From Patescibacteria group bacterium (lineage in GTDB: Bacteria > Patescibacteriota > Patescibacteriia > UBA10025 > JAHIVO01), in contig JBAZWB010000002.1 in the NCBI GenBank assembly GCA_041660605.1, positions 66,216 to 130,215 of the forward strand: a DNA stretch of 64,000 bases. Reading direction: 5' to 3'. Shown in pieces: positions 1 to 64,000 of this stretch. Positions within the stretch are counted from its first letter, which is position 1. Every line of letters begins with the position of its first letter. The notes below the pieces were generated by a model. It saw only the letters and a program-made list of their open reading frames with translations. It was not told where the DNA came from and did not search any database. The position numbers and the translations under genes were made by a program.

Positions 1-77
1 CAGATCGCTTTCAAAAAAGGGTAAAAAATAACCGACTAAAAAACCCATTGAGTTTAATTTTGGGTTTTTTGTTATTT

Positions 78-770
78 TTAATTACCGCCAAACCGGCGAT
101 TTCTCTTTTTATATTCATCCACGGCGGTTTCCATGTCCCGGCCGGAAAAATCCGGCCAATGCTTAGCGGTAAAATAATATTCAGCGTAAGCCGCTTCCCA
201 TAATAAAAACCCTGAGGTGCGCATTTCACCCGAAGTCCTGATAATCAAATCCGGATAAGGCACCGTCGGATCATAAAGATTCTGCCGGATGGCTTCTTCC
301 GTAACCTGAGCAGGCTTGATCCCACGTTTAACCAGCTTTTTGACCGCGTCAATTATTTCCGCCTGGCCGCCGTAATTTATACCCACGTTTAACACCGCTT
401 TTTTATTGTCTTTCGTCCTGGCCATCGCGTTTTCCAGAGCTTGTCGCGATTCTTTTGGCAGCTCCTCGAGGCGCCCGATAATATTTAGTTTGGTGCCGTT
501 TTTTATGAACCAATCAAACTCTTTAATTACCGCCTCCCTGATCAATTTCATTAAAAAACCGACTTCTTCTTTGGGGCGCGACCAGTTTTCCTGGGAAAAA
601 GCCCAGACTGTCAGGAATTTAATCCCCTTTTTAATGCACCAATCGCCAATCCGTTTTAACGCCTGGACGCCCTCGCGGTGCCCCATAAAAGCGGGCAAGC
701 CGTGTTCTTTGGCCCAGCGCCGGTTGCCGTCCATGATTATGCCGATGTGTTTTGGCAGTTTATTTTCCAT
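78..770 (-). CDS. uppS: Undecaprenyl-diphosphate synthase (cis-isoprenyl transferase)
   Basis: 230 aa; N-terminal HIGIIMDGNRRWA motif and C-terminal RTSGE...SGFLLWE block typical of UPP synthase. Confidence 0.9.
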   Translation of the reverse strand: MENKLPKHIGIIMDGNRRWAKEHGLPAFMGHREGVQALKRIGDWCIKKGIKFLTVWAFSQENWSRPKEEVGFLMKLIREAVIKEFDWFIKNGTKLNIIGRLEELPKESRQALENAMARTKDNKKAVLNVGINYGGQAEIIDAVKKLVKRGIKPAQVTEEAIRQNLYDPTVPYPDLIIRTSGEMRTSGFLLWEAAYAEYYFTAKHWPDFSGRDMETAVDEYKKRNRRFGGN

Positions 771-829
771 AAATATAAATCCGCTTTCCCTGTTATTATC
801 GGGGATATGGAAATAAAAGGCAACCGCGC

Positions 830-1894
830 TTATTTTTCGCGATCCGCCATATATCCCAGCAGATCGGCCAATACTTTCTTATAGCTTTGGCTGATTTTCA
901 GCTGTTTGATAATTTTCAGGGCTTGCTCCCTGTAGCCGCTGACCCGCGTTTCTACAGCCTCAATTACTCCCAGTTCAATGATCAGCTTCTGCACGTAGCG
1001 CAGCTGCTGCTGGCTGATTTTGTCCCTGTCGAAAATTTTGTACAGCCTGGCTTTTTGCGCAGGGCTGGCCCGCTTGAAAAGAAAATGGTAGTAAAATGTT
1101 TTTTTATTTTCCCGAATATCCACGCCTACCGACTTGCCAATGCCGCTCTCCCTGCCAAAAAGGCCGAGATAATCATCCCTGATCTGGAATATTACTCCGA
1201 TATATTCACCCAGTTTCATTAATAGCTTGACGATTGACTGGGGCTGCCCGGCCAGCAACGCGCCTAACATTAATGGCAAAGAAACGGTGTAGCGGGCGGT
1301 CTTATACTGATAAATGGCGGCTATCTCCCGCTGGCTCGTCTCCCTCGCGGCATACCCCAGATACATTTCACTGAGCTGAGCCAGGCCTACCGAGGCCATT
1401 TCCTGGGCAAAGGTCCTGATAATTTTTTCCTTCTGCTTCTCCTTGATTTTTAATCCTGACAAAAGCTCAAAGGTAATCAAAAAAATCACGTCCCCGGCGC
1501 ATAAAGCGCTGCTCATCCCGAAATGCCCGGCTTTCTCAAATCCCTCTTTTTCCCCCAACCGCTGGTACTGCAGATGCATAGCGGGTTTGCCTCTGCGCAG
1601 AGCGCTGTTATCCATAATGTCATCATGCACCAGCAGGGCTGAATGGAAAAGTTCGATAGCGCCGGCCGTTTTGATAACCTCCTGATTGATTTTCTTCCCG
1701 AACATCTGGTAAGCCAGGATAATCAGGCTGCCGCGTATCATCTTGCCGCGCCGGGTGAATTCCAGCAGCCGGCCCATGACATCGCGGCTCCAGCGCTGGT
1801 GGACAGCCGAATACTGTCTAGTTTTCTCGCTTAAAAAAACCTTTAAAAACCTGACGATTATTCTTTTGTGCCGGCTGATAATTTTGTCTTCCAA
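830..1894 (-). CDS. Polyprenyl diphosphate synthase (trans-isoprenyl diphosphate synthase family)
   Basis: 354 aa; first Asp-rich motif LLVHDDIMD and second motif FQIRDDYLG; chain-length product not determinable. Confidence 0.8.
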   Translation of the reverse strand: MEDKIISRHKRIIVRFLKVFLSEKTRQYSAVHQRWSRDVMGRLLEFTRRGKMIRGSLIILAYQMFGKKINQEVIKTAGAIELFHSALLVHDDIMDNSALRRGKPAMHLQYQRLGEKEGFEKAGHFGMSSALCAGDVIFLITFELLSGLKIKEKQKEKIIRTFAQEMASVGLAQLSEMYLGYAARETSQREIAAIYQYKTARYTVSLPLMLGALLAGQPQSIVKLLMKLGEYIGVIFQIRDDYLGLFGRESGIGKSVGVDIRENKKTFYYHFLFKRASPAQKARLYKIFDRDKISQQQLRYVQKLIIELGVIEAVETRVSGYREQALKIIKQLKISQSYKKVLADLLGYMADREK

Positions 1895-1951
1895 TTTTTT
1901 GCCTTAAAAATATTAAGAAATTACTTGCCCTGGCCCGGTGGCCAGAAAAAG

Positions 1952-2554
1952 TCAATCCATTATATTCAGCCGCAGGAAGTCCTTCAGCTTCTTAAAAGCC
2001 AGCCCCCGATGGCTGATATCATTTTTCTCCTGGTCTGTCATTTCGGCAAAAGTTTTCTTGCCGCCCTGCGGAATAAAAACCAAATCATAGGGCAGGCTGG
2101 GTCTGTCCTGACCTGCTGTTTTGCCTGCAATAGACCCCTCAATCTTGCCGCTGAAAACCCAGTTCCGGAGCTCCGGACTGACCAGAACCAATACGCTTTC
2201 AAAATACGCCTGGCGCTTGCCAGCTGGAATTTTTTTCATTTCCTGCAGAAGTTTTTCTACGATCTTTTCACCGCTGGCGTTCTCACCTGCCCAGCGCGCG
2301 GAACGCACGCCCGGTTCTCCGCCGAGCGCTTCGACAAACAATCCGGAATCATCCGCTACGGTCCACTCTCCTGTTTGTTCGGCCACCAGCCTGGCTTTTT
2401 TCAGGGCGTTCTCCGCCAGGGTCGTGCCGTCTTCGGAAATTTCCTGCGTGACGCCAGCCGCTTCGGCACTTTTTATTTCTACTCCCAGATCTTCCAATAA
2501 ATTTTGCATTTCAATCATCTTGCCGGGATTTTTCGTGGCCATGACGATGATCAT
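1952..2554 (-). CDS. rdgB: Non-canonical purine NTP pyrophosphatase (RdgB/HAM1 family)
   Basis: 200 aa; ATKNPGK N-terminus, DDSGL, SHRG motif near C-terminus. Confidence 0.85.
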   Translation of the reverse strand: MIIVMATKNPGKMIEMQNLLEDLGVEIKSAEAAGVTQEISEDGTTLAENALKKARLVAEQTGEWTVADDSGLFVEALGGEPGVRSARWAGENASGEKIVEKLLQEMKKIPAGKRQAYFESVLVLVSPELRNWVFSGKIEGSIAGKTAGQDRPSLPYDLVFIPQGGKKTFAEMTDQEKNDISHRGLAFKKLKDFLRLNIMD

Positions 2555-2572
2555 GGAAATTTATTATTTTAA

Positions 2573-3274
2573 TTATAAGCTATTAAATTCCTTTTCTATA
2601 TAATCTTTCTCCAGCGCGAGTTCCTGGGGAGCAAGCCCGCTTTCGCAAATAAATGGCACGTCTAAACCTTTAGCTGCTTTTATAATTTCAGTTTGCCTGG
2701 TTTTAAAGAGCGGGTAATGCACGTTCTCAGAGTCTAGCCCGCTGATATGAATTTCCGACAAACGCTCAGAAAATTCCTTTATAAAATCCGCGGCCAATTT
2801 CATGGTCGGATCATTGTCCCAGATATGATTCACATCCAGAATAAAGCGAAATAAAGTATTTAACGTAAGCAGCTTGGACAGATCCTCCGGCTTCTTCCCG
2901 AAATTCTTAGCCTTGTCCATATTTTCAAACCCCACGGGGAAAGGCAGGTCATCAAATATATCAATATCTATAACGTTATCCGGATGAATAACTACCACAT
3001 CCAGCGGCCGTAGCTTGTGCGTTTCGGAAATGGCCTGGAAGATTTTAAATGTTTCCTGATTATCGGCATAATCCATTCTGGGCGCGTGCAGGCTGACATA
3101 ATCAAAACCGGCCAAATCCTCCTCGGTAATGGCCGCCAACTCTCCGGCCTCAATGCGCTCTTTGCGCACAAAACCCAGCTCTACCGCCCGGCAGCCGATC
3201 TTTTTAAATTCAGCGATAGCCTGCTTGGGCTCCATATAATCATGCAAATCACCGGTAGAAAATCCAAATATCAT
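2573..3274 (-). CDS. TIM-barrel protein, sugar-phosphate isomerase/epimerase (xylose-isomerase-like) family, putative
   Basis: 233 aa; alternating beta/alpha pattern with conserved His/Asp/Glu positions; no specific motif recognised. Confidence 0.4.
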   Translation of the reverse strand: MIFGFSTGDLHDYMEPKQAIAEFKKIGCRAVELGFVRKERIEAGELAAITEEDLAGFDYVSLHAPRMDYADNQETFKIFQAISETHKLRPLDVVVIHPDNVIDIDIFDDLPFPVGFENMDKAKNFGKKPEDLSKLLTLNTLFRFILDVNHIWDNDPTMKLAADFIKEFSERLSEIHISGLDSENVHYPLFKTRQTEIIKAAKGLDVPFICESGLAPQELALEKDYIEKEFNSL

Positions 3275-3289
3275 AGGTGGTTGTTAGAT

Positions 3290-3375
3290 AATGGCGAATG
3301 GGTTATGGTTAAAAGCATGTGGTTAAATTACTATAAGCTATTAGCTATATGCTATTAGCCAACCGCTATACGCTA
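3290..3375. repeat. Short tandem ~7-nt repeat (NAGCTAT units, about 7 imperfect copies) in an intergenic region
   Basis: agctat tagctat atgctat tagcc aaccgctat acgctat aaactat gagcta seen directly. Confidence 0.5.
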
Positions 3376-3379
3376 TAAA

Positions 3380-4294
3380 CTATGAGCTAAACTTAAACCT
3401 AATAAATAAATCCGCGAAATATTTAAAATTATTCGCTATCTGTTCAACCGCCTGTTCGCGGGTAATCTTCTCTGATTTGAAATCCACCAGTGCCTGCCAA
3501 AAAACCGTCCTGCCGACCGCAAAACCGATGACCCCGTCCACCCTGGCGCCGGTCTCAATCCATTTTTCTACCAGCTCGCGGGTCTCGCCGCGTCCCAACA
3601 CGATCATGCAGACCTGCCCGCGCCGCCCCTTGCGCATCTGCTTGATGACGTCCTGGTAATTTTCCATTTCCTGAAATCCCTCAATTTTCCAGACATCCGG
3701 ATCCACTCCGCCTTTTTGCAATTCTTTGACCATTTTTATTGCCAGGTCCGGACGCATTTCCAGATTGTACCGGCGATGGTCGGCCTGCACTTTGTTCAGC
3801 TGGTCCACAGTCGGAGGCACCAGAACTTCTAGCATGAATTTATAACCGTGAGTGCGGCAATAATCGCTTAACTTTGCTAATCGCTGGCGCTGTCGTTCGT
3901 TTAATTCCTCATCTCCGCCGGGATTGTAGCGTAGTAAAGCTTTGGCAAACTGCGGCCGGTATTTATCCAGGTGTTCGCCGAATTGGTGGTTAAATTCAAA
4001 ATCAAATTCAGCCTGCCCGCTTTTTTCCGTGCACATGCAGACAATAAAACCAGCCTGTCTGGCTTGGCGCAAAATCAAATCACCGCACTGCTCGTCCACC
4101 AGTATGGCCGCGGATTCTTTCGGCACCCCGCGGCTGACGGCCAGAGCAAAACCTTCGTAGATTATCTGCTTGTATTCCGCCAGCTTGGCCACGCGTTCAA
4201 TGGTAAACAAATCCTCCCAGCCGAACATCTTTTCAGCAAAGCTTTGGCGGTGGTCAAATGGCAATATGTATAATGGTTTGTTATATCCGAGCAT
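3380..4294 (-). CDS. Aldolase-like TIM-barrel protein (DUF2090 / 5-keto-2-deoxy-phosphogluconate aldolase-like), putative
   Basis: 304 aa; N-terminal LYILPFDHRQSF resembles the DUF2090/IolC-C-terminal-type aldolase family; family call from memory only. Confidence 0.4.
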   Translation of the reverse strand: MLGYNKPLYILPFDHRQSFAEKMFGWEDLFTIERVAKLAEYKQIIYEGFALAVSRGVPKESAAILVDEQCGDLILRQARQAGFIVCMCTEKSGQAEFDFEFNHQFGEHLDKYRPQFAKALLRYNPGGDEELNERQRQRLAKLSDYCRTHGYKFMLEVLVPPTVDQLNKVQADHRRYNLEMRPDLAIKMVKELQKGGVDPDVWKIEGFQEMENYQDVIKQMRKGRRGQVCMIVLGRGETRELVEKWIETGARVDGVIGFAVGRTVFWQALVDFKSEKITREQAVEQIANNFKYFADLFIRFKFSS

Positions 4295-4367
4295 TTTTTA
4301 TGGATTAACTTGTGTGTTTATTATAGATTAAGAGGAGATATTTTCATAATTTAATATTATAATTGCC

Positions 4368-4943
4368 CTAAAATATCTCTATTAACGATTGTCTTACCAA
4401 AGTTCTGATTTGCTCATCCGAAAATTTTATTTGGCTATTCAGCTCCTTGGCTGTTGGCGAAAGCCTATTGTACATAAATTGGATTTTTTGCTTGGCTTTT
4501 TCCTCGCCATTTCTTTTCAGGTAAAAAGGAATATTATACTCAAAAAACGCCAGGCTATCAGCGTTCATTAAAACATTAATTTCTTCGCCGCCGCCGATTT
4601 CGTGATTTTCAATAAGATATCGGGTTTTATCAATAATTTTTTCTTCAAAATGGCATTCGCTCATTAACTCAGAAATGATCTTTGCAGAAACAAATGAATG
4701 TTGTTTCTTGTACTCATTGTAATCCTTAAAATCTTCTTTTTTTACTCTTCTTTCCGGAAAGCTCCTGTCAATATCATGCCCAAGAGCAGCCACCTGAAGC
4801 GCAATGTCAGCATTTGTCTTTAATTTCAAAACGTTTTTCCAGGTCAACTGCGAATGGACGTAATCTTCTTCTGCAACAGATTTCTTGGTTAGTTCTTCTA
4901 TCTTCTTCTTTACGATTTCAAATTTATCGTTTAAATATACCAT
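4368..4943 (-). CDS. HD-domain protein (putative metal-dependent phosphohydrolase)
   Basis: About 190 aa from internal Met (MVYLNDKF...), which abuts the Fic stop; H...HD motif (AALGHDIDR); the longest ORF would overlap Fic by about 40 nt. Confidence 0.5.
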   Translation of the reverse strand: MVYLNDKFEIVKKKIEELTKKSVAEEDYVHSQLTWKNVLKLKTNADIALQVAALGHDIDRSFPERRVKKEDFKDYNEYKKQHSFVSAKIISELMSECHFEEKIIDKTRYLIENHEIGGGEEINVLMNADSLAFFEYNIPFYLKRNGEEKAKQKIQFMYNRLSPTAKELNSQIKFSDEQIRTLVRQSLIEIF

Positions 4944-4944
4944 A

Positions 4945-6003
4945 TTATTTGTTGGGAATATAAATAGTTGCTTTACCTTTGCCAACCGATTTAATCATTC
5001 TAATTTTTTTCAGTCGCTGTAAATGCAATTGCGCCGTGCGCCGGGGGCAGTTTAACACCTCTTCCGCGTCCTTAACGGTCATACGGCTGACCTGATCCAA
5101 AAAATCAATAATTTTAAGCTGTTCAGGGCTTAAATATATTTGGGACTTAACCCTCGTACCTTTGGAACGCGCTGCCAAAGACAATATCCTTCCCTTAACG
5201 CGGTCAATTTCGTCTTTAAATCCGGTTATAAAATAATCCAGCCACGGCGTGCAGTCCTTTTGCCGTTCATCATAATTTTTACCCTGATTAATGGCTTTAT
5301 AATATGCCGGCCGGTCTGTATTATAATAATCTTCCAGAGCAAATAATCGGCGGAAGTCATACCCCCGCTGATACAAAATCAAGGTGGCCAGCGCTCTAGC
5401 CGTACGGCCATTGCCGTCTGTAAACGGATGTATCGCGGCAATTTCCAGATGCGCCACTGCCGCGACGATCACCGGATTAATCTGTTTTTTTTCGCTGTCT
5501 CTGAGCCAAGCCACAAAATTATTCATCAATTGTGGCACGCGCTTGGCTTCCGGGCCGGTGTACATTATTTGCGCCGGCAGACCGAGACGCCGTCGTACTA
5601 CGTAAATCGGCCCCGGGCGGTAGTGCCCGCTGGATCGCGGAGCCAGCGTATTGCTGGTAACCAGGTTATGAATTTTAAGTATAACTTTTTCACTTATCAA
5701 CTGGCGCTGCGCCACGACTTTTTCGATGTATTCCAGTGCTTTCAGATAATTTTTTACCTCATAAATATCGCGAGCCGGCGCGTCTATCTTCCTATGAGCA
5801 TAGAGCGCCTCTACTTGGGCGATGTCCAAACGGTTGCCTTCAATTTCCGTGGAATGGTGCGTCATGCGAATGACGGCCTGGCGGCGTAAACGCAATTCCT
5901 GCTGGGGCAATATCCGGGCATGCTCAATTACGGCTTTGGCTTCCGCAATAGCCGTCAAATCGCGCAAAATATTGTCGGATAAAGTATAGACGGGTTTAAA
6001 CAT
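4945..6003 (-). CDS. Fic/Doc family AMP-transferase-like protein with N-terminal inhibitory motif and C-terminal winged-helix domain
   Basis: 352 aa; canonical Fic motif HPFTDGNGRTARAL; SxxxEG inhibitory motif (STEIEG); basic C-terminal wHTH-like tail. Confidence 0.85.
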   Translation of the reverse strand: MFKPVYTLSDNILRDLTAIAEAKAVIEHARILPQQELRLRRQAVIRMTHHSTEIEGNRLDIAQVEALYAHRKIDAPARDIYEVKNYLKALEYIEKVVAQRQLISEKVILKIHNLVTSNTLAPRSSGHYRPGPIYVVRRRLGLPAQIMYTGPEAKRVPQLMNNFVAWLRDSEKKQINPVIVAAVAHLEIAAIHPFTDGNGRTARALATLILYQRGYDFRRLFALEDYYNTDRPAYYKAINQGKNYDERQKDCTPWLDYFITGFKDEIDRVKGRILSLAARSKGTRVKSQIYLSPEQLKIIDFLDQVSRMTVKDAEEVLNCPRRTAQLHLQRLKKIRMIKSVGKGKATIYIPNK

Positions 6004-6048
6004 ATATATTGGATGCTTTCTGTATGCAGTATATCATATAATCCCGAA

Positions 6049-6078
6049 TCGCGCAAGATACGCGCAACAATCGCGCAA
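6049..6078 (-). promoter_or_regulatory. Three direct repeats TTGCGCGA (minus-strand reading) spaced exactly 11 bp, immediately upstream of a TATATGAT -10-like box of the Fic-HD operon; putative operator
   Basis: aatcgcgcaagatacgcgcaacaatcgcgcaatatt; period 6049/6060/6071. Confidence 0.4.
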
Positions 6079-6104
6079 TATTATTTAAGTCAAAAATAAA
6101 AATT

Positions 6105-6167
6105 CTCGGCAAAGCTTTGGCGGTGGTCAAATGGCAGAATGTATAATGGCTTGTTATATCCGAGCAT
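6105..6167 (-). pseudogene. Duplicated 5' fragment (first 21 codons) of the aldolase-like gene at 3380..4294
   Basis: Translates MLGYNKPLYILPFDHRQSFAE then diverges to a stop; about 94% identical to 4231..4294; all 4 differences are synonymous. Confidence 0.6.
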
Positions 6168-6234
6168 TTTTATATTTAGTACTTACGCTGGTTATTATAT
6201 CAGATTTAAATATTTAACTATGCCTACAATTTGA

Positions 6235-6498
6235 TTACTTGCTATTCCTTCTTTTAAGATGATAAGAGATTTTGGTTAATAACTCCGAACCAAATCCAAT
6301 CAATGTTCCCACAACTGCAATTTTTCCAATTAAAGACCATTTAAATCCATTTCCAATCAAAAAAACAATAACCGCAACTATTAATCCAATAATAGCACCG
6401 ATTGAAAAACCTCCCCAAACTGCATTTTTCGTTTTAAAATATTTAATTAATAACAAGATTGAAATTACTGCGAGGATAATCCAAATAGTGTTCATCAT
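6235..6498 (-). CDS. Small membrane protein (two predicted TM helices), hypothetical
   Basis: 87 aa, strongly hydrophobic; lies in the more AT-rich block. Confidence 0.4.
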   Translation of the reverse strand: MMNTIWIILAVISILLLIKYFKTKNAVWGGFSIGAIIGLIVAVIVFLIGNGFKWSLIGKIAVVGTLIGFGSELLTKISYHLKRRNSK

Positions 6499-6515
6499 AA
6501 AAATTTAATTAATTT

Positions 6516-6713
6516 TTAGTTGATGTCTCCAAAATATTTTTTTCGTGCCTCATACCAATTTTTTTCTGCGTAGTTAAGTTCTTCGGATGCTTTTATTTCT
6601 TCCTTCGTCAACCATTCCTTGTTATTATTGAGAAATGGCATATAATTTTTTATTGCCTCCTTTAAGAAATTGACTGCCCGTTTATACTCCAATTCAAACT
6701 TAGTATTTAACAT
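6516..6713 (-). CDS. Hypothetical small protein
   Basis: 65 aa, charged/helical; no similarity recognised. Confidence 0.3.
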   Translation of the reverse strand: MLNTKFELEYKRAVNFLKEAIKNYMPFLNNNKEWLTKEEIKASEELNYAEKNWYEARKKYFGDIN

Positions 6714-6749
6714 ATACGATATACTTATTTAATATCCGTGAGCACTGTC

Positions 6750-6947
6750 TTATAGTTTATAAGTTACGATATCTGCGCAAACATTACTTAAGTTAAGATT
6801 TTTTTCTGTAATATTAATTAAGCAATCAGCTCTCTTTGATTCGGCATCAATTTCATTTTTATCTCGGAAGTATATATTTAAAGAAAAAACTAAAAATAAA
6901 CCTAATGCCAGTACTATTAACTGCCAAATGATGATTTCTTTTTTCAT
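6750..6947 (-). CDS. Hypothetical small protein with N-terminal TM/signal segment
   Basis: 65 aa; MKKEIIIWQLIVLALGLFLVF hydrophobic N-terminus. Confidence 0.3.
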   Translation of the reverse strand: MKKEIIIWQLIVLALGLFLVFSLNIYFRDKNEIDAESKRADCLINITEKNLNLSNVCADIVTYKL

Positions 6948-7024
6948 AAATTTTAATGGGAATTAACTAATGGGTAATGATATTACTTTACCGATATTCT
7001 CAATTTTATTGTGCTTCATATTGT

Positions 7025-7462
7025 TTAATTAAATTTATATTCATTAGGTAAATTTTTTTTAAATATTTTTGTTAATACAATAAAATCCAATAGGATGTCA
7101 ATATCCCATGACTTTTCCGGAGGTATACCACTAATTCTTTTATCTGTTAAATGCATAAGTTCATTGTCGATACGTTTCTGCAACTTTATTATCCGTGCTG
7201 TTTTTTTGGGTAGTAATTTTTCCCATTGTTTTGATTCAATAAAATCAATAGCCCTTATATATGATTTTCCATTCTTACGATAATAAAAAAATTCTAATAA
7301 ATTTCTTGCATGCAGTAGAAAACACTCCAATGCCATCTGAAGACTTTTTTGTTCTTGTTGTTTGAGACATTCAAATATTTTATTAAAAGAAAAATTGAGC
7401 ATATCGTCTTCATATGCGAAGTGTTCAATAAGCCATGCTTTTTTATCTGAATTCTGTAACAT
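7025..7462 (-). CDS. Hypothetical protein
   Basis: 145 aa; AT-rich codon usage differs from neighbours; no motif recognised. Confidence 0.35.
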   Translation of the reverse strand: MLQNSDKKAWLIEHFAYEDDMLNFSFNKIFECLKQQEQKSLQMALECFLLHARNLLEFFYYRKNGKSYIRAIDFIESKQWEKLLPKKTARIIKLQKRIDNELMHLTDKRISGIPPEKSWDIDILLDFIVLTKIFKKNLPNEYKFN

Positions 7463-7532
7463 TTTTATTTTATTAAAGTATGAAAAGTTTTAATAATAGT
7501 ATTTTTTGATATCCCCTCATAATCCAACAACC

Positions 7533-8069
7533 CTACTTACCTTTCTCAAATATTGAAGCAAAACGGGCTTCACTAATGATTTTCATCACCTCTTCAGGCG
7601 AAAAAACTTTTCCATTTATAGCAACGTAAATGCCAGGCTTAAGATGTTCAAGCTGCGCTACGGCATACCCCAGATTAAATGGCCCATCTGAGGGTGAAAA
7701 ACCGCTAATTGGAACGGCAGATGCCGTCAGAACTATTGTCTGATCATTTCGTTTAAGATTTGCTTTCAGGAAACGGGCAGTATCAGGCATGGTGTATGTG
7801 CCATGGGTAACAATTATTTCAGTATGCGCACTATTTTCAATGATTTTTAGAATATTATCTAAATCTTCGCGTTTCAAATCACGGCTGTCTTTCATGCAAA
7901 CGGTTGTAAACTCAGCGCCATGATAAATCTTTAAACCATTAATAAAAGATGGGATTACCGAAATTTCATTTGGGACAGCCGTGTCTTTGCTGGCATCATA
8001 ATGAGAATCAATTGTCCCGCCGGTAATTATAAAATGGATTGTGCTTTTTTGTTTGCTCATATTATTCAA
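7533..8069 (-). CDS. L-asparaginase N-terminal-domain-like protein (asparaginase/glutaminase family, stand-alone short form)
   Basis: 178 aa; IITGGTIDS threonine-nucleophile motif and THGTYTMPDTA block. Confidence 0.6.
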   Translation of the reverse strand: MNNMSKQKSTIHFIITGGTIDSHYDASKDTAVPNEISVIPSFINGLKIYHGAEFTTVCMKDSRDLKREDLDNILKIIENSAHTEIIVTHGTYTMPDTARFLKANLKRNDQTIVLTASAVPISGFSPSDGPFNLGYAVAQLEHLKPGIYVAINGKVFSPEEVMKIISEARFASIFEKGK

Positions 8070-8072
8070 TAT

Positions 8073-9908
8073 TTATCTATTATTTAAAGTTAACTTAATC
8101 GCCTTTATTATTCCACTTTTATCAATTCCTTCATAGCTTAATAGTTCTGCTGGTTTCCCACTTTTCGGCATTTTCGTCACTGCCAACTTAACCACGTGTG
8201 CCTTGGCATGCCTTAGCGCGCTCAACACCGCCTCTCCCAAGCCGCCTTGCGGATAATGATCCTCAACCGTAATAATGGCTTTTGTTTCTTTGGCCGCCTT
8301 TTGCAAAGTGGCGACATCAACCGGCTTGATGCTATATAAATCAATTACTCTAATATTAATTCCCTGCTTTTTTAATTCATCATAAGCTTTCAATGCCTCA
8401 AAAACCGTGATGCCGGCAGTAACCACAGTGGCCGTGTCATTCTGGCTTTGGCGCAAAACTTTGCTTCCGCCAATGGGGAATTGCTCATTCTGCTTGTAAA
8501 TAACCGGCGTCTCTGCCCGTGTCGTGCGCAGATAAACTATGCCTTTGTGCTTCACCATTTCCTCCACCATTTTATCGCAGGACACCGGGTCGCAAGGATA
8601 TAAAACCACGCTGTCTAAAACCGACCGGAACATGGCAATATCCTCAAGTCCCATTTGCGACGGGCCATCCTCGCCAATAGACACGCCGGCGTGCGAGCCG
8701 ACGAACTTGATGTTGGCTTGCGAATAGGCGCTCATCCTGATCTGGTCAAAAGCCCGTGTGAAAAACGCGGCAAAGGTGGAGACGAACGGGATCTTCCCGC
8801 GGCGCGATAAGCCAACGGCAGCGCCAACCATATTCTGCTCGGCAATAAACATTTCAAAAAATCTTTTGGGATAATTTTTCTGGAAAATTTCAGAATAAGT
8901 GGAGTTGCTGACTTCCGCGTCCAGCGAGACAATCGGATAATTATTAGCGAGCCGCGTCAGCGCGTAACCAAACGCCTTCCGGGTGGCTATCGGATTATTA
9001 AAAATCATTGGCTCTGGTTTGCCGGAAGTAAGCGGTGCCGGTTTGAAGGTTTTTGACAAAGCAATAGAGCCGCGCACCGACGTGTCTACTTTTCCCAAAT
9101 CTTTTAGGGCTTTTTCCAATTCATCAGGTTTTAATGCCTTGCCATGCCAGCCGTCTTTATTCTCTATTAACTTAACGCCTTTACCTTTGAGCGTTTTGGC
9201 AATAATCATTACCGGCCTCCCCTTAGATTTTAAAGCTTTCGCGAAAGCATTTAAAATTGCCGGCAATTTATGCCCGTCTATAACGATAGTCTGCCACCCA
9301 AAGGCTTTGATCCTCTTTTCATATTCCAAAACTTTATGGCCGTACATGGTCTCGCCTCTTTGGCCCAGGCGGTTAACATCCAAAATGCCAATCAAATTAT
9401 CCAGCTTGTAATGCGTTGCCAATTGAATGGCCTCCCAAACCTGGCCCTCGGCCATTTCGCTGTCGCCTAATAATACATAGGTTTTATACGGCAATTTATC
9501 TAAATACTTGGCATTTAAAGCTAAACCAACGCCGACTGACAGCCCCTGGCCGAGCGAACCGGTAGCCGCTTCGCAATACGGAAATGACATGACCGGATGG
9601 CCTTCTAAACGCGAACTAAACTTGCGTAAAGTCATTAACTCCTGCTCTGTTATGGCACCGGCTGCCGCCCATAACGAATAAAACAGCGGCGAGGCATGGC
9701 CTTTGGAAAATATCAACCGGTCGTTATTGGGATTGCTCGGGTCTTTGAAATCAAAATTAAAATTACCGCCAAATATCAGGCCAGTCATTATATCCGTGGC
9801 TGACAGCGAAGACGTCGGATGGCCGGAACCGGCCGCGCTGGTGGAACGCAAAATCCAGTAGCGTATCAATTTCGCCATTGCCGGTAAATTTTGTTTATTC
9901 TTAATCAT
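8073..9908 (-). CDS. tkt: Transketolase
   Basis: 611 aa; GHPTSSLSATD ThDP motif, GDSEMAEGQVWEA, full N/middle/C domains. Confidence 0.9.
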   Translation of the reverse strand: MIKNKQNLPAMAKLIRYWILRSTSAAGSGHPTSSLSATDIMTGLIFGGNFNFDFKDPSNPNNDRLIFSKGHASPLFYSLWAAAGAITEQELMTLRKFSSRLEGHPVMSFPYCEAATGSLGQGLSVGVGLALNAKYLDKLPYKTYVLLGDSEMAEGQVWEAIQLATHYKLDNLIGILDVNRLGQRGETMYGHKVLEYEKRIKAFGWQTIVIDGHKLPAILNAFAKALKSKGRPVMIIAKTLKGKGVKLIENKDGWHGKALKPDELEKALKDLGKVDTSVRGSIALSKTFKPAPLTSGKPEPMIFNNPIATRKAFGYALTRLANNYPIVSLDAEVSNSTYSEIFQKNYPKRFFEMFIAEQNMVGAAVGLSRRGKIPFVSTFAAFFTRAFDQIRMSAYSQANIKFVGSHAGVSIGEDGPSQMGLEDIAMFRSVLDSVVLYPCDPVSCDKMVEEMVKHKGIVYLRTTRAETPVIYKQNEQFPIGGSKVLRQSQNDTATVVTAGITVFEALKAYDELKKQGINIRVIDLYSIKPVDVATLQKAAKETKAIITVEDHYPQGGLGEAVLSALRHAKAHVVKLAVTKMPKSGKPAELLSYEGIDKSGIIKAIKLTLNNR

Positions 9909-9915
9909 AAATTTT

Positions 9916-10548
9916 TTATGACATCTGGTCTTTCAGCTTTTGCAGATTGTCCGCCAGGTCGCCGGAAGCGAAAATCGCCGAACCGACGCAGATATTATTC
10001 ACCCCAGCGCTGGCCACTTCGAAGATATTGCTCTCATTAATTCCGCCGTCAATAGAAATATCAGTATCCGGATATTCATGTTCAAATTCCTTAATTTTTT
10101 CCACCACTTCAGGATGGAATTCCTGGTTCTGCCAGCCGGGCTTCACCGACATGAATAATACCCCGTCCACGTATTCCGCCCATTCCTGAATGGCTGATAG
10201 CGGCGTTTCAATATTTATGGCAATGCCCACTTCAAATCCCATCTGCCTGACTTTCTTCAGCATCTCATCAGGCGCTGGTACCGCCTCAATATGGAAATAA
10301 ACACGTTTGAAGATATCAGGGTTAAGGCTTGGCAGCCAGGCTTCAGGATCGGCCACCATCAGGTGCGCTTCCAGGCTAAGGGTGGTTTTTATCTGCAACA
10401 ATTCCTCGGGAGTGATGGATTTATTATTTACAAACTTTCCGTCCATCAGGTCAATCTGCGCCCATTCAACCACGTCGGTCAGCAAATTTAATTTATCCTG
10501 CACCTCATTTAAATCATTGCTTAAAATTGCCGGAACAATCTGGCTCAT
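9916..10548 (-). CDS. rpe: Ribulose-phosphate 3-epimerase
   Basis: 210 aa; IDLMDGKFV, HLMV, SIDGGIN motifs. Confidence 0.9.
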   Translation of the reverse strand: MSQIVPAILSNDLNEVQDKLNLLTDVVEWAQIDLMDGKFVNNKSITPEELLQIKTTLSLEAHLMVADPEAWLPSLNPDIFKRVYFHIEAVPAPDEMLKKVRQMGFEVGIAINIETPLSAIQEWAEYVDGVLFMSVKPGWQNQEFHPEVVEKIKEFEHEYPDTDISIDGGINESNIFEVASAGVNNICVGSAIFASGDLADNLQKLKDQMS

Positions 10549-10552
10549 ATAT

Positions 10553-10996
10553 TTATTTCTCCGCGCGTTTAATCATATTAACTCTCCGGTGGTGCCTGGC
10601 TGAGGCGCTGAATTTGGTTTTTAACCAAACGGCCACCATTTTTTTTGCTTCAGCCAAAGATATGTAATCGGCACCCAGGCATAACACATTGGCATCATCA
10701 TCAACCCGGGACATCTTGGCCGAGCGCAGGTTAAACGCCTGGCAAGCCCTGATGCCCTTAACTTTATTGGCCGCGATGCACCCGCCGGCGCCGGAGCGGC
10801 AAATAAAAATGCCGCGGCCATCGCGTGTCTGGGCCACCTGCCGTGCCATTTTAAAGGCGAAAACGGGATAATCGTCCTGCGGATCTACTGCTGTATTGCC
10901 TACGTCTGCCAGACTGTATTTATTCTTAATTAAAAATTTCTTCAGCTCCTCCTTGTATTTATATCCGCCGTGATCTGCTCCTAAGAATATTTTCAT
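10553..10996 (-). CDS. rpiB: Ribose-5-phosphate isomerase B (RpiB/LacAB family)
   Basis: 147 aa; MKIFLGADHGGY...ICRSGAGGCIAANK. Confidence 0.9.
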   Translation of the reverse strand: MKIFLGADHGGYKYKEELKKFLIKNKYSLADVGNTAVDPQDDYPVFAFKMARQVAQTRDGRGIFICRSGAGGCIAANKVKGIRACQAFNLRSAKMSRVDDDANVLCLGADYISLAEAKKMVAVWLKTKFSASARHHRRVNMIKRAEK

Positions 10997-11151
10997 AAAT
11001 TAAGCGCTTTACCACACCATTATAGCATATTTTGGGCAGGATTAAAGTGCCGCCACTCTACTGTCATTGTAATTGACTTTTTTTAATAACGGAATTAAGC
11101 TGGAACTGACTAAATAAAAAATACAAACTACCGCAAGAAAGTAGGCGAATC

Positions 11152-11640
11152 ATGAGAGCTTGTTTAATGGCATTTGTTTCGACTGTATTGCTTCTAGCTT
11201 CTGCTGGCTATCCTAATGACAGTACTAATACGCTGGCCAAGCAGGACACCTCAATTAACCTGGGGCAGGTGGTTGCGCCGGCTCAAACACCTGTTGTTGA
11301 AGATTCCACGCTGATTGCCACTCGCCGGCTACTGGCTCAAGGTGGCGGATATCTGGATCTTTTCGGCAAAGTCATGGAGGATGAAAAAGGCGGAGCCGAG
11401 TTTGGCGGGAGTTACCGCCTAATATCAAAACGAATGCGCGAATTGGCGAAAACGCTGGGCATGCCGCAGGATGAATTCATTGAATACGTGCGTCGCGGAA
11501 TAACAGAAGCCATGAATGACATTAATTCGCATGACGTCCAACTAGTCACGCGCAAGCTATCGCAATACGAGGATGCCGGCATAAACATTCTCGTACGACA
11601 TTCAATTGTGCGCAGTGATTCCGCAAAAACCGTACATTAG
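11152..11640 (+). CDS. Hypothetical secreted protein (signal peptide); the only plus-strand gene in the window
   Basis: 162 aa; hydrophobic N-terminus MAFVSTVLLLASAG; followed by a terminator. Confidence 0.5.
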   Translation: MRACLMAFVSTVLLLASAGYPNDSTNTLAKQDTSINLGQVVAPAQTPVVEDSTLIATRRLLAQGGGYLDLFGKVMEDEKGGAEFGGSYRLISKRMRELAKTLGMPQDEFIEYVRRGITEAMNDINSHDVQLVTRKLSQYEDAGINILVRHSIVRSDSAKTVH

Positions 11641-11665
11641 CTACCATTTTAGAGGTTACTCCACA

Positions 11666-11696
11666 CCCCGCCTGCAACAGCAGACGGGGTTTTTTA
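11666..11696 (+). terminator. Rho-independent terminator (CCCCG...CGGGG stem + T7)
   Basis: ccccgcctgcaacagcagacggggttttttat directly after the 11152..11640 stop. Confidence 0.6.
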
Positions 11697-11808
11697 TGGA
11701 TTGGAGCGCACCCAGTCTTCGACCCTGTCTTCGATCCCGATAGTCCTCAGACCGAGGGGAGGCTCAGACCCGAAGGGGGACTAATTACTAGTGGCTAACA
11801 ACTAACCA

Positions 11809-12363
11809 CTAAACTTCATACTCCCACCACGGCTGCCAGACGAATTCCTCATTGACGCACTGCTCCAGCGTACGGCGGGCGGTCAGGACGTCCAGGGCAT
11901 AATAGGTGGCGCGGTGGTCAACGATTAAAATAATTTTGTCCGGGTATTTATCTTTTATTTCCAATAAAAAACCCTGCACCCGCTCTACTGCCTGCTCATA
12001 GCTTTCGCCATTGGGAAACGGCTCTTTTATTTTTTTCGGTTTAAGGGCATAAACTTCCTTGGTGGTATGGCCGTTTAAATCCCCGTAGCTGATCTCCCGC
12101 AAGCGCCGGTCATAAATGACCGGAATTTTTTCGCCAAAAGCGATGGCTACCGTATCTTTCGCCCGTTGCAAATCCGAGGTAAAAATCAGATCAATTTTAA
12201 TATTTTTAAACCTCTCTCCCATTTCCGCTGACTGCTTTCTGCCCAATTCCGAAAGCTCCCCGGGATTTTGGCCGGTAGCCAGCCCTCTGGCATTATCGGT
12301 GGTTTCTGAATGCGTGGCGAAATATATTTTCATAAAAAAATTGTTATGCACCGCCACTCCCAC
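11809..12363 (-). CDS. Histidine phosphatase family protein (phosphoglycerate-mutase-like)
   Basis: 184 aa; N-terminal catalytic-His context MKIYFATHSETTDN, PGM-like fold pattern. Confidence 0.75.
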   Translation of the reverse strand: MGVAVHNNFFMKIYFATHSETTDNARGLATGQNPGELSELGRKQSAEMGERFKNIKIDLIFTSDLQRAKDTVAIAFGEKIPVIYDRRLREISYGDLNGHTTKEVYALKPKKIKEPFPNGESYEQAVERVQGFLLEIKDKYPDKIILIVDHRATYYALDVLTARRTLEQCVNEEFVWQPWWEYEV

Positions 12364-12483
12364 CCTGTCATTCTGAGGAGTCCCGCCGCAGGCGGGCGAC
12401 GTGAGAATCTCCTGGGTTCAGGCACCGCGGGGATTGTCACGTCATTCGCTTCGCTCATTCCTCACAATGACAGTAGAGTGGCG
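12351..12483. repeat. ~130-bp element with ~25-bp terminal inverted repeats (CGCCACTC..CTGTCATT); a solo copy of its terminus lies at 11051..11070
   Basis: 12351 ccgccactcccaccctgtcattctgagga ... tcctcacaatgacagtagagtggcg 12483; 11051 cgccactctactgtcattgt is the exact reverse complement of 12464..12483. Confidence 0.45.
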
Positions 12484-12484
12484 A

Positions 12485-13192
12485 TTACTTTTTCAAATAC
12501 CCCAGCCTTTTACTCTCCGGAAACCTCTCAATCGCGTACCTCAGCATAGTCCGCGGCATTGCTTTATAATGCCGTTGCAAAAACTTTTCTTCAGCCGCTT
12601 GGTCGCGCTTGCCCATCTCCCGGAGCATCCAACCCACTGCCTTGTGGATCAAATCGTGCTGGTCATTTAATAATATTTCAGCTATTGCTAATGCATCTTT
12701 AAAATTTTTATTCCTGAGAAAAGTAAAAGTGGCCAGCATAGCCACCCGCCTTTCCCACAAACTCGTTGACCGCGCCAGCTTATATAAAATTCCCCTGGGC
12801 TTGTCCAGTAAATATGTGCCAACGATATTTGGCGCGGACAAATCCACCAAATCCCAATTATTGATAAAGGCGGTATTCTTTAAATAAATATTAAAAATAG
12901 AACGGCGCTTTGCTTCGTCGGCTTTATTAAACTGGTCAACTAAAATCAGTAAAACCACCAAACGGTGTTCGTGGATTTTGCTTCTTAACAAAGATTCTGC
13001 GTCTTTTAAAGGCAAATCTTGGTACTTCTTAACTACCTGCCTTTGTACCGGCACTTTGATGCCCAGAAAAATATCTCCCTCGCCGTAATCTCCTTTGCCG
13101 GTTTTGAAAAAGCGCGACAGGTTTTTAGCCTGCTGAGGATTGGCGAGTTTTTTTAATTCGGCTATAACTTCAGCGAGATTACTCATAATCAA
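12485..13192 (-). CDS. DNA alkylation repair enzyme (AlkD-like HEAT-repeat glycosylase family)
   Basis: 235 aa; helical repeats, WMLRE motif characteristic of the DNA_alkylation family. Confidence 0.7.
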   Translation of the reverse strand: MIMSNLAEVIAELKKLANPQQAKNLSRFFKTGKGDYGEGDIFLGIKVPVQRQVVKKYQDLPLKDAESLLRSKIHEHRLVVLLILVDQFNKADEAKRRSIFNIYLKNTAFINNWDLVDLSAPNIVGTYLLDKPRGILYKLARSTSLWERRVAMLATFTFLRNKNFKDALAIAEILLNDQHDLIHKAVGWMLREMGKRDQAAEEKFLQRHYKAMPRTMLRYAIERFPESKRLGYLKK

Positions 13193-13359
13193 ATTTTAAC
13201 ATATTTACGGGCAATTAAAAAAGAGGAGGACTCCAAATAGATGTACGGCGGTGAACAATTTTACTCATTCAATCGCTATAATCATGTTGGAATCCGCCTC
13301 TGTGTTGGCAATTTGGCACTTCGGTTGGCAGTTACATTTCTTTTCTTTGGTTTGGGAGT

Positions 13360-13893
13360 CTATTCAGACTTCACTTCGGCTGGCTTGTCCCAAGGCTCAG
13401 TGGGCTTGGCGTTACCCTTGCGGATTTCGTGATACAGGTCCCACGCGCTGCGTAGCTTAGTGCTGCGCACTTCGATCCGGAAAACCATGAAACCATCTAA
13501 ATAATGGCTGTCCACTACGGCCCGGGCGTTGGCGGTAGAATATATGCCGCGAACTGGGGCGATCGCGTTTCCGTCTAAACAGGCATCTTCGGAAATAACA
13601 TATTCCGGCTTCATTCCCTGTTCCAGCCAGAGGCTTTTCTCGACCTGCTCCATGTCACTCAAAGTTGGATTGTCGTACAAGCAGTAGATTGCATTATACT
13701 TTTCCTCAATTTTATAATGCACTCCTTCAATTTTGACACCCGTACCAGCAGATCCGAATCCTAATTTGACATCGCGCTGTATTTCTTCCGCCAGTTCTCC
13801 AATCTTAAATCTCACTTTTACTTGCATTGTGCATTCCTTTCTCATCTCATCTCTTGATTTTGTGTTTTCTCCGCTGCCTGCCTGATATGCCAA
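13360..13893 (-). CDS. Hypothetical protein (true start probably an internal Met, MQVKVRF)
   Basis: 177 aa ORF; no motif recognised. Confidence 0.35.
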   Translation of the reverse strand: MAYQAGSGENTKSRDEMRKECTMQVKVRFKIGELAEEIQRDVKLGFGSAGTGVKIEGVHYKIEEKYNAIYCLYDNPTLSDMEQVEKSLWLEQGMKPEYVISEDACLDGNAIAPVRGIYSTANARAVVDSHYLDGFMVFRIEVRSTKLRSAWDLYHEIRKGNAKPTEPWDKPAEVKSE

Positions 13894-13997
13894 TATGCCA
13901 AAGAACGATCAACTAGGCTACCACAAAAAAAATCACCCTGTCAAGGGCGACCATCCACAAATACTTATTTTAAAGGCGTTTTATTAAATTATTCTCA

Positions 13998-14771
13998 TTA
14001 TATCAATTCTAAAATTTGTTTATGCAGTTTAGTGCCGTTGCTGATCAAGAATTTTTCATTCAAATCTTCTTTCTCCGGTTTGCCTCGCAAATCAGTGACT
14101 AAAGCGCCAGCCTCCCTGGCAATCAATTTCCCAGCCGAGTAATCGTATATTTCACAGCCATTATTGATAATCGCTTCAATTTTCCCCTGGGCTAAATAGC
14201 AGAAATCCAGGGCTGGCGACCAATTTATCAGAATCCTTTTTACTTTTTTGGCTAAAACATTTTTTAATACTCTGCCTTCCATCATTTTCGCCTGGAGCCG
14301 GTAGCTGCTATTATAGGCAATACTGGCTTTCCTGATATCCGCCACGCGTTTGACATTCAGTTTCTTGCCGTTTAAAAACGCGCCTCTGCCTTTTTTCGCG
14401 TAAAATGTCTGGCCAGTGATGGGGTTATGAACCACCGCCGCCACTATCTCGCCCAGGCGGATCAGGGAAATGGAAACGGAAAAAACCGGTATGCCCAGTA
14501 TAAAATTGTTCGTGCCGTCTAGGGGGTCAATCAAAAAAGTATAGTCCGAGCCTTTTTCCCTGGCTCCGCTTTCCTCAGCAAAAATATTGTATTTGGGGAA
14601 ATCGCGGGTCAACCGGCGGATAATTTCTTTTTCTGAATTAATATCCGCCAAAGTCCGAAAATCAGCCGGCGTTGATTTGGGCATCAGGCGCAGGCTCCGT
14701 CCGAAATATTTCTTCAAGACGCGGCCGCCGGCCTGGGCCGCCCTGGTAATATTTTTTATATCCTTATCCAT
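13998..14771 (-). CDS. Inositol monophosphatase family protein (SuhB/IMPase/FBPase-like)
   Basis: 257 aa; LIDPLDGTNNF metal-binding motif. Confidence 0.85.
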   Translation of the reverse strand: MDKDIKNITRAAQAGGRVLKKYFGRSLRLMPKSTPADFRTLADINSEKEIIRRLTRDFPKYNIFAEESGAREKGSDYTFLIDPLDGTNNFILGIPVFSVSISLIRLGEIVAAVVHNPITGQTFYAKKGRGAFLNGKKLNVKRVADIRKASIAYNSSYRLQAKMMEGRVLKNVLAKKVKRILINWSPALDFCYLAQGKIEAIINNGCEIYDYSAGKLIAREAGALVTDLRGKPEKEDLNEKFLISNGTKLHKQILELI

Positions 14772-14777
14772 ACCTCA

Positions 14778-15845
14778 TTACATCCACTTTTTTCTTTTGA
14801 AATAAATAAGCATGACGATTCCCACCGCGAACATCACCGTGATAATCATGGGATAGCCGAACCGCCAGCCCAGCTCGGGCATAAACTCAAAATTCATGCC
14901 ATAAACTCCAGCAATCCAAGTCAGGGGGATGAAAATCGTGGCAATCACAGTCAGCACTTTCATCACTGAATTCAGCTTATTGCTGACGCTGGAAAGATAA
15001 AGGTCGACCATGCCGGATAATATGTCGCGGTAAGTTTCGATCGCTTCAATCACCTGGACCGTGTGGTCATAGACATCGCGGATGTATATGCGCGTGCCTG
15101 GCTGCACTAAAGCATTTTCGTCCCTTTCAAAGCGGTTAACCACGTCCCGCAGCGGCCAGATAGAACGCCGGAGAATAATCGCCTCCTGCCTGATGCTGTT
15201 TACCTTATGCAGAGTTTTCTGGTCAGGATCGGCCAAGAGCTCATCCTCCAATTCTTCAATCCGCTCGCCGATCTGCTCCAGCACCAGGAAATAATTATCC
15301 ACGATTGAATCCAGGATCATATAGGTAATATAATCCGGCCCACGGCGGCGCACGCCCTTGCCGTCACGGATTCGCTGCCTGACCGGCTCAAACACGTCTC
15401 CCGGCCGCTCCTGCAAAGAAATCACAAAATGTTTGCCGAGGATCAGGCTGATCTGCTCGCTGTTGATTTTATTTTCTTTTTTATCCAGCGAAAACATTTT
15501 CACCACGATATAAAGCACATTGTCATAATTCTCAAACTTCGGCCGCTGCTCCGTGTGCAGGACATCCTCCAGAATCAATGGATGCAAATCAAATAACTTT
15601 CCCAATGCTTCAAAAACTTTCATATCGCCAAGGCCGACAATATCAATCCAGGAAACTGATTTCGAGCTGGCCAGGCCTTTGAGGTCATTCACTGATTTTA
15701 CCGGTTTCTCCACATAATTCGTATCAGTGAAATCAAAAAGCCTGATGCTGGTTTTAGACACCTTTTCCCTTGAAGCATTGACTAAAGTGCCTGGCGGTAA
15801 TCCCGGCTGCTTGGGTTTGCCTCTCAATAAACTTAGTGGCGGCAT
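14778..15845 (-). CDS. corA: Magnesium/cobalt transporter CorA
   Basis: About 355 aa from internal Met (MPPLSLLRGKPKQPGLPPGTL); near-collinear with Thermotoga-type CorA; YGMNFEFMPEL GMN motif and two C-terminal TM helices. Confidence 0.9.
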   Translation of the reverse strand: MPPLSLLRGKPKQPGLPPGTLVNASREKVSKTSIRLFDFTDTNYVEKPVKSVNDLKGLASSKSVSWIDIVGLGDMKVFEALGKLFDLHPLILEDVLHTEQRPKFENYDNVLYIVVKMFSLDKKENKINSEQISLILGKHFVISLQERPGDVFEPVRQRIRDGKGVRRRGPDYITYMILDSIVDNYFLVLEQIGERIEELEDELLADPDQKTLHKVNSIRQEAIILRRSIWPLRDVVNRFERDENALVQPGTRIYIRDVYDHTVQVIEAIETYRDILSGMVDLYLSSVSNKLNSVMKVLTVIATIFIPLTWIAGVYGMNFEFMPELGWRFGYPMIITVMFAVGIVMLIYFKRKKWM

Positions 15846-16128
15846 ACAAACATCATTAAATATTATTGAATTTATTATACACCTATTGGTATTAATTGAA
15901 TATTGCGGACTCGCCTGGTTGGTTCGCAAAAAACCCGCCGCCGATTGAACGGGCGACGGGAATTTATCACCATGAGGTGATTTACCGACTAGCTAGAATT
16001 GTTAGCAACAACCACCTGGGAATCCGGATCCTATTTGAAGCCGCATATAGTTTAATTCGTTTAATTATTAAATACCCGCCTATTATACACCGTCTTGCCG
16101 GCCCAAGTCAAAATCTGCATTATGCCTA

Positions 16129-17343
16129 TCAGGGCGTAACATCCAATTTTCTGGCAATCAGCTTTAATAATTTTCGCTTAAAGCGCCATTCATTGATATA
16201 GCTGGAAAAAATTACGGTCAAGCCGGCCACGATTGATTCGGTGGAGCCGATGCCGGCCAAAATCCAGCCGTTGTGCATCAAATGGAGAACCGAGCCGAGT
16301 ATGCCCATGACCGGCGCCATGGAGACGCCGATTAACAAACCGAGGCGTGCGGGGTTGGTGAAGTCCTGGATAATAGCCAATTTTGTCAGCGGCCAGCCGT
16401 CGTTAACCATTATCTTTTTCTCATCGCGCAGCTTGATCAGATTATGGCGATACATAAAAACCGACTGGATGGCTGTAGTTAATGACAGAGCTACCGCGGA
16501 AACGCCGAAAATAACGCCGGCCCAGACCAGCTGATTTCTAACAATGAATCCTTCCACTGAAAACGCGCCCCAAGTAGCCAGGGCAAATACGGGGATAAGT
16601 ATGCGCGAGCGTTTCACCAATTCTTTCCAGCTGAAACCAGAGCCGCGCAAAGCCATCAGCTCTGCTGATTCTCCCAGCAGATCGTCGGCCGAGGCGGCAA
16701 AAATCTTACCTACGCCCCTGACCCAGTGCTCCAGCACATGGGCGATCGGTCCGATAAATAGAAGTGCCTTAATGATTGACTGGGCGATTTTAGTGCGCTC
16801 ACGCGCGTTATCGGCAATCACCCGGAATACCGAATAATCAACGGCCAATGGATAAATAATCTCAGACAGCTCAGACATAAATTGCTGCTCCTGGGCGGTG
16901 ATGCCGATATTTTCCTCGTCAATCAGAACTAGCCGCTTGAAGCTCAGGCGGTCCTTCAAAATTATCTGCAGTGATTTATCCAGATCCTCGCCATGCGTCC
17001 CTGCCCTGACTCTATCTTCATCTGCAAATATTGGGAAATGTTTTTCTTTCAGCAATTTTGGCAGCCAGGTAACGATATAATTCTTCTGGCTGTAAATGCT
17101 GATCGCATTGACCGCTTTCAGAATATTTTCCGGAGTCCGTAAGACAGTACGCACTCCGATGGCCTTTCCTCTCGTCAGGATAGCGCGTATTTTTTCCTTA
17201 TACTCAGGATAACGGCTGAAAATGAAACGAATCTCTGTCGGTAAATATTCATTCCAATCGCATTCCTCGGGGAGTGAAATAACCTCGAGCCGGTAAGAAC
17301 CAATTGGTGATTTTTTTGGCGGCCTGGTAAAACCTTCAAACAT
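16129..17343 (-). CDS. Hypothetical membrane protein (N-terminal soluble domain, C-terminal multi-TM region)
   Basis: 404 aa; hydrophobic C-terminal half; no family recognised. Confidence 0.45.
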   Translation of the reverse strand: MFEGFTRPPKKSPIGSYRLEVISLPEECDWNEYLPTEIRFIFSRYPEYKEKIRAILTRGKAIGVRTVLRTPENILKAVNAISIYSQKNYIVTWLPKLLKEKHFPIFADEDRVRAGTHGEDLDKSLQIILKDRLSFKRLVLIDEENIGITAQEQQFMSELSEIIYPLAVDYSVFRVIADNARERTKIAQSIIKALLFIGPIAHVLEHWVRGVGKIFAASADDLLGESAELMALRGSGFSWKELVKRSRILIPVFALATWGAFSVEGFIVRNQLVWAGVIFGVSAVALSLTTAIQSVFMYRHNLIKLRDEKKIMVNDGWPLTKLAIIQDFTNPARLGLLIGVSMAPVMGILGSVLHLMHNGWILAGIGSTESIVAGLTVIFSSYINEWRFKRKLLKLIARKLDVTP

Positions 17344-17504
17344 ATAATTTCTTCTGCTCTTATTATACCATTAAAAGCTATTTTTTTCTAATAAAAAATT
17401 AGATTAACTAGAATCCAATTCTTTAATAATACTCAAACCCTCCCATTACGGAGTAATCATAATAAAATTGTTTAATCCGCCGATTACAAAGAAATGTTAC
17501 GAAA

Positions 17505-17762
17505 ACAGAGCGAGGAGGAATGGTTGCCCATGGGCAACCGCGTTGTACTGTTTGAGCGAACGCAGCGAAGTCTCGCCGCAGGCGGACGAAGCGAGGAGCG
17601 AGTTTACAACGCGGAATGACAACGAGCCTGTTTATGCCTGCCCCGTACCTGGAGCGAAGCGAAATGGTGCGGGGTTAATTTCTTTGTACCGGCGCAGCTC
17701 TTTTGCTTCTTTGGCGCCTGCCCCGCTGGATAGCGGGGTTTGCACAGAAAAGAAGAAATAAA
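17505..17762 (+). ncRNA. Structured intergenic repeat element, copy 1 (candidate ncRNA; strand uncertain)
   Basis: About 95-nt core identical (3 substitutions) to 24805..25005; closed by a perfect 10-bp stem CCGCGTTGTA/TACAACGCGG; 5' GAGGAGGAATG plus hairpin; 3' hairpin carrying a nested insertion. Confidence 0.4.
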
Positions 17763-17812
17763 ACTAAACAAAAAACTGCTCTTCCGCAGTTTTTACTTAT
17801 ATATTGAAATAC

Positions 17813-19060
17813 TTAAGCCAAACCAAGAATAGACGAGATTACCAAGGCAACCGTGGCCACAATAATACCGCCGATGGTCAGCCAGGAGACTATATTGCCA
17901 ATCGGTTTATTGACGTGCTTGCCCATGATGCGCTTGTTGTTGAGAATCTTGACGACAAAAATCAAGATGAATGGCAGGAGTATGCCGTTTAAATCCTGGG
18001 ACAAAATCATCACCCTGACTAACGGAATATGAGGTATCAAGACAAATAAACCCGAAATAATAATAGTGCCCAATATTATGGTATAAAAAGCCCGCCCGTT
18101 TTTCCAGGTAGTATTAAAACCCGACTCCCAGCCGAAGGCTTCGCAAAAAGCGTAAGCCGTGGTCGTCGGCAGAATAAAAGCGCCCAGCATTGAGGCGCTG
18201 AACAAGCCAAAAGCGAATAATAATTGCGCCATGCCTCCCGCGAGCGGCCGCAGGGCGATGGCTGCATCACCGGCATCATTTATCTGTATGCCAAATTTAT
18301 AAAGAGTGGCGGCCGCGCAGATTATTATAAAAAAACTGACAATATCTGTTATAAACGCGCCCATGAAAACTTCCGCCCGCTCAGCCCGATAGTGTTTTAT
18401 GGCCAGACCCTTGTCAACTACGTATGATTGTATAAAAAATTGCCCCCAGGGAGTGATAGTCGTTCCTATTAAAGCTATCATGGTCAGTAAAAATGGCGAG
18501 GTCCACTCAATTTGCGGGATAAACAGGCTGGAAACTGCCTGGCCGAAATCGGGTTTAATAACAAAGCCGTTGATGATATAAACGATATAAAAAGCGGAAA
18601 ATATTAAAAAAATCTTCTGGGTTGTCCTGAAAGACCCCTTATATAAAATAAACCAGATGATCAGTCCGGCCAGCGGAACGGCGATGTACTTGCTGACTCC
18701 GATAATTGAAAAAGCGGCGGCAATGCCGGCAAACTCAGCGATAACAGTGCCGACGTTCGCCACCAGCATGGTAACCATCGCAAAGGTCGTCCAGCGGATA
18801 CCGAAATTTTCACGGATTATACCGCCCAGTCCCTGCCTGGTAACAATGCCCAGCCTGACGCCCATCTCCTGGGTAACGGCCAGAGAAATCGTCACTAATA
18901 AAAGCACCCAGAGCATCTTGGTACCGAAATGAGCGCCGACGTAGGTGTAGGTAGTGATGCCACCGGCGTCGTTATCAGCGTTGGCCGAGATGATTCCCGG
19001 ACCGACAACGCTCACGAAGAAAACTATTCTTAACCAGAGCTTACGCCATTTTTCTTGCAT
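17813..19060 (-). CDS. mntH: Nramp-family divalent metal (Mn2+/Fe2+) transporter
   Basis: 415 aa; GPGIISANADNDAGGITTY signature; about 11 TM segments. Confidence 0.85.
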   Translation of the reverse strand: MQEKWRKLWLRIVFFVSVVGPGIISANADNDAGGITTYTYVGAHFGTKMLWVLLLVTISLAVTQEMGVRLGIVTRQGLGGIIRENFGIRWTTFAMVTMLVANVGTVIAEFAGIAAAFSIIGVSKYIAVPLAGLIIWFILYKGSFRTTQKIFLIFSAFYIVYIINGFVIKPDFGQAVSSLFIPQIEWTSPFLLTMIALIGTTITPWGQFFIQSYVVDKGLAIKHYRAERAEVFMGAFITDIVSFFIIICAAATLYKFGIQINDAGDAAIALRPLAGGMAQLLFAFGLFSASMLGAFILPTTTAYAFCEAFGWESGFNTTWKNGRAFYTIILGTIIISGLFVLIPHIPLVRVMILSQDLNGILLPFILIFVVKILNNKRIMGKHVNKPIGNIVSWLTIGGIIVATVALVISSILGLA

Positions 19061-19070
19061 AATGCATAAA

Positions 19071-20285
19071 TTAAGCTTTAGGCAGTAACTGGCTCATCAC
19101 GTCATCAATCGTTACTATCCCCAGCAGACGATGCTTGCTGTCCAGCACCGGCGCGGTCAGCAAATTGTATTTCGTCATCGTAGCGGCAATGTCCTTGATT
19201 TTTTGATGCGGGTGCAGAGGCTGAGGGTGAGGATAATGCTTCAAAATATCCCTAATCTTCATCTCCGGAGGCGAGATAACCAGCCAACGCAGTGAAAATT
19301 TTCCATGATAATATCCGTCCTCGTCAGTCACATAAACATAAAGCACGGATCTCAGTTTTGGCGAGGCATTTTTGACCTCCTTCAGCGCCTCTTGGATTGT
19401 CCAGCCAGGTCTGACCGTGGCAAAATCGACATTCATCAATCCGCCGGCGGTATTGTCGGGGTAAGACAACAATTGCTCAATTTTTTTTAGCTGGCCGCTC
19501 TTTATCTGGGATAAAAAAAGACGCGCTTCATTGCGCGGCAACACTTTTACCAAGTCAACGATTTCCGAGTCTGTCATTTTGGTTAATATCTCAGCGACTT
19601 TTTCCGGGCCAAGATACTTGACGAGAACTTTCTGCAAATTTGGGTCAACCTCCTCCAGCACCCTGGCGGCTGAATCAGCGTCCAATGAGACTACCAGTTT
19701 GCTGCCGTGTCTCAGGTTAAGATCCTCAACAATATTGGCCAAATCAGCGGGATGCAGTTTATTGAGCTTCTGCTGAGCTCTATCTAGTTTAAGTAGCCCA
19801 TGCATAAATTTTGTCTGGCGCCAGTCAATCAGATTAACTTTTAGCAGTCCTGTTTTCCCCAGCCAATCAATGCCTAAACGACGTAAAATTCCTCCCATGC
19901 CAACATCGATTCCGAGCACGCTCATTTGATCATTGACTACACCGATACGTAAATCATTTACGCGTACCACCCGCACCCCGGCGATATCGACTATCTGCTG
20001 ATCAAGCACGTCTTTTTTCAGATAAACCAGGCCTTCGGCCACTCTCTCCTGGACATGAACGGAATTATAGAGATTCTTCAGGGTAATTTCTTCCCGGCTG
20101 ATAGTCTCGACATATTCATAAGGAATAAAAATCAAATCTTTGCTTTTTGCCTTTAAAATTGCTAAAAACTCCAAGGCCGGGTATTCACCGGATTTTGGAA
20201 TGACTAAAATATCCTGCAGTTTACCTACTTTCTCGTCAGAGCTGTCTTTGACTTGTCTGTTTAATAAATGGCTTAAATAAGGCAT
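19071..20285 (-). CDS. MgtE-like cytoplasmic regulatory protein (PRC-barrel-like + MgtE N-domain + CBS pair), with no transmembrane pore domain
   Basis: 404 aa; YPDNTAGGLM CBS-region motif of MgtE; no hydrophobic C-terminal segment; stop 11 nt before the Nramp start. Confidence 0.65.
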   Translation of the reverse strand: MPYLSHLLNRQVKDSSDEKVGKLQDILVIPKSGEYPALEFLAILKAKSKDLIFIPYEYVETISREEITLKNLYNSVHVQERVAEGLVYLKKDVLDQQIVDIAGVRVVRVNDLRIGVVNDQMSVLGIDVGMGGILRRLGIDWLGKTGLLKVNLIDWRQTKFMHGLLKLDRAQQKLNKLHPADLANIVEDLNLRHGSKLVVSLDADSAARVLEEVDPNLQKVLVKYLGPEKVAEILTKMTDSEIVDLVKVLPRNEARLFLSQIKSGQLKKIEQLLSYPDNTAGGLMNVDFATVRPGWTIQEALKEVKNASPKLRSVLYVYVTDEDGYYHGKFSLRWLVISPPEMKIRDILKHYPHPQPLHPHQKIKDIAATMTKYNLLTAPVLDSKHRLLGIVTIDDVMSQLLPKA

Positions 20286-20475
20286 AGCTATTTGCCATTA
20301 ATGGCCAATAATTGTAGAAAAGAATTTAAGGGGGAGTTTTTAAACTCCAACTTCCTAGCTTAGGTCGGGGTGCCGGGACCCCGCACCACTGCTGGGTACG
20401 GGGCAAGCTTGTCACCCTTCGGGTGATCCCCCAAAGGGGGAAACTTGCGATCTCAAGCATATTTTTTCCGAAAAT

Positions 20476-20515
20476 CGGGGTACTGGGACTCGAACCCAGG
20501 GTCTTCCCGCAACAG
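20476..20515 (-). pseudogene. tRNA 3'-half fragment (T-arm CTGGG-TTCGAGT-CCCAG + acceptor TACCCCG-A) followed by a T-run
   Basis: Reverse complement reads CCACTGTTGCGGGAAGACCCTGGGTTCGAGTCCCAGTACCCCGATTTT; same acceptor 3' strand as the adjacent tRNA-Pro. Confidence 0.5.
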
Positions 20516-20592
20516 TGGTCGGGGTAGTGGGACTTGAACCCACGGCCTCATGCACCCCATGCATGCGCGCTAGCCAACTGCGCCATACCCCG
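20516..20592 (-). tRNA. tRNA-Pro (anticodon GGG) with encoded CCA
   Basis: Manual fold: acceptor CGGGGTA/TACCCCG, D-arm GCGC-AGTTGGCTA-GCGC, anticodon arm CATGC-ATGGGGT-GCATG, T-arm GTGGG-TTCAAGT-CCCAC, discriminator A, CCA. Confidence 0.8.
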
Positions 20593-20689
20593 ACCACTGT
20601 TGCGGGACGCGCTACGCCTCAGCCAAAGGCTGATCCCCGCCCACCTGCTATCGCAGATAGCGGGCGCGGCGCCTATGGTGGAAACTTCG

Positions 20690-20945
20690 CTATACCCCGT
20701 TTTTTGGAAAAAACATGCGCGATAGTTTACCCCGTATCCCGAGTGAAACGAGTGGTACGGGGCCAACGGAGTTTACCCCGCCGTATGGCGGGGCCATACC
20801 CCGACCTGAGCTATGAAAAATCTTGCACCTTTACCCCGCATCATCTGACCCTGAGCGGAGTCGAAGGAGAAGAATGGTGCGGGGCCATGCATGCTCGTTA
20901 GTTTACCCCGACCTAAGTTATGAAAAACCTTACACTTTTGGCCCA
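20690..20945. repeat. Tandem direct repeats (~120-bp period) each carrying copies of the tRNA acceptor/5'-flank (TACCCCGACC) and a 35-nt unit CCCCGACCTRAGYTATGAAAAAYCTTGCAC
   Basis: taccccg occurs at least 6 times; gccataccccgacc at 20582 is duplicated near 20775; 35-nt unit at about 20786 and 20905. Confidence 0.5.
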
Positions 20946-21061
20946 GTTATTTTTTCGGTACCTACGGCGTTTCTATTATTTAATGATGCTTTTTTAAAAT
21001 TATTTACCTAAATCGCCAAACTGAATAACAATTATAGCGTAAAATATTGTATTTGTAAAAT

Positions 21062-21090
21062 AAAAATCCCGACATGGAGCCGGGATTTTT
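21062..21090 (-). terminator. Bidirectional rho-independent terminator hairpin (A-run / stem / T-run)
   Basis: aaaaatcccgacatggagccgggattttt just downstream of the 21129 stop. Confidence 0.5.
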
Positions 21091-21128
21091 GGGCAAAACA
21101 AGGTGACGTTACAGGCTCAGCTGTCTGC

Positions 21129-21326
21129 CTAATCAGTAGTTTCGACCGGATCGCGAACAATCGTTCTGCGAAAACCACAGGGATTACTGACAGTACAAAC
21201 AAGCTCCTCGCCGTTTCCCGCCATCGCGTCATGCGTTGGACGGATTATCAATGTGCCGCGCCCACATGTGCAGCCCTTACCTTCGTTAGACAAAGCCTCG
21301 CTTCTGATGATCTCCTGTGCTGGCAT
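21129..21326 (-). CDS. Small Cys-containing protein, hypothetical
   Basis: 65 aa; strong SD (AGAGGAGG) 6 nt upstream of ATG; GKGCTCGRG...CTVSNPCGF; second gene of a two-gene operon. Confidence 0.45.
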   Translation of the reverse strand: MPAQEIIRSEALSNEGKGCTCGRGTLIIRPTHDAMAGNGEELVCTVSNPCGFRRTIVRDPVETTD

Positions 21327-21348
21327 TGCTACCTCCTCTTGAGTAAAT

Positions 21349-21558
21349 CTAAGGTACTATCTTTCTTTTTTCTACTTTTAACGAATATTTGCGGGATCCC
21401 GGTACCCGTTTCAGGAGATAGGCGTCCCCGCATTGCTGACACATGACGCCAATCTCCGTTTCTGTGTCAATTATCTTACGTGCTGCTCCGTGGCAGGTTG
21501 ATGGCTGCTGGAGCATGTGTGCAATCATCTCCCGATAACACTCTGGGTGCTTGCCCAT
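21349..21558 (-). CDS. Small zinc-ribbon-like protein (C/H x4), hypothetical
   Basis: 69 aa; SD GAGGAGG 5 nt before ATG; C7, C22-H23, C39-x2-C42; basic C-terminus. Confidence 0.5.
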   Translation of the reverse strand: MGKHPECYREMIAHMLQQPSTCHGAARKIIDTETEIGVMCQQCGDAYLLKRVPGSRKYSLKVEKRKIVP

Positions 21559-21825
21559 TAATCCTCCTCAAAAGAAATTTGGTTCTTCCCTCATAATAAA
21601 AAAATTAGCCACCTGATGGCTAATCTGTAAGTCCTTTATTTTATTAGAAAACTACAGACTAACCATCAAGCCGCTAATTATAATAATAATTGCAATAACA
21701 ATACCCGCACCTATCAGGGTGAAATTCTCGTTATATATTTTGGCACTGTTTAATTGCATATTTTTTTCCACAATTTGGCTGAAATCAGTATAGCAAATCC
21801 CGCAAAACTGTCAAAATTACATTTT

Positions 21826-22422
21826 TTAAAACATTATTTCCTCGTCAGCCCGCCTGTAATCATGAATCTCATTCTTTCGGAACCAAAGCTGTTCTTCAAA
21901 TTTCGCCTCTTCAACATTTCCGGAAGCGTGGATCAGATTTTTAACCGTTCGCTTGTTCCTATTGGCTAATATCGGCGAATCAAGGGAATAATCGCCGCGG
22001 ATGGTACCGGGCTGGGCAAAGCGAGGCAAGGTATTACCCACCATCATTCTGACCGCATCAACCGCGTGTATGCCCTGTAATAAAATAGCCACTACCGGGC
22101 CGGAGCTTAAGAATTCCATATTCCACTTCCTGACCATTTTTCCAATTTCATACGGATCCTTTGTGCCCAGCTCTTCATTCGGATCCTGTCCGTATTCTTC
22201 ATAGCTTTTCAGAGTTTTTTGTCCGACATTAGTTAAATATATTTTTTCATCCGGGTAATGCTTGGCTACCATATCCTCATTCACCCAGACCATTTTCAGG
22301 GCGGCAATCTTAAAACCTGCCTTTTCAAAGCGCGATAATAATTCACCCACAAGAGCTCTTTTTACCGTATCAGGTTTAAATAAAACTACCGTTTTTTCTA
22401 ATTGCGGGTTTTCGCCTGGCAT
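21826..22422 (-). CDS. ndk: Nucleoside diphosphate kinase (long form with insertion)
   Basis: 198 aa; KTVVLFKPDTVKRALVGELLSRFEKAGFKIAALK and NLIHASGN active-site His context. Confidence 0.8.
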   Translation of the reverse strand: MPGENPQLEKTVVLFKPDTVKRALVGELLSRFEKAGFKIAALKMVWVNEDMVAKHYPDEKIYLTNVGQKTLKSYEEYGQDPNEELGTKDPYEIGKMVRKWNMEFLSSGPVVAILLQGIHAVDAVRMMVGNTLPRFAQPGTIRGDYSLDSPILANRNKRTVKNLIHASGNVEEAKFEEQLWFRKNEIHDYRRADEEIMF

Positions 22423-22426
22423 ATTT

Positions 22427-22849
22427 TTATTTCTTCTCTCTCTTAGTTAATAAATATTTTACTTTTTCCACGATTTCAGCCGGCGTGTGGTTGGCTTTGA
22501 TGAAATAGTCATCAGCTCCCAATTCCTGCCCTTTTTCCACGTCTTCGGACTGGCCCAGGTTGGTCAGCAATAAAATATGCGTACTGCCCATGCTGGGATC
22601 TTTTTTCAATTCACGCAGTACGGCAAAACCGTCAAGCTTGGGCATAATGATATCCAATAATATAAGATCGGGTTTTTCTTTTTTGGCGATTTCCAGTCCC
22701 TGTGCGCCGTCTTCCGCTCTGATAACTTTCAGCCCCTCTTTGGAAAACTTAGTGATATACATGTCTGCCAGCATCTTATCGTCTTCAACCAGCAATATCT
22801 TTGATTTAAATTTCCCTGAATCGCTGGCAATGTTTTTTTTATCGGCCAT
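22427..22849 (-). CDS. Stand-alone response-regulator receiver domain protein (CheY-like)
   Basis: 140 aa; ILLVEDD...LILLDIIMPKLDGF phospho-acceptor Asp context; conserved Lys. Confidence 0.8.
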   Translation of the reverse strand: MADKKNIASDSGKFKSKILLVEDDKMLADMYITKFSKEGLKVIRAEDGAQGLEIAKKEKPDLILLDIIMPKLDGFAVLRELKKDPSMGSTHILLLTNLGQSEDVEKGQELGADDYFIKANHTPAEIVEKVKYLLTKREKK

Positions 22850-22908
22850 AGTTTTTATATATTACGTTTTTATTGAATTTATTATAACAGTATTTAAATC
22901 TTTGTCAA

Positions 22909-24387
22909 TCAATCGCCCGGCTTATTTTTATGCCATACAGTCGCCTGTTCGTACTGATTGCCTGCTCTGAAAAGCAGCTCCTCGTCAAATGGCTTGGCAA
23001 TCAGCTGCAAGCCAACCGGCAAATTATTCACCGGTCCGCATGGCAGGGAAATGGCGCAAACACCGCCAATATTCGCTGGGCAGGTATAAATATCGGATAG
23101 ATACATCATCAGAGGATCATTGAATTTTTCGCCAAGCTTGAAAGCCACGCTGGGTGCTGTTGGAGTCGCCAGGCAGTCAACTTTCTTGAAAATATCTCTA
23201 AACTCCTTGGCAATCAGCTGGCGTAATTTTTGAGCTTGCACGTAATACTGGTCATAATACCCGGCTGATAAAGCAAAGGTTCCCAGGATAATCCGGCGCT
23301 TGGCTTCCGGCCCGAGGCCTTTCTCTTTTGACTGGGCGTACACCTCTTTTAAACTCGGGGCGTCAACGGACAAGCCATAGCGGATGCCGTCAAAACGCGC
23401 CAGGTTGGCGGAAATTTCCGAAGTAACTGTTATCTGATAAACAGCCAATGCGTATTTCGTTAACGGCAAACTAACTTTAACAATTTTTGCACCAATCTTC
23501 TTCAGCTGGGCGATGGCGGCTTCCACGCTTTTTTGCACTTCCGGATCCATGCCCTCGATAAAATATTCTTCTGGTACTCCAATCTTAATTCCTTTGATAT
23601 CTTTATCTAAACCCTCGATAGAAACTTTTTTATTTACCGAGGTGGAATCGCTAGCATCATAACCGGCTATGGCCTGGTATAAAATGGCGTTGTCTTTGAT
23701 ATTTTTTGTAATCGGCCCGATCTGGTCCAGTGAAGACGTCATAGCCACCAGGCCATTGCGCGAAACCCGTCCATAGGTCGGTTTTAACCCCACTACTCCG
23801 CAAAAAGACGCTGGCTGCCTGACCGAACTGCCGGTGTCGGAACCTAGCGCACCTAGGCACATATCAGCAGCCACGGCTACCGCCGATCCGCCGGAGGAAC
23901 CGCCAGGCACCCTGGTCTTGTCCCACGGATTTTTTGTTTTTTTGTAAGCGGAATTTTCCGTTGACGACCCCATGGCGAATTCATCCATATTTGTTTTGCC
24001 CAGAAAAACCGCCCCGCTCTTTCTCAATCTTTTAACCACTTCTGCATCGTAAGTAGCGATATAATTTTTCAGAATTTTTGAACCGGCCGTGCATTCATGA
24101 CCTTCGATCAGCATGTTATCTTTGATGGCCAGCGGTATGCCGGTTAAATAACTAAAATCACCAGCCTTAATCTTTTTATCAGCGTCAGCAGCCTGAACCA
24201 GCGCTTCTTTTTTAAAAACATTTAAAAAAGCATCCAGCTCTGGATCTTTTTTGTCTATTTGCTCCAGACAGTCGCGGGTCAGGTCAGCAGAGGAAAATTC
24301 CTTTTTCTTCAGTCCCTGGTGAGCTTGTTCGATTGTAAGCTTGTTCAAAGGCATAAACGCTTGTTGCAAGTAAAAATTATTTATCAC
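22909..24387 (-). CDS. gatA: Glutamyl-tRNA(Gln) amidotransferase subunit A (amidase signature family)
   Basis: 492 aa; GGSSGGSAVAVAA amidase signature; adjacent gatC. Confidence 0.9.
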   Translation of the reverse strand: MINNFYLQQAFMPLNKLTIEQAHQGLKKKEFSSADLTRDCLEQIDKKDPELDAFLNVFKKEALVQAADADKKIKAGDFSYLTGIPLAIKDNMLIEGHECTAGSKILKNYIATYDAEVVKRLRKSGAVFLGKTNMDEFAMGSSTENSAYKKTKNPWDKTRVPGGSSGGSAVAVAADMCLGALGSDTGSSVRQPASFCGVVGLKPTYGRVSRNGLVAMTSSLDQIGPITKNIKDNAILYQAIAGYDASDSTSVNKKVSIEGLDKDIKGIKIGVPEEYFIEGMDPEVQKSVEAAIAQLKKIGAKIVKVSLPLTKYALAVYQITVTSEISANLARFDGIRYGLSVDAPSLKEVYAQSKEKGLGPEAKRRIILGTFALSAGYYDQYYVQAQKLRQLIAKEFRDIFKKVDCLATPTAPSVAFKLGEKFNDPLMMYLSDIYTCPANIGGVCAISLPCGPVNNLPVGLQLIAKPFDEELLFRAGNQYEQATVWHKNKPGD

Positions 24388-24424
24388 TTATACTAGTTAC
24401 TAAAAACTAGTGGCTAATTACAAC

Positions 24425-24712
24425 TTATTCTAAAACCGGCTTAACTTTATTTAAATTTCCGGACTTGTGCGGAAACTGCTTAATAATTTTTCCCACGTCT
24501 TTAAATTGCTGAACCTTGTCTTCGCGCCAGACATTTTTCAAATCAGGCAGATAAGACGCATCTTTTACTTTCGTGGTGTCTACCTCCTGGATTTGTTTGA
24601 CGTAATCTAAAATGGAAGAAATCTGCTCGGCAAATTTCTCTTTTTCACCTTCGGTTAATTTTATTCTGGCAAGCGTGGCCAGCTTTTCAATATCCTTTTT
24701 TTCGAAATTCAT
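24425..24712 (-). CDS. gatC: Asp/Glu-tRNA amidotransferase subunit C
   Basis: 95 aa; typical GatC N-terminus (DIEKLATLARIKLTEGEKEKF). Confidence 0.8.
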   Translation of the reverse strand: MNFEKKDIEKLATLARIKLTEGEKEKFAEQISSILDYVKQIQEVDTTKVKDASYLPDLKNVWREDKVQQFKDVGKIIKQFPHKSGNLNKVKPVLE

Positions 24713-24804
24713 AACAAAATTATACCATTTAATATTTGACGCTACAAACTAACCGGAGAATAAAACTCTTCAGAGACCGCCATTATAAAAAATTTAAAAG
24801 AAAA

Positions 24805-25005
24805 AGGAGTGAGGAGGAATGATCCCGCCGATAGGCGGGACCGCGTTGTACTGTGTAAGCGAACGCAGCGAAGTCTCGCCGCAGGCGGACGAAGCGAGGA
24901 GCGAGTTTACAACGCGGAATGACGACGAGCCCTTTTTCGATAATTTTTTATACAGGCGGCAACTCTTTTGCTTCTTTTCTGTTTGCACAGAAAAGAAGAA
25001 ATAAA
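24805..25005 (+). ncRNA. Structured intergenic repeat element, copy 2 (candidate ncRNA; strand uncertain)
   Basis: Same ~95-nt core as 17505..17762; the 5' hairpin has different sequence but conserved hairpin structure (tcccgcc-gata-ggcggga vs ggttgccc-atgggcaacc); perfect 11-bp 3' hairpin cttcttttctg/cagaaaagaag. Confidence 0.4.
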
Positions 25006-25032
25006 TTAATACCAAGAAAAGTAAAACCAAAA

Positions 25033-27066
<2,034 letters not shown>

Positions 27067-27117
27067 TTATAATTCTTAATGTATATTTTATTAATTATTC
27101 ATTATACATTATTAATT

Positions 27118-28455
27118 TTACCGACAATCCTCAAAAATCTTATAACTGCTGATCTGATACCAGTCAATTTTAACCGGATTAATAGTCTTATTTTCAAATC
27201 TGATGGTCCGGCCGGGCTGGGCGCTCAGGCTGAACGGTTCGGAAATAGTGCAGGTCTGGAAAGTGGCGCTGGCGGGTAAGGTAATTACCAACCCGGTTTC
27301 GCCAGTTTCCGGGTCATTTATCAGCGTTTCCAATGATGAACCCGCCGCAGAACTGACGCGTAAACTGACGTAGTACTCTGAACCAGCCAGTATCGTATCG
27401 GCCAATGGCATGGTAAAGGAGGCGCCGTTATTATTTCCCATTGAGCAATAAGTCGGCGGGGTGGCATCTGTACAGGAAACAGTATCCACGCAGCTCAGCC
27501 AGCTCGCTCCGCCAGTAGTACAGCTATCGCAATCTATACACTGGTCAGTCAGCCCGCTCTCAACCTGGACTGTGCCTGAACTGTAAATCGGCTGGCCTAA
27601 AATTATTGTTTTATAGATTTCCCCTTCGCTGAATAGCACGTAATCATACAGCCCGAACAGCGGAACTTTCCAGGGCACCTGGGCGGTCAGAGACTGCTTG
27701 AAGTTCCCCCGCGTACCCACAGATTTTATCAAAATCTGCGAAGGAAGATCATCAGCAGACAATGGATCAACGCCATTGGGCTGTTTAAATGGCGTTACTG
27801 TCAAATCCGACAAATCACCGGACATGGCCTTTATTCTTAGCCTATAGCCAGTTGGCGTAATGTCAGTAAAAACATTCAAATTAATAGGATACCCATTAAC
27901 CATCTTTAAATCTGTCGGACCGATAATTCTTCTCGCCCGGTCAGAATAACCCAATAGGCCATTTTCATTCCAGGCAGTCCAGGAAACATCCGCCCAGGAA
28001 CCGAGATTATCACCTTCATTGATAATTCTTATTGATTCTACGGTGAATAACGGGTTTAGGGAATTATCAATATCATAATAATCCGCTTGAACGTATTTAT
28101 TCTCCAGAATATTTTCATTCTCTATTTGTGTTGATTTTTTACTTGTGCCCGCATTAGAATAAGAGGCGTTATTGCTCTGAACACTGCTGAAATTATCGGC
28201 TTGGGCCAGTATCGCTGTCACAGTTTGGGTTAGATTATTGCTGTTATCAGCACGCATTATTTTTACGGTAAAAAGTCCCCGTTCAATCCCCGATTCGGCT
28301 GCGTAATAGGCCATGGTAGAGTTGGAGGCGGTGCTGGTCAGCGCCAATTCATTGACTACAATTATAGAAACTGTCAGGGCGATGGCGGTAATCAGCGACA
28401 TTATTAAAAGCGCATATAGCAGAACCGCGCCTTGATTGTCATTCTTTAAGCTCAT
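27118..28455 (-). CDS. PilX-N-domain-like pilus-associated protein (large minor-pilin-like, Cys-rich C-terminus)
   Basis: 445 aa; N-terminal TM then AAESGIERGL motif resembling PilX_N; C-terminal CIDCDSCTTGG...C cluster. Confidence 0.5.
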   Translation of the reverse strand: MSLKNDNQGAVLLYALLIMSLITAIALTVSIIVVNELALTSTASNSTMAYYAAESGIERGLFTVKIMRADNSNNLTQTVTAILAQADNFSSVQSNNASYSNAGTSKKSTQIENENILENKYVQADYYDIDNSLNPLFTVESIRIINEGDNLGSWADVSWTAWNENGLLGYSDRARRIIGPTDLKMVNGYPINLNVFTDITPTGYRLRIKAMSGDLSDLTVTPFKQPNGVDPLSADDLPSQILIKSVGTRGNFKQSLTAQVPWKVPLFGLYDYVLFSEGEIYKTIILGQPIYSSGTVQVESGLTDQCIDCDSCTTGGASWLSCVDTVSCTDATPPTYCSMGNNNGASFTMPLADTILAGSEYYVSLRVSSAAGSSLETLINDPETGETGLVITLPASATFQTCTISEPFSLSAQPGRTIRFENKTINPVKIDWYQISSYKIFEDCR

Positions 28456-28457
28456 AA

Positions 28458-29192
28458 CTAATCATAATTTAAATTCAAAACCTGGCCGGAGGCTCGCCGC
28501 AGAGAAATAGTGGTCTGCATGGAAACCGTCCGCGATTTTTCTGGCAGGGGAATTTCCGTGGCCATGGCCGTCATGGAGATCCGGACTTTTGGCTGAAAAT
28601 TACCTCCATCGGAATAATACTGGCAAAAGCACGGATCAACGGTGCAGCTGCAGCTGTAGCCATAAATGTTCAGACATTCCAGTGTTTTGGCGCTTCCGGC
28701 CGTACACGCTACAGCTGTGCTGGGTGTGAAGGGATTAGCACTGGGAGTAATAATGAACTGTAGCTGGCTGATAGAAACGCCGACTGGGGTAATGTCAAAC
28801 CAGCCAGTGCCGGTAGCCAGATCGCAATCACCGGCGATCTCCACTTTGCAATACTGCACACCGTCTCCTTCCTGACGGAAATAGATTTCCTCTCCCGACT
28901 GATTGAAAATGGCCAATATTTTATTCGTCACGCCGGCTTGGGGGTACAGTTCAATGCCGTTATCAGCATAAAAAGAATAATTTATACTGCCCAAGCGCAC
29001 CTGCTGAGCCAAAGTCTCGAATACATAGCGCAGATCGTCCTGCACGCGCTGCATGGCCACCACTTTGCGCTGAGAATTATTGATAATCAGATAGACGTTG
29101 ATCGCCGCCAAAATTGTCATCACAAAAATCGACAGAGAAATAATCATTTCTATGAGGGTAAAGCCGTTTTGATTTTTTGACAGATGGTTCAT
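28458..29192 (-). CDS. Type IV minor pilin / pseudopilin (prepilin-type N-terminal cleavage/methylation domain)
   Basis: 244 aa; NGFTLIEMIISLSIF class III signal sequence. Confidence 0.65.
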   Translation of the reverse strand: MNHLSKNQNGFTLIEMIISLSIFVMTILAAINVYLIINNSQRKVVAMQRVQDDLRYVFETLAQQVRLGSINYSFYADNGIELYPQAGVTNKILAIFNQSGEEIYFRQEGDGVQYCKVEIAGDCDLATGTGWFDITPVGVSISQLQFIITPSANPFTPSTAVACTAGSAKTLECLNIYGYSCSCTVDPCFCQYYSDGGNFQPKVRISMTAMATEIPLPEKSRTVSMQTTISLRRASGQVLNLNYD

Positions 29193-29352
29193 TGTTTCTT
29201 TCTAATTTAATCCAATATTCCTTTCAAGCTTTAACTCCATTGGATTTGACGCACTCTATGACAGGTACGCTCGGAGCTAAAATTATTCCCGCCCGCCTGA
29301 CTTCGTCAGGCGAAGTCGGGCGCGGCATTATAAATTTTAAATTATTAATTAA

Positions 29353-29961
29353 CTACAACGCCAGCCAATTATACAATCTATCCTCAATGATAATTTTCTT
29401 ACTGGAACTGGCATCCGGCCAATGCACTTCGGAAATTATTCGTACACCGACTTTTGCATAGCCGAGACCGAAAGCAGTGCAGTCATCAGTTGAGGTTTTG
29501 ACGGGTATTTTTTCATCGCCATCCGTGTCCAGTCGGCAGATGGGATTCAAATACAAAATTCTGAAAAATTCCGTCCGGCTGCCGCTAGCTGAACTGCCCT
29601 GCAAAAATTGGTCCAAAGCATCGCTGTATTTAAGATTTGTCGGTGCCGTAATGCTAAAATCTAATGTGATATTCGATGTCCCGTCGATTACCGGCTGCGC
29701 CATGTTGTCATTTCCAGAAACCAATCCGCTGTCCCAAGCTGGATGGCTGGGGTCCGACCAATTGCTATCGCGGATATTGCGCACTATTTCTATGCCCTCG
29801 CGCGCCAGGCTCGAGCCGATCAGTTTATTCCTGCTATCCCGGCCGGCGTTAATACTGGTAACAACCAAAACGATCGTCGCTGTCAGTGAAATCAATAAAA
29901 CTGAGACGGCGATTATTACTTCTAGCAAGCTTTGGCCTTTTTTGTTAAAAATAATTTTCAT
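29353..29961 (-). CDS. Type IV minor pilin (PilV-like)
   Basis: 202 aa; KGQSLLEVIIAVSVL prepilin N-terminus. Confidence 0.6.
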   Translation of the reverse strand: MKIIFNKKGQSLLEVIIAVSVLLISLTATIVLVVTSINAGRDSRNKLIGSSLAREGIEIVRNIRDSNWSDPSHPAWDSGLVSGNDNMAQPVIDGTSNITLDFSITAPTNLKYSDALDQFLQGSSASGSRTEFFRILYLNPICRLDTDGDEKIPVKTSTDDCTAFGLGYAKVGVRIISEVHWPDASSSKKIIIEDRLYNWLAL

Positions 29962-29966
29962 ATTTT

Positions 29967-30656
29967 TTATAAACTGCAGGGATTCTGGACCTCGCTTATC
30001 TGGCCGGAGATGCGGTTAATGGATATTTTCCGGCAATTTTCGGTGACAAAATTGCTTTGGACCAGTAAATCGAGGGTATTTATCAAGTCACCGTCCCCGT
30101 CCACTGCAGGCACCTGATGCAGATAAAAATGAATATCGCCATTAGGCGGCTCAAAAGTAATGTCCAGGGGATTTATAGGGCTTGGTGCCAGCGCCACCCC
30201 ATTCCCCAATTTAAACTGCAAAATATAAAGCCCCTTAATGGAAATATCTTTCAGTAAAATTGCGGCATCTACATTCGAATCATCATAGAATTGATTTTTT
30301 GTCGTATCGCCAAATAGTAAATAAGATCCGGTTGACTCCAGATGAATCCCATAGCCTCCCAAAGGCACGGAAGTTATGCAGCTATTTGGCGCGCAATAAG
30401 TGTCATCAGCGCAGGGTTTGAATGCATTGGGTTGGGGTATAGAGCCTCCCTCGCAGTATTTAATGCTGTTGCCTCCGGTAGTGTACCCCTGGGCCAGACG
30501 AAGATTTTGTAGCAGCTCAGTGCCGGCTCGCCGGAGCTCATTAGCCCGCCGGCCGTATTGGAAATTTGCCATTACCAGCACTGACATAATGCCAATAATA
30601 CTGATGGTAATCAGCAACTCTAGCAATGTAAATCCCCGGCTGTCGCGATTTTTCAT
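29967..30656 (-). CDS. Type IV minor pilin / GspH-FimT-like pseudopilin
   Basis: 229 aa; RGFTLLELLITISIIGIM prepilin N-terminus. Confidence 0.65.
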   Translation of the reverse strand: MKNRDSRGFTLLELLITISIIGIMSVLVMANFQYGRRANELRRAGTELLQNLRLAQGYTTGGNSIKYCEGGSIPQPNAFKPCADDTYCAPNSCITSVPLGGYGIHLESTGSYLLFGDTTKNQFYDDSNVDAAILLKDISIKGLYILQFKLGNGVALAPSPINPLDITFEPPNGDIHFYLHQVPAVDGDGDLINTLDLLVQSNFVTENCRKISINRISGQISEVQNPCSL

Positions 30657-31435
30657 AAGATAAGCAGATTCTTATAAAACAAAATTACCGCTGAACCAAT
30701 TAAAAAAGCTGCAAAGGTGGCCAGGCTCAGGAAGGTTCCAAAAGGTACCTGGCTTTTCCATTTTTTTCTGCCTGAAAAGATCAGCCCCAGCCCGCCTAAG
30801 GAGCCAGTAAAATAAGCAATGAATAAAGCTACCAGCAAAGCCTGATAGCCCAGCATTGCCCCCATCATCAAGCCCAGCCGGATATCGCCTCCGCCGATCC
30901 ATTTACCGCGCGAGACCAGATACTGCAGCAGAAAAAAACCTCCGCCGATCAGCAGGCCTAATAGCAGGCTAAGCAATGAAATTTTCAAAACGAAAAAAGA
31001 CAATAGGAAAGCGATAACAACCGCCGGAATCGATACCTTGTCCAAAACCAGATAATACCGCCAGTCAAAGACAAATATTATTATTAAAAATACTGTATAA
31101 ATCAGATAAACCGCGAAAGTCGCGGATAAACCGAATTTGAAATAAAGCAGTAAAAAAGCCATCGCCGTGGCCAACTCCACCAGTGGATACTGCCAGGAAA
31201 TTTTTTTCCGGCAGTAACGGCATTTGCCTTTTAGAAAAATAAAGCTAAAAACGGGAAATAAATCGCGAAAATCCAAATTGTGCTTGCAAAAAGGACAATA
31301 CGAATGCCCCTTCATAAAACTTACCCCAACATGCAGACGGTAAATGACCGCGTTTAGAAAACTGCCGATAACCAAACCTAAAATTATTACGAAAAATTCA
31401 ATCATACCAGTGTATATTATAACAGAAAAAGGCAA
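30653..31435 (-). CDS. pilD: Prepilin peptidase (A24 family)
   Basis: 260 aa; N-terminal CPFC...CRYC zinc motif, multi-TM, GGGDIRLGLMMG catalytic Asp region. Confidence 0.85.
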   Translation of the reverse strand: MPFSVIIYTGMIEFFVIILGLVIGSFLNAVIYRLHVGVSFMKGHSYCPFCKHNLDFRDLFPVFSFIFLKGKCRYCRKKISWQYPLVELATAMAFLLLYFKFGLSATFAVYLIYTVFLIIIFVFDWRYYLVLDKVSIPAVVIAFLLSFFVLKISLLSLLLGLLIGGGFFLLQYLVSRGKWIGGGDIRLGLMMGAMLGYQALLVALFIAYFTGSLGGLGLIFSGRKKWKSQVPFGTFLSLATFAAFLIGSAVILFYKNLLIL

Positions 31436-31484
31436 ATAAAAACAGATATGATTTTTTCATACCTGCTCTATTATTTAAATAGTT

Positions 31485-31898
31485 TTAGTTAATACCTTCG
31501 GGTGAAAGAGTGTGTTTGCCGGATTTCAAGCTGCCGTAATTCTTCTCCAGATTAAAGGTAATTTCATAGCCATCTTCCGCCGGTACCTTGGTTACCAGAT
31601 AGCTGGACTGACCTGGATCCGTAAATTGGCTTACGTTATTGACGTAATTCTTCAGATTGCACTGGCTGGCCAGCATATTCAGCTGATCACAGCCCCCTTC
31701 GGCTGCCCCGGCGTAACTGGCCGTATCTTTATACAGAAATTCAAAAGCTGCCTGCAGTCTGGCTATATCCGACAGCCGGCGGGCATCCCTGGTTTTGGCT
31801 TTTTCCTGGTTCAATAATACGAAGCCGCCGCCGATGAGCACGCCGAAAACTATGATTAAGACCAATATTTGAATCAGTGAGACTCCCTTTTTATTCAT
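31485..31898 (-). CDS. Pilin-like protein with non-canonical N-terminus (Gln instead of Glu at +5)
   Basis: 137 aa; KKGVSLIQILVLIIVFGVLIGG then RRLSDIARLQAAFEFY pilin-like alpha1 motif. Confidence 0.45.
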   Translation of the reverse strand: MNKKGVSLIQILVLIIVFGVLIGGGFVLLNQEKAKTRDARRLSDIARLQAAFEFLYKDTASYAGAAEGGCDQLNMLASQCNLKNYVNNVSQFTDPGQSSYLVTKVPAEDGYEITFNLEKNYGSLKSGKHTLSPEGIN

Positions 31899-31916
31899 AT
31901 CATTTAGTAATATTTA

Positions 31917-32414
31917 TTAAGTCGCTGGCAGGGTTGGGCAATGATCGCCCTCGCCGTAGATGCCGGTTGAATAAAAATAGAACCACATTTTCGTATCCGC
32001 TTCCTTATGAAAACAGATAACATAGTTCCGATGATTCACCGCGCTGTTCTCATTAGTATCATAGAAATAATAATAGTTGCTGTTGTTAATCGGATCTTTA
32101 AACGGCGCACTGATATATCCCGGATACAAAGGATTATTATGATTATTATCTGAAAAAATGGAGTTATCAATGGCCAAATCGCTGTCATCCGGGCCAGCGC
32201 CTCCGTTCGTAGCCGGTACAGGATACTGTTCGTGATCCGCGTAATAAAGGGCTAGTCCTGAACGCAACTCTGCTAAATCTGCCATACGGTGGGCATCGCG
32301 GGCCGAAGCGCGCGCGCCGTCCAGGGTCGCCAGGCCGATAACCGCCAAAATGCCTATAATCGCGATCACTACCAGCAGCTCAATTAAAGTAAAAGCTTTG
32401 TTATTTACTCCCAT
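31917..32414 (-). CDS. Type IV pilin (candidate major pilin)
   Basis: 165 aa; [19 protein letters not shown]; RDAHRMADLAELRSGLALYY motif. Confidence 0.8.
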   Translation of the reverse strand: MGVNNKAFTLIELLVVIAIIGILAVIGLATLDGARASARDAHRMADLAELRSGLALYYADHEQYPVPATNGGAGPDDSDLAIDNSIFSDNNHNNPLYPGYISAPFKDPINNSNYYYFYDTNENSAVNHRNYVICFHKEADTKMWFYFYSTGIYGEGDHCPTLPAT

Positions 32415-32456
32415 ATTATGATGCGCTTTACTTGCCTATTTATTTTACCATAAAAG

Positions 32457-35423
32457 CTAATTATTTTCCTGTGGATTCTGGTTTTTTGAATATTCCATCA
32501 ATTTCTCCTTGGCTAAAGCATTGTCGGGATTATATTCCAGGGCCGCCTGAAAATCTCTTCTGGCAGAATCAGTATTTCCCAGCTCGGACTCGATCACACC
32601 CAGGTCAGTCTGTATCATAGATATGTCACTAAGAATTTTTGCTCGGTCATTAACCACCCAGATGACTGAATTAACAATCTCCGGCGAATAATGGCCAGCC
32701 GCAGCTTCTAATATCGTCCTGGCTTTTTCTTTATCCCCAGACTGATAATACGCCGCGGCAAAATAACGGTGCAAAACAGGCTTGCCGACGGGATTCAATG
32801 TCACTGCTTTCTCAAGTATTTTTTCCGCTTCCGTATATTGCTTGGACCTTAAATAATACAAACCTAATTCCTCATACGCCTGGTAATCACCCGGGCTTGA
32901 GCTGATTGTTTTATTCAACTCATCCAAATATTCTTTTGTGTAAAACTCTTTATTATCGGGTATTAATAAATATTCGGTCCGGGCCAACCCATAATGCAGA
33001 TTGTAATTAAGCGGATCAAATTTCAGCGCACTTCTATAAATACTCTCGGCCTGCGCCAATTCCATGTTATCAGTTTTTTGTACGGCTGACTCCGCCGAAT
33101 TTGTTGAATAGAAGAAAATTAAGCCGCCAACCATGACCAACAGGGCAACCGTACCAATAACCGCTTTTGCCGTTTTTGAAAAAAGGAAAGTATCCCGCTG
33201 ATTAACATTACTAATGCCGGCTTGCCGGTTTATCAGGAAAATTTTATAGAAAACACCGAGTACGGTAAAAAAAACTATAAGGTTGGTAGGAAACTGCCAG
33301 TCCAGCTCCACGAAATTATGGATCAGGCTGCCAACCAACCCCATACCCAACCCCGCTATCAGTGCTTTATCTTCATTATTCTGAATATTTTTCAAGCCTT
33401 TCATGGCCTGGAAGACCATCAGCAGAATTATCCCGACAAACCAGAAAAAAGCCAGACCGCCAGCTACCCCGGTTTCCGCCAAAACTTTCAGATAAATATT
33501 ATGAGGATCAATGGAATAATATCTGATATCGCTTAAATACTGGCGATAGGCAATGCGATATGTGTCAAAACCTGTGCCAATAAACGGATTATGCAGAATT
33601 ATTTCTTTCGCTCCCTGCCAAAAATACAGGCGAGCAACCACGGCGTTTTCCTCGCTGGTCTCAATGGAGTAATTGATGGCCGAGCTGGTCTGATTTTCAC
33701 TGGCGGAAACCTGCGCTTGATGGGTCTTCAGCTGATTCAGCCCCCACCAGCCAACTGCCACCGCCGCGGCAACAATAACCACCGCCAGCGCAATAAAACG
33801 CCAATTTTTCCGGTAACTGCCGGCCAGCCAGCATATTACGCCCAAAGGTATGATAATGCTTAGCCAGCTGCCTCGGGAATAAGTCAGCACAAAAACCAGA
33901 GTAATAAGGATAGCAATTAATATCAGGCCGATTTTTGCTTTTTTATTTTTTATAAAAAACAAGTACGAATAAACTAACGGCAGGACGAAGAGCAAAAATC
34001 CGGCAAAAGGGTTATGCTGGTAAAAAGTCGAGGTGGCACGCAGATAATTGAAGATTTCCGTAGTCGTGAAAAAATAAATGCCGATCAGCGACAAAATAAC
34101 GCCCAGCATTATGATCAGATAGGCGATCTTGTGAGCCTCAGAAACCGCCGCGATCAGGTAGAAAACCCCGAAAAAAATAATAATATAAGACAGCCAATGC
34201 AGCAGCTGGTAATAGCCGTCATACGGCGAGATGGAGAAAAAAATTGAGATAACCGTTACTAAAAGGAAGGCCGCCAATGGCAAAATTAAATTATGCTTCC
34301 ATGGTATCTTGCCCTGGAGAGCGGGTTTTTCTGAACGCAGAGCGAAAAACACCAGCGGAAAAGCCAGAATAAACACGAAGGTGCGGGCGATCAGATCCCG
34401 GCCGCCGGTAAAAAAACTTGGTACCACGACGATTAAGGCCAGCATTATGATGGATATAAGTTCTCTGAAATTTCTGATTTCAAAAAAGTAATAAATAATC
34501 CCGAATCCCAGCGATAGCGAACGGCCTAAAATGAAAAATGGCATTGTTATGCCTTCAATAAAGCCACGCCTAAAAGCCCGCCAGGTCAGAGGAGCAATAG
34601 CTAATAAAAAAATCAGAGCTTCCGCCAGCATTATATACTTGGCAAATGGCACCATCGGCCACAGGCAAAGCGTAAACAAAAATATAAAAACTGCCGCAAT
34701 CTGCAGTTTCAATGTCTGGGGGGTGTAAGAATCACGCAGAATTTTTTTCGGATAATTTTTATACACATCCATGCGCCAGTATGAGCGCCAAAATTTCACC
34801 TTTAAATAATTCCTGAAATTATGCGGGTGCTGGTGATAGACGGCCCCATCTTTAATAAATACTATTTTGTGTCCGGCATTGGTCAGTTTATAGGCAAACT
34901 GCACGTCTTCACTCATTTTCAGATCTTCTTTGAAGCCGCCTAATTCCAAAAATAATTTTTTCCTGACAGCACCGGCGGAAAAATCCATAAAATCCAGGCC
35001 TTTTGATCTGGCCATTTTGCTGTATCTTTCCTCAAATTCCACCTGTACTAACCGGGAAATTAATCCAACTTGCTTTGTTTTATAAACTCCTTTTACCGCC
35101 GCAACTGACTGCTCGGCAAACGGCCTGGTCATTTTTTCAATCCAGTTTTCTGCTGCAACGCAATCAGAATCTATGAATAATAAGATATCGCCGGCTGCCT
35201 CTCTGGCGCCATAATTCCTGGCTGAGGCTGGCCCGGCATTTTTCTTCAGTAGATGCTTAACATCTGAAATCTTCCCGACAATCCGCCGTGTCTGGTCATA
35301 AGAGCCGTCATCAACAACAATAATTTCATAATTATCTCTGGAAACGGTCTGCTTTTCCAGTGATTTTAAGCAGTCTTTTATTGTTTTTTCAGCGTTAAAA
35401 ACTGGGACGACTACCGAGATCAT
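32457..35423 (-). CDS. Tripartite fusion: GT2 glycosyltransferase + polytopic O-antigen-ligase/Wzy_C-like domain + C-terminal TPR repeats
   Basis: 988 aa; N-terminus VVVPVFNAEKTIKDCL...IIVVDDGSYDQT...FIDSDC (GT-A DxD); about 12 TM helices in the middle; TPR-like YQAYEELGLYYLRSKQYTEAEKILEKA at the C-terminus. Confidence 0.7.
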   Translation of the reverse strand: MISVVVPVFNAEKTIKDCLKSLEKQTVSRDNYEIIVVDDGSYDQTRRIVGKISDVKHLLKKNAGPASARNYGAREAAGDILLFIDSDCVAAENWIEKMTRPFAEQSVAAVKGVYKTKQVGLISRLVQVEFEERYSKMARSKGLDFMDFSAGAVRKKLFLELGGFKEDLKMSEDVQFAYKLTNAGHKIVFIKDGAVYHQHPHNFRNYLKVKFWRSYWRMDVYKNYPKKILRDSYTPQTLKLQIAAVFIFLFTLCLWPMVPFAKYIMLAEALIFLLAIAPLTWRAFRRGFIEGITMPFFILGRSLSLGFGIIYYFFEIRNFRELISIIMLALIVVVPSFFTGGRDLIARTFVFILAFPLVFFALRSEKPALQGKIPWKHNLILPLAAFLLVTVISIFFSISPYDGYYQLLHWLSYIIIFFGVFYLIAAVSEAHKIAYLIIMLGVILSLIGIYFFTTTEIFNYLRATSTFYQHNPFAGFLLFVLPLVYSYLFFIKNKKAKIGLILIAILITLVFVLTYSRGSWLSIIIPLGVICWLAGSYRKNWRFIALAVVIVAAAVAVGWWGLNQLKTHQAQVSASENQTSSAINYSIETSEENAVVARLYFWQGAKEIILHNPFIGTGFDTYRIAYRQYLSDIRYYSIDPHNIYLKVLAETGVAGGLAFFWFVGIILLMVFQAMKGLKNIQNNEDKALIAGLGMGLVGSLIHNFVELDWQFPTNLIVFFTVLGVFYKIFLINRQAGISNVNQRDTFLFSKTAKAVIGTVALLVMVGGLIFFYSTNSAESAVQKTDNMELAQAESIYRSALKFDPLNYNLHYGLARTEYLLIPDNKEFYTKEYLDELNKTISSSPGDYQAYEELGLYYLRSKQYTEAEKILEKAVTLNPVGKPVLHRYFAAAYYQSGDKEKARTILEAAAGHYSPEIVNSVIWVVNDRAKILSDISMIQTDLGVIESELGNTDSARRDFQAALEYNPDNALAKEKLMEYSKNQNPQENN

Positions 35424-35429
35424 ACTGTC

Positions 35430-36293
35430 TTAACTGGTTAACTCTTTCTTATAACTGTCCAGTGATTCGCTTTCTGGAATATCCGCTAAGAATAACTCTA
35501 TTCTAAGTAATTTTTTCAAAATTTTTGTTTTATGAGGAGTGTAAAATTTCTGAAAAAAATAGATCATGCCTAATCTTTGCCTGATAAATTTATTATACCT
35601 TCTTTGCTCTGATTTTCCCAGGTCATAATGCACAGCGCTGGCTTCCGGATAATAAGCCACTTTCCAGCCGGCTTTTTTTATCCGATAACAAAGGTCAACT
35701 TCCTCCATATACATAAAATATTTTTCATCAAAAAAGCCTATCTTTTTCAAAACCTCCGCCTTAATTGCGAAAAACGCGCCAACCACCCAATCAGGATAGC
35801 TGATTTTTTTATAAAATCCCCGGCTTCTTATAAAATAAGCAGGAAAAAATATATTTAATAATGCTAGCTTATCTAATAAAAGATTTTTAATGTTGGGGAA
35901 TCGTCCGGCAGAATATTGAAGTTTCCCATTCGGATTATTCAGCCCGCCTCCGACCGCACCCAGATCCTGATGTGCCGATAAATAAGCGACAATTTTTTCA
36001 ACAGCCTTCTCTCCAACCATCGTATCTGCATTTAGCAATACTATAATATCCCCTATCGCCTGCTTAATGCCGATATTAACCGCTTTGGCAAAACCAAAAT
36101 TTTTTTCATTCTGAATCAGCCTGACATTACTGAATTCTTTGACGACAAAAACGGCATTATCCGACGAATTATTATCAACCACGATTATCTCATAATCAAG
36201 ATTTTCCGCTGACTTCATGCAGGTGGTGAGGCATTGGCCGATGTATTGAGCAGCTTTATAAGTAACAATTATTATTGAAGTTTTTTTGTTCAT
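35430..36293 (-). CDS. Family 2 glycosyltransferase
   Basis: 287 aa; IIVTYKAA...IIVVDNNSSD, LNADT DxD-like. Confidence 0.8.
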   Translation of the reverse strand: MNKKTSIIIVTYKAAQYIGQCLTTCMKSAENLDYEIIVVDNNSSDNAVFVVKEFSNVRLIQNEKNFGFAKAVNIGIKQAIGDIIVLLNADTMVGEKAVEKIVAYLSAHQDLGAVGGGLNNPNGKLQYSAGRFPNIKNLLLDKLALLNIFFPAYFIRSRGFYKKISYPDWVVGAFFAIKAEVLKKIGFFDEKYFMYMEEVDLCYRIKKAGWKVAYYPEASAVHYDLGKSEQRRYNKFIRQRLGMIYFFQKFYTPHKTKILKKLLRIELFLADIPESESLDSYKKELTS

Positions 36294-37288
36294 TCAGTTT
36301 TAGAAAATTTTTCTGCCCATTGTGAAAATATTTCATTGCCAAATTTCCTGCTACGGCGGATGTTGCGCCTTTTACCAAGCATTGACGGAATTTTGACTAA
36401 AACCGAAAAAAATAATTTTGTGTAAAAAAAGGCATTTTCAAAGAGGCCTGTACCGCCGGCCTGATAGGTAAACGGATTTTTCAGTGCCTTCGGCCACCAG
36501 GCCAGAGGATAAATTTTTATCATGACGAAAATCCTGCTTCTGGCAGTTAAGAACTTTTTTCTGTTGTTTTTCATCTGGGAAAAAGTCGCCGAGACTTTAT
36601 GATAAACAACCGCTTCCGGAACAAAAACGCATTTCCACTCCATCAATCGGATACGCAGTGATAAATCCGTATCCTCAATATAGGCAAAATGGTCGCTATC
36701 GAAAAAATCGTTACCCAGCCTGGACTGTTCCAGAGCTTCACGGCGGTAAAGTGCTGCTCCGGCGCAGGCGCTCAGACATTCCTCGGTTTGAAAGTATTTA
36801 TCAGATTTGCCATGACCGCGCGGAAATACTTTCAGGCTGCCGGTAAAATAAAAATCGCCGGCTGAATCAACAATATTTCTTTGATCAAAATAAAGCAATT
36901 TACTGGCACAAGCGCCGATATCTTCATCCGATTCTGCCACTTTTACCAATTTTTTCAGCCAATCAACCTTAACTTCGGTATCATTATTCAAAGTAACAAT
37001 ATATTTTACCTCGGGATTTCTTAAGGCTTCTCTGATGCCGATGTTATTTCCCTCGGCAAAGCCATAATTTTTACCCGCTTCAATTATTTTTACTTGAGCA
37101 AAGTTTTTTCTCACATATGCTATAGAGCTGTCAGATGAACCATTATCAACCATAATAACATCAAACTCGCGATAGGTTTGTTTAAACAGCGACTGCAAGC
37201 ACGTTTCCAGGTGCTGGCGGCCGTTGTAATTGAGGATGATGATTGTTGCAGGAGAGTTCATAGTTTCTTCTTGGTTAAAATATCGCAA
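36290..37288 (-). CDS. Family 2 glycosyltransferase
   Basis: 332 aa; IIILNYNGRQHLETCLQSL...VIMVDNGSSD. Confidence 0.8.
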   Translation of the reverse strand: MRYFNQEETMNSPATIIILNYNGRQHLETCLQSLFKQTYREFDVIMVDNGSSDSSIAYVRKNFAQVKIIEAGKNYGFAEGNNIGIREALRNPEVKYIVTLNNDTEVKVDWLKKLVKVAESDEDIGACASKLLYFDQRNIVDSAGDFYFTGSLKVFPRGHGKSDKYFQTEECLSACAGAALYRREALEQSRLGNDFFDSDHFAYIEDTDLSLRIRLMEWKCVFVPEAVVYHKVSATFSQMKNNRKKFLTARSRIFVMIKIYPLAWWPKALKNPFTYQAGGTGLFENAFFYTKLFFSVLVKIPSMLGKRRNIRRSRKFGNEIFSQWAEKFSKTE

Positions 37289-37303
37289 GTGCAGAATATA
37301 AAA

Positions 37304-38251
37304 TTATACTTTTTTAAGCCATAGGCTGCCTCCGATGTTTTCTAAACAGCGCGGCATATGTTCTCGCAGCCAATTTTCTTGGAATAAACCGATATAATTT
37401 CCAAATAACATTATTTGGAACTGCTTGTTATACTGCAGAAACGCCCTAATAATATAATCCTCGTTCCAGGCAATCCCTTTATAGACCCACTCAGATGGAT
37501 ATTCAAATGGATAAAAAATATCATGAATATGGATAACTACTCCCGGAGCCAGGCAGGGCAATATTTCGAATAAATAATAATTTACATCACTGCCAATCTT
37601 AGAAACATGCGTTGAATCGATAAATAAAATGTCATTTTTTTGTAATTCCCGAAAAGTATCAAGGGGTATTTCCTGCAGATCTTTCTTGATAATCTGGCAC
37701 CTTTCATGATCACCCTGTTTAAGCAAACTTAGGAGCCGTTCTGGATAGGGCTCAATAAAAATACAATTTATTTCATTATTGAAAAATAATTCGTTAGTGT
37801 CCAGCGTCACTGCAGATGAAAAGCCTGACCCCACTTCAATTATTTTTTTTGGGCGCAAATGCCTAATCAAGCTGTAGAGATAAATTGCATCAGCATAGCT
37901 ATAGCAGTCATTACGGAAATAATACCTGCCTTCCTCATTTTTCAAATCTTGAAACGGTAAATCGGCATAATGCTTGGCTAAATCCTCAAGTAATCTCACT
38001 TGTGCCTCTTCGCGTAAATCAACACCGGCAATTATTTTTTTCTGTCTGTTAAAAAGTCGATTTTCGTGCTTTTTGATTTCCTGAAGCGAAGGTATCGGGC
38101 TGTGGTAATGGCCGGGTGGATACATACCATTTGACTGGGCTGCATCGCGGCTCTCATGTAATGTATTTTTTCCATGGCGCAAATATTGCACTTTTTTCTC
38201 TATATAAGGCAGTTGGTGTAATGCTTTTTTAATTTGGTGCTTAATCGTCAT
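37304..38251 (-). CDS. Putative class I SAM-dependent methyltransferase (macrocin/TylF-like fold?)
   Basis: 315 aa; KKIIEVGSGFSSA glycine-rich motif I; acidic residue after beta2; weak call. Confidence 0.4.
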   Translation of the reverse strand: MTIKHQIKKALHQLPYIEKKVQYLRHGKNTLHESRDAAQSNGMYPPGHYHSPIPSLQEIKKHENRLFNRQKKIIAGVDLREEAQVRLLEDLAKHYADLPFQDLKNEEGRYYFRNDCYSYADAIYLYSLIRHLRPKKIIEVGSGFSSAVTLDTNELFFNNEINCIFIEPYPERLLSLLKQGDHERCQIIKKDLQEIPLDTFRELQKNDILFIDSTHVSKIGSDVNYYLFEILPCLAPGVVIHIHDIFYPFEYPSEWVYKGIAWNEDYIIRAFLQYNKQFQIMLFGNYIGLFQENWLREHMPRCLENIGGSLWLKKV

Positions 38252-38260
38252 ACTCTATCA

Positions 38261-39613
38261 TTAAAGCTCTCCTGGGTGATTAATTTTTTCGTAAATCTCA
38301 ATTATTTCCTGCGCCTGATCAGTCTGGTTACGCACTGGCCGTATGGAAAGTGTAAGATCGTTTATTTTATCCGGATTTTTTATGATCTCCTGAAGTCGCT
38401 GGCGCAGCGAATCTACATCACGAAATGCATACATCAATCCGCCGCGATACTTTTCAATAATTTCCCTTGGGCCGCTAGTATCTGGAACAATAGCGGGAGT
38501 CTTGCTGGCCAACGATTCCAACAGGGTCAAAGGGCCTGTTTCCCAGCAAATTGAGGAAATAACTGTTGTATCAATGCTTTTAAAGATATTTGCCAAATCT
38601 TTGGGCGAATACGCGCCATGAAAAAAAATAAATGGGTGCTTGCTTATTTTCTTACATTGGCGGTAATACACCGGATCAAATGAATAATCACCATGGATAT
38701 GAAGCTCTGCGGTCTCGCGTGGTAACTCATTGAAGGCCTTGATTAGCAGATGCAAACCTTTGTGCTTTAAGACGCTGCCAAAAAAACCAAATCGTACTCT
38801 GGGGCTTTCAATCTTGCTTATGCCCGCATACTCATCTGTAATAATACCATATGGTACTAATTTAATTGCGTCAACTTTTATAAGTCCAAGGCTTGCGTAT
38901 TTTTTTTTCATAAAATCTGAAGGTGTCAAAATCTGATCTACCTGTGATAACATTTCCTTCATAAATTGCTGTCGTTCCTGGATAAACCACTTTCCTTCTT
39001 GTAAATTTCGGCGATTTGCTCCGTTTAGAACAGAGATTAGCCGCTTGATGTTTTGCTTTAATAGAACTGGAGTAATTTTTTTAATAATCTGTGGAATCGG
39101 CAAATTTGTCGGTGCTGCTTCTGGCGGATGCTGACTATAAAAGCATTTCAAACAATCTAAACCCGCGTTTTGACTACACAATTTTCCATCAGCCGACAGC
39201 ATCGTGATTGACGGGCAGGCATACCAATAATCATGCAAAGTCAGAACGGTAGGATAACCGGCCTGATGCGCGATACTTATTAAATTTGCACTTAATAAAT
39301 AACAATGCTGGAAATGGACAACGTCTGGTTTTACTTCATCTAAATATCGCGAAAAAACTTTATCGATTTCAGCATTCTGATAACTCCCTACAAATGATAA
39401 TGGCGGCAGTAAATTATTTACAATCTGCGTTATTTTTAAACCATTCCTATTCTCCTGAATAATCGAATAATCTTCTTTAGACCGGTCGGACAATCTGGTA
39501 AATACAAAAACCTCATGCTTTTTCGCTAATTCCTTAGCCAAAGCATATGTATATAATTCAACTCCAGCCAGAGAGTAAGGCGGGAATCCATGTACGACTA
39601 AGACTATCTTCAT
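38261..39613 (-). CDS. Family 4 (GT-B) glycosyltransferase
   Basis: 450 aa; MKIVLVVHGFPPYSLAGVELYTYALAKEL N-terminus; C-terminal Glycos_transf_1-like E...E region. Confidence 0.7.
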   Translation of the reverse strand: MKIVLVVHGFPPYSLAGVELYTYALAKELAKKHEVFVFTRLSDRSKEDYSIIQENRNGLKITQIVNNLLPPLSFVGSYQNAEIDKVFSRYLDEVKPDVVHFQHCYLLSANLISIAHQAGYPTVLTLHDYWYACPSITMLSADGKLCSQNAGLDCLKCFYSQHPPEAAPTNLPIPQIIKKITPVLLKQNIKRLISVLNGANRRNLQEGKWFIQERQQFMKEMLSQVDQILTPSDFMKKKYASLGLIKVDAIKLVPYGIITDEYAGISKIESPRVRFGFFGSVLKHKGLHLLIKAFNELPRETAELHIHGDYSFDPVYYRQCKKISKHPFIFFHGAYSPKDLANIFKSIDTTVISSICWETGPLTLLESLASKTPAIVPDTSGPREIIEKYRGGLMYAFRDVDSLRQRLQEIIKNPDKINDLTLSIRPVRNQTDQAQEIIEIYEKINHPGEL

Positions 39614-39618
39614 AAATT

Positions 39619-40590
39619 TTAGCTTTTTTTCTTTTTAGAAACAGAAGAAAAATAATTTTCCAGCCATCGGGGCCACATTTTATAATTATAGCCCGCTAAA
39701 ATTCCAAACATAAAAGATAACCGGGCAACCGGCGTAAATACCGTCCAAAACGCTTTTCGCGGCAAAGAAATTCCTTGTCTCCAGGTATAAACTACATCTC
39801 TGATGCACCAGCCAAAAAATCTCAGGATCAATGAAAACGGATTGGTTCTGAATAGCTTGCCAAAAGTTTTTACTAAAAATTTTGAATCATCATACAGCAA
39901 CCGGAAAGTCTGGCTGGGTGACCGATAAAAATTATGTGAATGAATGACCGAATTACTAGGATCATAAGCTATCGCTTTTCCATTTAGCAGCACTTCCCTT
40001 GCCCAGGCTACATCTTCACCGAACTCAATCACTTTGAATGGATGTTCTAAAAAATAAGATCTTTTCACGATACTGCAGACAGTGGTAAAGACGCAGGCAT
40101 AGCGCTTTTCGGCATTGGTCAGCGCTTCAAAATTTTTGGGATCGTCAAGGCGTTGTAAGCGTGGTTGCTCGGGAAAATCATTTTCCAACTCACGCTTGCG
40201 CAAAGGGTTAAGACCGGGGCGAGGTAGATTTTTTAAATACACAGCGACTACATCTTGGGATATAATCTCCTTAAAAAGTTTTTGCAGCCATTGGCTTCCA
40301 ACTGGCGTGACGTCCTGATTCATAAATACGATAAATTCACCTCGTGCCTTTTTGGCGCCCAGGTTGCGCGTACCGCCATGGTTAAAAGATTCGGGCGGTA
40401 TTTGGATAAGTTGAATCGGAAATTTTTTAATAATATCTAAAGTGCTGTCCCGCGATCCCGAATCAATGATTATTACTTCATATTTAAAGCCAACCTTCTG
40501 GGTATAAATTGACTCCAGCACTCCCCCTAAGTATTCCTCCCCATTTTTCGTTAGAATGATAATTGATACTTTAATGTCTTGAGTGCCCAT
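39619..40590 (-). CDS. Family 2 glycosyltransferase (rhamnosyltransferase-like)
   Basis: 323 aa; VSIIILTKNGEEYL...VIIIDSGSRDST. Confidence 0.75.
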   Translation of the reverse strand: MGTQDIKVSIIILTKNGEEYLGGVLESIYTQKVGFKYEVIIIDSGSRDSTLDIIKKFPIQLIQIPPESFNHGGTRNLGAKKARGEFIVFMNQDVTPVGSQWLQKLFKEIISQDVVAVYLKNLPRPGLNPLRKRELENDFPEQPRLQRLDDPKNFEALTNAEKRYACVFTTVCSIVKRSYFLEHPFKVIEFGEDVAWAREVLLNGKAIAYDPSNSVIHSHNFYRSPSQTFRLLYDDSKFLVKTFGKLFRTNPFSLILRFFGWCIRDVVYTWRQGISLPRKAFWTVFTPVARLSFMFGILAGYNYKMWPRWLENYFSSVSKKKKS

Positions 40591-41725
40591 TTTTTATTTT
40601 TTTTATGCCAGGTATTTTCATTCTCAATTTATGCAAAAACGCTGCTAGCCTAAAGGATGGTGAAGTTATAATTTTATTAATTTCTTTACTCAAGTCGTCT
40701 ATGCGTTTTTTTGCTTCATTATTGTATTTTAATCGCTCTATAAAAGTAGAAATTAAAAAATCTAATTTTCTCAATTGGCTGACGGCTTTTTTATCAACAG
40801 TAGCGTCTCGATTCTCTCTATATATATCAACTAATCGCTTGGCTGCGTTTTCCAGGCAATGTTCTTTTTCTATTATTTCACGATTTTTTACGGCCAGTCG
40901 AGGGTCATATTTTTGCATTTCCTTAACTAATTGATCGGCATTATATCGAATACCATATTGCCGCCCGGAAAAATTTTTTTTCCTTATCTCATAATAATTG
41001 TCTTGACGAAGCATACCGTCGCCTCCGTTATAGTCATAAACGATCACGTCTCGGTTACAGGACATGGCCTGCAAGACTCCTTTACCCAAGCTAATTACCA
41101 AATCAGCTTCATTTATGTATTCCTCAACTGGCCATACTGAATTTACATTTAAACCAATCACCTTTAAGTTCAAGCCTAATTTGCTGCAAGCACTTTCAAT
41201 AATCCCTTTATGATCACCAAAATAATGATTGCTGATTACCAATACATTTTTTAATTCCTTGCTGACTGGCTTGGTGGGCTTAAATCTTCCAGTCTCAGTA
41301 AAATTCCTTATTATCTCCAAGTCTTTTTCGTTTACAAATTTATTTTTCAGCATGCTCTCCGTGACTTCTTCACTCACAGCTAAATATTTGGCAATGCCTA
41401 TATCAAATTCTGGCAAATGTTCTAACTGAGGCAAAACGCCATGCTGCAAATAAACCATGGGTACTGCGGGGAAAAAATACCTAGCCAGCAATGCGCTTAC
41501 ATTATGATGCGCGTGAATTATATCAAACTTTGTACCTATAATTTCCTCTAGATTATCTACCACTGGGATGCCGCAGCCCTCTATCCTTTGCGAGACCTCG
41601 CCTTTAAATAATGTAAATACCACGACAAAATGGCCCAAAGCTTTAAGTTCATTGGCTAATTCGTATGTATATAATTCCGAACCGGCGTAATTTACAAGAT
41701 GATAATTTGTCAGTAATATCTTCAT
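40571..41725 (-). CDS. GT-B fold glycosyltransferase (GT4-like)
   Basis: 384 aa; MKILLTNYHLVNYAGSELYTYELANEL N-terminus. Confidence 0.55.
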   Translation of the reverse strand: MKILLTNYHLVNYAGSELYTYELANELKALGHFVVVFTLFKGEVSQRIEGCGIPVVDNLEEIIGTKFDIIHAHHNVSALLARYFFPAVPMVYLQHGVLPQLEHLPEFDIGIAKYLAVSEEVTESMLKNKFVNEKDLEIIRNFTETGRFKPTKPVSKELKNVLVISNHYFGDHKGIIESACSKLGLNLKVIGLNVNSVWPVEEYINEADLVISLGKGVLQAMSCNRDVIVYDYNGGDGMLRQDNYYEIRKKNFSGRQYGIRYNADQLVKEMQKYDPRLAVKNREIIEKEHCLENAAKRLVDIYRENRDATVDKKAVSQLRKLDFLISTFIERLKYNNEAKKRIDDLSKEINKIITSPSFRLAAFLHKLRMKIPGIKKIKNGHSRH

Positions 41726-43111
41726 CTACTCTTTTTTAGCAATAATAATATATTCGGGCAGGTCATCCAATTCTAATGAATCGGCATACCCGGCTAATCT
41801 TCCTCTGGATATTTTATATTTATTGAACCCTCCCGCCATCATCATCTCCTTGATCTCCTGCTGGCTATAACGATGGGTAAATCCTGCAAGTTCTGAGGTT
41901 TTATAGTAATCCGACAACTCATTCGGCATCACCATGTAAAGGGTACCATCTTTTATCAAGACCCTCTTGGCTTCCTGGATGTATGAAATAATATCGATTT
42001 TTTGTAAATGTAGAAAGGTATTTATAGAATAAACTAAATTAATTTGCTTATCCCCGACGGGTATTCGGCAACCATTTGTGATGAATAATTCAAACGATTT
42101 AATTTGCCTGTCTTTTTTAAAATTAACGCGCGCTTGGTTCAAATATTCCTGACTCACGTCAATACCAATTATTTTTTTTGCCCGATAGCCTATGTATTTT
42201 AAAATTCTGCCTACGCCAACTCCAATTTCTAAAACAATTGAATTAGAATCATAAAAATCTTTCAGCTTATCTGCTTCTTGCCGTCCCTCAAGCCAAAAGC
42301 GCTCTTCGTTACGGTTTGGTAAAATGTAATTAATGCTATTATCAGAACGCGCGAGCTCATTCCAATACATTTGGTAATAGCTCTTATGGGATTGGTAAAA
42401 CTCGATCACCTCGGCTGGAGTGCCTTGTCGAACCATCTTGCCGCTTTCTAGCAAAATCACCCTATGGCAAAATTTATTTACGGTAAATAAATCATGGCTG
42501 ACAAAAATTATCGTCTTGCCTTCATCACGTAAACGCTTAAAAACATCGTAGCATTTTTTTCTAAAATCCAAATCCCCCACGGCCAGCACCTCGTCCACCA
42601 ATAAAATATCCGCCTCAGCCTGGATAGCCGTGGCAAAAGCCAAACGCACCTGCATGCCGGAAGAAAAATTCTTCAGCTTCTGGTCGACAAATCTTTCCAG
42701 CTCGGCAAACTTTATTATATCGCTAAACTTTCCATCAATCGTACTGCGCGATAAACCCAGAATCGCGCCATACAGATAAACATTGTCGCGAGCCGATAAA
42801 TCACCCTGAAATCCCACACCCAGCTCAAGGAATGGCGCGATTGTACCGTTGACAATCACCCGGCCGGAATTTGGTTTCAAAATACCGGCAATGATTTTTA
42901 AGAGTGTCGATTTGCCCGAACCGTTGCGTCCGATAATACCGAGAAACTCGCCTTTTTTTACATTAAAACTTACCTCTTGCAAAGCCTTCAACCTTTCTGC
43001 CTGGCTGCGCTTAAGCATCCCTAAAAAATGCTCTTTCAGAGTATTTCTGCGCTCATGCGGCAGTTTGAAAATCTTGCTGACGTTTTGAATTTTAATAATT
43101 TCTTCTATCAT
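41726..43111 (-). CDS. Polysaccharide ABC exporter ATP-binding protein (Wzt/TagH-like) fused to a C-terminal SAM-dependent methyltransferase domain
   Basis: 461 aa; Walker A GRNGSGKST, signature LSGGMQVRLAFA, Walker B LLVDEVLAVGD, then VLEIGVGVGRIL methyltransferase motif I. Confidence 0.8.
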   Translation of the reverse strand: MIEEIIKIQNVSKIFKLPHERRNTLKEHFLGMLKRSQAERLKALQEVSFNVKKGEFLGIIGRNGSGKSTLLKIIAGILKPNSGRVIVNGTIAPFLELGVGFQGDLSARDNVYLYGAILGLSRSTIDGKFSDIIKFAELERFVDQKLKNFSSGMQVRLAFATAIQAEADILLVDEVLAVGDLDFRKKCYDVFKRLRDEGKTIIFVSHDLFTVNKFCHRVILLESGKMVRQGTPAEVIEFYQSHKSYYQMYWNELARSDNSINYILPNRNEERFWLEGRQEADKLKDFYDSNSIVLEIGVGVGRILKYIGYRAKKIIGIDVSQEYLNQARVNFKKDRQIKSFELFITNGCRIPVGDKQINLVYSINTFLHLQKIDIISYIQEAKRVLIKDGTLYMVMPNELSDYYKTSELAGFTHRYSQQEIKEMMMAGGFNKYKISRGRLAGYADSLELDDLPEYIIIAKKE

Positions 43112-43114
43112 TTT

Positions 43115-43882
43115 TTATAAATCTTCCGCAAAAAAAGGTTCGCGTTTTTTAAATACTAAGTAGCCGACAACAAAAACTGCCACAGTAATAAGGATAGAAC
43201 CAAAAATACCTTTTAAATCCGGGGTCTGGCCGTATATGACCGCCTCACGTGAATATTGGATAATCCGGGTCATCGGATTAAGGAAAACCCAAAAATGGTA
43301 TTTTTCCGGGATCATGGCTAGTGAATAAATTATCGGCGTGGCCCAAAAACCTGCCTGCAGCAATATTTCCCAGATATGTGATAAATCACGGAATTTTATG
43401 TTTAACGACGAAATTAAAAAACCCAGTCCCAAAACAATAAGATAAAGCTCTGCTAAAAATAAAATCAACAGCAAAAACGCCGGTGTCAACTGCACTCCGG
43501 AAAAAATAAAAAAAACGACGAAGACAATTAGATTAAGAAGTAAAGTTAAAAGAGAGGTAATTGTGGAAGCAATGACAATCAAAGTGCGGGGAAAAAATAC
43601 GCGGGAAATCAGCCCACCCTTGCTGATCAAGCTGTTTACCGCATTGGTCGTCCCTTCTGCCAGATAACCCCATAAAATTATACCGAGCAGTAAATATAAA
43701 TTATAATGTTCAATGTTAAAACGCAAAAAAATAGAAAAAACTAGATACGATATCCCGAATAAAAGCAACGGCTTAATAAAAGACCAAACATAACCCAGGA
43801 CAGAACTCTGGTATTTCAGTTTGAAGTCAGAGATCGCCAGTTCACGGATCAAATTTATTTCCTTCTGGTTTATTATCTTCAT
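43115..43882 (-). CDS. ABC-2 type polysaccharide exporter permease (Wzm/TagG-like)
   Basis: 255 aa; 6 TM helices; immediately upstream of and co-oriented with the ATPase. Confidence 0.8.
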   Translation of the reverse strand: MKIINQKEINLIRELAISDFKLKYQSSVLGYVWSFIKPLLLFGISYLVFSIFLRFNIEHYNLYLLLGIILWGYLAEGTTNAVNSLISKGGLISRVFFPRTLIVIASTITSLLTLLLNLIVFVVFFIFSGVQLTPAFLLLILFLAELYLIVLGLGFLISSLNIKFRDLSHIWEILLQAGFWATPIIYSLAMIPEKYHFWVFLNPMTRIIQYSREAVIYGQTPDLKGIFGSILITVAVFVVGYLVFKKREPFFAEDL

Positions 43883-44082
43883 GAATATCCGTCCACTTTT
43901 AATTAACTATCTCTTGATCTTTAAAAAATATTTAGCCTAATAGCTAACGACTAATTACTAGTGACTAATCTTCCAAATTATACCATTTATAAAGGCTTAT
44001 ATTCAACCTTGCCTCGAGCGAAGCCCCCGCGTGGGGGGCGGAGTCGAGAGGACCCGATAATCCACCACCTTGCTTGCCCTAG

Positions 44083-44235
44083 CCGAGACTTCTCCATTCC
44101 TCTTCGGCTACGCTCAGAGTCAGTCGAAGTGACAAGCGTTTGTTCAGGTAAAACCCTTATGATAGGCACCAGCGCTTGTCATGTCGACCATAGGCCCTGA
44201 GCTTGCCGAAGGGCCGAAGTGGAGACATCTCAGTC
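44083..44235. repeat. Palindrome-bearing intergenic repeat, copy A
   Basis: GTCGAAGTGACAAGCG (44123) and CGCTTGTCATGTCGAC (44173) form a 16-bp inverted repeat; leader GAGACTTCTCCATTCCTCTTCGGCTACGCTCAGAGTCAGTCGAAGTGACA is repeated at 44805. Confidence 0.55.
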
Positions 44236-44244
44236 AACTGCACC

Positions 44245-44538
44245 TTACCCATACCACCCCTCACTCAAATCATTCCAGCAGGGATTCATGCTATTAATCA
44301 ACCATTCTTTTTTCTCCCGGCGCCACCGTTTTATCTGTTTCTCCCTTTGTATTGCCACAAAAATATCGTCGTGCACTTCGTAATACACTAGCTTGTTAAC
44401 ATTATACTTACTTGTAAAACCCGGATATACTTTATTCTTATGCTGCCAAACACGACTTTCAAGATTTGAAGTAACCCCGACATATAAAACACTCTTCATT
44501 TTATTAGTCAGTATATAAACATAATATTGCCAGGCCAT
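44245..44538 (-). CDS. GIY-YIG nuclease superfamily protein (YhbQ/UPF0213-like small stand-alone form)
   Basis: About 97 aa from internal Met (MAWQYYVYILTN...SVLYVGVTSNLESRVWQHK...KLVYYE...REKQIKRWRREKK); the longer ORF extends to 44604. Confidence 0.8.
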   Translation of the reverse strand: MAWQYYVYILTNKMKSVLYVGVTSNLESRVWQHKNKVYPGFTSKYNVNKLVYYEVHDDIFVAIQREKQIKRWRREKKEWLINSMNPCWNDLSEGWYG

Positions 44539-44620
44539 AATAAAAATTCCTTCCGTTTGAGGAAGGCTATGGTCTAATAGTAGTATATTAATTAACTTTG
44601 TCAATCATACTAGCGTTTTT

Positions 44621-44775
44621 AACTCCAAGTCGAGATTTCTCCATTCGTCCTCGTTCCACTCGGGCTCAGTCGAAATGACATGCGTTTTTTGACGACAAAC
44701 AACACCTGATAAAACCACCCAAGTCTGTCATATCGACCCCCTCGACTACGCTCGGGGCAGGCTTCGCGGAGACAT
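44621..44775. repeat. Palindrome-bearing intergenic repeat, copy B (diverged)
   Basis: gtcgaaatgaca ... tgtcatatcgac; shares the GAGACATCTCRG tail with copy A. Confidence 0.5.
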
Positions 44776-44804
44776 CTCGGCTAAGCCCCACCCACGTTGT
44801 TTAT

Positions 44805-44862
44805 TCCAAAAACGAGACTTCTCCATTCCTCTTCGGCTACGCTCAGAGTCAGTCGAAGTGAC
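44805..44862. repeat. Partial copy C of the same repeat (left arm only, 50/50 identical to the copy A leader)
   Basis: cgagacttctccattcctcttcggctacgctcagagtcagtcgaagtgaca. Confidence 0.5.
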
Positions 44863-44883
44863 AGGGCGTATACCCCCAACACA

Positions 44884-44912
44884 AAAAGCGCCCAAGAAAT
44901 GAGCGCTCTTTG
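44884..44912 (-). terminator. Rho-independent terminator downstream of the pilin gene (minus strand)
   Basis: Minus-strand reading AAAGAGCGCTCATTTCTTGGGCGCTTTTTG. Confidence 0.5.
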
Positions 44913-44937
44913 ATTATAATAAGTCTGCTTTTTTACA

Positions 44938-45459
44938 TTATCCCTCACATTCTAAATCAGCAGCTAAATCGCCACAAACTGGCGCAGTAGTAGATACCCA
45001 GTTTGAACAGGAAGTACCATCCCCTTTCAGCCAATACCAGTGCGAAGTGCTAGTACTTGGTGATTCCATTAATGCATAGACTATGTAATATGGTTCGAGT
45101 TCTCCTGGGGTTGCGCCACAGGCAACATATTCATAGTTATATAGATTTGAATCCGCTCCCGCAGATCCTGCTTTTGGATCATCCGGTACTACTGAAATAT
45201 AATCCGTTGCCAATAGCGTGCCTAAAACGGATTTAGCATTATCTAATGCCGCAATCGAAGTAACATTTGGATAAGTACTGGAATTATCGTCTGAATACAG
45301 CACTAACCCGGTCCTAATCTGACCGAGGTCTGATTTTCTAGACGCGTCGCGGGCTTTTTCTCTAGCACCGTTCAGGGCCACCAAACCGATGGTAGCCAAA
45401 ATACCGATGATGGCGATAACCACCAATAACTCAATGAGTGTAAAACCTTTCTTTTTCAT
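44938..45459 (-). CDS. Type IV pilin (candidate major pilin)
   Basis: About 173 aa from [22 protein letters not shown]; [19 protein letters not shown]; C-terminal Cys pair. Confidence 0.8.
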
Positions 45460-45689
45460 GAATTCACCCCCTTTCATATGTTGAGAACGGTGAATCTTTT
45501 AATTGACTTATAACGATTCACAGATCACGGATCCGAGCTGACCCGTGATAATTATGAGCCAAAAAAGTATTACCGGTCTGCTGTTAATTTTTATTATTGA
45601 CCAAAGAACTATTGATAATATTGAATAAGTGATATATAAATAATATCATATTTTACCGTAATTGTCAAACAATTATCCACTATTTCCCT

Positions 45690-46895
45690 TTAAATAGCAC
45701 TGGAAAGGTTATACATCGGCAGTATAATGGCGGAAATGAGGAAGGCTACCCCGATACCCATGATAATCATGACTATCGGCTCAATCAAGGTGGTCATATT
45801 GCGTATTGAATTTTCCAGTTCCCGGGTGTAAAAATCTGAAACTTTTCCGAGTATTTTGTCCAATTGCCCGGACTGCTCTCCCACGCTCATCATCTGGGAA
45901 AGCATCAATGGCACTTCTTTATGCTGCACAAAGACCGTGGTGATGGAAGCGCCTCCCTCAACCTGCTCAATTGTCTCCCGGATTATATCGCGATACAAAG
46001 TATTCCCCACTACATCAGCTACGATGTCCAGGGACTTGGTCAGTGGCACGCCGGAAGCCAACAGTGTTGACAAAGACTGCGCAAAGCGGGAAATATAGGT
46101 CCGATTAAAAATTGGTCCGGCAATGGGAACTTTTATTTTCAGTAAATCAACCGTATGGCGCCCATTTTCCGTTTTTACATAAGCCCGGTAGCCGATTACA
46201 CATCCGATAATAGCCAGTATCATCAGCCACCAGAAACTACGCAGGAAATCCCCCATGCCCATGAATATCCTGGTAGTCACCGGCAGTTCCGCGGAACCCT
46301 CCTCAAAAATTGAGGTGATCTGAGGCAGGACGAACATCAGCATCAGGGAGCCGACCAGGAGCAAAGCGGATAAAATGAAAACCGGATAAATCATGGCGCC
46401 CTTGGCTTTACTGCGGAGATCATAATCCTTTTCCAGCTGATCAGCCAGATACACCAAAATCTCATCCAAACGGCCGGTTGTTTCCGCTGAGCGCACCATC
46501 TGGATGTAAAAATTGCTGAAGACTTTGGGATACTTGCCTAATGATTGCGATAATTTCGCGCCGCCATCCACTTCGTCGGCCAGATCGGAAATAACGCTCT
46601 TCAATCTGTTATTATCCGTTTGGCGCACCAGCACCCGCAAAGCGCGGACGATCGGCACGTTTGAGGAAATCATGACCGACAGCTGGCGGGAAAAAACTAC
46701 GATATCTTTCGCCTTGACGCCGGAACCGAAAGACAGGCCTTTTAGAAATTCCCTGGCTTTCTTTTCTTTCAAATCGACAATCACAAGATCCTTATCCCTT
46801 AGAATTCCATAGGCGATATTTTCGGTTGGCGCGACCACCATTCCATTGATTACCTCTCCGGTTTTATTTCTGGCTTTATAATTAAAATTGGCCAT
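45690..46895 (-). CDS. pilC: Type IV pilus assembly platform protein PilC (GspF family)
   Basis: 401 aa; two GspF repeats, 3 TM segments. Confidence 0.9.
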   Translation of the reverse strand: MANFNYKARNKTGEVINGMVVAPTENIAYGILRDKDLVIVDLKEKKAREFLKGLSFGSGVKAKDIVVFSRQLSVMISSNVPIVRALRVLVRQTDNNRLKSVISDLADEVDGGAKLSQSLGKYPKVFSNFYIQMVRSAETTGRLDEILVYLADQLEKDYDLRSKAKGAMIYPVFILSALLLVGSLMLMFVLPQITSIFEEGSAELPVTTRIFMGMGDFLRSFWWLMILAIIGCVIGYRAYVKTENGRHTVDLLKIKVPIAGPIFNRTYISRFAQSLSTLLASGVPLTKSLDIVADVVGNTLYRDIIRETIEQVEGGASITTVFVQHKEVPLMLSQMMSVGEQSGQLDKILGKVSDFYTRELENSIRNMTTLIEPIVMIIMGIGVAFLISAIILPMYNLSSAI

Positions 46896-46922
46896 AATTT
46901 ATATTTTGTTTTTTGATTTTTT

Positions 46923-47309
46923 TTAGCTAACCAGCTTTTTTACTTTTTCCACCACTTCGGAGGGCATAAAATGTGCCTTGATCAGATAGTCATTTGCACC
47001 GAGTGCCAATCCCTTATTTACATCCTCGCGCTGCCCGAGATTAGTCAGTAAAATTACTGGAATATTGCGGGTTTTTGCCTGTTTTTTCAGGGTTTTCAGG
47101 ACGTCAAATCCGCTCATTTTTGGCAGGATTATGTCCAATAATATTAACTGGGGCATCTCCTCTTGCGCCATTTTCAGGCCTTTCTCTCCATCATTGGCCT
47201 GCACCACTTGGAATCCCTCTAAATTAAGCTTGGCCTGATACATTCCCGCTAAAAAAGTATCATCCTCGACTAACAGAATTTTTGTTTTTACTGATTTATT
47301 TTTTGGCAT
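46923..47309 (-). CDS. Stand-alone response-regulator receiver domain (CheY/PilH-like)
   Basis: 128 aa; ILLVEDD...LILLDIILPKMSGF. Confidence 0.8.
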   Translation of the reverse strand: MPKNKSVKTKILLVEDDTFLAGMYQAKLNLEGFQVVQANDGEKGLKMAQEEMPQLILLDIILPKMSGFDVLKTLKKQAKTRNIPVILLTNLGQREDVNKGLALGANDYLIKAHFMPSEVVEKVKKLVS

Positions 47310-47328
47310 ATTTTTATAAAATTTGGAA

Positions 47329-49080
47329 TTAATCTTTTGTTGCCCTGATTACCTCTGATAAAGAAGTTTTTCTCTCTAACGCCTTGAGGATGCCGTCTTG
47401 GCTCATCGCTACCATATTCTGCCGCTTGGCGGTTTCCTTGATGGCATCAATGGTAGGATTAGTGACAATGACATTCCTCAGCTCGTCATCAACTGCCAAT
47501 ATTTCATCGATTAACACCCGGCCCTTATAACCGGTGTTTTCACATTTCGTACATCCCTTGCCCTCATAGAATTCCAGTTTTGGTTTTTCCTTGCCAAACC
47601 GTATTTTTATTATTTCCGGCGGGATGGTTGATAGCTGCCTTTCCACTTCTTTGACCATTATCTCGGGCAGTTTAATCTTCTCCTGGCAGTACGGGCATAA
47701 ACGCCGCACCAGGCGTTGGGCAACGATAGTGGATAAGGCGGAGGTGACCAGGAAAGGTTCAATTTTCATATCAATCAAGCGCGGTATAGCGCCAAAAGAA
47801 TCATTGGTATGCAGAGTGGAGAGTACCAAGTGGCCGGTCAGCGCGGCATGGACCGCCAATTCCGCTGTTTCATTATCGCGAATTTCACCGACCATGATGA
47901 TATCCGGATCCTGGCGCAGGATGGAACGCAGACCGGCGGCAAATGTCAGACCGACATCAGGATTGATTTGGGACTGGTTAACGCCGTCAATATAATACTC
48001 AACCGGATCCTCCAGGGTAATAATATTGATGTCTTCCTTGTTCAAAATGGTCAATAATGCCGAAAGAGTAGTGGATTTTCCTGAACCAGTCGGCCCAGTC
48101 AGCAATATCATACCCACGGTTTTTTTGATTGACTGGCGCATTATTTCCAGATGTTCGCCTTCAAAGCCTAATTTTTCCAGGTCCAAAACTACTGCCGCCC
48201 GGTCTAAAATACGCATCACCACTTTTTCATTGCTGAACAGCGGCAGGGTGGAAACACGGTAATCAATGACCCTCCCGTCCCATTCAGTGCGGAAACGCCC
48301 GTCCTGCGGTACGCGGGTCTCGTCCAGTTTCAAATTGCATAGTACTTTTATCCTGGCCACGATGGAAGAATGCACGTATTTGGGTAAAACCAGCGAGGTA
48401 TGCAGGATACCGTCAACGCGATAACGCACCCTGGTCTCATTCTCTACCGGCTCAATATGTATGTCAGAAGCATTGCCCTCAACCGCGTGCTTCAAAATAA
48501 CTGAAACCATTTTTGAGACTGGGGCGCTTTTTACCACCTCTTCCATGCCCTTTTCCTTGCCGAGAATGGCGTCTAAATCGTTACCGTCAACTTTTTCCGT
48601 GCCAGCCAGCGCCTCTTCGACTTCAGCGCCCAGCGTGGCGTATTGCTTATGGGCAAAACGGAAACCGCTTTGGGAGATTATATAATACTTAATCTTAAAA
48701 CTATTTTTTCTGGCTATAAACTCAATGGCTTCAATAGCTTTGAAATCGCTGGGGTCAACCATGGCTACTCCCACCTCGCCGCCGTCCCGGCCGAAGGAAA
48801 CGATATGGTAATTTTCTGCCAATTCGCGGGGTATCACGTGCAGGACGGACTGTGAAATAGTCTTGCCAAACAGGTCGATATAGGGCACGCCAATTATTTT
48901 ACCGCGGACTTTCGTCAGATCTTCCTCGGAAACAATGCCCTTGCGGTTTATCAGATTCAATAATTCATCCTCATCTTTCACCTCCACTCTTAGCTCAGCC
49001 AATTTTTCTGCAGTCAGGTAGCCTTCCTCGACCAATATATCGAGAAAAGATTTTTTTGCTTGTATTTGCGTGTTTTCCAT
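47329..49080 (-). CDS. pilB: Type IV pilus assembly ATPase PilB (GspE family)
   Basis: 583 aa; N-terminal GSPII_E_N, Walker A LLTGPTGSGKSTTL, tetracysteine CPYC...CTKC. Confidence 0.9.
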   Translation of the reverse strand: MENTQIQAKKSFLDILVEEGYLTAEKLAELRVEVKDEDELLNLINRKGIVSEEDLTKVRGKIIGVPYIDLFGKTISQSVLHVIPRELAENYHIVSFGRDGGEVGVAMVDPSDFKAIEAIEFIARKNSFKIKYYIISQSGFRFAHKQYATLGAEVEEALAGTEKVDGNDLDAILGKEKGMEEVVKSAPVSKMVSVILKHAVEGNASDIHIEPVENETRVRYRVDGILHTSLVLPKYVHSSIVARIKVLCNLKLDETRVPQDGRFRTEWDGRVIDYRVSTLPLFSNEKVVMRILDRAAVVLDLEKLGFEGEHLEIMRQSIKKTVGMILLTGPTGSGKSTTLSALLTILNKEDINIITLEDPVEYYIDGVNQSQINPDVGLTFAAGLRSILRQDPDIIMVGEIRDNETAELAVHAALTGHLVLSTLHTNDSFGAIPRLIDMKIEPFLVTSALSTIVAQRLVRRLCPYCQEKIKLPEIMVKEVERQLSTIPPEIIKIRFGKEKPKLEFYEGKGCTKCENTGYKGRVLIDEILAVDDELRNVIVTNPTIDAIKETAKRQNMVAMSQDGILKALERKTSLSEVIRATKD

Positions 49081-49100
49081 AAACTAAAACGTCAAAATAT

Positions 49101-50117
49101 CTAAAATTCTATCGGCTCAAAGGGATTATAATTGTAAGGGGAAGCTAATATATCCTTCGATGATTCATTGCCGCTATTGTCAACGCTGGTTATCGTATAA
49201 TAATAAGTAATATTCGGATCAATGGCCACCATCGCGCAGCTGCGCCCTGTTTTCTTATCAACGCTGATCTTCTCTAAAATGGCCGTATCAGTAACGCAGT
49301 CCAACGCCTCTACGCTTTCTTTAAGCACATGAGCTTCGACGCCGGGAGTTAATTTTTCCATCAGTTGACCAACCTGGCCTTTTATTTTTGATTCATAAAT
49401 CCTGATGCCGCTGGCATCATTTTCCGGCGGTTCCACCCAGGAAATCATCAGCTGGTCATTGCCAATATCGCTTATCTTCACATTGCTGGGTGCTGTGGGC
49501 GGAAATTCATCGTTAGGAATCGCGCTATACTGCTGAATATTCAATGAGCTTAAACCGTCCTGTTTATCGTCCGGTATATTAGGGTCATAGATGGCGCTTT
49601 TCACGGTATAAAAATAAACGGTGCCATTTGTTAAATCTGCATCCTCGAGGCTCATGCGCGTTTTGGCCGGATCAACAGGCATCAAGGCGACTGATTTTCC
49701 AAGAGTACCGGCTTTTTCGGAACGGAATATTTTTATTTTATTGAAATTCACCTGCTCAGGCAGTTGCCAGCTGATCAATAGTTTCCCCCCGATCCTGAGA
49801 TTATTCACGGATATATTCACCGGTGCCAGAGGAACCTTCTCGTCCAGCGCCATCCCCTCGTACTGTTCGGTGAAGCCGGCAAATTTCTTTCTTTCCAGAC
49901 TTAGAAACTGCGTATCAGAAAAAATTGAATCCTCAATCGCCGGCACTATTTTTCTGTCAGACAAAATCGCGGTGCTAAGAGACGAATTTACGGCCTTTGG
50001 CTTGGCCGCGGCAAAATAGCTTTTATAAACAAAATATCCGGCCGCGACTATAAAAACCGCCACGACTACCAATATTATTTTTGTTTTTTTATTAAATTCT
50101 GTTTTTTTGACCAACAT
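49101..50117 (-). CDS. Hypothetical membrane-anchored protein with FN3-like beta-sandwich repeats (pilus-associated?)
   Basis: 338 aa; N-terminal TM; PSNVKISDIGNDQLMISWVEPPENDASGIRIYESK FN3-like. Confidence 0.4.
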   Translation of the reverse strand: MLVKKTEFNKKTKIILVVVAVFIVAAGYFVYKSYFAAAKPKAVNSSLSTAILSDRKIVPAIEDSIFSDTQFLSLERKKFAGFTEQYEGMALDEKVPLAPVNISVNNLRIGGKLLISWQLPEQVNFNKIKIFRSEKAGTLGKSVALMPVDPAKTRMSLEDADLTNGTVYFYTVKSAIYDPNIPDDKQDGLSSLNIQQYSAIPNDEFPPTAPSNVKISDIGNDQLMISWVEPPENDASGIRIYESKIKGQVGQLMEKLTPGVEAHVLKESVEALDCVTDTAILEKISVDKKTGRSCAMVAIDPNITYYYTITSVDNSGNESSKDILASPYNYNPFEPIEF

Positions 50118-50120
50118 ATT

Positions 50121-50738
50121 TTATTTATAATAGGTGGTGAGATTTAGCGCGTAAACGTCCGTTTCCGGGGAGTATGAAAGGGAATTCAGCTCTAAGAGCG
50201 GCAGGCGCTGGCTCATATTATCCAGAAAATCTTTTAATTTGAAATAGCTGTCAATGCCTTTGATGCCGAGAGTGATGTTCAGGCTGCTGACTGCGCTGCC
50301 CTTGGCGGCGGTGTCGCCCAAAGTATTGCCCAAAGGACCGCTTTCTATGCTGTTCAGAACCAATTTATTTTCTGTAATAAAATCTTTTATTTCAATCATT
50401 AAGAAAGGTATTTCTGATTCGCTGGGCAAAAAATAACTCAGTTGATCCAGCTTTTCTTTCTGTATGCCGGAATATTTTTCCTTGAGCTTATTCAATTTAT
50501 CCAGGGTCAATTGCTTTTGCTGCAAGACACCCTCTTCCGTCCGCAGACTAGTGATGCCGGTATTGTTTATCTCTGTCAGCGTATCCTTGACAAACAGCAT
50601 ATAAGCTCCGCCCAGTATTATTAAAACTACCAGGGCAACAATAATTATAAAATATTTATTGAAGATATAGGCTATTTTTGTTTTTATTGATGCTAGTTTC
50701 ATATTTTTATCGCGGGAAAAGATAAATTGTCGGATCAA
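50121..50738 (-). CDS. PilO-like type IV pilus inner-membrane component
   Basis: 205 aa; single TM, coiled coil, then ...LPSESEIPFLMIEIKDF...LVLNSIE PilO-like block. Confidence 0.5.
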   Translation of the reverse strand: MIRQFIFSRDKNMKLASIKTKIAYIFNKYFIIIVALVVLIILGGAYMLFVKDTLTEINNTGITSLRTEEGVLQQKQLTLDKLNKLKEKYSGIQKEKLDQLSYFLPSESEIPFLMIEIKDFITENKLVLNSIESGPLGNTLGDTAAKGSAVSSLNITLGIKGIDSYFKLKDFLDNMSQRLPLLELNSLSYSPETDVYALNLTTYYK

Positions 50739-52602
50739 TCATTAATTCGGCATTAAAAAGAACGGGTTTTTCCACATTGGAATTTTCTGCGCCCTCCTCG
50801 GCTGCCTGCCCGAGATTATCAGAAAACACAATATTAGAAACGGTCGCCGCTTTTATTACATCCTTAGCCTGCTCATAAATCATTAATTGCTTGATGGCCG
50901 AATCATAGTCTTTGCCAGCCGCCGATAATTTTATATAGCCATTTACATCGGCAGTCATGTTGGTGTAGTAAACATCTGGGGTCGTATATTCTTCCAAAAT
51001 TTCAAATAACTTTGACCAGTATATATGCTGCGACATTAAGGTGGTGGTATCCTGGATATCCTGATTCAGGCTTTGAACGTTTTGCAGCAACTGATCGTAT
51101 TGCTTGATCCGGGCGTCAGCCTCAAATATTTTTTGTTTTACATCACCTATCTGTGCGGTAATATTATTTTTATACCAGTCTGACCAGACCCAGCCGCCAA
51201 ATGACAAGCCGAAGGCGATTATAATAAACAATGCCAGATACAGCCAGCGCGAAGCCAAAACTTTTACCTCAACCGCATCTTCTGGAATGAGATTTACTTC
51301 CCACTCCATATTTTCGTTTGTAGCTGGTTCGGTTCTTGGCTCGGTCATATTCATGCCGTCTTTTCCGCTTTTTGGCGGAGGAGGGGGCGGGATAGTATTT
51401 GCTATTTTTTCTTCCGGCTTTTCTTTTATAAATGTAGCTGGCCCCGCCTCTGACGGATGCAATAAATCAATTTTATCCAGCGGCTTTCTTTCCTTTGGTG
51501 CTGGCTCTGGAACTATTTCCGATTTAACTTCCGATACCATTGCTTCAGAGGGAATAGCTTTCTTCTTCCCGGCGAATATTCCAGTCAGCTTTCCCCATAT
51601 TTTTTTCAGCCAGATCGAAAACTTTGAAGGCCCCTGAAGTTTACCGGGTTTTTCTTTTTTTATTTGAACAGCTGGAGCAGGCGGTGGCGGAATTAATTCA
51701 AAACTGGGCAGTTCCTTCTTAATAGCTTCCGGTTTTGGCAAAACCGAAGCAGCTGCTTTTTTAGCTTCCTTCTCATTTTTTGGCTGCCGCTTAAAGGTAA
51801 ATATTTTTTTTATTGACTCCAATAAAGACTTCCACCAAACGGCCAGCTTTGATGGCCGTTTTATCTTTTTCTCCACTAGCTTTTTTATCTCCGGTTTAGA
51901 ATGTATAGAGGGCTTTATCAGCTCAATTGGTTTCAGTTTTTCCTCAACCTTGATCACCTCTTCCTTAGCAGGCGGATAAGTCTTCCTGACTGGCAGTATG
52001 AATGGTGCTGGTTCGCTTGCCGGTTGTACTATCTGGCTTTGCGGCTTGGTATCTGATTCACCGCTGCCATTTTTTACATACTCAGTGGTAATATTAATAA
52101 TCTCACCGCGGCGAGGTTTGATGTCGCTGGGTTTGAAAATCTTTTCTGATCTGACCGGCTTGTATTTAGGAAACTGATCTTCCGGATACTGGCCAAAATA
52201 CTTCTTCTCCGGCTTAGCCTGAATGTTTCTTTTTCTGGAAAATATTCCAGATATAAATTTCCAAAATTTCTGCCATAGACTTTCTCTGGAATCCATCCTC
52301 ATGGATTCCGGCTTGGTCGTGTATAATTTGACTTCTTTCCTGACCGGTGCCGGTGCGATTGGTTCGCGTATAATTTCCTTCCTGATATAAATCTTCTTTT
52401 GAGGAAAAATTTTCTCCTTTTTGCTCTCTGCGCTGGGCCGCTGGAATGCCTGTTTGAAAAACATCAAAACGCCCGACTGCTTGACAGCCGGCCTGATTTT
52501 TTCCGCTTTGACAGGTCCCATTAATTCAATATGCGTTACTTCCTGCCGTTTGAAATTTTTGATTTTTAATTTTTCCTCATCAGGGAGGAGATTAATAGGC
52601 AT
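50707..52602 (-). CDS. PilN-like pilus assembly protein with about 450-aa K/P/E-rich low-complexity N-terminal extension
   Basis: 631 aa; C-terminal TM + PilN-like domain; the N-terminal region carries three Trp-containing amphipathic repeats. Confidence 0.55.
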   Translation of the reverse strand: MPINLLPDEEKLKIKNFKRQEVTHIELMGPVKAEKIRPAVKQSGVLMFFKQAFQRPSAESKKEKIFPQKKIYIRKEIIREPIAPAPVRKEVKLYTTKPESMRMDSRESLWQKFWKFISGIFSRKRNIQAKPEKKYFGQYPEDQFPKYKPVRSEKIFKPSDIKPRRGEIINITTEYVKNGSGESDTKPQSQIVQPASEPAPFILPVRKTYPPAKEEVIKVEEKLKPIELIKPSIHSKPEIKKLVEKKIKRPSKLAVWWKSLLESIKKIFTFKRQPKNEKEAKKAAASVLPKPEAIKKELPSFELIPPPPAPAVQIKKEKPGKLQGPSKFSIWLKKIWGKLTGIFAGKKKAIPSEAMVSEVKSEIVPEPAPKERKPLDKIDLLHPSEAGPATFIKEKPEEKIANTIPPPPPPKSGKDGMNMTEPRTEPATNENMEWEVNLIPEDAVEVKVLASRWLYLALFIIIAFGLSFGGWVWSDWYKNNITAQIGDVKQKIFEADARIKQYDQLLQNVQSLNQDIQDTTTLMSQHIYWSKLFEILEEYTTPDVYYTNMTADVNGYIKLSAAGKDYDSAIKQLMIYEQAKDVIKAATVSNIVFSDNLGQAAEEGAENSNVEKPVLFNAELMIDPTIYLFPR

Positions 52603-52830
52603 TATTTTTGTTTTATTTTGGTTTTTTGGTTGAACTCCGGTAAAAAACAGCCTTTTGCCTATAAAATAAGGCGATTCATATCCCCTATGCAGGGAGACTA
52701 TGAGTCTTTTACCTCTGTATATATTTTAGCACATTTAAAAAAATAAGTCAACCCTTTTTAGCTTTTTCGACAAAATAAAACCGCTATCACTACCCTGCCT
52801 GATAGCTATAGCACATTTTAAAAATAACTT

Positions 52831-53949
52831 TTAAACAATCTCGCGCATAGCCAAACCGATGGCGACAGATAATTTTGGCCCTAATTGTTTAAGCATTTTA
52901 TCTATTTCAACCGGATGTATGACCCTGGCCCAGGGATCACCGACAAATGACTTGATATTGAATATGTTCTGGATGTAATCCGTCATATTGACCAGGAAAG
53001 ACGAACCGCCGGTCATGATCACCTTGGAGATCGGCTGTTTATTCTGATTTTGGTAAATATTCAAAATATACCTGACCTCATTTATTATAGAATTGATCAG
53101 ATAAGCGACCGGCTCCGGAAGATTTTCAATTTTTTCTTTCATTACCGCCATACCCATATCTCTCTTGAATTGCTCTGCCTGCCCTTCTGACAAACCCATG
53201 ATATCAACCAGTGATTTGGTGATATTCTTGCCGCCAACGTCGATACTGCGGTTGAGGATGGGCACGCCGCCGGAAAAAATTATAATACTGGTAGAAGCGC
53301 TGCCGATGTCAATTACCATTATCGGATTGCGATCGTTGCCTACCAGCGATCTCTCCAGAGCGAATGATTCGGTTTCCAGGCCAACCAGCTGGATGCCAAC
53401 TTCCTTAAAAATCTCTACATAGCGATTGACCAGATTTTTCGGAGCCGCTGTCAGCAATACTTTCAAATTGCCTTTTCTGGGCGGATTGTCCGATTCCCCA
53501 TCTTTATCTTTTTTATTTTTCTTGCCAGTTTTTTTATCATCCAAATCTTCCTTATTTATTCCTGCCTGGCCAGGCTCTTTCAGTATCTCCCAGTCCAAAA
53601 TCATCTCTTCCAGTGGAATTGGTACAAACTTCTTTGCCTCCCAGCGCACGGCGGAAATAAGGTCCTTCTTATTCATTTCCGGCAGGCTGATGATCGAGCT
53701 GAATACGCTGAAACTGGGCATGGCGGAAATCGCCCGGTCGGAAGAAACTTTTGATGTTTTCAGCAATTCCTTCAGATGGCCGGCCAGCGCACGGCGAGCC
53801 TCCGGACTGTCGTCTTTAATAATATTATATGTTTCATCTATAAAACCGTAGGTCACCAGCTGCGGCCGGTTGTTGACGCTTTTTAACTCCACTACTTTCA
53901 GGCTCGATCCTCCCAGATCAATGCCGACATAACTTTGTTTTTTTGCCAC
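52831..53949 (-). CDS. pilM: Type IV pilus assembly protein PilM (actin-like ATPase fold) with insert
   Basis: 372 aa; SYVGIDLGGSSLKVVELK N-terminus; DIGSASTSIIIFSGG. Confidence 0.85.
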   Translation of the reverse strand: MAKKQSYVGIDLGGSSLKVVELKSVNNRPQLVTYGFIDETYNIIKDDSPEARRALAGHLKELLKTSKVSSDRAISAMPSFSVFSSIISLPEMNKKDLISAVRWEAKKFVPIPLEEMILDWEILKEPGQAGINKEDLDDKKTGKKNKKDKDGESDNPPRKGNLKVLLTAAPKNLVNRYVEIFKEVGIQLVGLETESFALERSLVGNDRNPIMVIDIGSASTSIIIFSGGVPILNRSIDVGGKNITKSLVDIMGLSEGQAEQFKRDMGMAVMKEKIENLPEPVAYLINSIINEVRYILNIYQNQNKQPISKVIMTGGSSFLVNMTDYIQNIFNIKSFVGDPWARVIHPVEIDKMLKQLGPKLSVAIGLAMREIV

Positions 53950-54000
53950 GGGATTTAATTAATAATGAATAATGTATAATTCATAATGAAAAAGTTGTAA

Positions 54001-54369
54001 TTATTTTGTTTTTGATTTGATAATAATAGTTGTAAGAATTTTTATAATCTCCTGAGATTTATCTTTTAGCATCACCTTGGATTCCTTGGTAACTCTGTTG
54101 ACCGAAAATATATATTCAAGCCAGTTATCAGTTTCAATAGCTGATTTCCTGGCATAATGAAGATAATTAATAAAATCCTTCCTGCTTGTTGCCCCGGAGC
54201 CTTCAGCCAAATTACCAGAAATCGAGGTCGCTGAACGCACAATCTGACCAACTAAAACCTTAATAATGGAATTATATGGGATCTTCTTGCAAAGATTAAA
54301 AACCATTAAACTCAAACTAAATGATTTCTTCCAAATATCCAAATCCTTATAATTTTTAAACGTACCCAT
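54001..54369 (-). CDS. Four-helix-bundle protein (23S rRNA intervening-sequence protein family)
   Basis: 122 aa; YKDLDIWKKSF...IVRSATSISGNLAEGSG...ARKSAIETDNWLE family signature. Confidence 0.8.
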   Translation of the reverse strand: MGTFKNYKDLDIWKKSFSLSLMVFNLCKKIPYNSIIKVLVGQIVRSATSISGNLAEGSGATSRKDFINYLHYARKSAIETDNWLEYIFSVNRVTKESKVMLKDKSQEIIKILTTIIIKSKTK

Positions 54370-54420
54370 CTTAATCTACAAATTATACATTATAAATTAT
54401 GAATTATGAATTATAAATTA

Positions 54421-57400
54421 CTATGGTATGACCTGCTGATATACCGGCAGCGCTTTTGTAAAGTCTGATAAACCCGGCGGCGTATTGGCTACCACCCTTC
54501 CATCATACACAATCTGTTCAGACGGAGCAAGATCTTTGGAATACTTCCTGTCAAAACTGTAACCCTTGGCTACGAACAAACCGGAGACCTGGAGAGGTAA
54601 TCGATAATTAACCACCAGATTACCGGTCCCCTCCTTGAGGCCACGGTATTCGCCATCTCCGGCTGTTGTCTCAACTGTATCGTTGCCGCGGCGCAGCCGT
54701 AATACCATTTCAGATTTGCCGCTGACGCCTGGCTGGTAATCACCCCTGCCGATAAAAGACTCTACTAAAGTGGTAATATCCCGCAGATAGACCGTCTCAT
54801 CAGTAGTCCATTCGGTATCGCTGATATTTTGGGCAGTTTCCGAGACATCATCAGTCATTAGCGCGCCATAAGGATTTGAGCTGAAATCAGGATAATCTCT
54901 CACCAAACCCTGCCTGGTCTGGAATCCCACTCCTCCGCTGTCGCAAACACTGGCACGTAAGTGCGCATCTAATATTTCCACATTGGCAGGCAGATTAATT
55001 CCTTTAAACCGTAAATATGTCCTTTCGGCGCTACCGGCATTCCAGCCGATATTCATGCAGGCGGCACCCTGATCATAACTGCCTGGTAAGGCCGCAGTAT
55101 CATTGCCTAGATCTGTTATATCATAATTCACCTGTTGCGGTGAAAATTCTATTATTAATTCTGCCGGGGAACCATCCTCAACTGAACTAAAACTGCGATA
55201 TTCATCGCCACTGGCATCACCCTCTTTCAACACGACTCCCATATATGAAGTTGCATTATCATAATATGTCTTTTCATACTCATCGGAATTTATATACTTC
55301 TGTACCAAAGACTTGATGTCCGGAGTGATGTTTTCGCCATTATCAACCCAATCAGTAACATCATAGCTGACGCTATTGGAGGTGGGTATATCATACAAAT
55401 TCTGGGCGTTAGGATTCTGAAAACTTGGAGGAGGAACAGTATGATTAAAAGCATAAATGTCATTATAATTAGCCAGATATATCCTACCGATAAAATCACC
55501 AGCGACCGCATTGTCACCTGTTAATTTTATTTTAGCGGATTTAATTTCCGAGTTGGGCGGGATATTCAAGCCGCCGGTGCCAAAACCCCAGCGCAAGTAC
55601 GAACGGTAGGTGACGCCAGCATCTAAACCGAACTTTAATGAATCGCCGTCATTTACATTATTATAAACAGCTCCAGCTTTTGAAACATAAGCGTCGTCAA
55701 CGCCAGCCTGGACTGTCTGCGATACTGGCAATCTTCTGCCAGTACTGATAACGCCCTTTACAACATCATCCGTGGTATCCGGATCAATAGCCACAAACAC
55801 GCCAGCCAGCTGGTCAACCGTGGAATTAATGTAAATATTGCCGCGCACGATTACCGCCGCTGAAGCCATCTCGCTGATGGAATCAAGCGTGCCGGAATTA
55901 TAATAAGTATTGTCGTTGATTTCCAGATCGCCATCAATCACAATCAATCCATTGCCAGAAGTTCCATTAAAACCATTTTCAAAAGTCATTTCATTATTTA
56001 TGACGTAATGGTCCGCTCCGCTAAAATGATAAATCTGGCCGTCTAATGCCATACTGCCGTGAGTGATGCTGCAGTTACTGATATCAACTACGCTGCCGCT
56101 GGCGTCTACCTGCGTCTGAACTCTATTGCCATTACGATTCAGACCTCCAGTATTTGCAACTAAACCATCTATATCCAAAGTTTCCAAAACATTTTGCCCA
56201 AGCGGGAATCCCGCGCCCGCCGTCCACGAACCGCCGTGGTCCGCGCAGCTGATCTCGGAAACATAAGCGGGAAGGCTGCACTTACCGCCGATCAATGAAT
56301 CCAGGCCCTGCTGATAAAAACCGCTGGTTGGCAATCCGGTCTGGGTCTGAGAGTAATAGCTAGGGATGCCCTGAATGCTGCCGTCTGCCAATATTAAATA
56401 TGTTGAAGTAAAATCTTCAGAACCTCTGGGCGGCGGCGCCAGCTGGATATTCTCCTGGGCGTAAATATCGCTGTACATAGTATTGACCCAGGGGATGCCG
56501 ATCAAAGCGCCTACCGGCATGACCTCCAGCCAACCCAGGCCGGATTTAAACTTGCCGGGAGTCCAGCGGTTGTATTTCAAATCAGAGGCTACACAATATT
56601 TTTCTGCGCTCGATGGCCAACTATAAGTAATACAATAAGGATATTGGGGATTAGTGCAATCAAGTGATGACCCAAAATTATCCAGCGCGCCGGTAGTCAG
56701 CCAGCGTTTTTCCGTTCGCCAATTGCCATCATCCCCGGAACCGACAATATACATATACGCAGTATCAATAGCCATCCCATTGACATATTTACTCGCCGCC
56801 GCGCCAGTTACCACCCCACTGCCGGCATCGCCAAAGTCACCGGCTGGACAGGCGCCTGCAGTGCAGAGCGCGCCGGTATTAATATTATATTTTTCAATTC
56901 TCAAATCTTCTTCAAACTCATCATTTCCTGCAATATAAATATATTCCTGGTCAATATCCAGCTCACCGAGAATAAGGGTGGCAGACTGCCCGGCAATCAC
57001 CCCACCAGTCCCAAAATCACCGGCTGGACAGGCGCCTGCAGTGCAGAGCGCGCCGGTATCCAAACGGCGTTTTTCGATATGCCAGTCATTAGCAACGGTG
57101 CCGCCAATATACATGTATTCACTGTCGATTTTTATTGAATACAGCGTAACATTCGTCCCTGCGACAGTGATTATTCCGCTCCCGGCATCGCCAAAGTCAC
57201 CGTCTGAACAAGTGCCAGCGGTGCAGAGCGCGCCGGTATCCAGGCTGCGTTTTTCGATACGCCCTTTATTAGAATCATTGAAGCCTGCTACATATAAATA
57301 ATTATCATCAATAACAATATCTTGAGCCTTATTACTATCGCTGGCACCGGTTATTATTCCGGCAGTGCCGAATGAATCAACCAATGAACCATCTGACAGA

Positions 57401-60400
57401 CGGCGTTTTTCGATACGCCAGTTATTAGAGTCGTCCTTTCCAGATATGTACATATAACTGCCATCAATAGCTATGCCACCTGCATTCATCCCATCAACAC
57501 TGGTAACGGTTCCACCTGTACCAAAACTTGCGTACAAAGAGCCGTCGGATAACAACCTTTTTTCTATACGCCAGTTACTGGGCGGCGTAGTCGCGCCAAA
57601 CACATACATATATGTTGAGTCAATGGCGATTCTTCTAGCACCATTGCCTCCAGCAGGTCCATTTACTACCCCCCCAATGCCAAAGGTCCCAGCTGAACAG
57701 ACGCCAGCAGCACATAATTCCCCGTCAGCTGACCGGCGTTTTTCTATATGCCACGTTGCGTCATCATTCGAACCTATGGTGTACATATAATCAGTTTCAA
57801 GGGCTACGTCATTCGCACTTGACGTTGAAGCTACTTCCACTATTCCATCTCCATCAAACGCTCCGCATTGCAGGCCGCCGGCAAAAGCGACCGGATCAAC
57901 CTGCGTATCAATCCAAATAATATGCGGATTGCCCAAGGCATCCAGTTTAACGCTGTTTAAGCGCGAATGCCAGTCTGATGACGCGTCAACAGTCAAATAT
58001 AGATCATCATAATTTAATAGGCCGCCGGAATCCCCAGATGCCGTTACCCAGGCGCCGCTGCCACCGGAAGACAAAGGGCTCCAATAGCGGTAGCGCACAT
58101 CAGCGATCCCGCGCCAAGCCAAGTCGTCGCCCCAAACCACGTGTGGCCTGTCTTGGTCATCAAACGTCAAATCCATGGAATGGCTGGCATGAACCGTCAT
58201 TTCCGGTTCACCCACAGCCGGACGATTAGGCCAGATATCATCAAACTGCCCATCTACTGGATTTGCATCCACCCAATCCTTAGCGGCCGTATCCCACTGC
58301 AAAAAGATTAAACGCCCCGGATCGCGCCAGAGCAAGCCCGGTCGGTTGTCAGAAGTCAGGGCAATTTTGGGATCAGCGCCTTCTGGATTAGGAATACCGA
58401 TGCCCCAACTGTTTGAATCAATATTAGCCGATACGTCATCATCAGGGCCGTCAGCAGGGTCAGCGTCCACCCAACCGCTACCATCCCACCAGCGGTAAAA
58501 AATTTCTTCGCCCGAAGCAGTACTGGCCGCGGTATTTTCCTGCCAGACAATGTGGGGCCTTTGCTCCGGCGTCTCATTGCCCAGGGCCAGTCTGGGATTA
58601 TTAGATTCAGTAGCGGTATTGCTGACATTAACAAAACCATTGGCCGTACCGTCAGCCGTCACCCAAGCCGTGCCATTATTCCAGCGGTAATATATTTCCG
58701 CTAAAGCATATGAATCTTTTCGATAAACAATATGCGGATGATTGTTTCGGTCTATTTCCATAGAGGGCATATAACTCCCCGTATCAACCTGGCTCGGCGC
58801 TTGCCAGGACCTCGCCGTACTGTCCCAGGATGAATAATAAACAATGCTATTTTCGTCCCAAGCCAGATGCGGCAGGTCATTGCCGTCCAGCGCTAAAGAG
58901 AGACGTTCGGCATCCTCGCTCTCTTTACCGGCCGGTTTTGCAACCTGGCCGTTAACGCCCGGCTGGTACTCACTGTCGTCCGCGGTCAGCCAGCGGCCAT
59001 TTTTGTATTTAATATAATAAATGACATAACTGGCGGTGGCATCGTTATAATTCACCCAGGCCAGATGCGGATCTCCGGCTGAATCAATGGCGATGTCCGG
59101 ATATCCCGGATTATCATAAATATTAGTGGCTACTTTTTTTGTATTACTGACATTAACGGCCGGCAGCCAGCGCGAGCGCGTGCTGAAATCGTTCTTTTCC
59201 GCGTTCCAGCCCCATCCGAACAGGCTATATAACGGTATTTCATCGGGATTCAAATCCGGATCGCCAAGGTACGACTGGGTATCTACGCTAGTGCCAACCG
59301 TACTGTAGCTCCCCTTATTACCCTGCCCATCGTCATACTCTCCGCTCCAGCTGATCCAGCCCCAGGCACAAGGCTGTGTTGAGCCAGCGATACCGCAGTT
59401 ATAGCCGGCGCCGATGTCTTTCAAGGACATAATGCGGGCCCAACCGTCTATGCCATGCGTCGTGCCGTTAAAATTGGAAGTAGCAAAAGTATGGCACACG
59501 TCATTTACCGGATCAATCGTACAGGTGCCTGCTTGCCCACCCGAGGCGCTACGGCTACAGGTATATCTTTTGTCATAATCAAACAAACAAGTGGCCGATG
59601 CCGGCACGGCGCAATGAGTCAAATTCACCGTGGTGCACCAAGCGCTATTATCGGAGCACTGGCCGTACATATTACCGTCTTTATCATAGCAGTAGCCATA
59701 AGTAACTCCATCCGGCGGACTGCCGGCGCTCTCATTGCAAGTGTTTGCCACGCCACAATCAATGTCAGTGTAACAACCCTTTTGCGAATCATTACTGCAG
59801 ACGCTCTCATATGAACTTATCCAGCCTAGGCCGGTGGTAACTGGTTCTGCTGCTGGTGATATTTTATAAATAAAATTTGTACCATAATCTGTTGACCAGA
59901 TACTGGATCCGTCATTTATGATCTGCTTAGGCTCTGACGGATTTCCAAAGTCAAACCTTTTTATGGTGCTCTGATTAATGGGATCTATTTGATAAACAGA
60001 ATGTTTCTGCGCATCCCCCAGCCATAAATTACCGTGAAAATATTCCAGCCCATACATGTCATCGCCAGTCCAGTCGCCATCAGTTATTTGAATAACATTG
60101 CCATTTGCTGGATCGAGCCTGGTCAGTCCCGACTGGCGAGCTACCCATAGATATCGGTTGTCAAAAGCCAAGTCATACGGCTTAGTTATGCCTGCGCCTA
60201 AATTGTAAGTATTATTTACTGAACCATCTAAACCAATTCGTGAAATAAAATTACTGCCGTAGTTTGGCGCCCAGACATACTTGCCGTCAAACAGCGGCCA
60301 GGTAGGCGAACTGCCGACTCCATAACGGGCTGATTCTACGCCGTCACTCACCCGGATTCGCGATACTTCCCCAGCCACCACATTATGAGTCACCCACAGC

Positions 60401-63400
60401 TCTGCTTCAACATAAACAATCCCCTCTAAATTGCAGGCGCCGGTATCGCAGCCGGAAATCGCTATAGAACCGCCAGTCTGAACCGGAAAAACCGCGCCAT
60501 TGCTTGGATCAACTTTGTATATTATCCCGTCGCCAGCTGAAACCACCCACAGATTGGTGCCGTCATAGGCTAGGCTCCGTAAATTATTACCAAACGCAGC
60601 GCATGGTGTAGTAGGCGGCAATAGAAGATGATCTTCTCCGTCATCACAATCCAACTCATGCCCCGTTGCCTTACTAATACGGGCCAAACGGCTGTTGGTG
60701 CCCGATTCCGCGCCCAGTACCACCCATATTTCTCCCACGCCTACTTTAGCTACGCCAAAACCCTGATCCATGCCCAGATCAGCACTGTCGCTTTTAGTCC
60801 ACTCGTCCTCTAATGCCTGACCGGAGGCGCTCCAGGCATAGCCCTCCAGCGGATTAAATTCCCGCGACTCCACGAAATGGGTATTCAGTCCCCAGTGATT
60901 GGCCGCACCGCAGCTGTAATCGCTCTGGTCATAGCGGTTCAGGCAGTTAAATGACACCCAGCCGATATTTGACGACCAGGCCCAGCCGACCACGTTGTTT
61001 TTCACCAGGAATAATGTCGCTTCACTCCCGAAATTAGTCGGCACGCAGCTGCGGTCCTGGACACAGCCAGTGGAATCTATGACAGAATCTTCGCCATTGC
61101 GGGCTTTAACTTTAAAATCATATTTGACGGAAGCCTCCAGGTTGGTAATATCCACTCCCGCGTCTCCGCCCCAGTCCGCCCGCGATCCCCAGGCAACGAC
61201 ACCTGGCGCCGGATCATAACCATTTGCGCAGTCGGGATTATTCACCGGGTCAACGGTGGTAAAGTCTATCGAACCATCAGATTTAACATACTTTTCCCCG
61301 GCCACTGTGCCGTCGGCATTATACTTGGTAACGCAAATGGCGTACTGGGTATATTCAACCGGTACGGTAGGATTGTCATCAGAGCGCAGGCGCAGGTTCA
61401 TGGTCGTACCGTCAACCGTATAAATGAACGGCCGCCTTGGCGCCCAGGCCAGCGTATAAATGCATTCTCCCGGATTAGGGGGGATAAAACCGCTGTAATC
61501 TCCGGTACCGTCATTCGGATTTGAGCAATCGCCGTTGCATGACTGCACCTGGTAGCAATACTCCCTGTTTCCCTCTAGGCCATTATCAGTAGCCTTGGGG
61601 TTCTTGCGGTATTCATGGAATCCCGGATCACTCCCGGCTCCATAATTACCGCTATTTTTTATTTCTTCAAAAATAATTCCCGAACTGCTCTCCAATAAAT
61701 TTGAGTAGTCACTGACCTCGCCGGCATCCAGGCTGATCGTTTGCTCTGCGCGATCTAAAAATTGTATAGACGCAGGTGTTTGAATTGAAGTATAGGCCGA
61801 AGCGGTCGATGACTGCGGCCCAGCGCCAGAAGCATTGGAGGCCTTGACATATACCTGATATCTGGAATTTGGATTCAGCCCTTCCTGTAAATATTCATCG
61901 GTAAATATCGGCACTTTTCCATTGAGGGACAGGCCGGTCAGTGCATCAAAAATTTCATATGAGGTAGGTAAGGGAAGTCCTAGCGGTGGACTCCAGTTCC
62001 ATCTGATTGAACTCAAATCCTGGGTGGTATGGTTAGGCGCAGGCAAGACAGGCCAGAGCGGAGCGCACGGCGGGGTCAGTCCCTGTGCAGTACTGCCACC
62101 GCTATAGCTGGTGCAATCATTCAAATGAGGGAGATCATTGAGACATGCCCCGGTGTCATCCTGATTTTTCGCCCTCATATGGAATATATAGGTCGTATTG
62201 CACAGAGATAAATCTTTAAATGTCAATATTCCGCCATCCGCGCCGGCCAGTCCTAAGCCGCCTGAACTAGTTGGCTCAGTCTTAGTCCTCCAGCCATCAT
62301 ACCCCGGATAATCATTCCAGCTTGTTCCGCCGTTGGTTGAGTATTGAATCTGATATTTTGTAAGGTGGGGATTGCCGGTAAGGCCAGTGACGGTTACCTT
62401 ACAATTTTGATTGTCTGTTGTATCATACTTACATTCTACCCCGATCAAAGGTTTTTTAGCGGCTGTAAAGGCTGAAATAGTAGCAGTCTTTTGGCCCTCC
62501 CTGCCCCGGGAATCAACTGCCCGCAAATATGCCGAATACTGCGTATTCGGCGTTAAGGAACCGCCCCATCTGTCTAACATCTGCGTAAAACTAGTTAGTC
62601 CTCCAAAGATGTCTGCTCCTATTTGCGTACCACCAAAATCATAAAACTTGTAATAATCTACGGCTAATCCACCCACCGGTGCTTGCCATGACCATCGCAG
62701 AATGGTATATACTGGATTGTCGGCATGGGCAAAACTGCTTGGCGGGCAGGGCGGCAGAGTGTCGTACCGCGAGGTGGCAGAATATGCCGTCTCTACCAAA
62801 TCAAAATTTCTTGCTTTGACTCGATAATGATAAAAATAATTCGCGTCACAGGTTATTCCTCCGGATTCCCTATGGGTAAAAGTGAAATTGCGCGGCTGCG
62901 CGGTCCAGTCCATCGCCGTTTTTCCGCTGCCCCAATTTGGCGTAGTACTAGTGGTATTGCTATATTGAATAAAATAATGAGTACCATCAGGATTATTGGC
63001 GGTATTTATGGTCACCCTACAATAATATCCAAGCGCGTCATAGCCGCACGTCACCGCACCAACATCTAGCAAGGGCTGGTCCGCTAAGGAGCAAAAATGG
63101 GTGACCGCTGACATGGGGGTATAGAGAGTGCAAGGTCGGTCTTCGAGAGCGCAATCAAGATCGTTTTCGCAAACGTAGTTGTTTCCACATCTGCCAGCTA
63201 CTTCTCCCTCGACTTGCGGAGTATCGCGGTTCCGTGATTTGGTGGTGAAATCAAGGCAGGTATTCGGACCGATAGCGCTCCCGTCCACCTTTGTGGACAC
63301 GGTCACGGGCGCGGATAGCGGCACGTTAGTCCCGGTAGGGGTAGGATCCCACTGGCACAACCCGTCAAAATCAGCATCAGTTGGATCATAGAGATCGCAC

Positions 63401-64000
63401 CAGACACCGGCATCAGCGGGATTCGTTGTCCAGCTGCCATTGTTCTTCAGGTAATGGCCGCAACTGGTTGAGTCACAGATGGCATAATCGGTATTAGTGG
63501 GGTTAATAGCTTCGGGAGATGATGGCGGATCCGTATTGATCTGGACCTGTATCGAATTCACTGTGACCGCACCAATCTGTGGCGCACTCTGGTTGCGTGC
63601 GCGGGTGGTCTCCATGGAGAAGGCCGTCGGCGCAGTCCTTATGGCATCACCGTTTGTCGCGTAGGCGCCAATCGAATAATAGGTGGTGTCCGGCGAAAAA
63701 TCATTGGGTGTCGAGTCATATCCAACCAAATTTAGATACGGGGGCATATCCATGCCAACATGCGGAATAGTGCCCTCCATGTTATTCCATTCATCTAATG
63801 TTTGGGTGACTATACTATTACTGTTAAGCAAAAAAACTGGATAAAATCCAAAGTGGGCTCCTGTTCCGCCAGCTATGCTCCTGCCGTTCCAGCTGAAAGT
63901 AAAATCCTGGAGAGGTGGTATCAAGCCGGGATTAGTAACGTTCTTAATACGAAATTGGGAGTATTCGATCGAATCAGTAACCGGCGCGACATTTCCCAGG
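54421..64000 (-). CDS. Giant extracellular repeat protein (>3,190 aa; N-terminus lies beyond the window) with delta-60-type and propeller-like repeats
   Basis: The ORF tracker start at 63924 is a TTG; the frame stays open to position 64000; about 8 tandem ~60-aa units (YMYIxG...W[RH]IEKRRLxDGxL...FG.GG); NHL/propeller-like YLWV/NLWV repeats; Cys-rich segments. Confidence 0.85.
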   Translation of the reverse strand, partial: LGNVAPVTDSIEYSQFRIKNVTNPGLIPPLQDFTFSWNGRSIAGGTGAHFGFYPVFLLNSNSIVTQTLDEWNNMEGTIPHVGMDMPPYLNLVGYDSTPNDFSPDTTYYSIGAYATNGDAIRTAPTAFSMETTRARNQSAPQIGAVTVNSIQVQINTDPPSSPEAINPTNTDYAICDSTSCGHYLKNNGSWTTNPADAGVWCDLYDPTDADFDGLCQWDPTPTGTNVPLSAPVTVSTKVDGSAIGPNTCLDFTTKSRNRDTPQVEGEVAGRCGNNYVCENDLDCALEDRPCTLYTPMSAVTHFCSLADQPLLDVGAVTCGYDALGYYCRVTINTANNPDGTHYFIQYSNTTSTTPNWGSGKTAMDWTAQPRNFTFTHRESGGITCDANYFYHYRVKARNFDLVETAYSATSRYDTLPPCPPSSFAHADNPVYTILRWSWQAPVGGLAVDYYKFYDFGGTQIGADIFGGLTSFTQMLDRWGGSLTPNTQYSAYLRAVDSRGREGQKTATISAFTAAKKPLIGVECKYDTTDNQNCKVTVTGLTGNPHLTKYQIQYSTNGGTSWNDYPGYDGWRTKTEPTSSGGLGLAGADGGILTFKDLSLCNTTYIFHMRAKNQDDTGACLNDLPHLNDCTSYSGGSTAQGLTPPCAPLWPVLPAPNHTTQDLSSIRWNWSPPLGLPLPTSYEIFDALTGLSLNGKVPIFTDEYLQEGLNPNSRYQVYVKASNASGAGPQSSTASAYTSIQTPASIQFLDRAEQTISLDAGEVSDYSNLLESSSGIIFEEIKNSGNYGAGSDPGFHEYRKNPKATDNGLEGNREYCYQVQSCNGDCSNPNDGTGDYSGFIPPNPGECIYTLAWAPRRPFIYTVDGTTMNLRLRSDDNPTVPVEYTQYAICVTKYNADGTVAGEKYVKSDGSIDFTTVDPVNNPDCANGYDPAPGVVAWGSRADWGGDAGVDITNLEASVKYDFKVKARNGEDSVIDSTGCVQDRSCVPTNFGSEATLFLVKNNVVGWAWSSNIGWVSFNCLNRYDQSDYSCGAANHWGLNTHFVESREFNPLEGYAWSASGQALEDEWTKSDSADLGMDQGFGVAKVGVGEIWVVLGAESGTNSRLARISKATGHELDCDDGEDHLLLPPTTPCAAFGNNLRSLAYDGTNLWVVSAGDGIIYKVDPSNGAVFPVQTGGSIAISGCDTGACNLEGIVYVEAELWVTHNVVAGEVSRIRVSDGVESARYGVGSSPTWPLFDGKYVWAPNYGSNFISRIGLDGSVNNTYNLGAGITKPYDLAFDNRYLWVARQSGLTRLDPANGNVIQITDGDWTGDDMYGLEYFHGNLWLGDAQKHSVYQIDPINQSTIKRFDFGNPSEPKQIINDGSSIWSTDYGTNFIYKISPAAEPVTTGLGWISSYESVCSNDSQKGCYTDIDCGVANTCNESAGSPPDGVTYGYCYDKDGNMYGQCSDNSAWCTTVNLTHCAVPASATCLFDYDKRYTCSRSASGGQAGTCTIDPVNDVCHTFATSNFNGTTHGIDGWARIMSLKDIGAGYNCGIAGSTQPCAWGWISWSGEYDDGQGNKGSYSTVGTSVDTQSYLGDPDLNPDEIPLYSLFGWGWNAEKNDFSTRSRWLPAVNVSNTKKVATNIYDNPGYPDIAIDSAGDPHLAWVNYNDATASYVIYYIKYKNGRWLTADDSEYQPGVNGQVAKPAGKESEDAERLSLALDGNDLPHLAWDENSIVYYSSWDSTARSWQAPSQVDTGSYMPSMEIDRNNHPHIVYRKDSYALAEIYYRWNNGTAWVTADGTANGFVNVSNTATESNNPRLALGNETPEQRPHIVWQENTAASTASGEEIFYRWWDGSGWVDADPADGPDDDVSANIDSNSWGIGIPNPEGADPKIALTSDNRPGLLWRDPGRLIFLQWDTAAKDWVDANPVDGQFDDIWPNRPAVGEPEMTVHASHSMDLTFDDQDRPHVVWGDDLAWRGIADVRYRYWSPLSSGGSGAWVTASGDSGGLLNYDDLYLTVDASSDWHSRLNSVKLDALGNPHIIWIDTQVDPVAFAGGLQCGAFDGDGIVEVASTSSANDVALETDYMYTIGSNDDATWHIEKRRSADGELCAAGVCSAGTFGIGGVVNGPAGGNGARRIAIDSTYMYVFGATTPPSNWRIEKRLLSDGSLYASFGTGGTVTSVDGMNAGGIAIDGSYMYISGKDDSNNWRIEKRRLSDGSLVDSFGTAGIITGASDSNKAQDIVIDDNYLYVAGFNDSNKGRIEKRSLDTGALCTAGTCSDGDFGDAGSGIITVAGTNVTLYSIKIDSEYMYIGGTVANDWHIEKRRLDTGALCTAGACPAGDFGTGGVIAGQSATLILGELDIDQEYIYIAGNDEFEEDLRIEKYNINTGALCTAGACPAGDFGDAGSGVVTGAAASKYVNGMAIDTAYMYIVGSGDDGNWRTEKRWLTTGALDNFGSSLDCTNPQYPYCITYSWPSSAEKYCVASDLKYNRWTPGKFKSGLGWLEVMPVGALIGIPWVNTMYSDIYAQENIQLAPPPRGSEDFTSTYLILADGSIQGIPSYYSQTQTGLPTSGFYQQGLDSLIGGKCSLPAYVSEISCADHGGSWTAGAGFPLGQNVLETLDIDGLVANTGGLNRNGNRVQTQVDASGSVVDISNCSITHGSMALDGQIYHFSGADHYVINNEMTFENGFNGTSGNGLIVIDGDLEINDNTYYNSGTLDSISEMASAAVIVRGNIYINSTVDQLAGVFVAIDPDTTDDVVKGVISTGRRLPVSQTVQAGVDDAYVSKAGAVYNNVNDGDSLKFGLDAGVTYRSYLRWGFGTGGLNIPPNSEIKSAKIKLTGDNAVAGDFIGRIYLANYNDIYAFNHTVPPPSFQNPNAQNLYDIPTSNSVSYDVTDWVDNGENITPDIKSLVQKYINSDEYEKTYYDNATSYMGVVLKEGDASGDEYRSFSSVEDGSPAELIIEFSPQQVNYDITDLGNDTAALPGSYDQGAACMNIGWNAGSAERTYLRFKGINLPANVEILDAHLRASVCDSGGVGFQTRQGLVRDYPDFSSNPYGALMTDDVSETAQNISDTEWTTDETVYLRDITTLVESFIGRGDYQPGVSGKSEMVLRLRRGNDTVETTAGDGEYRGLKEGTGNLVVNYRLPLQVSGLFVAKGYSFDRKYSKDLAPSEQIVYDGRVVANTPPGLSDFTKALPVYQQVIP

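Follow-up and report, generated by a model that had tools for sequence, protein, structure and literature searches.

An imperfect direct repeat flanking a Fic gene in a Patescibacteria group bacterium, best read as a recombination scar

How did a gene for a Fic protein and a gene for an HD-superfamily protein come to lie between two imperfect copies of the start of a neighbouring DUF2090 gene? This question is raised by a locus in the 64-kb stretch of DNA that was analyzed here as a whole (the window). The features concerned are the following.

3380..4294, minus strand: intact DUF2090 (aldolase-like) gene, 304 aa, whose first 21 codons are the coding part of repeat copy A
4230..4325, minus strand: repeat copy A, comprising a TATAAT box, the 5′UTR and codons 1–22 of the intact DUF2090 gene
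4295..8072, minus strand: lineage-specific insertion region between transketolase (8073–9908) and DUF2090, containing an asparaginase-N-like gene (7533–8069), the AT-rich island, the remnant in copy B, Fic and HD
4368..4943, minus strand: HD-superfamily gene (DUF4202), 191 aa, GC 35%, one base past the Fic stop
4945..6003, minus strand: gene for a class II Fic protein with a C-terminal wHTH (SoFic-like), 352 aa, Pfam Fic E 5e-19
6028..6078, minus strand: predicted Fic promoter with three tandem 11-bp units, TTGCGCGATTG / TTGCGCGTATC / TTGCGCGATTC, then a −10-like TATACT
6103..6199, minus strand: repeat copy B, comprising a TATAAT box, a diverged 5′UTR and a 21-codon remnant, apparently of a second DUF2090 allele
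6200..7500, minus strand: AT-rich island, GC 26–31% versus ~47% in neighbouring genes

The repeat copies and the ancestral DUF2090 gene

The repeat search revealed one repeat family in the window, at 4230–4298 and 6103–6171 (69 nt ungapped, 93% identity, spacing 1873), which a gapped local alignment stretched to ~96 nt at ~86% identity, that is, to the full extents of copies A and B listed above. The imperfect direct repeat that an earlier note on this DNA had placed around Fic and HD is real, and a 28-mer core of it occurs at two sites only in the 64-kb window, both being the repeat copies, where shuffled sequences give an expectation of 0.00. Both copies start with the hexamer TATAAT, which forms a promoter-like site in copy A (4325–4320) and is followed by a 5′UTR of ~30 nt with three indels, whose divergence is several-fold above that of the coding part; the homology between the copies ends at codon 22 (AAG/AAT, K/N). 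As had been noticed before, the distal copy is still coding ahead of its stop. It reads MLGYNKPLYILPFDHRQSFAE, then NFYF and a stop codon (remnant ORF 6090–6167, minus strand), and the end of this ORF is ~24 nt from the Fic operator. Presumably, the DUF2090 remnant has no function of its own.

Within the 21 codons, the two copies differ in five (AAA/AAG, ATA/ATT, TTG/CTG, GCT/GCC and GAA/GAG), and all five differences are synonymous. The earlier note was right in describing the changes as exclusively synonymous, although it had counted four differing codons and had assigned all changes to third positions, which does not apply to TTG/CTG, a first-position difference. In simulations, neutral decay of one copy gave 5/5 silent differences with p = 1.5e-4 to 1e-3, and we estimate p ~0.006, using the synonymous fraction from the simulation, if the silent sites of the intact copy drift too; for the window locus, this silent-only argument refers to n = 5 differences. 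Because all of these differences are synonymous, the distal fragment appears to derive from a gene copy that diverged under purifying selection and not from a simple target-site duplication. To this extent, the origin of the fragment in a once-functional copy, as previously proposed, is retained, whereas the identification of that copy with a tandem paralogue whose body was replaced is not.

The ancestral state is a single-copy DUF2090. The intact gene (Pfam DUF2090, E 5.5e-31; weak matches to DeoC and to NCBIfam aldolase families) has no second copy within the 64-kb window. In a syntenic relative (L174/L175), where the gene order is as in the window from inositol phosphatase through EF-G, one DUF2090 gene begins with an ATG overlapping the transketolase stop (TAATG), and the site contains no second DUF2090 copy, no Fic, no HD and none of the 3.8-kb insert. 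DUF2090 is also a single gene in the context of L176/L177, and the intact tandem pair of aldolase-like genes suggested by the earlier note was found neither in these relatives nor in the window. The overlap of the DUF2090 start with the transketolase stop in the relative marks 4295–8072 of the window as a lineage-specific insertion region. An identical DUF2090 protein is encoded on four contigs, all of which (4/4) have the same arrangement and show neither excision nor an empty site; the next DUF2090 homologue after the identical ones has 58% identity at the protein level. The core 28-mer was not found in the JGI metagenome collection, and none of the genomes found was related closely enough to reveal one of the parental haplotypes.

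In the insertion region, the AT-rich island holds four small ORFs (87, 65, 65 and 145 aa) with no Pfam or PADLOC match and with one weak PHROG match of unknown function, and the island is not present in the syntenic relative L174. At the same position, another locus (L006, transketolase 73% identical) has two AT-rich ORFs, GlpX, HD and class II FBA. No recombinase, integrase or transposase domain was found in the ORFs of 4295–8072 with Pfam, PHROGs, PADLOC or NCBIfam, and no inverted repeats were found at the insert ends by the repeat search. A transposon or insertion sequence was considered and rejected, there being no transposase and no terminal inverted repeats, and the duplication (~96 nt at ~86%) being neither short nor identical.

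The Fic protein, its operator and the HD-superfamily neighbour

The class II Fic label was borne out by motifs read directly from the translation. The catalytic motif HPFTDGNGRTAR is located at residues 192–203, with H192, F194, D196, G197, N198, G199, R200 and R203 invariant among 27 Fic homologues, and the motif of the inhibitory helix, (S/T)xxxE(G/N), which lies on the N-terminal side of the Fic core, is S51-T-E-I-E55-G56-N57 (STEIEGN), invariant in alignment A1. The label is further supported by the Pfam match, by matches in the PDB to Fic-wHTH proteins including SoFic, the SoFic chain alignments spanning residues 144–349, and by the PADLOC SoFic model (E 7.4e-58 over 322/361 profile positions). 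The match to Fic_N (19.9 bits) is under the Pfam cut-off, and those of the C-terminal HTH to Pfam HTH_20 (E 0.0021) and to the NCBIfam ArsR-type HTH (E 1e-4) are both under cut-off. The motifs suggest that Fic would be a self-contained unit in which a class II AMP-transferase is combined with an inhibitory helix of its own.

The protein shares with the SoFic/CccR/CbFic2 group the Fic motif, the N-terminal S/TxxxE(G/N) helix and a predicted C-terminal wHTH, and we infer that it belongs to the SoFic-like group and has a putative defence role. This group includes a toxic abortive-infection defence protein; toxicity and defence have been reported for E. coli Sofic, whose locus has a small downstream antitoxin gene, AS1, of 47 aa (PMC12249575). 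Unlike SoFic, the present protein has a triple 11-bp TTGCGCG operator, belongs to a Patescibacteria-only clade, scores 77 bits against the NCBIfam SoFic equivalog with its cut-off of 550, and has no AS1-like 47-aa antitoxin gene downstream, where the 191-aa HD gene is found instead. Homologues at 72–80% identity occur across many Patescibacteria lineages, and the clade, confined to this group, is unusually conserved for one that extends across classes; on viral contigs there are no close Fic relatives, the best being 37% identical. In composition, Fic has a host-like GC3 (0.51 versus 0.52–0.62), and the GC of HD is 35%.

Upstream of Fic, the three 11-bp units, with the consensus TTGCGCGAWTC, overlap the −35 position of the promoter. 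This triple-unit site has a single occurrence in the window, and in 71 of 78 loci Fic is preceded by at least two units with 11-nt spacing, against 3 matches elsewhere in 754 kb. For SoFic, a bifunctional AMPylase/deAMPylase on EF-Tu, the bound DNA is the 100 bp immediately upstream of its own gene, and CbFic2 is regulated through DNA binding. On the precedent of SoFic and CccR, from which the operator role is drawn, the three TTGCGCG repeats of the Fic promoter are probably the binding site of the Fic wHTH.

The abutment of Fic and HD described earlier was confirmed, with a single base between the Fic stop (4945–4947) and the HD start (4943–4941; TAA-T-ATG), and HD is presumably co-transcribed with Fic here, though it is no obligate partner. 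The HD protein matches Pfam DUF4202 (75.1 bits, cut-off 35.1) and HD (22.9 bits, cut-off 22), and H30, H56-D57, H82, H114 and D129 are invariant in 43 homologues. For the HD-fold model predicted by AlphaFold2 (pLDDT 95.7, pTM 0.91), the best solved-structure matches in Foldseek were YpgQ, SE1688, Lin1889 and HDDC2 (probability 1.0, TM ~0.6). Like the YpgQ-type standalone HD pyrophosphohydrolases, the protein has ~190 residues, an all-helical HD fold and the ligands H...HD...H...H...D, but the sequence identity is just 13–17% at this TM. From this model, HD may be a small phosphohydrolase that acts on nucleotides, similar to YpgQ; no member of DUF4202 is characterised, and the literature searched contained no mention of the family.

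The view of HD as the cognate partner of Fic, put forward as speculation in the earlier note, is not supported by gene context. Of 80 reference Fic loci, only 1 (L060, in divergent orientation) has a DUF4202 gene at most 6 kb away, and in L007 such a gene is located upstream of Fic; the three Fic–DUF4202 adjacencies represent three different arrangements, and four DUF4202 contexts are without Fic. The closest HD homologue (77%, in L006) is near transketolase, between GlpX and the aldolase, without Fic and with the same low GC. Moreover, class II Fic-wHTH enzymes undo their own AMPylation (PMC10628234; bioRxiv 10.64898/2026.07.09.737422), so that a separate de-AMPylase is unnecessary. Judged from these contexts, HD is a passenger or resident neighbour of Fic and not a cognate partner.

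Scars at other Fic loci and the origin of the repeat

Flanking direct repeats were found at 14 of 59 Fic loci versus 9 of 156 control genes (Fisher p = 3.8e-4), and gene-fragment repeats at 6 of 59 versus none of 156 (p = 3.5e-4); at about three quarters of the Fic loci, no flanking repeat was seen. In L064, a 5′ remnant of an S49 peptidase gene is followed by Fic, by a passenger with a SET domain and then by the intact peptidase gene; the 19 codons differ at five nucleotides without any amino-acid change (5/5 silent), serine AGT/TCA included. The scar in L013 consists of the 52 3′-terminal codons of an amino-acid permease, with seven nucleotide differences that alter no more than one amino acid and with the stop retained as TAA/TGA; a third permease allele or haplotype, without Fic (L181), is found in the same aquifer metagenomes. 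The strong synonymous bias of L013 and L064 is not universal, since the remnant of the AMMECR1 3′ end in L022 differs mainly in amino acids. In the minimal units L013 and L022, both breakpoints hug the Fic gene, the flanking repeat in L022 starting 9 nt past the Fic stop. The left breakpoint is 3–57 nt from the operator in six loci, which hints at something more specific than random breakage. The scar repeats are locus-specific, with no core common to the loci, and they involve unrelated targets, namely 5′ and 3′ ends as well as an rRNA spacer. Scars made with unrelated genes are better accommodated by recombination of diverged alleles than by repeated loss of tandem paralogues in ~1-Mb genomes.

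From its sequence, the repeat in the window is most plausibly a scar of recombination, by which Fic and HD came to be spliced ahead of the sugar-metabolism gene DUF2090 in this tiny genome, while the beginning of another, formerly functional DUF2090 allele stayed in place. On balance, we consider it probable that one-sided homologous integration brought two diverged haplotypes together, a single crossover of a circular fragment being its simplest form. Both repeats would represent the promoter-plus-5′ region of one single-copy gene in two haplotypes of closely related bacteria, with the orders AT-rich island–promoter–DUF2090 (haplotype 1) and Fic–HD–promoter–DUF2090 (haplotype 2). The present sequence would correspond to haplotype 1 as far as codon 22, where a non-homologous joint leads over to haplotype 2 at a point ~24 nt upstream of its Fic operator; the rest, comprising Fic, HD, the promoter and the intact DUF2090, would be haplotype 2. 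The simplest route would be one RecA-type crossover between the chromosome and a circularised fragment carrying Fic–HD and ~100 bp of the DUF2090 5′ region, and such a single crossover would duplicate exactly the homologous stretch; an equivalent one-sided, homology-facilitated event would be an alternative route. The newcomer could be Fic–HD or the AT-rich island.

As in Campbell-type single-crossover integration, the insert is bounded by a duplicated homologous segment, no element-encoded recombinase is needed, and the copies would be hybrids of donor and recipient alleles. In E. coli conjugation with one-sided-homology substrates, integration was mostly by single crossover of circular molecules, giving duplications of 109–950 bp of the homologous locus (PMC3240628), a range comparable with the 57–203 nt found here. 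Unlike those experiments, the present case would be a natural event in uncultivated Patescibacteria with a presumed circular intermediate and a homology of ~96 nt at ~86%, and the scar, unlike the single-crossover precedent, recurs preferentially beside one gene family.

This recurrence bears on the reading in which the AT-rich island is the newcomer, brought in by homology-facilitated illegitimate recombination, on which there is also work in Acinetobacter and pneumococcus. A linear fragment from a relative, carrying the island, would have found its homologous anchor in either transketolase or the asparaginase-like gene, the incoming DNA would end 22 codons into the relative's DUF2090, with the remnant as its trailing end, and the free end would have been joined illegitimately just upstream of the resident Fic–HD–DUF2090 block. 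One anchor and one illegitimate joint suffice, the silent-only divergence is explained equally well, the island is compositionally foreign (GC 26–31%) with the GC3 of Fic host-like, and HD is syntenic with the closest relative, L006; we nevertheless regard this reading as unlikely, as it leaves unexplained both the enrichment of scars beside Fic versus other genes (59 loci) and the breakpoints hugging Fic in L013 and L022. The silent divergence, by contrast, weighs on a duplication in place, in which the insertion of Fic–HD would have copied ~100 bp of its target, by widely staggered breaks or replication template switching, and the upstream copy would since have decayed. Direct repeats of the target do bound the insert, as in target-site duplication, the L022 remnant with mainly amino-acid changes is as decay predicts, and several breakpoints adjoin the tandem operator, which could stall replication. 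With 5/5 silent differences here, the same bias in L013 and L064, the stop of L013 retained as TAA/TGA, a UTR several-fold more diverged than the coding part, and neither transposase nor terminal inverted repeats, however, a duplication in place seems quite improbable.

The older upstream tandem paralogue of the earlier note, its body replaced by the Fic–HD segment, would account for a remnant that retains the promoter-like TATAAT, the start codon and 21 codons with silent changes. It is made scarcely credible by the one copy fused to the transketolase stop in the syntenic relative, by the 64-kb window without a second copy and the single genes in other DUF2090 contexts, by a nucleotide identity of 93% versus 58% (protein) for the nearest database homologue, which points to an allele, and by the fact that further Fic loci have the same scar with three unrelated genes. 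Phage 21 and e14 in icd and tRNA-targeting islands are known cases in which an insert supplies a substitute gene end, by means of a tyrosine integrase and a fixed att core. As in these, the target gene here is intact and the displaced pseudo-end has mainly silent differences, and a site-specific integrative cassette, entering gene ends with a replacement end through a recombinase encoded elsewhere, would agree with the imperfect direct repeats, the proximal copy that restores the target ORF with silent differences, and the left boundary 3–57 nt from the operator in six loci. Unlike in phage 21 and e14, no recombinase is found here, no integrase being encoded in or beside the insert, and the duplicated sequences vary by locus with no common core; the targets are unrelated, from 5′ and 3′ ends to an rRNA spacer, and viral contigs have no close Fic relatives (best 37%). 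Such a cassette is thus very doubtful.

It is conceivable, though we hold it rather unlikely, that the Fic unit of Patescibacteria is a selfish cassette which needs no recombinase of its own and spreads between related cells via its flanking repeats. The unit would consist of the operator, the promoter and one toxic, self-inhibited Fic gene, would loop out through the flanking repeats, return at the copied gene end by means of the homologous recombination of the host, and would sometimes drag along neighbours such as HD. The recurring breakpoint on the left may be due to the triple operator itself, which in its tightly bound state could, for instance, stall replication.

Implications for small genomes and the Fic clade

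Under the preferred reading of one-sided integration between haplotypes, nothing more than ordinary recombination between diverged strains would be needed to explain the odd repeat as a scar. The proposed new Fic/HD modification–demodification pair falls away. Bacteria of the candidate phyla radiation have ~1-Mb genomes with few classical mobile elements and are presumed to depend on DNA uptake. Scars retaining a piece of a second functional allele would record the entry of accessory genes into such small genomes, the accessory gene at this scar being a SoFic-like putative defence or toxin gene. Moreover, the Fic clade, conserved at 72–80% across classes, together with its nearly invariant triple 11-bp operator, provides a testable handle on Fic autoregulation.

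Insertion region between transketolase and DUF2090

Every gene of the region is carried by the minus strand, in the transcription order listed here from the first gene, transketolase, to the last, the aldolase-like gene DUF2090.

9908-8073, minus strand: transketolase
8069-7533, minus strand: short asparaginase-N-like gene
7462-6235, minus strand: four small ORFs in very AT-rich DNA
6167-6090, minus strand: 25-codon ORF between the AT-rich ORFs and Fic
6028-6078, minus strand: promoter with operator units and a -10 box, upstream of Fic (such units are also found before Fic in most of the other Patescibacteria loci, L005-L088)
6003-4945, minus strand: Fic
4943-4368, minus strand: HD-family gene
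4294-3380, minus strand: DUF2090 aldolase-like gene

The window is part of a 960-kb Patescibacteria contig, and three further assemblies carry DNA 100% identical to it; no polymorphism was found, all contigs encoding an identical DUF2090 or Fic protein being 100% identical to the window in DNA. Scanning of genome contigs with the DUF2090 protein revealed no relatives, and the closest homologue among 5.8 billion proteins was only 58% identical, so that no close relative displays the parental states directly. The contig of this homologue (L174/L175) is clearly syntenic with the window, sharing the order inositol phosphatase, DNA-alkylation repair, histidine phosphatase, RpiB, RPE, transketolase, and DUF2090, followed by polyprenyl synthase, UppS, M50 peptidase, S12, S7, and EF-G (protein identity, 67% for transketolase and 80% for UppS). 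There, the transketolase stop is overlapped by the ATG of a single DUF2090 gene (TAATG), without the 3.8 kb that separate the two genes in the window. Positions 4295-8072 thus represent a lineage-specific insertion region, and the paralogue with a replaced body, proposed in the earlier note, was not supported, a tandem paralogue not being the ancestral state. In a further relative without Fic (L006; transketolase, 73% identical), the same position is occupied by two AT-rich ORFs, GlpX, an HD gene 77% identical to that of the window, and a class II FBP aldolase. The GC content of the HD gene is low in both lineages (35% in the window and 37% in L006). A compositionally foreign origin of Fic was rejected, because its GC3 is host-like.

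Several other features of the region were observed. Positions 6200-7500 have a GC content of 26–31%, and their four ORFs match no characterised family: no Pfam or PADLOC family was found, and one ORF gave a weak PHROG match of unknown function. Adjoining this stretch, 7533-8069 encodes a protein of 175–178 aa comprising the asparaginase N-terminal domain alone, the start of which overlaps the transketolase stop, the position taken by DUF2090 in L174. DUF2090 follows GlpX (FBPase) in another locus, L176 (6025-7897), and transketolase in L174 (5166-7924), and the slot after GlpX-HD in L006 (3541-5890) is filled by the class II FBP aldolase, which suggests that DUF2090 is the sugar-bisphosphate aldolase of these reduced genomes, non-orthologously displaced. 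A 14-nt unit (CTATAAGCTATTAG and variants) is repeated three times at 3331-3386, in the intergenic region that follows the DUF2090 stop. A 10-bp inverted repeat (GAGATATTTT ... AAAATATCTC) at 4326-4367, between the HD stop and the DUF2090 5' region, may be the HD terminator, just upstream of the promoter-like TATAAT of DUF2090.

Duplicated 5' end of DUF2090

The direct repeat containing a 21-codon gene fragment, described in the earlier note, was confirmed by a repeat search (69 nt, 93% identity; 4230-4298 and 6103-6171) and was lengthened by gapped alignment to 4230-4325 (copy A, the start of the intact DUF2090 gene) and 6103-6199 (copy B, a remnant). Both copies open with a TATAAT hexamer, followed by a diverged leader of about 30 nt with three indels and then by the ATG and 21 codons encoding the same residues, the homology ending at codon 22. 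Copy B continues after codon 21 as NFYF-stop, and the Fic promoter starts about 24 nt further on. A 28-nt core of the repeat has only two sites within the window (0.00 expected from shuffles), and the exact 28-mer is absent from the JGI metagenome contigs.

The differences between the copies are synonymous, as the earlier note had stated, but the differing codons number five, not four, and not all changes are at the third position, since TTG/CTG differs at the first. When five random substitutions were placed on the 63 nt, the peptide was preserved in a fraction of 1.5e-4 to 1e-3 of the trials, which varied with transition bias; allowing for the intact copy also drifting at silent sites, we estimate from the synonymous fraction that the silent-only pattern has a probability of about 0.006. 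Moreover, divergence is several times higher in the non-coding leader than in the coding part. Silent-only changes together with a more diverged leader fit two functional genes diverging, not a dead copy decaying in place, and thus support derivation of the fragment from a once-functional copy. An Rfam scan of 3000-8000 at E <= 1 gave no match, so that the repeat corresponds to no known leader or riboswitch, and no inverted repeats marking element ends were found.

Fic, its operator, and the neighbouring HD gene

The Fic protein contains the class II features noted before, namely the catalytic motif HPFTDGNGRTAR, the N-terminal inhibitory motif STEIEGN, and a C-terminal HTH-like region, and aligns with solved Fic-wHTH proteins including SoFic. 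Its match to the PADLOC SoFic defence model has an E value of 7.4e-58, and its score against the NCBI SoFic equivalog is far under the cut-off of that model. As judged from its sequence, it is a SoFic-like member of the class II Fic-wHTH group with a putative defence role. Homologues 72–80% identical occur in Magasanikbacteria, Uhrbacteria, Moranbacteria, Falkowbacteria, Buchananbacteria, and others, a conservation well above that of neighbouring housekeeping genes (40–80% versus syntenic relatives). Among viral contigs, the best Fic relative is only 37% identical, providing no evidence for a phage vector.

Upstream of almost every Fic copy, two or three 11-bp TTGCGCGAWTC units with exact helical spacing directly precede the -10 box. 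Of 78 Patescibacteria loci, 71 have two units or more and 59 have three, whereas 754 kb of flanking DNA contains only three operator matches; 6050-6078 is the sole operator site of the window. Binding of SoFic to the 100 bp immediately preceding its own gene has been shown (bioRxiv 10.64898/2026.07.09.737422), CbFic2 is switched by DNA binding via its C-terminal HTH (PMC10628234), and the toxicity of E. coli Sofic is counteracted by a protein of 47 aa encoded downstream (PMC12249575). Because of these precedents and the operator units before Fic, we interpret the Fic gene as an independent unit under its own regulation, the product of which would bind the operator.

The unit variant follows the Fic subclade (GAATC in the 70–74% group and GATTMT in the 57–65% group). 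A fourth operator-like unit (TTGCGCGATTT, minus strand) lies at 5958-5971 within the Fic coding region, about 35 nt past the ATG; present in L005 and absent in L007, it could be a chance product of the ILRDL codons or an extra binding site. The independent Logan contigs L003, L005, and L008 stop 72–85 nt upstream of the Fic start, within the operator, and the operators of L005 and the window have 35 identical bases in common, the proteins being just 80% identical. Such sharing probably disrupts assembly graphs when multiple genomes with Fic occur together.

The Fic TAA and the HD ATG are one base apart. The cognate Fic-HD pair, which the earlier note offered as speculation, was not supported. 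The HD protein is a member of DUF4202, for which no mention was found in the literature searched. It has the invariant H, HD, H, H, D ligands, and its structure model (pLDDT 95.7) resembles the small nucleotide phosphohydrolases YpgQ, SE1688, Lin1889, and HDDC2, making a nucleotide-hydrolysing role of this predicted HD phosphohydrolase plausible. Only one of 80 reference Fic loci has DUF4202 within 6 kb (L060, in divergent orientation); in L007 it lies upstream of Fic on the same strand, so that the three adjacencies, including the window, show three different arrangements. Four DUF4202 contexts are without Fic. Three adjacencies exceed chance for two rare genes and fit co-location in variable regions, not an operon. 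The HD gene as a partner imported with Fic was rejected, its closest homologue being at the syntenic position of Fic-less L006. The suggested de-AMPylase function likewise found no support, because class II Fic-wHTH enzymes reverse their own AMPylation (PMC10628234; bioRxiv 10.64898/2026.07.09.737422); EF-Tu is both AMPylated and de-AMPylated by SoFic (bioRxiv 10.64898/2026.07.09.737422). In L090 (4332-7495), a DUF4202 homologue lies among small accessory genes (a HigB/HigA-like pair, a ParE/Phd pair, NUDIX, and MazG), consistent with DUF4202 being a variable-region gene.

Scars at other Fic loci and their possible origin

For each locus, the DNA upstream of the Fic promoter was compared with that downstream of Fic, with other genes of at least 250 aa in the same loci as controls. 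Direct repeats surround Fic in 14 of 59 testable loci, versus 9 of 156 other genes (Fisher p = 3.8e-4). L029, L014, L066, L063, and L007 were excluded, their repeats being terminator hairpins or genome-wide repeats, not scars. Six loci remained in which the end of a genuine gene or RNA occurs twice, versus none among the controls (p = 3.5e-4). L042 was treated with caution, as it may involve true paralogues, and so was L033, where a second Fic-like gene is involved.

Duplicated gene or RNA ends flanking Fic units, with passenger genes
Window: DUF2090 5' end; passenger, HD gene
L064: S49 peptidase 5' end; passenger, SET-domain gene
L013: last 52 codons of amino-acid permease, convergent; no passenger
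L022: last 19 codons of AMMECR1/Memo gene, remnant downstream; no passenger
L042: PEP-utilisers domain; two passenger genes
L056: 16S rRNA 3' terminus and spacer; passenger, LCAT-like lipase

In L064, none of the five nucleotide differences over 19 codons alters the peptide, not even AGT/TCA, both of which encode serine (p = 7e-5 to 8e-4), and in L013, seven nucleotide differences cause one amino-acid change, with the stop retained as TAA versus TGA (p about 1e-3); the L022 remnant has mainly replacement differences. A JGI contig from the same aquifer as L013 (L181) represents a third haplotype with a single permease end and no Fic, matching 155 of 163 nt of both the remnant and the intact copy; thus, diverged alleles with and without Fic coexist in that aquifer. 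No core is shared among the repeats of different loci. The left breakpoint lies 3–57 nt from the operator in six loci, which could reflect selection for a compact functional unit or something operator-specific. In L056 (1-6160), the Fic unit and the lipase gene lie just downstream of the 16S rRNA gene between the copies of a 185-nt duplication (80%), which begins 11 nt ahead of the 16S 3' end (TCACCTCCTTT); this 16S gene is interrupted, with an Rfam group II intron D1-D4 match at 851-931.

The minimal description of the window locus would be one illegitimate joint between two haplotypes, one giving the AT-rich island, the promoter, and DUF2090 to codon 22, and the other supplying the rest, beginning shortly before the Fic operator. 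As the insert lies between copies of precisely the segment common to both, the simplest process would be a single crossover in which the chromosome recombined with a circle bearing Fic-HD and roughly 100 bp from the 5' region of DUF2090. E. coli given DNA with one-sided homology mostly took this course, yielding duplications of 109–950 bp, not the expected deletions (PMC3240628). Such a scar works like Campbell-type integration. Phages 21 and e14 leave pseudo-ends in icd, which the scar resembles; that family carries an integrase, whereas no recombinase, transposase, or terminal inverted repeat was found in the insertion region. About equally simple is an alternative in which the AT-rich island is the newcomer, having entered by classical homology-facilitated illegitimate recombination, in which the trailing end of the incoming DNA lay within DUF2090. 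Entry of the island accounts for this locus but leaves the enrichment of scars at Fic unexplained.

Collectively, the processes seen at this locus are known ones, of which it gives a new example; worth following are the scars that recur, without a recombinase, around a highly conserved Fic gene with its operator across Patescibacteria.

Follow-up and report, generated by a model that had tools for sequence, protein, structure and literature searches.

A candidate autoregulatory operator of three phased direct repeats at the promoter of a Fic winged-helix gene in Patescibacteria

Gene content of the locus

[quoted passage not shown] The genes and coding features of the locus are as follows:

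4945..6003, minus strand: Fic gene, 352 aa (Pfam Fic, E=5e-19; PADLOC SoFic, E=7e-58)
4957..5139, minus strand: predicted winged helix-turn-helix coding region, residues 289-349
5008-5043, minus strand: recognition helix, residues 321-332, RRTAQLHLQRLK, containing RRTAQLHLQ
4368..4943, minus strand: DUF4202/HD gene, starting 1 nt past the Fic stop (Pfam DUF4202, E=9e-21)
4230..4298, minus strand: intact 5' end of the DUF2090 gene (gene 3380-4294), second copy of a 69-nt repeat
6103..6171, minus strand: pseudo-copy of the DUF2090 5' end (MLGYNKPLYILPFDHRQSFAE...), 69-nt direct repeat at the upstream cassette boundary

The Fic catalytic motif HxFx(D/E)GNGRxxR is present as H192-PFTDGNGRTA-R203 and is invariant in 41 homologues. 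The inhibitory motif (S/T)xxxE(G/N), also invariant, lies N-terminal to it in the same chain (S51-T-E-I-E55-G56-N57). Judged by its sequence, the window protein is a class II, SoFic-like Fic. The PADLOC SoFic model covers residues 16-349 (profile positions 29-350 of 361, E=7e-58), and the score against the NCBIfam SoFic equivalog NF046030 is 77 bits, far under the cut-off of 550; the protein is therefore a distant member of the SoFic family and no orthologue. Relatives in the PDB are 8UQU, 4RGL, SoFic itself (3EQX, residues 144-349, wHTH included) and CccR (7XUX, Fic core only), and the alignments with SoFic and 8UQU run through the C-terminal domain.

In the AlphaFold2 model the C-terminal 60 residues or so fold into helices 293-306, 310-317 and 321-332 and strands 338-340 and 347-349, at low confidence (pLDDT 39-72); the mean pLDDT of the whole model is 66, and residues 335-352 fall below 50. 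Pfam HTH_20 matches the C-terminus at 18.4 bits, under its cut-off of 27. No Pfam match to Response_reg or Trans_reg_C was found in the Fic protein or its neighbours.

When the C-terminal domain was searched in isolation (residues 295-345), a weak match to the Z-alpha domain of PKZ appeared (E=0.2), aligning TAQLHLQ with TVNRHLY. The hallmarks of Z-alpha, which we take to be conserved Asn, Arg and Tyr residues in helix 3 and a PPxW wing, are absent, and with a match this weak Z-alpha identity was rejected.

Structure of the triple repeat and its promoter

Read on the minus strand, the heptamer TTGCGCG starts at positions 6078, 6067 and 6056, with a period of exactly 11 bp. The layout up to the start codon is AATA-TTGCGCGATTG-TTGCGCGTATC-TTGCGCGATTC-GGGATTATATGATATACTGCATACAGAAAGCATCCAATATAT-ATG, with the following features:

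6068..6078, minus strand: repeat 1 (TTGCGCGATTG), about -57; first of three 11-bp units, which are present in 70 of 78 loci
6057..6067, minus strand: repeat 2 (TTGCGCGTATC), about -46; core of 1.6-1.9 bits across 76 loci
6046..6056, minus strand: repeat 3 (TTGCGCGATTC), TTGCGC at -35; core of 1.6-2.0 bits, with 2.0 at 6 of 7 positions
6028..6036, minus strand: extended -10, TGaTATACT, aligning with the TGnTATAAT/TATACT boxes of other loci
5960..5967, minus strand: fourth TTGCGCGA, within the Fic reading frame at codons 13-15 (L13-R14-D15, in ILRDL)

The first-pass annotation had described three identical octamers 11 bp apart. The period stands; the identity does not, as the octamers read TTGCGCGA, TTGCGCGT and TTGCGCGA in order, the middle one ending in T. 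With A, T and A as the eighth base, the common unit is a heptamer. All three units share one orientation, and no inverted copy was found downstream of them. A search of the window for TTGCGCG-N4-TTGCGCG-N4-TTGCGCG with up to 2 mismatches returned this single match, and the same triple gave 0.00 matches in 100 dinucleotide-preserving shuffles of the window. The lone heptamer is not enriched (12 found, 14 expected). Its occurrence at the chance rate across the window indicates that the triple is a local cluster; since the tandem form is also unique in the window, membership of a dispersed repeat family was rejected.

In the TGCGCG core (window 6050-6078), as in its TGCGTG variant, pyrimidines and purines take turns along the strand, which favours Z-DNA.

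The -10 hexamer, placed by comparison with the 78 loci described below, is TATACT (6033-6028), and the preceding TG lies at 6036-6035. An earlier proposal had put a -10-like box 6 bp past the repeats; the sequence meant, TATATGAT, begins 8 nt after the third octamer, and the comparison points instead to TGaTATACT (6036-6028) as the working -10. From the TTGCGC of repeat 3 (6056-6051) to the -10 there are 17 bp, and this spacing places repeat 3 in the -35 position. Because TTGCGC matches TTGACA at only 3 of 6 bases, a consensus promoter scan missed the promoter of the window. Counted from the conserved extended -10, the repeats reach from about -35 to about -67 and so lie in the promoter of the gene itself. 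Being upstream of the -10, they lie outside the transcript made from this promoter.

Few of the other 78 loci carry an TTGCGCGA within the reading frame, so the fourth, in-frame copy of the window is most likely, as far as this comparison goes, a by-product of coding. In one locus (L017:229-262), repeat 3 is fused straight to the in-frame TTGCGCGA at codon 13, which removes the -10, the start codon and the first 12 codons; this reflects either a deletion between two copies of the repeat or a faulty assembly.

Conservation of the repeats across Patescibacteria

A scan of species-representative genomes yielded 80 loci with Fic proteins 59-74% identical to that of the window (family A), of which the 78 having upstream sequence were used for the operator counts. 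Most come from Patescibacteria (Magasanik-, Uhr-, Moran-, Falkow-, Kuenen-, Buchanan-, Doudna-, Peregrini- and Gracilibacteria), and a few lie in bins with labels from outside Patescibacteria, e.g. Elusimicrobia.

Copies of [T/C/A/G]TGCG[C/T]G number three in 70 of the 78 loci and two in another 6, in the same geometry, so that TTGCGCG-type repeats occupy the Fic promoter in the window genome and in about 75 other candidate-phyla genomes. The units are spaced by 11 bp 133 times and by 12 bp 17 times. The last TTGCGC stands exactly 17 bp before the -10 hexamer in 64 of 78 loci; the hexamer itself is TATAAT 33 times and TATACT 14 times, and a TG precedes it in 40 of 78. The cores of repeats 2 and 3, like the -10, reach about 2 bits of information, against about 0 bits directly upstream of repeat 1. 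The repeat cores are thus conserved while spacers and flanks vary among loci, and the arrangement is retained across lineages as distant as Peregrinibacteria, Gracilibacteria, Magasanikbacteria and Elusimicrobia-labelled bins.

The protein is conserved in parallel. In 77 orthologues of family A the wHTH is near-invariant, reading QLKIIDFLDQ..RI.VKDV.DIL.CP(K/R)RTAQLHLQKLKKIKMIK..GKG..T.Y, and its most invariant part, P-x-R-T-A-Q, parallels the invariant core of the DNA repeat. A search within family A for covariation of the TTGCGTG variants (L068, L075, L078) and the spacer types with helix or wing residues gave no consistent signal.

These patterns bear on the simplest alternative, that the repeats arose by chance or slippage, or act at the RNA level, without binding a protein. 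Short TTGCGCG-N4 arrays do arise in unrelated phage contigs; the pattern, however, appeared in 0 of 100 shuffles, and the cores stay constant amid variable spacers and flanks. An RNA element was ruled out by the position upstream of the -10, the lack of an Rfam match at the site and a fold z-score of +0.5. As a whole, this alternative is scarcely credible. The only Rfam match in the window is a tRNA (20519-20592, minus strand).

The phage contigs just mentioned are 17 viral contigs of IMG/VR (L245-L261) with exact TTGCGCG-N4 arrays of at least 3 units and differing spacers. One array (L247) has at least 9 units, in two contigs (L250 and L253) about 200 bp separates inverted arrays, and the array of L258/L261 closely precedes terminase-like reading frames assigned by eye. 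None of the 17 contigs encodes a Fic relative, and the arrays look like unrelated iterons. A phage link was rejected: the array-bearing contigs lack a Fic relative and have other spacers, and viral Fic relatives are at most 37% identical.

The first-pass annotation suggested searching for further triplets. The window holds one, and the 664 kb formed by the window and the loci hold, beyond the copies upstream of Fic genes, only three extra ones. The first (L031:941-965) is a degenerate duplicate 265 bp upstream of the real operator and has no Fic gene of its own. The second (L047:5060-5095) is an orphan just past a Fic stop, with no Fic gene behind it. The third (L075:980-1559) is an operator copy before a 178-aa GNAT-like reading frame 3 kb from the Fic gene; it has the same TTGCGTG variant as the Fic operator of that genome, and AbiEi/AbiEii-like reading frames follow, all of these assignments being by eye. 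Fic may regulate this GNAT-like gene as a second target.

Directly upstream of repeat 1, a subset of loci has a hairpin (GGCCAGCGG...CCGCTGGCC) followed by TTCTTCATTTT:

L030:3860-3925, L032:1040-1105 and L034:1215-1282: upstream hairpin (weaker in L004 and L027)

By its sequence this hairpin and T-tract looks like an insulating terminator that may travel with the module. A divergent 'MKKASGT' reading frame near the Fic gene was considered and rejected, being a non-coding hairpin-plus-T-tract element present in few loci.

Neighbouring genes and the cassette

DUF4202 is probably co-transcribed with Fic in the window genome. The 'Fic-HD operon' of the first-pass annotation is no conserved unit, as DUF4202 lies near Fic in only one other locus of 80, on the opposite strand. 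DUF2090 was never found near the Fic gene in the other loci. An all-against-all comparison of reading frames within 1.5 kb revealed none shared by more than 9 of 79 loci, the commonest being a second Fic family (family B, below), and a conserved small partner gene or antitoxin within 1.5 kb was accordingly rejected. With no neighbour in common, Fic alone among the genes consistently accompanies the repeats, and the operon belongs to the window genome only.

The two 69-nt copies of the DUF2090 5' end are 93% identical, with all five differences synonymous, and the upstream copy lies 24 nt from repeat 1. These flanking repeats define Fic-DUF4202 as a 1,873-bp cassette bracketed by the start of its target gene, and the sequence looks as if the pair had gone into the beginning of DUF2090. 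Of the two copies, the upstream one amounts to a truncated pseudo-start (MLGYNKPLYILPFDHRQSFAENFYF*). In a syntenic relative (L163/L164), transketolase is directly followed by DUF2090, and the window has about 4.2 kb extra (4300-8070); as the closest DUF2090 homologue is only 58% identical, this comparison with an empty site is one of synteny only. The extra DNA holds the pseudo 5' end of DUF2090, Fic and DUF4202, together with a 178-aa reading frame consisting of an asparaginase N-terminal domain only (7533-8069) and four small reading frames without Pfam matches (6235-7462) in a block of 26-29% GC. The gap between transketolase and DUF2090 looks like an insertion hot spot in a pentose-phosphate gene cluster.

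A Logan contig from a second sample (SRR18595301; L002:1-30) has an identical Fic-DUF4202-DUF2090 arrangement and begins inside repeat 1, which may mean that in that sample the DNA preceding the operator is different or variable.

Another explanation is that the repeats are the terminal recombinase or transposase site of a mobile cassette, with an incidental position at the promoter. The flanking direct repeats, the 4.2-kb insertion relative to the syntenic locus, a Fic context that differs in nearly every genome and the contig break inside repeat 1 would all suit a mobile end. A recombination site, however, has no need of the fixed distance to the -10; no recombinase is encoded in the cassette or conserved nearby, no TTGCGCG copy was found at the 3' boundary of the cassette or the 3' end of the gene, and the flanking duplication begins 24 nt upstream of the repeats instead of at them. 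We regard this explanation as very improbable.

Related families of Fic proteins

Family B was first found adjoining family A, of which it is a neighbour in 9 of 79 loci:

L026:2589-3647, L027:2453-3547 and L078:710-1771: family-B genes beside family A

Its Fic shares 25% identity with the window protein (E=3e-28), and the wHTH aligns without gaps. In a set of 80 metagenomic loci (L083-L162), the family-B promoter was seen to have two 10-bp direct repeats that span the -10 and an inverted copy 7 bp downstream. Residue x of the family-B helix motif RPT[VI]xQ aligns with Q325 of the window protein and predicts bases 4-7 of the repeat:

x = K: bases 4-7 TGG[AC], in 21 of 21
x = N: bases 4-7 CTTA, in 20 of 25
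x = R: bases 4-7 C[TC]G[ACT], in 8 of 8
x = S or A: bases 4-7 CT[AC]A, in most

The placement of Lys or Arg opposite G in this code is chemically sensible. In a neighbour-joining tree built from the part of the protein outside the wHTH, the residue-x classes are interspersed, K occurring in at least 3 places, S in three and R in two or three, and family-B proteins with K and with N are in pairs up to 84% identical yet have different operators. This interspersion and these close pairs imply that helix and operator have switched together several times. The co-switching of residue and bases in turn suggests that Fic proteins read the repeats of their own promoters, and family A would be expected, by homology, to bind its repeats in the manner of family B.

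Phased repeats also occur with more distant relatives. Upstream of the paralogue L056p, CGTCTA appears three times as 11-bp-phased direct repeats. In two IMG/VR contigs (L166/L167:500-600) that encode a Fic-wHTH protein about 33% identical, A[TA]CGGCAAT recurs as direct repeats with spacings of 11 and 22 bp shortly before the start codon.

The family-B code also bears on another explanation, in which a host-encoded regulator, or a feature of candidate-phyla sigma factors, uses the repeats and Fic is one member of a regulon. The second operator of L075, before the GNAT-like gene 3 kb from Fic, and the orphan copies in L031 and L047 are what a regulon might leave. The L075 copy, however, shares the TTGCGTG variant of its genome, which fits Fic acting in trans, and the tandem motif is nearly absent from the rest of the 64-kb window and from about 600 kb of flanks. 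Moreover, the module keeps its operator across distant lineages with no conserved neighbouring gene, and the family-B operator bases track the helix of Fic itself. A host regulator or sigma-factor feature is accordingly very improbable.

Comparison with known systems

The closest functional precedent is CccR of Yersinia pseudotuberculosis (YPK_0951, PDB 7XUX), whose HTH half binds and represses its own promoter, as demonstrated by lacZ fusion, EMSA and footprint; the deletion mutant shows 3.3-fold derepression, and the operator consists of two 10-bp inverted repeats 26 bp apart (AGATAATCAT-N26-ATGATAATCT), bound by a back-to-back dimer (PMC9755527). CccR and the window protein are both class II Fic proteins in which the inhibitory helix is N-terminal and the HTH C-terminal, so that toxin and transcription factor are one polypeptide. 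The two differ in their operators, an inverted repeat in CccR and three direct repeats of 11-bp period overlapping the -35 in the window. Their similarity is limited to the Fic core (residues 50-269, E=4e-11), and CccR is a T6SS effector, whereas the window locus has no secretion context. Phased direct repeats had earlier been offered as a precedent for Fic autorepression; that support falls away, the sole footprinted Fic operator, that of CccR, being an inverted repeat.

For SoFic (Shewanella oneidensis SO_4266), specific co-elution with the 100 bp directly preceding its own gene is reported (bioRxiv 10.64898/2026.07.09.737422). The window protein matches the SoFic profile over nearly its full length, wHTH included. 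SoFic differs in its longer N-terminal dimerisation helix and in having no defined binding sequence, and the window protein is not its orthologue. In CbFic2 of Coxiella burnetii, DNA binding that is apparently sequence-independent activates the AMPylation of histone H3 (PMC10628234). CbFic2 shares the architecture of Fic plus C-terminal wHTH, and its DNA binding is coupled to the enzyme; the difference lies in binding that is apparently independent of sequence, without a known operator.

Two further systems resemble the locus in one aspect each. The Phd-Doc locus, one of the autoregulated type II toxin-antitoxin systems, encodes a toxin of the Fic/Doc fold under negative feedback, which is exerted by a separate antitoxin on palindromic operators. 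In the window, by contrast, the toxin chain itself includes the inhibitory helix and the DNA-binding domain, and direct repeats take the place of palindromes. In Pho boxes, winged-helix domains are arranged head-to-tail on 7-bp cores with 4-bp spacers, giving an 11-bp period, and the proximal unit replaces the -35. The OmpR/PhoB-type regulators are response regulators with receiver domains and are usually activators; the window Fic has no receiver domain, and its wHTH is of the SoFic/ArsR-like type.

A model of autoregulation

Taken together, the three 11-bp-phased units are likely to be an autoregulatory, probably repressive, operator that is read by the winged helix of Fic itself. This had been proposed in the first-pass annotation and gains support from the conservation in 76 of 78 loci, the unconserved flanks, the co-switching in family B and the precedents of CccR and SoFic. 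According to this model, the TTGCGCG(A)WTN units would form the operator of the Fic gene's own promoter, and the recognition helix (R322-T-A-Q325...) would contact them in the major groove. Three wHTH domains would line up head-to-tail along a single face of the helix, covering about -35 to -67. The proximal unit being the -35 hexamer, its occupancy would exclude sigma region 4 and RNA polymerase, and the resulting negative feedback would keep a potentially toxic AMP-transferase at a low, constant level. With repeat 3 as the -35 and a near-consensus, often extended -10, occupancy should indeed block RNA polymerase. Both the stoichiometry of three domains and the repressive effect are points that we infer. 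Considering the symmetric dimers of the SoFic type and the inverted repeat of CccR, a head-to-tail arrangement on three direct repeats would need a flexible linker or another oligomer.

The main competitor accepts that Fic binds the repeats and assigns the binding another role, either activation, as at PhoB-like class II boxes, or a scaffold on which Fic oligomerises and its AMPylation or de-AMPylation activity is switched. The array has the 7-bp cores, 4-bp spacers, 11-bp period and last unit at -35 of a Pho box, and TTGCGC, with 3 of 6 bases of TTGACA, is a poor -35, which boxes of this kind would replace. This geometry fits PhoB-type activator boxes as well, so that repression is only the more probable sign of regulation. 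For the scaffold, it may be noted that DNA stimulates the activity of CbFic2 through dimerisation (PMC10628234). Against activation, most of the -10s are consensus or extended (TATAAT 33 times, TG in 40 of 78) and ought to be active unaided; CccR, the Fic-HTH protein with a documented role, represses its promoter, which is derepressed 3.3-fold in the deletion mutant; and a toxin gene under positive feedback would be a danger to the cell. Activation or scaffolding is thus rather unlikely, though the likeliest of the alternatives.

Within the autoregulatory operator model, a more speculative extension, drawn by analogy with CbFic2 and in our estimation doubtful, is that the phased sites hold an inactive Fic oligomer on the promoter, with DNA binding coupled to enzyme activity; release would then derepress the gene and unleash AMPylation at once. 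Release might be triggered by DNA damage that a phage causes, by altered supercoiling or by a B-to-Z transition of the TGCGCG cores. If this were true, a 1.2-kb gene and operator would together make up an entire sense-and-kill module, able to move horizontally among candidate-phyla bacteria with their tiny genomes.

Conclusions

That a Fic toxin with a DNA-binding tail controls its own promoter is a kind of regulation already known. What appears to be new here, judged against the searchable literature, is the use, in this family, of three 11-bp-phased direct repeats that double as the -35 and replace the split palindrome. No paper was found in the literature on the TTGCGCG motif or its architecture, or on Fic proteins in Patescibacteria.

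Fic-wHTH proteins are widespread, with about 1,800 InterPro entries, and include the SoFic anti-phage system (bioRxiv 10.64898/2026.07.09.737422). Among them only the CccR operator has been footprinted, and the current work adds a sharply defined and highly conserved candidate operator. Family B adds a natural specificity code in which one helix residue is paired with operator bases. A 45-bp probe and swaps of single residues now suffice for a direct test of DNA recognition by Fic-wHTH proteins.

The finding describes a module that unites toxin and probable regulator and has spread to many Patescibacteria; the transcriptional regulation of these organisms is almost wholly uncharacterised. Its main value lies in providing a clean model for DNA recognition of the SoFic type and one of the few recognisable regulatory circuits of Patescibacteria.

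Follow-up and report, generated by a model that had tools for sequence, protein, structure and literature searches.

Ssn-related motifs (SRMs), hairpin repeats paired with small Ssn nucleases (single-domain GIY-YIG proteins, cd10448), were described in 2025, mainly from RefSeq genomes, and in Neisseria the SRM is the element known as NTS or dRS3 (Chenal et al. 2025, PMC11893778). The NTS has the form CGTCATTCCCGCG..GCGGGAATCYRG, and its nuclease SsnA, a single-domain GIY-YIG protein of 94 aa, binds the hairpin as single-stranded DNA only and cuts a few nucleotides upstream of it (PMC11893778). Loop identity is dispensable and the hairpin tolerates extra sequence at the loop position, and in the 3' tail the C that follows the stem is critical for binding; the layout in which two SRMs enclose the nuclease gene (SRM-ssn-SRM) resembles an insertion sequence (PMC11893778). 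The same repeats had earlier been grouped as CGTC-tagged REPs (the tag is often TGTC), a superfamily made up mostly of HH dimers, with the tags outside and spacers of 20-100 bp; it includes dRS3 and the Rickettsia elements RPE-4 and RPE-6, and many of its singletons are what is left of dimers (Di Nocera et al. 2013, PMC3733652).

Results

The inverted repeat and the element at its right-hand end

The stretch of patescibacterial DNA analysed here (the window, 64 kb in its whole length) carries at 11051-11070 a 20-mer, CGCCACTCTACTGTCATTGT, that is the exact reverse complement of 12464-12483 (20/20 positions). The preliminary description of a perfect 20-bp inverted repeat with copies about 1.4 kb apart is thus accurate, the arms being separated by 1393 nt. 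By our own estimate, about 0.002 exact inverted pairs of 20-mers are expected in 64 kb; at up to three mismatches the whole window held no copies beyond these two, and 100 shuffles gave zero matches. The identity of the two arms breaks off exactly at the edge of the 20-mer on both sides: neither local nor global alignment found similarity beyond the 20 nt, and the outer and inner flanks aligned no better than shuffles. The exact 20-mer had 0 matches in the GTDB representative genomes, a set from which the source organism is absent, and an extra 9 kb of the same genome beyond the window held no further copy, which leaves a single dimer and a single solo end of this subtype in ~73 kb of the 960-kb genome. 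Two assemblies, ENA and Logan, span the two arms and match the window exactly, and the NCBI contig, which covers the left arm only, is identical there.

The features of this region are as follows; scores refer to R1, a covariance model that we built from 41 hairpins flanking homologues of the window's GIY-YIG protein (see below) in GTDB genomes of other phyla.

11051-11070, plus strand: solo 20-mer, comprising an 11-nt upstream flank (CGCCACTCTAC), a TGTC tag and the first five stem bases (ATTGT) of an SRM/CGTC-REP unit
11152-11640, plus strand: lone plus-strand gene, an ORFan of 162 aa with a hydrophobic, signal-peptide-like N-terminus
11666-11695, plus strand: terminator-like hairpin with T-run behind the ORFan, common to it and the convergent His_Phos gene (from sequence and fold)
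11809-12333, minus strand: histidine phosphatase gene inside the repeat-bounded segment (Pfam His_Phos_1, E 4e-33)
12351-12483, no strand: imperfect palindrome of 133 bp in which two SRM-like hairpin units form a tags-outward (HH) dimer (from folds, a relaxed module scan and covariance-model matches in both halves)
12357-12411, plus strand: left unit, with flank CUCCCACCC, then TGTCATTCTGAGGAG, a 27-nt insert with its own hairpin, and CGACGTGAGAATCTC (R1 29.5 bits, E 1.9e-6)
12382-12396, no strand: nested GC hairpin CCCGCCGCAGGCGGG (CCCGC-CGCAG-GCGGG) inside the loop of the left unit (from sequence and folds)
12430-12481, minus strand: right unit, read on the minus strand as flank CCACTCTAC and then TGTCATTGTGAGGAATGAGCGAAGCGAATGACGTGACAATCCC (R1 16.1 bits, E 0.017; also in the relaxed scan)
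12464-12483, minus strand: right-hand copy of the 20-mer, i.e., the right unit's flank, tag and first stem bases

The element at 12351-12483 occupies the spacer between the stop codon of the DNA_alkylation gene (12485) and the start codon of the His_Phos gene (12333). It had been described beforehand as compact, with imperfect terminal inverted repeats and an internal GC hairpin, and all of this was borne out. Two hairpin units of the form TGTCATT...AATC[TC]C make up the element, their TGTC tags facing outward; its left end reads CGCCACTC-CCACCC-TGTCATTCTGAGGAG and its right end, as reverse complement, CGCCACTC-TAC-TGTCATTGTGAGGAAT, with the imperfect terminal inverted repeats extending over about 26-29 bp. 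Folded as DNA, the element forms one long imperfect hairpin of -36 kcal/mol (z -5.5), and as RNA it reaches -73 to -74 kcal/mol (z -6 to -6.8). Each unit has a Watson-Crick stem of 5 bp (ATTCT/AGAAT and ATTGT/ACAAT), followed by non-canonical positions that may form G.A pairs; the loops are unusually long (24-27 nt), one of them with its own GC hairpin, and 18 nt separate the two units. The same long-loop insert, 'GAGGAGTCC-hairpin-GGACGACG', is present beside GIY-YIG homologues at loci L061 and L072 and in the metagenome contigs L012, L016 and L018.

On the 3' side of the solo 20-mer there is no hairpin, and R1 had no match there at E<=10. Since the flank, the tag and the first stem bases are present and the hairpin is not, the left 20-mer is, to judge from its sequence, a truncated remnant of a repeat unit. 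A promoter-like sequence, TTGACT-17-TAAGCT, read by eye, begins 4 nt past it.

Rfam reported only a tRNA-Pro in the whole window at gathering thresholds and only noise in 10950-12600 at E<=10. A hammerhead-like reading of CUGAGGAG...CGAAG was dropped because no ribozyme family scored. No translated copies turned up with a peptide probe taken from the open frame that crosses the element, and sequence strings retrieved only primers and plasmid backbones from the literature. A scan of JGI metagenomes with the terminus pattern yielded 16 loci, none from the source organism, which show the wider family.

Assignment to a repeat family

In the 64 kb, R1 ranked the left unit of the element first and the right unit third, the second match and four weaker ones being hairpins around the window's own GIY-YIG gene. 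The upstream consensus of the model, 'uccccaccc', agrees with CUCCCACCC. The SRM head HGTCWY stands directly before the palindrome as TGTCAT at 12366-12371 (plus strand) and 12472-12467 (minus strand), and is also found in the solo 20-mer; the SRM tail RNCYNB follows the palindrome directly (left unit, ...AGAATCTCC; right unit, ...ACAATCCCC). By the standards of CGTC-tagged REPs, the tag, the start of the stem and the 3-bp tail are likewise in place (TGTC-ATT...AAT-CTC and TGTC-ATT...AAT-CCC), and the tags lie at the two outer ends of a single long hairpin, as in HH dimers. The stem of 8-9 bp with a loop of 4-5 nt is missing, as the element has 5 Watson-Crick pairs and 24-27 nt between the stem halves.

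The published search string for SRMs, HGTCWYN(0-2)YYVSBRHN(0-5)WNVSBRGN(0-2)RNCYNB, had 0 matches on either strand of the window, including beside the GIY-YIG gene; the NTS consensus, used as a control, is matched. It misses the element because the stem starts AT-rich and the loops measure 24-27 nt instead of 0-5, and it is insensitive for this clade, since it matched few hairpins near the 79 GIY-YIG homologues described below (5 loci). Our relaxed hairpin detector demanded stem complementarity, which makes the pairing statistics on the resulting alignment (A5) partly circular.

Taken together, we consider it probable (about 0.8) that the element is an HH dimer of CGTC/TGTC-tagged REP (SRM) hairpins, accompanied on the left by a truncated unit, and not a gene-flipping switch.

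A GIY-YIG gene flanked by hairpins

The window encodes a small GIY-YIG protein in the following setting.

44085-44143, minus strand: weaker hairpin unit (R1)
44168-44231, plus strand: SRM-like hairpin, tag outward, directly downstream of the GIY-YIG gene (R1 E 1; also in the relaxed scan)
44245-44604, minus strand: single-domain, Ssn-like GIY-YIG gene (Pfam GIY-YIG, E 5e-17; translation)
44632-44689, minus strand: SRM-like hairpin, tag outward, directly upstream of the gene (R1 17.1 bits, E 0.008; also in the relaxed scan)
44717-44778, plus strand: weaker hairpin unit (R1)
44814-44872, minus strand: weaker hairpin unit (R1)

The probable start is M23 at 44538, which gives a protein of 97 aa; compared with the sequences of solved structures and with NCBIfam, it had no informative match. 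With the two hairpins at its sides, the gene shows the SRM-gene-SRM layout, and we regard it as a candidate protein partner of the hairpin repeats. The flanking hairpins are of the subtype TGTCATnTCGAC...GGAGAnATCTC, whereas the units of the element are of the subtype TGTCATTCTGAGG...GAGAATCTC; the cognate nuclease of the element may therefore be another gene, or there may be none. In the source genome the gene sits at the end of a type IV pilus cluster of the DNA-uptake type.

Hairpins of this kind also flank homologues of the protein with 51-67% identity, which were examined at 79 loci from many phyla. Matches to the relaxed pattern lay within 400 bp of the gene in 159 of 211 cases (raw, overlaps counted), in 13% of the DNA of these loci; at least one unit was found within that distance at 50 of the 79 loci, and units on both sides, mostly with the tag outward, at 30. 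The 7-mer TGTCATT was 13.6-fold enriched within 400 bp of the gene (scrambled 7-mers about 1-fold). Among the 71 dimers in the fetched loci the tags-outward type was the commonest (34), followed by tags-inward (21) and direct (16). The SRM/Ssn pairing appears to hold also in Patescibacteria and in many uncultivated phyla, and long-loop variants of the hairpins go undetected by the published pattern. R1 could be used to annotate SRM repeats and to help remove the spurious small ORFs that they generate in metagenome-assembled genomes.

Enclosed genes and the closest relative

The repeats enclose the plus-strand gene with its terminator and the histidine phosphatase gene, as had been noted before, and the earlier statement that no other plus-strand gene exists in the window is correct if one goes by the genes called on the source contig. 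A mechanically derived plus-strand ORF at 1868-2500 has no Pfam match, and in its region the annotated records have a minus-strand, Ham1-like gene instead. The ORFan has no Pfam match either, and among 5.8 billion proteins its sole match was itself; it shows no homology to its positional counterpart in the closest relative, and no compositional sign of recent acquisition (GC z 1.2, GC3 z 0). A simple terminator scan left the hairpin at 11666-11695 uncalled.

In the closest relative, the flanking genes are 72-75% identical at the protein level and their order is the same (DNA_alkylation - His_Phos - opposite-strand ORF - rpiB), without the repeat pair. The His_Phos gene, with 72% identity to its syntenic orthologue in L019, is by this comparison vertically inherited. 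Between His_Phos and rpiB, two related Patescibacteria have ORFans that are unrelated to each other. The DNA_alkylation/His_Phos spacer of the closest relative contains a single minimal unit, TGTCATTCTGAACTTGTTTCAGAATCTCC, in the same orientation (R1 E 1.2e-5), and the remainder of the spacer is unalignable between the two genomes. A 92-aa gene that seemed inverted in L019 relative to L021 turned out to be merely called differently, owing to a difference in the length of a C-run.

Discussion

Alternative explanations

A perfect 20-bp inverted repeat around complete genes, of which one stands alone on the opposite strand, invites the idea that the two copies are crossover sites of a site-specific invertase and that the 1.4-kb segment with the ORFan and the His_Phos gene flips. 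This had been proposed as one possibility, and the data do not support it. Gene order is unchanged in the closest relative, which also has an opposite-strand ORF in the slot yet lacks the repeat pair; the arrangement is therefore ancestral, and the odd-strand gene predates the repeat. Moreover, whichever way the segment lay, one of its two genes would be on the opposite strand. All three assemblies (ENA, Logan and NCBI, the last of which spans the left arm only) show a single orientation. The search of all ORFs of the window for recombinase or transposase domains was negative, as the preliminary description had stated for recombinases; an invertase could be encoded beyond it, but the right arm is fully accounted for as the end of a standard hairpin-repeat dimer, and we regard inversion as highly improbable. 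That the 20-bp match arose by chance or as an assembly artefact would agree with the mere two copies seen, and can be practically dismissed given the empty shuffles, the expectation of ~0.002 pairs and the agreement of the independent records over the arms.

The remaining two alternatives bear on the element itself. It could be a classical MITE, i.e., a deletion derivative of an IS with a DDE or other transposase, with the left copy as a solo terminal inverted repeat; its small size, intergenic position, terminal repeats of ~26-29 bp and the sharply bounded solo end would all suit such an origin. However, there is no target-site duplication (the element is flanked by ..GCAC| and |ATTA.., the solo end by GTGC|) and no matching transposase in the window, which argues against a classical MITE; what look like terminal repeats are the flank-plus-tag ends of hairpin units, belonging to a family found beside GIY-YIG genes in many phyla, and the exact terminus is missing from the GTDB representative genomes. 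We therefore hold this origin to be very unlikely, although two of the earlier suggestions, REP-like hairpins and a MITE-like element with a solo end, both come near to a TGTC-tagged REP/SRM dimer with a truncated left unit. The element might also act at the RNA level only, as a hairpin that, in the DNA_alkylation-His_Phos transcript, ends transcription or shields the upstream 3' end, with the 20-mer being an unrelated relic or promoter-proximal sequence. The stable fold of the coding strand (-73 kcal/mol, z -6) speaks for this, as does the hairpin unit kept in the spacer of the closest relative though that spacer is otherwise unalignable, and REPs have been reported to be context-dependent 3'UTR regulators. 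Yet ~12 nt separate the stem from the U-run and the terminator scan made no call at the element, and the conserved tag, tail and flank, together with the tight GIY-YIG association regardless of strand, suggest that it is the DNA that is recognised; RNA is no substrate of SsnA (PMC11893778). As a complete explanation the RNA-level reading appears unlikely; it is compatible with the hairpin-repeat dimer as a side effect and not a full rival, and the element would then add a hairpin of about -73 kcal/mol to the DNA_alkylation/His_Phos transcript.

Proposed origin and function

We thus favour the hairpin-repeat dimer. Each unit comprises a C-rich flank of ~10 nt, the TGTC tag, a stem running from ATT to AAT and a C[TC]C tail, and in this model the left copy at 11051 is the 5' piece of another unit, of the right-hand unit's subfamily and in the opposite orientation, that has lost its hairpin or never had one. 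From the characterised family we would expect each unit to fold when the DNA becomes single-stranded, during transformation uptake, replication or repair, and a small GIY-YIG Ssn nuclease, for which the gene at 44245-44604 is the candidate, to bind the folded unit and nick a few nucleotides 5' of the tag. Since both strands of a tags-outward dimer contain a cleavable unit, a single cut would be expected on either of them, and the hairpinless 20-mer is predicted to stay unbound. The geometry of the dimer is that of an SRM-ssn-SRM unit minus the gene, comparable to a REPIN relative to a RAYT, and the dimer therefore probably arose from such units, by non-autonomous copying or by recombination. 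The hairpin sequences, their folds, the family resemblance, the GIY-YIG association and the synteny are direct observations; binding and cleavage by the nuclease, mobility and the origin of the truncated copy are what we deduce from them. The conspicuous 20-bp repeat, as far as its sequence tells, belongs to an ordinary representative of a hairpin-repeat family that is already known (CGTC/TGTC-tagged REPs, or SRMs), so that neither an invertible switch nor a new mobile element needs to be invoked.

The position of the nuclease gene beside type IV pilus genes fits the proposed link of these repeats to the uptake of single-stranded DNA. One may speculate further that SRM hairpins and the nuclease set the end-points of DNA that these ultra-small bacteria exchange by natural transformation, and that the repeat end at 11051 marks the junction of a gene-cassette replacement, since the ORFans in the slot are unrelated and the Ssn-like gene ends the pilus cluster. 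Tags-outward dimers would then serve as strand-independent cut sites and hairpinless fragments would be scars of exchange, a scenario that we deem rather doubtful.

Comparison with known systems

In Neisserial intergenic mosaic elements (NIMEs) and minimal mobile elements, variable genes lie between conserved neighbours, with repeats of the dRS3/NTS type at the borders. The His_Phos-rpiB slot, with its unrelated ORFans in two related species and a repeat fragment at its border, has a similar appearance; it differs in that only one border carries the fragment, and exchange by transformation is hypothetical here. REPINs, or BIMEs, and the RAYT transposases, reportedly the subject of work by Bertels & Rainey in 2011 and Ton-Hoang in 2012, share with our locus the combination of two inverted hairpin repeats and a short spacer into one long hairpin, and a layout that matches a single-copy gene flanked by the same repeats; in both, mobilisation is presumed to be non-autonomous and to proceed via single-stranded DNA. 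They differ in the tag (TGTC here, GTAG there) and in the protein, a GIY-YIG nuclease as opposed to an HUH/Y1 transposase, and transposition of SRMs is only presumed.

With the CGTC-tagged REPs, the element has in common the TGTC tag, A and T at stem positions 1 and 2, the 3-bp tail, the HH dimer folding into one large stem-loop, and a singleton as remnant. Those families have stems of 8-9 bp and loops of 4-5 nt, in contrast to the 5-bp Watson-Crick stem with possible G.A pairs and the long structured loop seen here, and the 18-nt spacer is slightly under their usual 20-100 bp.

The closest counterpart is the SRM/Ssn system. The loops of 24-27 nt with a nested hairpin set the element apart from SRMs, where they measure 0-5 nt; the host is known from a patescibacterial MAG, a group unnamed in the main text of PMC11893778, and the element is of another subtype than the hairpins beside the window's own GIY-YIG gene; its cleavage is a prediction. 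The likeness to the SRM/NTS-dRS3 repeats extends to the (C/T)GTCATT head, the stem from ATT to AAT, the C-Y-N tail and the intergenic location, and the same genome carries a candidate Ssn gene, single-domain GIY-YIG and ~95 aa, with hairpins on both sides, an association reproduced for the 79 homologues.

An inverted repeat with one arm in a palindromic element

The 20-mer CGCCACTCTACTGTCATTGT at 11051-11070 indeed recurs at 12464-12483 as its perfect reverse complement, and 1393 nt separate the two arms. With up to three mismatches tolerated, it has two copies only in the 64-kb window and 0 in 100 dinucleotide-preserving shuffles. Local alignment of the two arm regions returns exactly the 20-mer and nothing more, and aligning the 40-nt stretches on the outer and on the inner side of each arm scores no higher than aligning shuffles. 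Nearly all genes of the window lie on the minus strand, and the local order is as follows.

Features around the inverted repeat
tkt, rpe, rpiB (rpiB 10553-10996), minus strand: first in the local order
11152-11640, plus strand: ORFan, 162 aa
11666-11695: hairpin and T-run after the ORFan
11809-12333, minus strand: His_Phos_1 gene
12351-12483: 133-bp element between the His_Phos_1 and DNA_alkylation genes
Left unit of the element, plus strand: CGCCACTCCCACCC-TGTCATTCTGAGGAG-[TCCCGCCGCAGGCGGGCGAC]-GTGAGAATCTCC
Right unit of the element, minus strand: CGCCACTCTAC-TGTCATTGTGAGGAATGAGCGAAGCGAATGACGTGACAATCCCC
12485-13192, minus strand: DNA_alkylation gene

The compact element that the preliminary description saw ending in the right arm folds into a single long imperfect hairpin (DNA: -36 kcal/mol, z -5.5; RNA: -73 to -74 kcal/mol, z -6 to -6.8), and the GC hairpin CCCGCCGCAGGCGGG noted within it is present at 12382-12396. 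The element is built from two oppositely oriented units whose tags lie at the outer ends. In each unit, a C-rich flank and the TGTC tag precede a stem ATTNN...N'N'AAT, which is followed by the C[TC]C tail. The left 20-mer is identical to the right-hand unit from its flank through the tag to the fifth base of the stem. The inverted repeat would be explained by a probable truncated unit of the right-hand unit's subfamily, reduced to flank, tag and five stem bases and situated 1.4 kb off in opposite orientation. No hairpin follows this left copy; by eye, a promoter-like TTGACT-17-TAAGCT lies downstream of it and upstream of the ORFan, and is not called by a consensus scan. The left copy is probably a truncated unit with nothing functional in its own right.

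Since the units are TGTC-tagged with the tags outside, the element can be read as an HH dimer of the SRM/CGTC-REP family, the TGTC/CGTC-tagged hairpin repeats tied to single-domain GIY-YIG (Ssn) nucleases. We give this membership a probability of about 0.85.

Related hairpins around GIY-YIG genes

Similar hairpins cluster in the window around a small gene (44245-44604) with GIY-YIG as its only domain. Read from an internal ATG, its protein has 97 aa, and the GIY and YIG tyrosines and a conserved glutamate appear in the translation at approximately the positions of SsnA Y6, Y17 and E64. Comparison with solved-structure sequences and NCBIfam gave no informative match. Searching the protein against GTDB representative genomes yielded 79 loci (51-67% identity) from Patescibacteria, Acidobacteriota, Chloroflexota, Bacillota, Proteobacteria, Planctomycetota, Bacteroidota, cyanobacteria and other groups. 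Of the 211 raw matches to the relaxed pattern in these loci (overlaps counted), 159 fall within 400 bp of the gene, a zone that makes up 13% of the DNA; at least one unit lies near the gene in 50/79 loci and units occur on both sides in 30/79, usually tag-outward on each side. Because the relaxed detector demands stem complementarity, enrichment was retested with the bare 7-mer TGTCATT, which is 13.6-fold enriched near the gene (two scrambled 7-mers: 0.9- and 1.2-fold). Gene-free dimers in the fetched loci are most commonly tags-outward (34, versus 21 tags-inward and 16 direct), and units sharing the long insert of the left unit (GAGGAGTCC-hairpin-GGACGACG) flank homologues in a planctomycete (L061) and a member of Terriglobia (L072).

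Beside some GIY-YIG homologues, we observed tandem "stuttered" 5' parts ahead of a full hairpin unit (L027 4797-4867, L029 4948-4994, L060 5534-5602); these copies hold the tag plus half stem only, with a period of ~21-22 nt. Hairpinless heads, as at 11051, therefore recur in the family.

A covariance model (R1) was built on an alignment (A5) of 41 hairpins flanking the homologues, taken from GTDB loci only, and searched against the entire window with filters off. Its first-ranked match is the left unit of the element (12357-12411, 29.5 bits, E 1.9e-6), where CUCCCACCC agrees with the model's upstream consensus uccccaccc. Second comes the hairpin upstream of the GIY-YIG gene (E 0.008) and the right unit of the element third (12430-12481, E 0.017), while four weaker matches are the remaining hairpins around the GIY-YIG gene. 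No match is made at 11051 in this whole-window search, which is what a hairpinless fragment should give. In A5, stem position 18/52 covaries (U-A n=35, C-G n=6, unpaired 0), a result that is partly circular, pairing being one of the selection criteria.

Units of the element's own kind were sought more widely. Scanning JGI metagenomes with GCCACTC-N(2-7)-TGTCATTSTGAGGA retrieved 16 contigs, none from the window's organism; nearly all carry the rest of the unit, which the pattern left unspecified (...CGACGAAGAATCTC), and several have tags-outward pairs. The exact 20-mer has 0 occurrences in GTDB representative genomes, and a peptide probe of the element found no translated copies.

The GIY-YIG gene of the window forms part of an IS-like unit (44085-44872), in which the Ssn-like gene (44245-44538/44604, minus strand) lies amid five TGTC-tagged hairpins; among these, a 51-nt stretch is perfectly repeated in direct orientation (44084-44134 = 44813-44863). 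Directly upstream, within 44938-53949, is a type IV pilus cluster, and a second pilin set with a prepilin peptidase is found at 28458-32414.

Type IV pilus cluster upstream of the Ssn-like gene
44938-45477: pilin
45690-46895: PilC
Between PilC and PilB: response regulator
47329-49080: PilB
50121-50738: PilO-like
52831-53949: PilM

Such a position beside pilus genes would agree with published work linking Ssn to ssDNA uptake.

Inversion and the closest relative

The preliminary description had also offered the 20-mers as sites of DNA inversion around the lone plus-strand gene. The closest relative found (three assemblies, L019-L021; His_Phos 72% and DNA_alkylation 75% identity) has the order Inositol_P - hypothetical - DNA_alkylation - His_Phos - [opposite-strand 172-aa ORF] - rpiB - rpe - tkt. 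Its opposite-strand ORF (L019 8571-9089) is unrelated to the 162-aa ORFan at 11152-11640, and neither protein has a Pfam family. A lone opposite-strand gene is therefore old at this locus and does not reflect a recent flip between the 20-mers, which are not visible in the relative's sequence. The window's DNA lies within the 960-kb contig k141_729649 of a Patescibacteria (CPR) metagenome-assembled genome (ENA ERZ27249449), and identical DNA is found in NCBI GCA_041665905.1 and the Logan assembly of SRR6484324, all in a single orientation. Pfam scans of mechanically selected ORFs of at least 80 aa detected no recombinase or transposase domain in the window. The inversion reading is thus not supported, given the relative's opposite-strand slot and the single orientation of the organism's assemblies. 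The ~73 kb of the 960-kb genome considered here (window plus 9 kb) contain one dimer and one solo end of the element's subtype.

The interval between His_Phos and rpiB is a variable-gene slot with conserved neighbours and an opposite-strand ORF in both species. The sole match of the ORFan among 5.8 billion proteins is itself, and its composition gives no sign of recent transfer. The relative's DNA_alkylation/His_Phos spacer has 65 bp only and carries one minimal unit, TGTCATTCTGAACTTGTTTCAGAATCTCC, in the place and orientation of the element's left unit (R1 E 1.2e-5), the remainder being unalignable. The hairpin site in this spacer has either been retained or been re-seeded repeatedly.

Other repeats in the window

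A palindromic intergenic repeat occurs in two 97-nt copies (17537-17633 and 24840-24936, 95% identical), starting on the minus strand with TGTCATTCCGCGTTGTA... and having a 10-bp stem CCGCGTTGTA/TACAACGCGG. Its inner hairpin GTCTCGCCGCAGGCGGAC is shared with the element's loop. R1 does not detect this repeat, which probably represents a third TGTC-tagged subtype. A 1.5-kb region (20286-21825), for which the ORF list gives short overlapping ORFs only and Rfam tRNA only, includes tRNA-Pro(GGG) (20516-20592, minus strand), whose acceptor stem is prolonged by the perfect 22-bp inverted repeat that encloses the tRNA (20505-20526 / 20586-20607). Visual inspection shows a tRNA-like T-arm/acceptor fragment next to it (~20470-20515), and copies of the 5' end of the tRNA (TACCCCGACC...) lie at 20797-20837 and 20904-20944. 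The 20-nt motif GACTAATTACTAGTGRCTAA, containing ACTAGT, is found three times between genes (11779-11798, 24398-24417, 43949-43968), two of the copies just upstream of minus-strand gene starts, and may be a promoter or operator. AT-rich inverted repeats (~53956-54002 / 54372-54423, region 53955-54423) enclose the gene of a 23S rRNA intervening-sequence protein (PF05635; 54001-54369, GC 32%, z -2.3), and related AT-rich repeats are present at 27057-27118 and 29326-29352, in two further intergenic spacers. Diverged tandem repeats with a period of ~180 nt (153-180 nt) occupy 56683-57757 within a 3167-aa gene (54421-63924) with an fn3 domain match. Finally, a 69-nt direct repeat (4230-4298, 6103-6171; 93% identical) has one copy at the 5' end of a DUF2090 gene and the other upstream of a Fic gene.

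Possible mode of action and relation to known repeats

By analogy with Ssn systems, each unit would fold in single-stranded DNA and be bound by an Ssn nuclease, with a nick expected ~3-4 nt 5' of TGTC, i.e. within the 11-nt flank of the 20-mer. A tags-outward dimer would offer one cleavable unit per strand, and the hairpinless 20-mer should be inert. The geometry of the dimer would be that of SRM-gene-SRM minus the gene, which makes a non-autonomous, REPIN-like origin plausible. A side effect would be a very stable hairpin in the DNA_alkylation-His_Phos transcript; as a terminator, the element lacks a U-run directly after the stem, and the terminator scan makes no call. For a repeat of this family, a partner like the window's GIY-YIG gene is to be expected, and we propose only tentatively, at clearly less than even odds, that the protein encoded at 44245 is the partner of this very element.

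The Neisseria repeat NTS (CGTCATTCCCGCGMAVGCGGGAATCYRG) belongs to dRS3 as a subset. Like related repeats of many bacteria (Ssn-related motifs, SRM), it flanks ssnA, which encodes a 94-aa single-domain GIY-YIG protein (cd10448). SsnA binds the hairpin in single-stranded DNA only, cuts a few nt upstream of it and reduces integration of repeat-bearing transforming DNA; the identity of the SRM loop is non-essential and extensions at its position are tolerated. The authors likened NTS-ssnA-NTS to an insertion sequence and compared it with REP/BIME and RAYT (Chenal et al., 2025; PMC11893778). The same repeats had earlier been classed as CGTC-tagged REPs (Di Nocera et al., 2013; PMC3733652), whose tag is often TGTC, with A-T at the first two stem positions and a tail of 3 bp; the prevailing form is the HH dimer (tags outside), many singletons are remnants of dimers, and no dedicated transposase was known (PMC3733652). 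The degenerate SRM string (Chenal et al., 2025) has 0 matches in the window, although it does match the NTS consensus, used as a control, and it matches hairpins in only 5/79 homologue loci, because of AT-rich stem starts and loops of 24-27 nt, as in the element, in contrast to the 0-5 nt of the published definition. The hairpins by the window's GIY-YIG gene (TGTCATnTCGAC...GGAGAnATCTC) belong to a subtype other than that of the element's units. The element thus adds a little-studied phylum and unusually long loops to a repeat family known since 2013, for which the protein partner was reported in 2025.

Follow-up and report, generated by a model that had tools for sequence, protein, structure and literature searches.

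The 64,000-nt stretch of DNA analysed here (GCA_041660605.1 JBAZWB010000002.1:66216-130215, hereafter the window) comes from an uncultivated, ultrasmall bacterium of the Patescibacteria and contains two related intergenic loci. At a probability of roughly 0.55, we consider both to represent a composite DNA repeat specific to this lineage, a mosaic of hairpins similar to NIMEs and BIMEs and related to the Ssn-associated motifs (SRM), although it fails the strict SRM definition. This reading is based on the modular divergence of the two copies, on the gain or loss of whole hairpins between them, on the occurrence of a 22-nt module elsewhere, on assembly breaks at the copy edges, on the lack of coding capacity, Rfam match, promoter, terminator and homologue in a relative, and on the presence in the window of an Ssn gene with flanking hairpins.

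Two copies of a composite hairpin element

The existence of two copies, first proposed from the sequence alone, was confirmed by a repeat search of the window, which returned a 97-nt direct repeat (17537-17633 and 24840-24936) with 95% identity, far above chance expectation for 64 kb. The copies have the same orientation, lie 7.3 kb apart and, as had also been proposed, occupy intergenic gaps between co-oriented genes, all on the minus strand (Table 1). Their location had been given correctly, but not their left edges, because similarity starts further left, at the CCGCC of each copy. The terminal 38 nt are also repeated, and GAGGAGGAATG occurs twice in the whole window (17512 and 24811), once per copy. 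Identity in the core is 95-97%. With a core that is 95% identical, a hairpin P1 that has nothing in common and a left flank of only ~75% identity, the divergence between the copies is modular and non-uniform.

Table 1. Coordinates of the composite repeat, its parts and related features in the window
Feature	Position	Strand	Details
Composite repeat, copy 1	17477..17762	+	left edge CCGCC, right edge AAATAAA
Setting of copy 1			gap with Nramp (17813-19060, minus) on one side and an unannotated ORF of 404 aa (16129-17343, minus) on the other
Composite repeat, copy 2	24777..25005	+	CCGCC at 24777
Setting of copy 2			gap with ligA (25033-27051, minus) on one side and gatC (24425-24712, minus) on the other
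Domain I, copy 1	17501..17635	+	P0 17501-11 with 17626-35
Domain I, copy 1, inner parts			purine strand GAGGAGGAATG 17512-22; P1 17523-38; P2 17538-47 with 17605-14; GAATGAC 17614-20
Domain I, copy 2	24800..24938	+	P0 24800-10 with 24929-38
Domain I, copy 2, inner parts			GAGGAGGAATG 24811-21; P1 24823-40; P2 24841-50 with 24908-17; GAATGAC 24917-23
22-nt hairpin module	17570..17591 and 24873-24894	+	GTCTCGCCGCAGGCGGACGAAG, GCA triloop, GAAG on each side
Copy-1-only hairpin	17636..17676	+	GCCTG-CCCCGTACC..(GAGCGAAGCGAAATGG)..GGTGCGGGG-TT; T-G wobble on plus strand
Domain II, copy 1	17706..17755	+	CTTCTTT..CAGAAAAGAAG, loop holding nested hairpin CCCCGCTGGATAGCGGGG (17721-38)
Domain II, copy 2	24971..24998	+	uninterrupted CTTCTTTTCTG-TTTGCA-CAGAAAAGAAG
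Related small element	12366..12475		two outward-facing TGTCATT.. hairpins, the first with module variant GTCCCGCCGCAGGCGGGCGAC
Small element, second hairpin		-	TGTCATTGT-GAG-GAATGA-GCGAAGC-GAATGA-CGTG-ACAATC; miniature of domain I
Ssn-family single-domain GIY-YIG nuclease gene	44245..44538	-	97 aa; Y8, Y19, E66; Pfam PF01541 E 5e-17
Long-loop hairpin repeats TGTCAYNTCGAC..GGAGANNTCTC (five)	44085..44863		both sides of the Ssn gene; 44085-134(-), 44177-231(+), 44632-680(-), 44726-778(+), 44814-863(-)

Each copy consists of a three-way hairpin domain, in which P0 encloses P1 and P2, followed by a second, terminal hairpin. The main structural features recognized in the sequence-only reading are all present, namely the 10-bp stem P2 (CCGCGTTGTA/TACAACGCGG), perfect in both copies, the variable 5' hairpin P1 (GTTGCCCATGGGCAAC in copy 1, TCCCGCCGATAGGCGGGA in copy 2), whose structure is kept while its sequence differs, and the terminal hairpin followed by AAATAAA, with a second hairpin nested in copy 1. 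A further, 41-nt insertion (about 17636-17676), not separated out in that reading, makes up the copy-1-only hairpin. Copy 1 is copy 2 plus two additional CCCCG..CGGGG hairpins (17636-76 and 17721-38); what separates the two is the presence or absence of entire hairpins. No T-run follows the domain II hairpin of copy 2 on either strand.

Several modules of the repeat are found in other contexts. A hairpin related to the copy-1-only hairpin ends with the same AATGGTGCGGGG (20873-20884); the recurrence of this fragment had been noted correctly, but its positions are 17663 and 20873, not 17655 and 20858. Other intergenic hairpins also carry the motifs GAGGAATG, GCGAAGC and CCCCG..CGGGG within the window, which contains the related small element as well. 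The 22-mer GTCTCGCCGCAGGCGGACGAAG is present in six non-coding places elsewhere (contigs L003, L004, L005, L007, L008 and L009). In L003, L004, L005 and L008, which are unrelated, AT-rich metagenomic contigs, it lies within the loops of hairpins resembling the NTS of Neisseria (GTCATTCCCGC..GCGGGAATC), and in the same contigs 'empty' hairpins (GTCATTCCCGC-GAAG-GCGGGAATC) adjoin 'filled' ones (GTCATTCCCGC-TTGTCTCGCCGCAGGCGGAC-GAAG-GCGGGAATC).

Only two copies of the whole repeat were directly seen, within about 70 kb. The wider search for further copies, suggested in the sequence-only reading and performed with a covariance model over the window and 18 loci (298 kb), retrieved just these two, along with isolated matches to the 22-mer module; no matches were found in GTDB genomes, IMG/VR, plasmids or phages, and in the nearest relative (78% ligA identity) the repeat is absent from the ligA-gatC spacer. 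A six-frame protein search suggests that the family is not abundant. Logan contigs, assembled with k=31 (PMC12424806), have ends at 17501 and starts at 17727 for copy 1, and the corresponding positions for copy 2 are 24806 and 24969; two independent assemblies of the same organism break in this way at both edges of both copies. The boundaries implied by counting 30 nt back are homologous (17472 and 24777; 17756 and 24998), and the breaks point to further copies or alternative junctions.

Folding and alternative readings

As RNA, copy 2 folds much better than its shuffles on both the plus and the minus strand (z -4.7 and -5.4, respectively), and its domain I does so as DNA (z -4.0 and -3.5). 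Copy 1 alone does not stand out from shuffles to this degree (z about -2 as RNA, -1 as DNA), and its minimum free energy structure on the plus strand does not recover the shared fold. With 33 proposed pairs, 98.5% are formed in both copies, compared with 38-47% when the partners are slid. Five pairs (two in P0, three in P1) changed on both sides between the copies, and two pairs changed on one side only, both giving G-U/G-T on the plus strand and A-C mismatches on the minus strand; in this comparison of two sequences, 13 of 500 shuffles reach the observed value. The plus strand has a strong excess of purines in its unpaired regions (GC skew +0.17 vs a background of -0.1). The five compensatory changes leave room for a structural role as RNA or single-stranded DNA, and the paired changes, the G-U/G-T changes and the purine-rich loops would also be expected from a strand-specific structured molecule; it should be noted that DNA hairpin repeats likewise keep their stems.

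The element had been introduced as a novel ncRNA or a miniature repeat. The repeat half of this proposal is sustained by the shared modules, the whole-hairpin indels and the assembly breaks, while the ncRNA half is not supported, since there is no Rfam match, no promoter or terminator of its own and no homologue in the nearest relative or in the 19 loci searched, although five of 33 base pairs changed on both sides. It appears unlikely that the loci are two paralogous structured ncRNA genes, read from the plus strand antisense to their neighbours and folding into a three-way junction P0/P1/P2, a zipper of purines (GAAUGA:GAAUGA) and a hairpin at the 3' end. The shared pairing, the compensatory and G-U-compatible changes, the replacement of the P1 sequence with retention of its hairpin, the plus-strand fold of copy 2 and the purine-rich loops would agree with such genes, as would a weak candidate promoter (TTGACG-N17-AATAAA), ending about 5 nt before 24777, that was read by eye and is absent from the promoter scan. 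However, Rfam 15 at the gathering threshold over the window matched tRNA-Pro only, and its E-value mode on both copies gave nothing credible, i.e. no clean match to a known family; the promoter scan found no plus-strand site upstream of either copy, copy 1 lacking a -35 element, and there is no U-run downstream of the terminal hairpin on the plus strand. The two extra hairpins of copy 1 and its deviating plus-strand fold, the lack of a homologue in relatives, and a sample of only two sequences, with shuffles that reach the observed value and with stems that DNA hairpin repeats would keep as well, also argue against this reading. Nothing shows the composite repeat to be a new RNA gene. The minus strand could conversely be the one that matters, with the repeat acting in cis as a 3'-UTR hairpin (terminator, insulator or mRNA stabilizer) between co-directional genes, a type of role reported for REP, BIME and Correia elements. 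Both copies do come after the stop codon of the upstream gene and before the TGgTATAAT promoter of the next one, P0 on this strand pairs an A-tract with a T-tract and runs on into TTTTAAATTTTTT (copy 2) or TTTTCGTAACATTTCTTTG (copy 1), the scan found no other terminator-like site for ligA, and the minus-strand fold of copy 2 is the stable one noted above. Nevertheless, we consider this role doubtful, because Nramp already has a canonical bidirectional terminator (17771-17794), adjoining copy 1 on its upstream side, the terminator scan calls no site inside either copy, both one-sided changes are A-C mismatches on the minus strand, and the nearest relative lives without the repeat.

There is little probability that one local duplication or gene conversion of intergenic DNA simply left the copies behind as an inert relic, devoid of mobility and function. 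The observation of only two copies, close and co-oriented, with no target-site duplications or terminal inverted repeats, would be in line with such an origin; the strongly non-uniform divergence, with a 95-97% identical core, unrelated P1 and compensated changes in P0, is not, nor are the modules in common with unrelated genomes and the fact that, in two independent samples, the assembly graph branches at either edge of each copy. Highly improbable is also a small protein gene starting at GAGGAGGAATG, taken as a Shine-Dalgarno-plus-ATG motif. AGGAGG precedes ATG in both copies, and there are open frames of 61 aa in copy 2 (24819-25004) and, with a TTG start, of 97 aa in copy 1, but AGGAGG is merely 1 nt from the ATG, which in copy 1 gives an 11-codon ORF only. 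The spacing between ATG and core is 17 vs 21 nt, the 4-nt difference pointed out in the sequence-only reading, and the frame shifts again in the linker through a 1-nt indel, being restored only by the second insertion. In a six-frame search of 5.8 billion proteins, the only relative was the copy 1 ORF itself, and the other five frames had no matches. The earlier conclusion that the frame is not conserved, and that no peptide is involved, agrees with these shifts between and within copies and with this sole match. In practice, these repeats break short-read assemblies and yield spurious ORF calls, such as the one over copy 1 (P0001).

As a mosaic DNA repeat, the element would both spread and change its make-up as DNA, through hairpins that form in single strands and undergo cutting and repair, or recombination, possibly by an Ssn-type nuclease. 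It would persist in the only sites that tolerate it, the gap from one gene's stop codon to the promoter of the gene that follows in the same direction. Effects on the host, if any, would be secondary, and could be those of a 3'-end hairpin or insulator for the ligA and Nramp transcripts or, alternatively, of a modulator of recombination or transformation, as shown for NTS/SsnA in Neisseria. Any mobility of the repeat is putative, since neither terminal inverted repeats nor a target-site duplication nor an empty site was found. A more speculative proposal, to which we assign a low probability, is that domain I is an undescribed strand-specific nucleic-acid device of CPR bacteria, with tiny hairpins (GTCTCGCCGCAGGCGGAC; CCCCG..CGGGG) that would insert into the loops of larger ones. 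On its plus strand, the outer stem would lead into a GAATGA:GAATGA zipper, in which sheared G-A pairs enclose two A-T pairs, and from there into the three-way junction. Such hairpin-in-hairpin spread of DNA, of which we know no prior description, might be driven by an Ssn-type ssDNA nuclease, and the 'empty' and 'filled' hairpins, like copy 2 and copy 1, may be its footprints.

The Ssn-family gene and comparison with known repeats

Patescibacteria depend on taking up DNA, which they do through type IV pili, and several pilus genes are located in the window. Ssn nucleases and their hairpin repeats were first described in 2025, mainly in Proteobacteria, where they modulate natural transformation (PMC11893778). 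The Ssn-family protein encoded in the window is 46% identical to the 94-aa SsnA orthologue of N. gonorrhoeae (BLASTP E 6e-27; tblastn E 1e-17), with equal catalytic spacing (Y8/Y19/E66 and Y6/Y17/E64, respectively). The gonococcal gene has 10 NTS repeats around it. Hairpin repeats to the left and right of an Ssn gene are the arrangement reported for Ssn/SRM, and SsnA also tolerates loop extensions (Chenal et al. 2025, PMC11893778). The TGTCAYNTCGAC..GGAGANNTCTC pattern of the five long-loop hairpins has no other matches in the window. These hairpins are of a different sequence type from the composite repeat, which is 19-27 kb away from the gene.

The SRM pattern HGTCWYN(0-2)YYVSBRHN(0-5)WNVSBRGN(0-2)RNCYNB (Chenal et al. 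2025, PMC11893778) had no matches in the whole window, including both copies (shuffles give 0.14), and 9 in 3.3 kb around gonococcal ssnA, used as a control. The pattern is narrow: L003 and L005 contain near-canonical NTS hairpins that miss it by the last base only. In SRM, GTC at the 5' side and C at the 3' side of the palindrome are critical for cleavage and binding (PMC11893778). A hairpin with GTC and C directly adjacent to the palindrome is present in neither copy; the minus strand of both reads GTC-ATT-CCGCGTTGTA..TACAACGCGG-T, with GTC offset by 3 nt and T after the palindrome.

A streamlined Patescibacteria genome of ~1 Mb contains, within a single window, an Ssn-family gene with long-loop hairpins and a composite repeat sharing modules with NTS-like hairpins. 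If the link with Ssn is true, the Ssn/repeat system would extend to the candidate phyla radiation, and natural 'filled' and 'empty' hairpins would be available for studying repeat growth.

The likeness to SRM/NTS lies in hairpin-forming intergenic repeats in a genome with a single-domain GIY-YIG protein of roughly 95 aa (the homologue expected being a cd10448-type Ssn of about 94 aa), in the hairpin repeats on either side of its gene, in the central 22-mer found in near-canonical NTS hairpin loops elsewhere, and in the minus-strand CGTCATTCCGCG, comparable to the NTS 5' half CGTCATTCCCGCG, a resemblance that may simply be the complement of the GAATGAC loop motif. In contrast, the composite repeat lacks the GGAAT-C 3' half and has T where SRM has the critical C, its unit is 220-285 nt instead of 20-50 nt, and it does not flank the ssn gene; Chenal et al. 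2025 (PMC11893778) make no mention of Patescibacteria.

Paralogous bacterial small RNAs would share the two similar intergenic copies, the conserved stems and some compensatory changes, but the composite repeat has no promoter or terminator, family match or conservation in relatives, and one copy carries large hairpin insertions. MITEs such as Correia, RUP, ERIC and Nezha resemble it in being intergenic, of similar length (150-300 nt), non-coding and predicted to fold strongly. However, the ends of the composite repeat (CCGCCGATTAC.. and ..GAAGAAATAAA) are not mutual inverted repeats, its flanks have no duplicated target in common, and the window contains no parent IS; the target-site duplications that the sequence-only reading had named as the mark of a MITE were not found, and a classical MITE was rejected because these and terminal inverted repeats are missing. 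The GAATGA direct repeats around P2 were considered as a target-site duplication and discarded, because the miniature hairpin at 12437-12475 has them too, which makes them part of the motif.

NIMEs (Neisseria intergenic mosaic elements), which centre on dRS3/NTS hairpins, are reportedly repeat units bounded by dRS3 (ATTCCC-N8-GGGAAT), and the BIMEs of E. coli are mosaics of REP hairpins. The composite repeat has neither dRS3 nor REP sequence, the REP hairpin with its conserved 5' GTAG tetranucleotide being absent, no transposase-family domain (RAYT/Y1, HUH) was found in 30 window ORFs by Pfam scan, and its apparent copy number is low compared with hundreds. Like NIMEs and BIMEs, however, it is intergenic and composite, lies between co-directional genes, and combines several hairpin modules in variable arrangements, whose presence or absence varies among copies.

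Anatomy of the two copies

The two copies of the element proposed by the sequence-only reading are present where it had placed them, as a 97-nt direct repeat (17537-17633 versus 24840-24936, 95% identity), and the 10-bp stem CCGCGTTGTA/TACAACGCGG that it had described is perfect in both. Gapped alignment and blastn showed that the likeness between the copies reaches left to CCGCC (17477, 24777) and right to AAATAAA (17762, 25005), while a repeat search of the window found a second repeat block in common at their right ends. The purine-rich GAGGAGGAATG occurs in the 64 kb only at 17512 and 24811. The related fragments reported in the same reading do exist, although slightly away from the positions it had assigned, with AATGGTGCGGGG at 17663 and 20873 and CGCCGCAGGCGG at 12384. 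All the neighbouring genes (Nramp, MgtE-like protein, NDK, response regulator, GatA, GatC and LigA) lie on the minus strand; the relatives of ligA are from Patescibacteria/CPR MAGs, and a 960-kb ENA contig matches the window across 21 kb with 100% identity.

Features of the element and the Ssn-family gene, in window coordinates
Feature	Position	Strand	Description
Domain I	17501-17635 (copy 1); 24800-24938 (copy 2)		Three-way structure: outer stem P0, purine-rich strand GAGGAGGAATG, hairpin P1, stem P2, GAATGAC, P0 3' arm
Stem P2			10 bp; encloses ~57 nt, including hairpin GTCTCGCC-GCA-GGCGGAC
Domain II			Hairpin CTTCTTTTCTG-TTTGCA-CAGAAAAGAAG
Extra hairpin 1 of copy 1	~17636-17676		In linker
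Extra hairpin 2 of copy 1	17721-17738		In domain II loop
GIY-YIG protein	44245-44538	minus	97 aa; PF01541

The domain I fold was obtained as the MFE or centroid structure on both strands of copy 2 and, for copy 1, on the minus strand and in the DNA centroids. Copy 1 corresponds to copy 2 with two hairpins added, both with the ends GCCTG-CCCCG..CGGGG-TT. The copies have diverged very unevenly: the core is 95-97% identical, the left flank about 75% identical and P1 wholly different (GTTGCCCATGGGCAAC versus TCCCGCCGATAGGCGGGA). Standard pairs account for 98.5% of the pair cells in the proposed structure, as against 38-47% with the partners slid; in this comparison of n = 2 sequences, the observed value was reached by 13 of 500 shuffles. 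Five pairs are altered on both sides between the copies (two in P0, three in P1), and both one-sided changes yield G-U on the plus strand and A-C on the minus strand. The compensated changes are suggestive evidence for structure, although with two sequences they are not proof.

The sequence GAATGA stands on either side of the domain I junction and, if self-paired in antiparallel orientation, would form two A-T pairs set between tandem sheared G-A pairs, a motif that is stable in both DNA and RNA. The design of domain I recurs in miniature at 12437-12475 on the minus strand, as TGTCATTGT-GAG-GAATGA-GCGAAGC-GAATGA-CGTG-ACAATC. A classical MITE was discarded, terminal inverted repeats and target duplication being absent; the GAATGAC around P2 was rejected as a target site duplication because the identical direct repeat is also built into this 39-nt hairpin.

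Coding capacity, known families and distribution

The element is not a peptide gene, a reading to which we assign a negligible probability. The sequence-only reading had argued against a peptide from the lack of a conserved frame, and this argument holds: the ATG after GAGGAGGA opens 11 codons in copy 1 versus 61 in copy 2, and a second frame change lies inside the linker. Among 5.8 billion proteins, the only relative of the element ORF was P0001, itself an ORF predicted over copy 1 in a JGI contig of 338 kb, and the other five frames, concatenated, gave no match in the protein-space search.

Comparison with known RNAs, suggested by the same reading as a check, was negative: with Rfam 15 the window gave only a tRNA-Pro, and the copies searched in E-value mode gave no credible match. 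Riboswitch, T-box, retron, group II intron and CRISPR readings had no Rfam support. The tRNA-Pro(GGG) (20516-20592, minus) lies within a 21-bp perfect inverted repeat made of its acceptor stem and 13 extra bp (cccgcaacagtgg / ccactgttgcggg). After it, at 20467-20515, comes a stretch that looks like a second tRNA's 3' half (gggttcgagtccc..accccga), and the next 300 nt are dense in CCCCG..CGGGG hairpins and hold two copies of accccgacctRagYtatgaaaaaYcttRcac. Throughout 20300-20950 the tRNA-Pro is the sole ARAGORN and Rfam detection; Logan contigs break at 20566 and 20645.

No reverse-transcriptase, Cas or transposase domains were found in the 30 window ORFs scanned against Pfam. Elsewhere in the window, a 69-nt direct repeat (4230-4298 and 6103-6171, 93% identical) copies the 5' end of a DUF2090 gene (MLGYNKPLYILPFDHRQSFAE), and the 1.87-kb segment between its copies, with Fic/DOC and DUF4202/HD genes, has the appearance of a cassette inserted with a long target duplication. 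At 54001-54375 (minus), a gene for a '23S rRNA intervening sequence protein' (PF05635) has AT-rich inverted repeats on either side (53956-54002 / 54381-54423), and these pair, in inverted orientation, with the AT-rich stretches 27057-27117 and 29327-29352. A giant ORF (54421-63999, >3193 aa) runs past the window end and contains internal repeats at 56683-57757 with a period of ~180 nt, and also of 153-156 nt.

The core 24-mer had no match in 185,579 GTDB species genomes, and other element probes had none in IMG/VR or, in distant mode, in PLSDB plasmids or phage genomes. No full copy was present among eight JGI metagenome loci matching a 22-mer module of the element; a covariance model of domain I, run over 298 kb of window and loci, retrieved only copies 1 and 2, and the 6.6 kb to the left of the window, read from the identical 960-kb contig, held no further copy. 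The nearest relative (L011) keeps the order ligA-gatC-gatA-RR-NDK, with LigA 78% identical, and its 656-nt ligA-gatC spacer is unrelated to the element and has no Rfam match. Within that spacer, a GC-rich, apparently structured stretch of ~230 nt (L011 10700-10930), starting AAAGGAGGAGGGATGAC on the ligA-sense strand, likewise showed no Rfam match and no likeness to the element.

Contigs of the same organism from two samples end at 17501, 17727, 24806 and 24969. If flank contigs are assumed to enter the shared segment by 30 nt, the segment ends at 17472/17756 (copy 1) and 24777/24998 (copy 2), positions that, even with the copy 1 insertions, depart from homology by no more than 5 nt and 1 nt; if instead contigs stop exactly at the variation, the ends are 6 and 23 nt off homology, and one falls inside a hairpin loop. 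Because only the 30-nt assumption gives homologous ends, both copies are probably bordered by more than one sequence context in the sampled populations. At one unrelated contig junction the overlap was 23 nt, versus the 30 expected.

Shared hairpin modules and an Ssn-family gene

Ssn proteins (cd10448), single-domain GIY-YIG proteins of ~94 aa, are site-specific ssDNA nucleases that bind hairpins of the Neisseria Transformation Sequence (NTS) type, in which loop extensions are tolerated, and cleave a few nucleotides upstream of them; Ssn genes typically have 'Ssn-related motifs' (SRM) on their flanks, and the Neisseria Ssn and NTS pair modulates natural transformation (Chenal et al. 2025, PMC11893778). 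When the GIY-YIG protein of the window was searched against PLSDB by tblastn, it matched a gonococcal chromosome at a 94-aa ORF with Y6, Y17 and E64, the residues published for SsnA, and with 10 NTS within 1.5 kb either side. Compared by BLASTP, this ORF and the window protein are 46% identical (E 6e-27). On the flanks of the window gene lie five hairpins TGTCAYNTCGAC..(~30 nt)..GGAGANNTCTC, that is, GTC, a 5-bp stem, a long loop, the stem and CTC; this pattern has no other match in the window, ~0.06 being expected from its information content. The hairpin repeats of this region (44010-44870) include a perfect direct repeat of 51 nt (44084-44134 = 44813-44863), so that the CPR genome has here a cassette-like 'repeat-gene-repeat' arrangement.

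Scanning metagenomes with the 22-mer GTCTCGCCGCAGGCGGACGAAG gave the eight loci, two of which are chance matches in GC-rich coding sequence. At four, on two AT-rich contigs (33-34% GC), the 22-mer fills a hairpin loop, TTTGTCATTCCCGC-TT[GTCTCGCCGCAGGCGGACGAAG]-GCGGGAATCT, and adjoining hairpins are uninterrupted, TTTGTCATTCCCGC-GAAG-GCGGGAATCT, a form which is the near-canonical Neisseria NTS/dRS3 sequence (CGTCATTCCCGCGMAVGCGGGAATCYRG; ATTCCC-N8-GGGAAT). The near-canonical hairpins of the Ga0265297 contigs (loci L003-L005 and L008), TTTGTCATTCCCGCGAAGGCGGGAATCT, occur in 'empty' and 'filled' forms, often have orphan direct copies of their 5' half (TTTGTCATTCCCGC) in front of them, and are missed by the published SRM pattern only at the last base. 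The module lies inside a GTCATTGCGA..GAAGCAATC hairpin in locus L009, has GAAG on each side in locus L007 and in the window, and is present as a variant inside a TGTCATTCTGAGGA..GTGAGAATCTCC hairpin at 12366-12411 of the window. The motifs GAGGAATG(G/A) and GAGCG.AG.CGAAG recur at 12437-75, 17650-65 and 20846-75, and in the repeats at 44.1-44.9 kb.

Nature of the element and its relation to known systems

We favour, with a probability of about 0.55, a mosaic of DNA hairpins, similar to NIMEs and BIMEs, in which whole modules are gained and lost. Modularity, shared modules, insertion or deletion of whole hairpins and assembly breaks were all observed. Such a mosaic could have spread via single-stranded DNA intermediates, possibly with an Ssn-type nuclease, and would survive in the stop-codon-to-promoter gaps between co-directional genes. 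An inert local duplication, in which the two copies would be nothing else, appears improbable beside these observations; in the window and the 6.6 kb to its left, the full copies observed were these two.

A structured plus-strand RNA, present as two paralogues, seems unlikely. In its favour, G-U wobbles fall on the plus strand; against it, signal scans of either copy revealed no plus-strand promoter or terminator for the element. They did find, near copy 1, the minus-strand promoter of a 404-aa ORF (TG-TATAAT, 17362-17390) and a bidirectional Nramp terminator (17771-17794). A 3'-UTR terminator or insulator on the minus strand, also a doubtful reading, would draw on P0, whose A-tract/T-tract stem has T-rich sequence after it; the T-run of domain II is on the wrong side for either strand. 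Both readings are compatible with an exapted repeat. As a separate observation, extended -10 boxes (TGgTATAAT) at 17362-17372, 24721-24729 and 43985-43995 end only ~5-20 nt upstream of a start codon, the distance being 6 nt at gatC and ~18 nt at the 404-aa ORF, and therefore very short leaders or near-leaderless mRNAs are indicated.

Among the closest known systems are the SRM. The published SRM pattern, with the gonococcal ssnA region as positive control, found no match in the element, whose GTC is 3 nt away from the palindrome, which has T rather than C after the palindrome, which lacks the GGAAT-C 3' half and which does not flank an ssn gene. Counting a generic 'GTCWY + hairpin' pattern did not discriminate, with 32 instances against the 29 expected. 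A reading of the minus-strand CGTCATTCCGCG as a genuine NTS half-site was given less weight: since wobble pairs and purine-rich loops indicate that the structured strand is the plus strand, CGTCATTCCGCG may be no more than the complement of the GAATGAC loop motif. We have therefore filed the element as a composite repeat with modules and design common to the SRM family, and not as an SRM itself. Our literature search retrieved no account of repeats of this kind from Patescibacteria. Hairpin mosaic repeats and the Ssn/SRM system are already known; what is new is this composite, its modules and its co-occurrence with an Ssn-family gene within a CPR genome.
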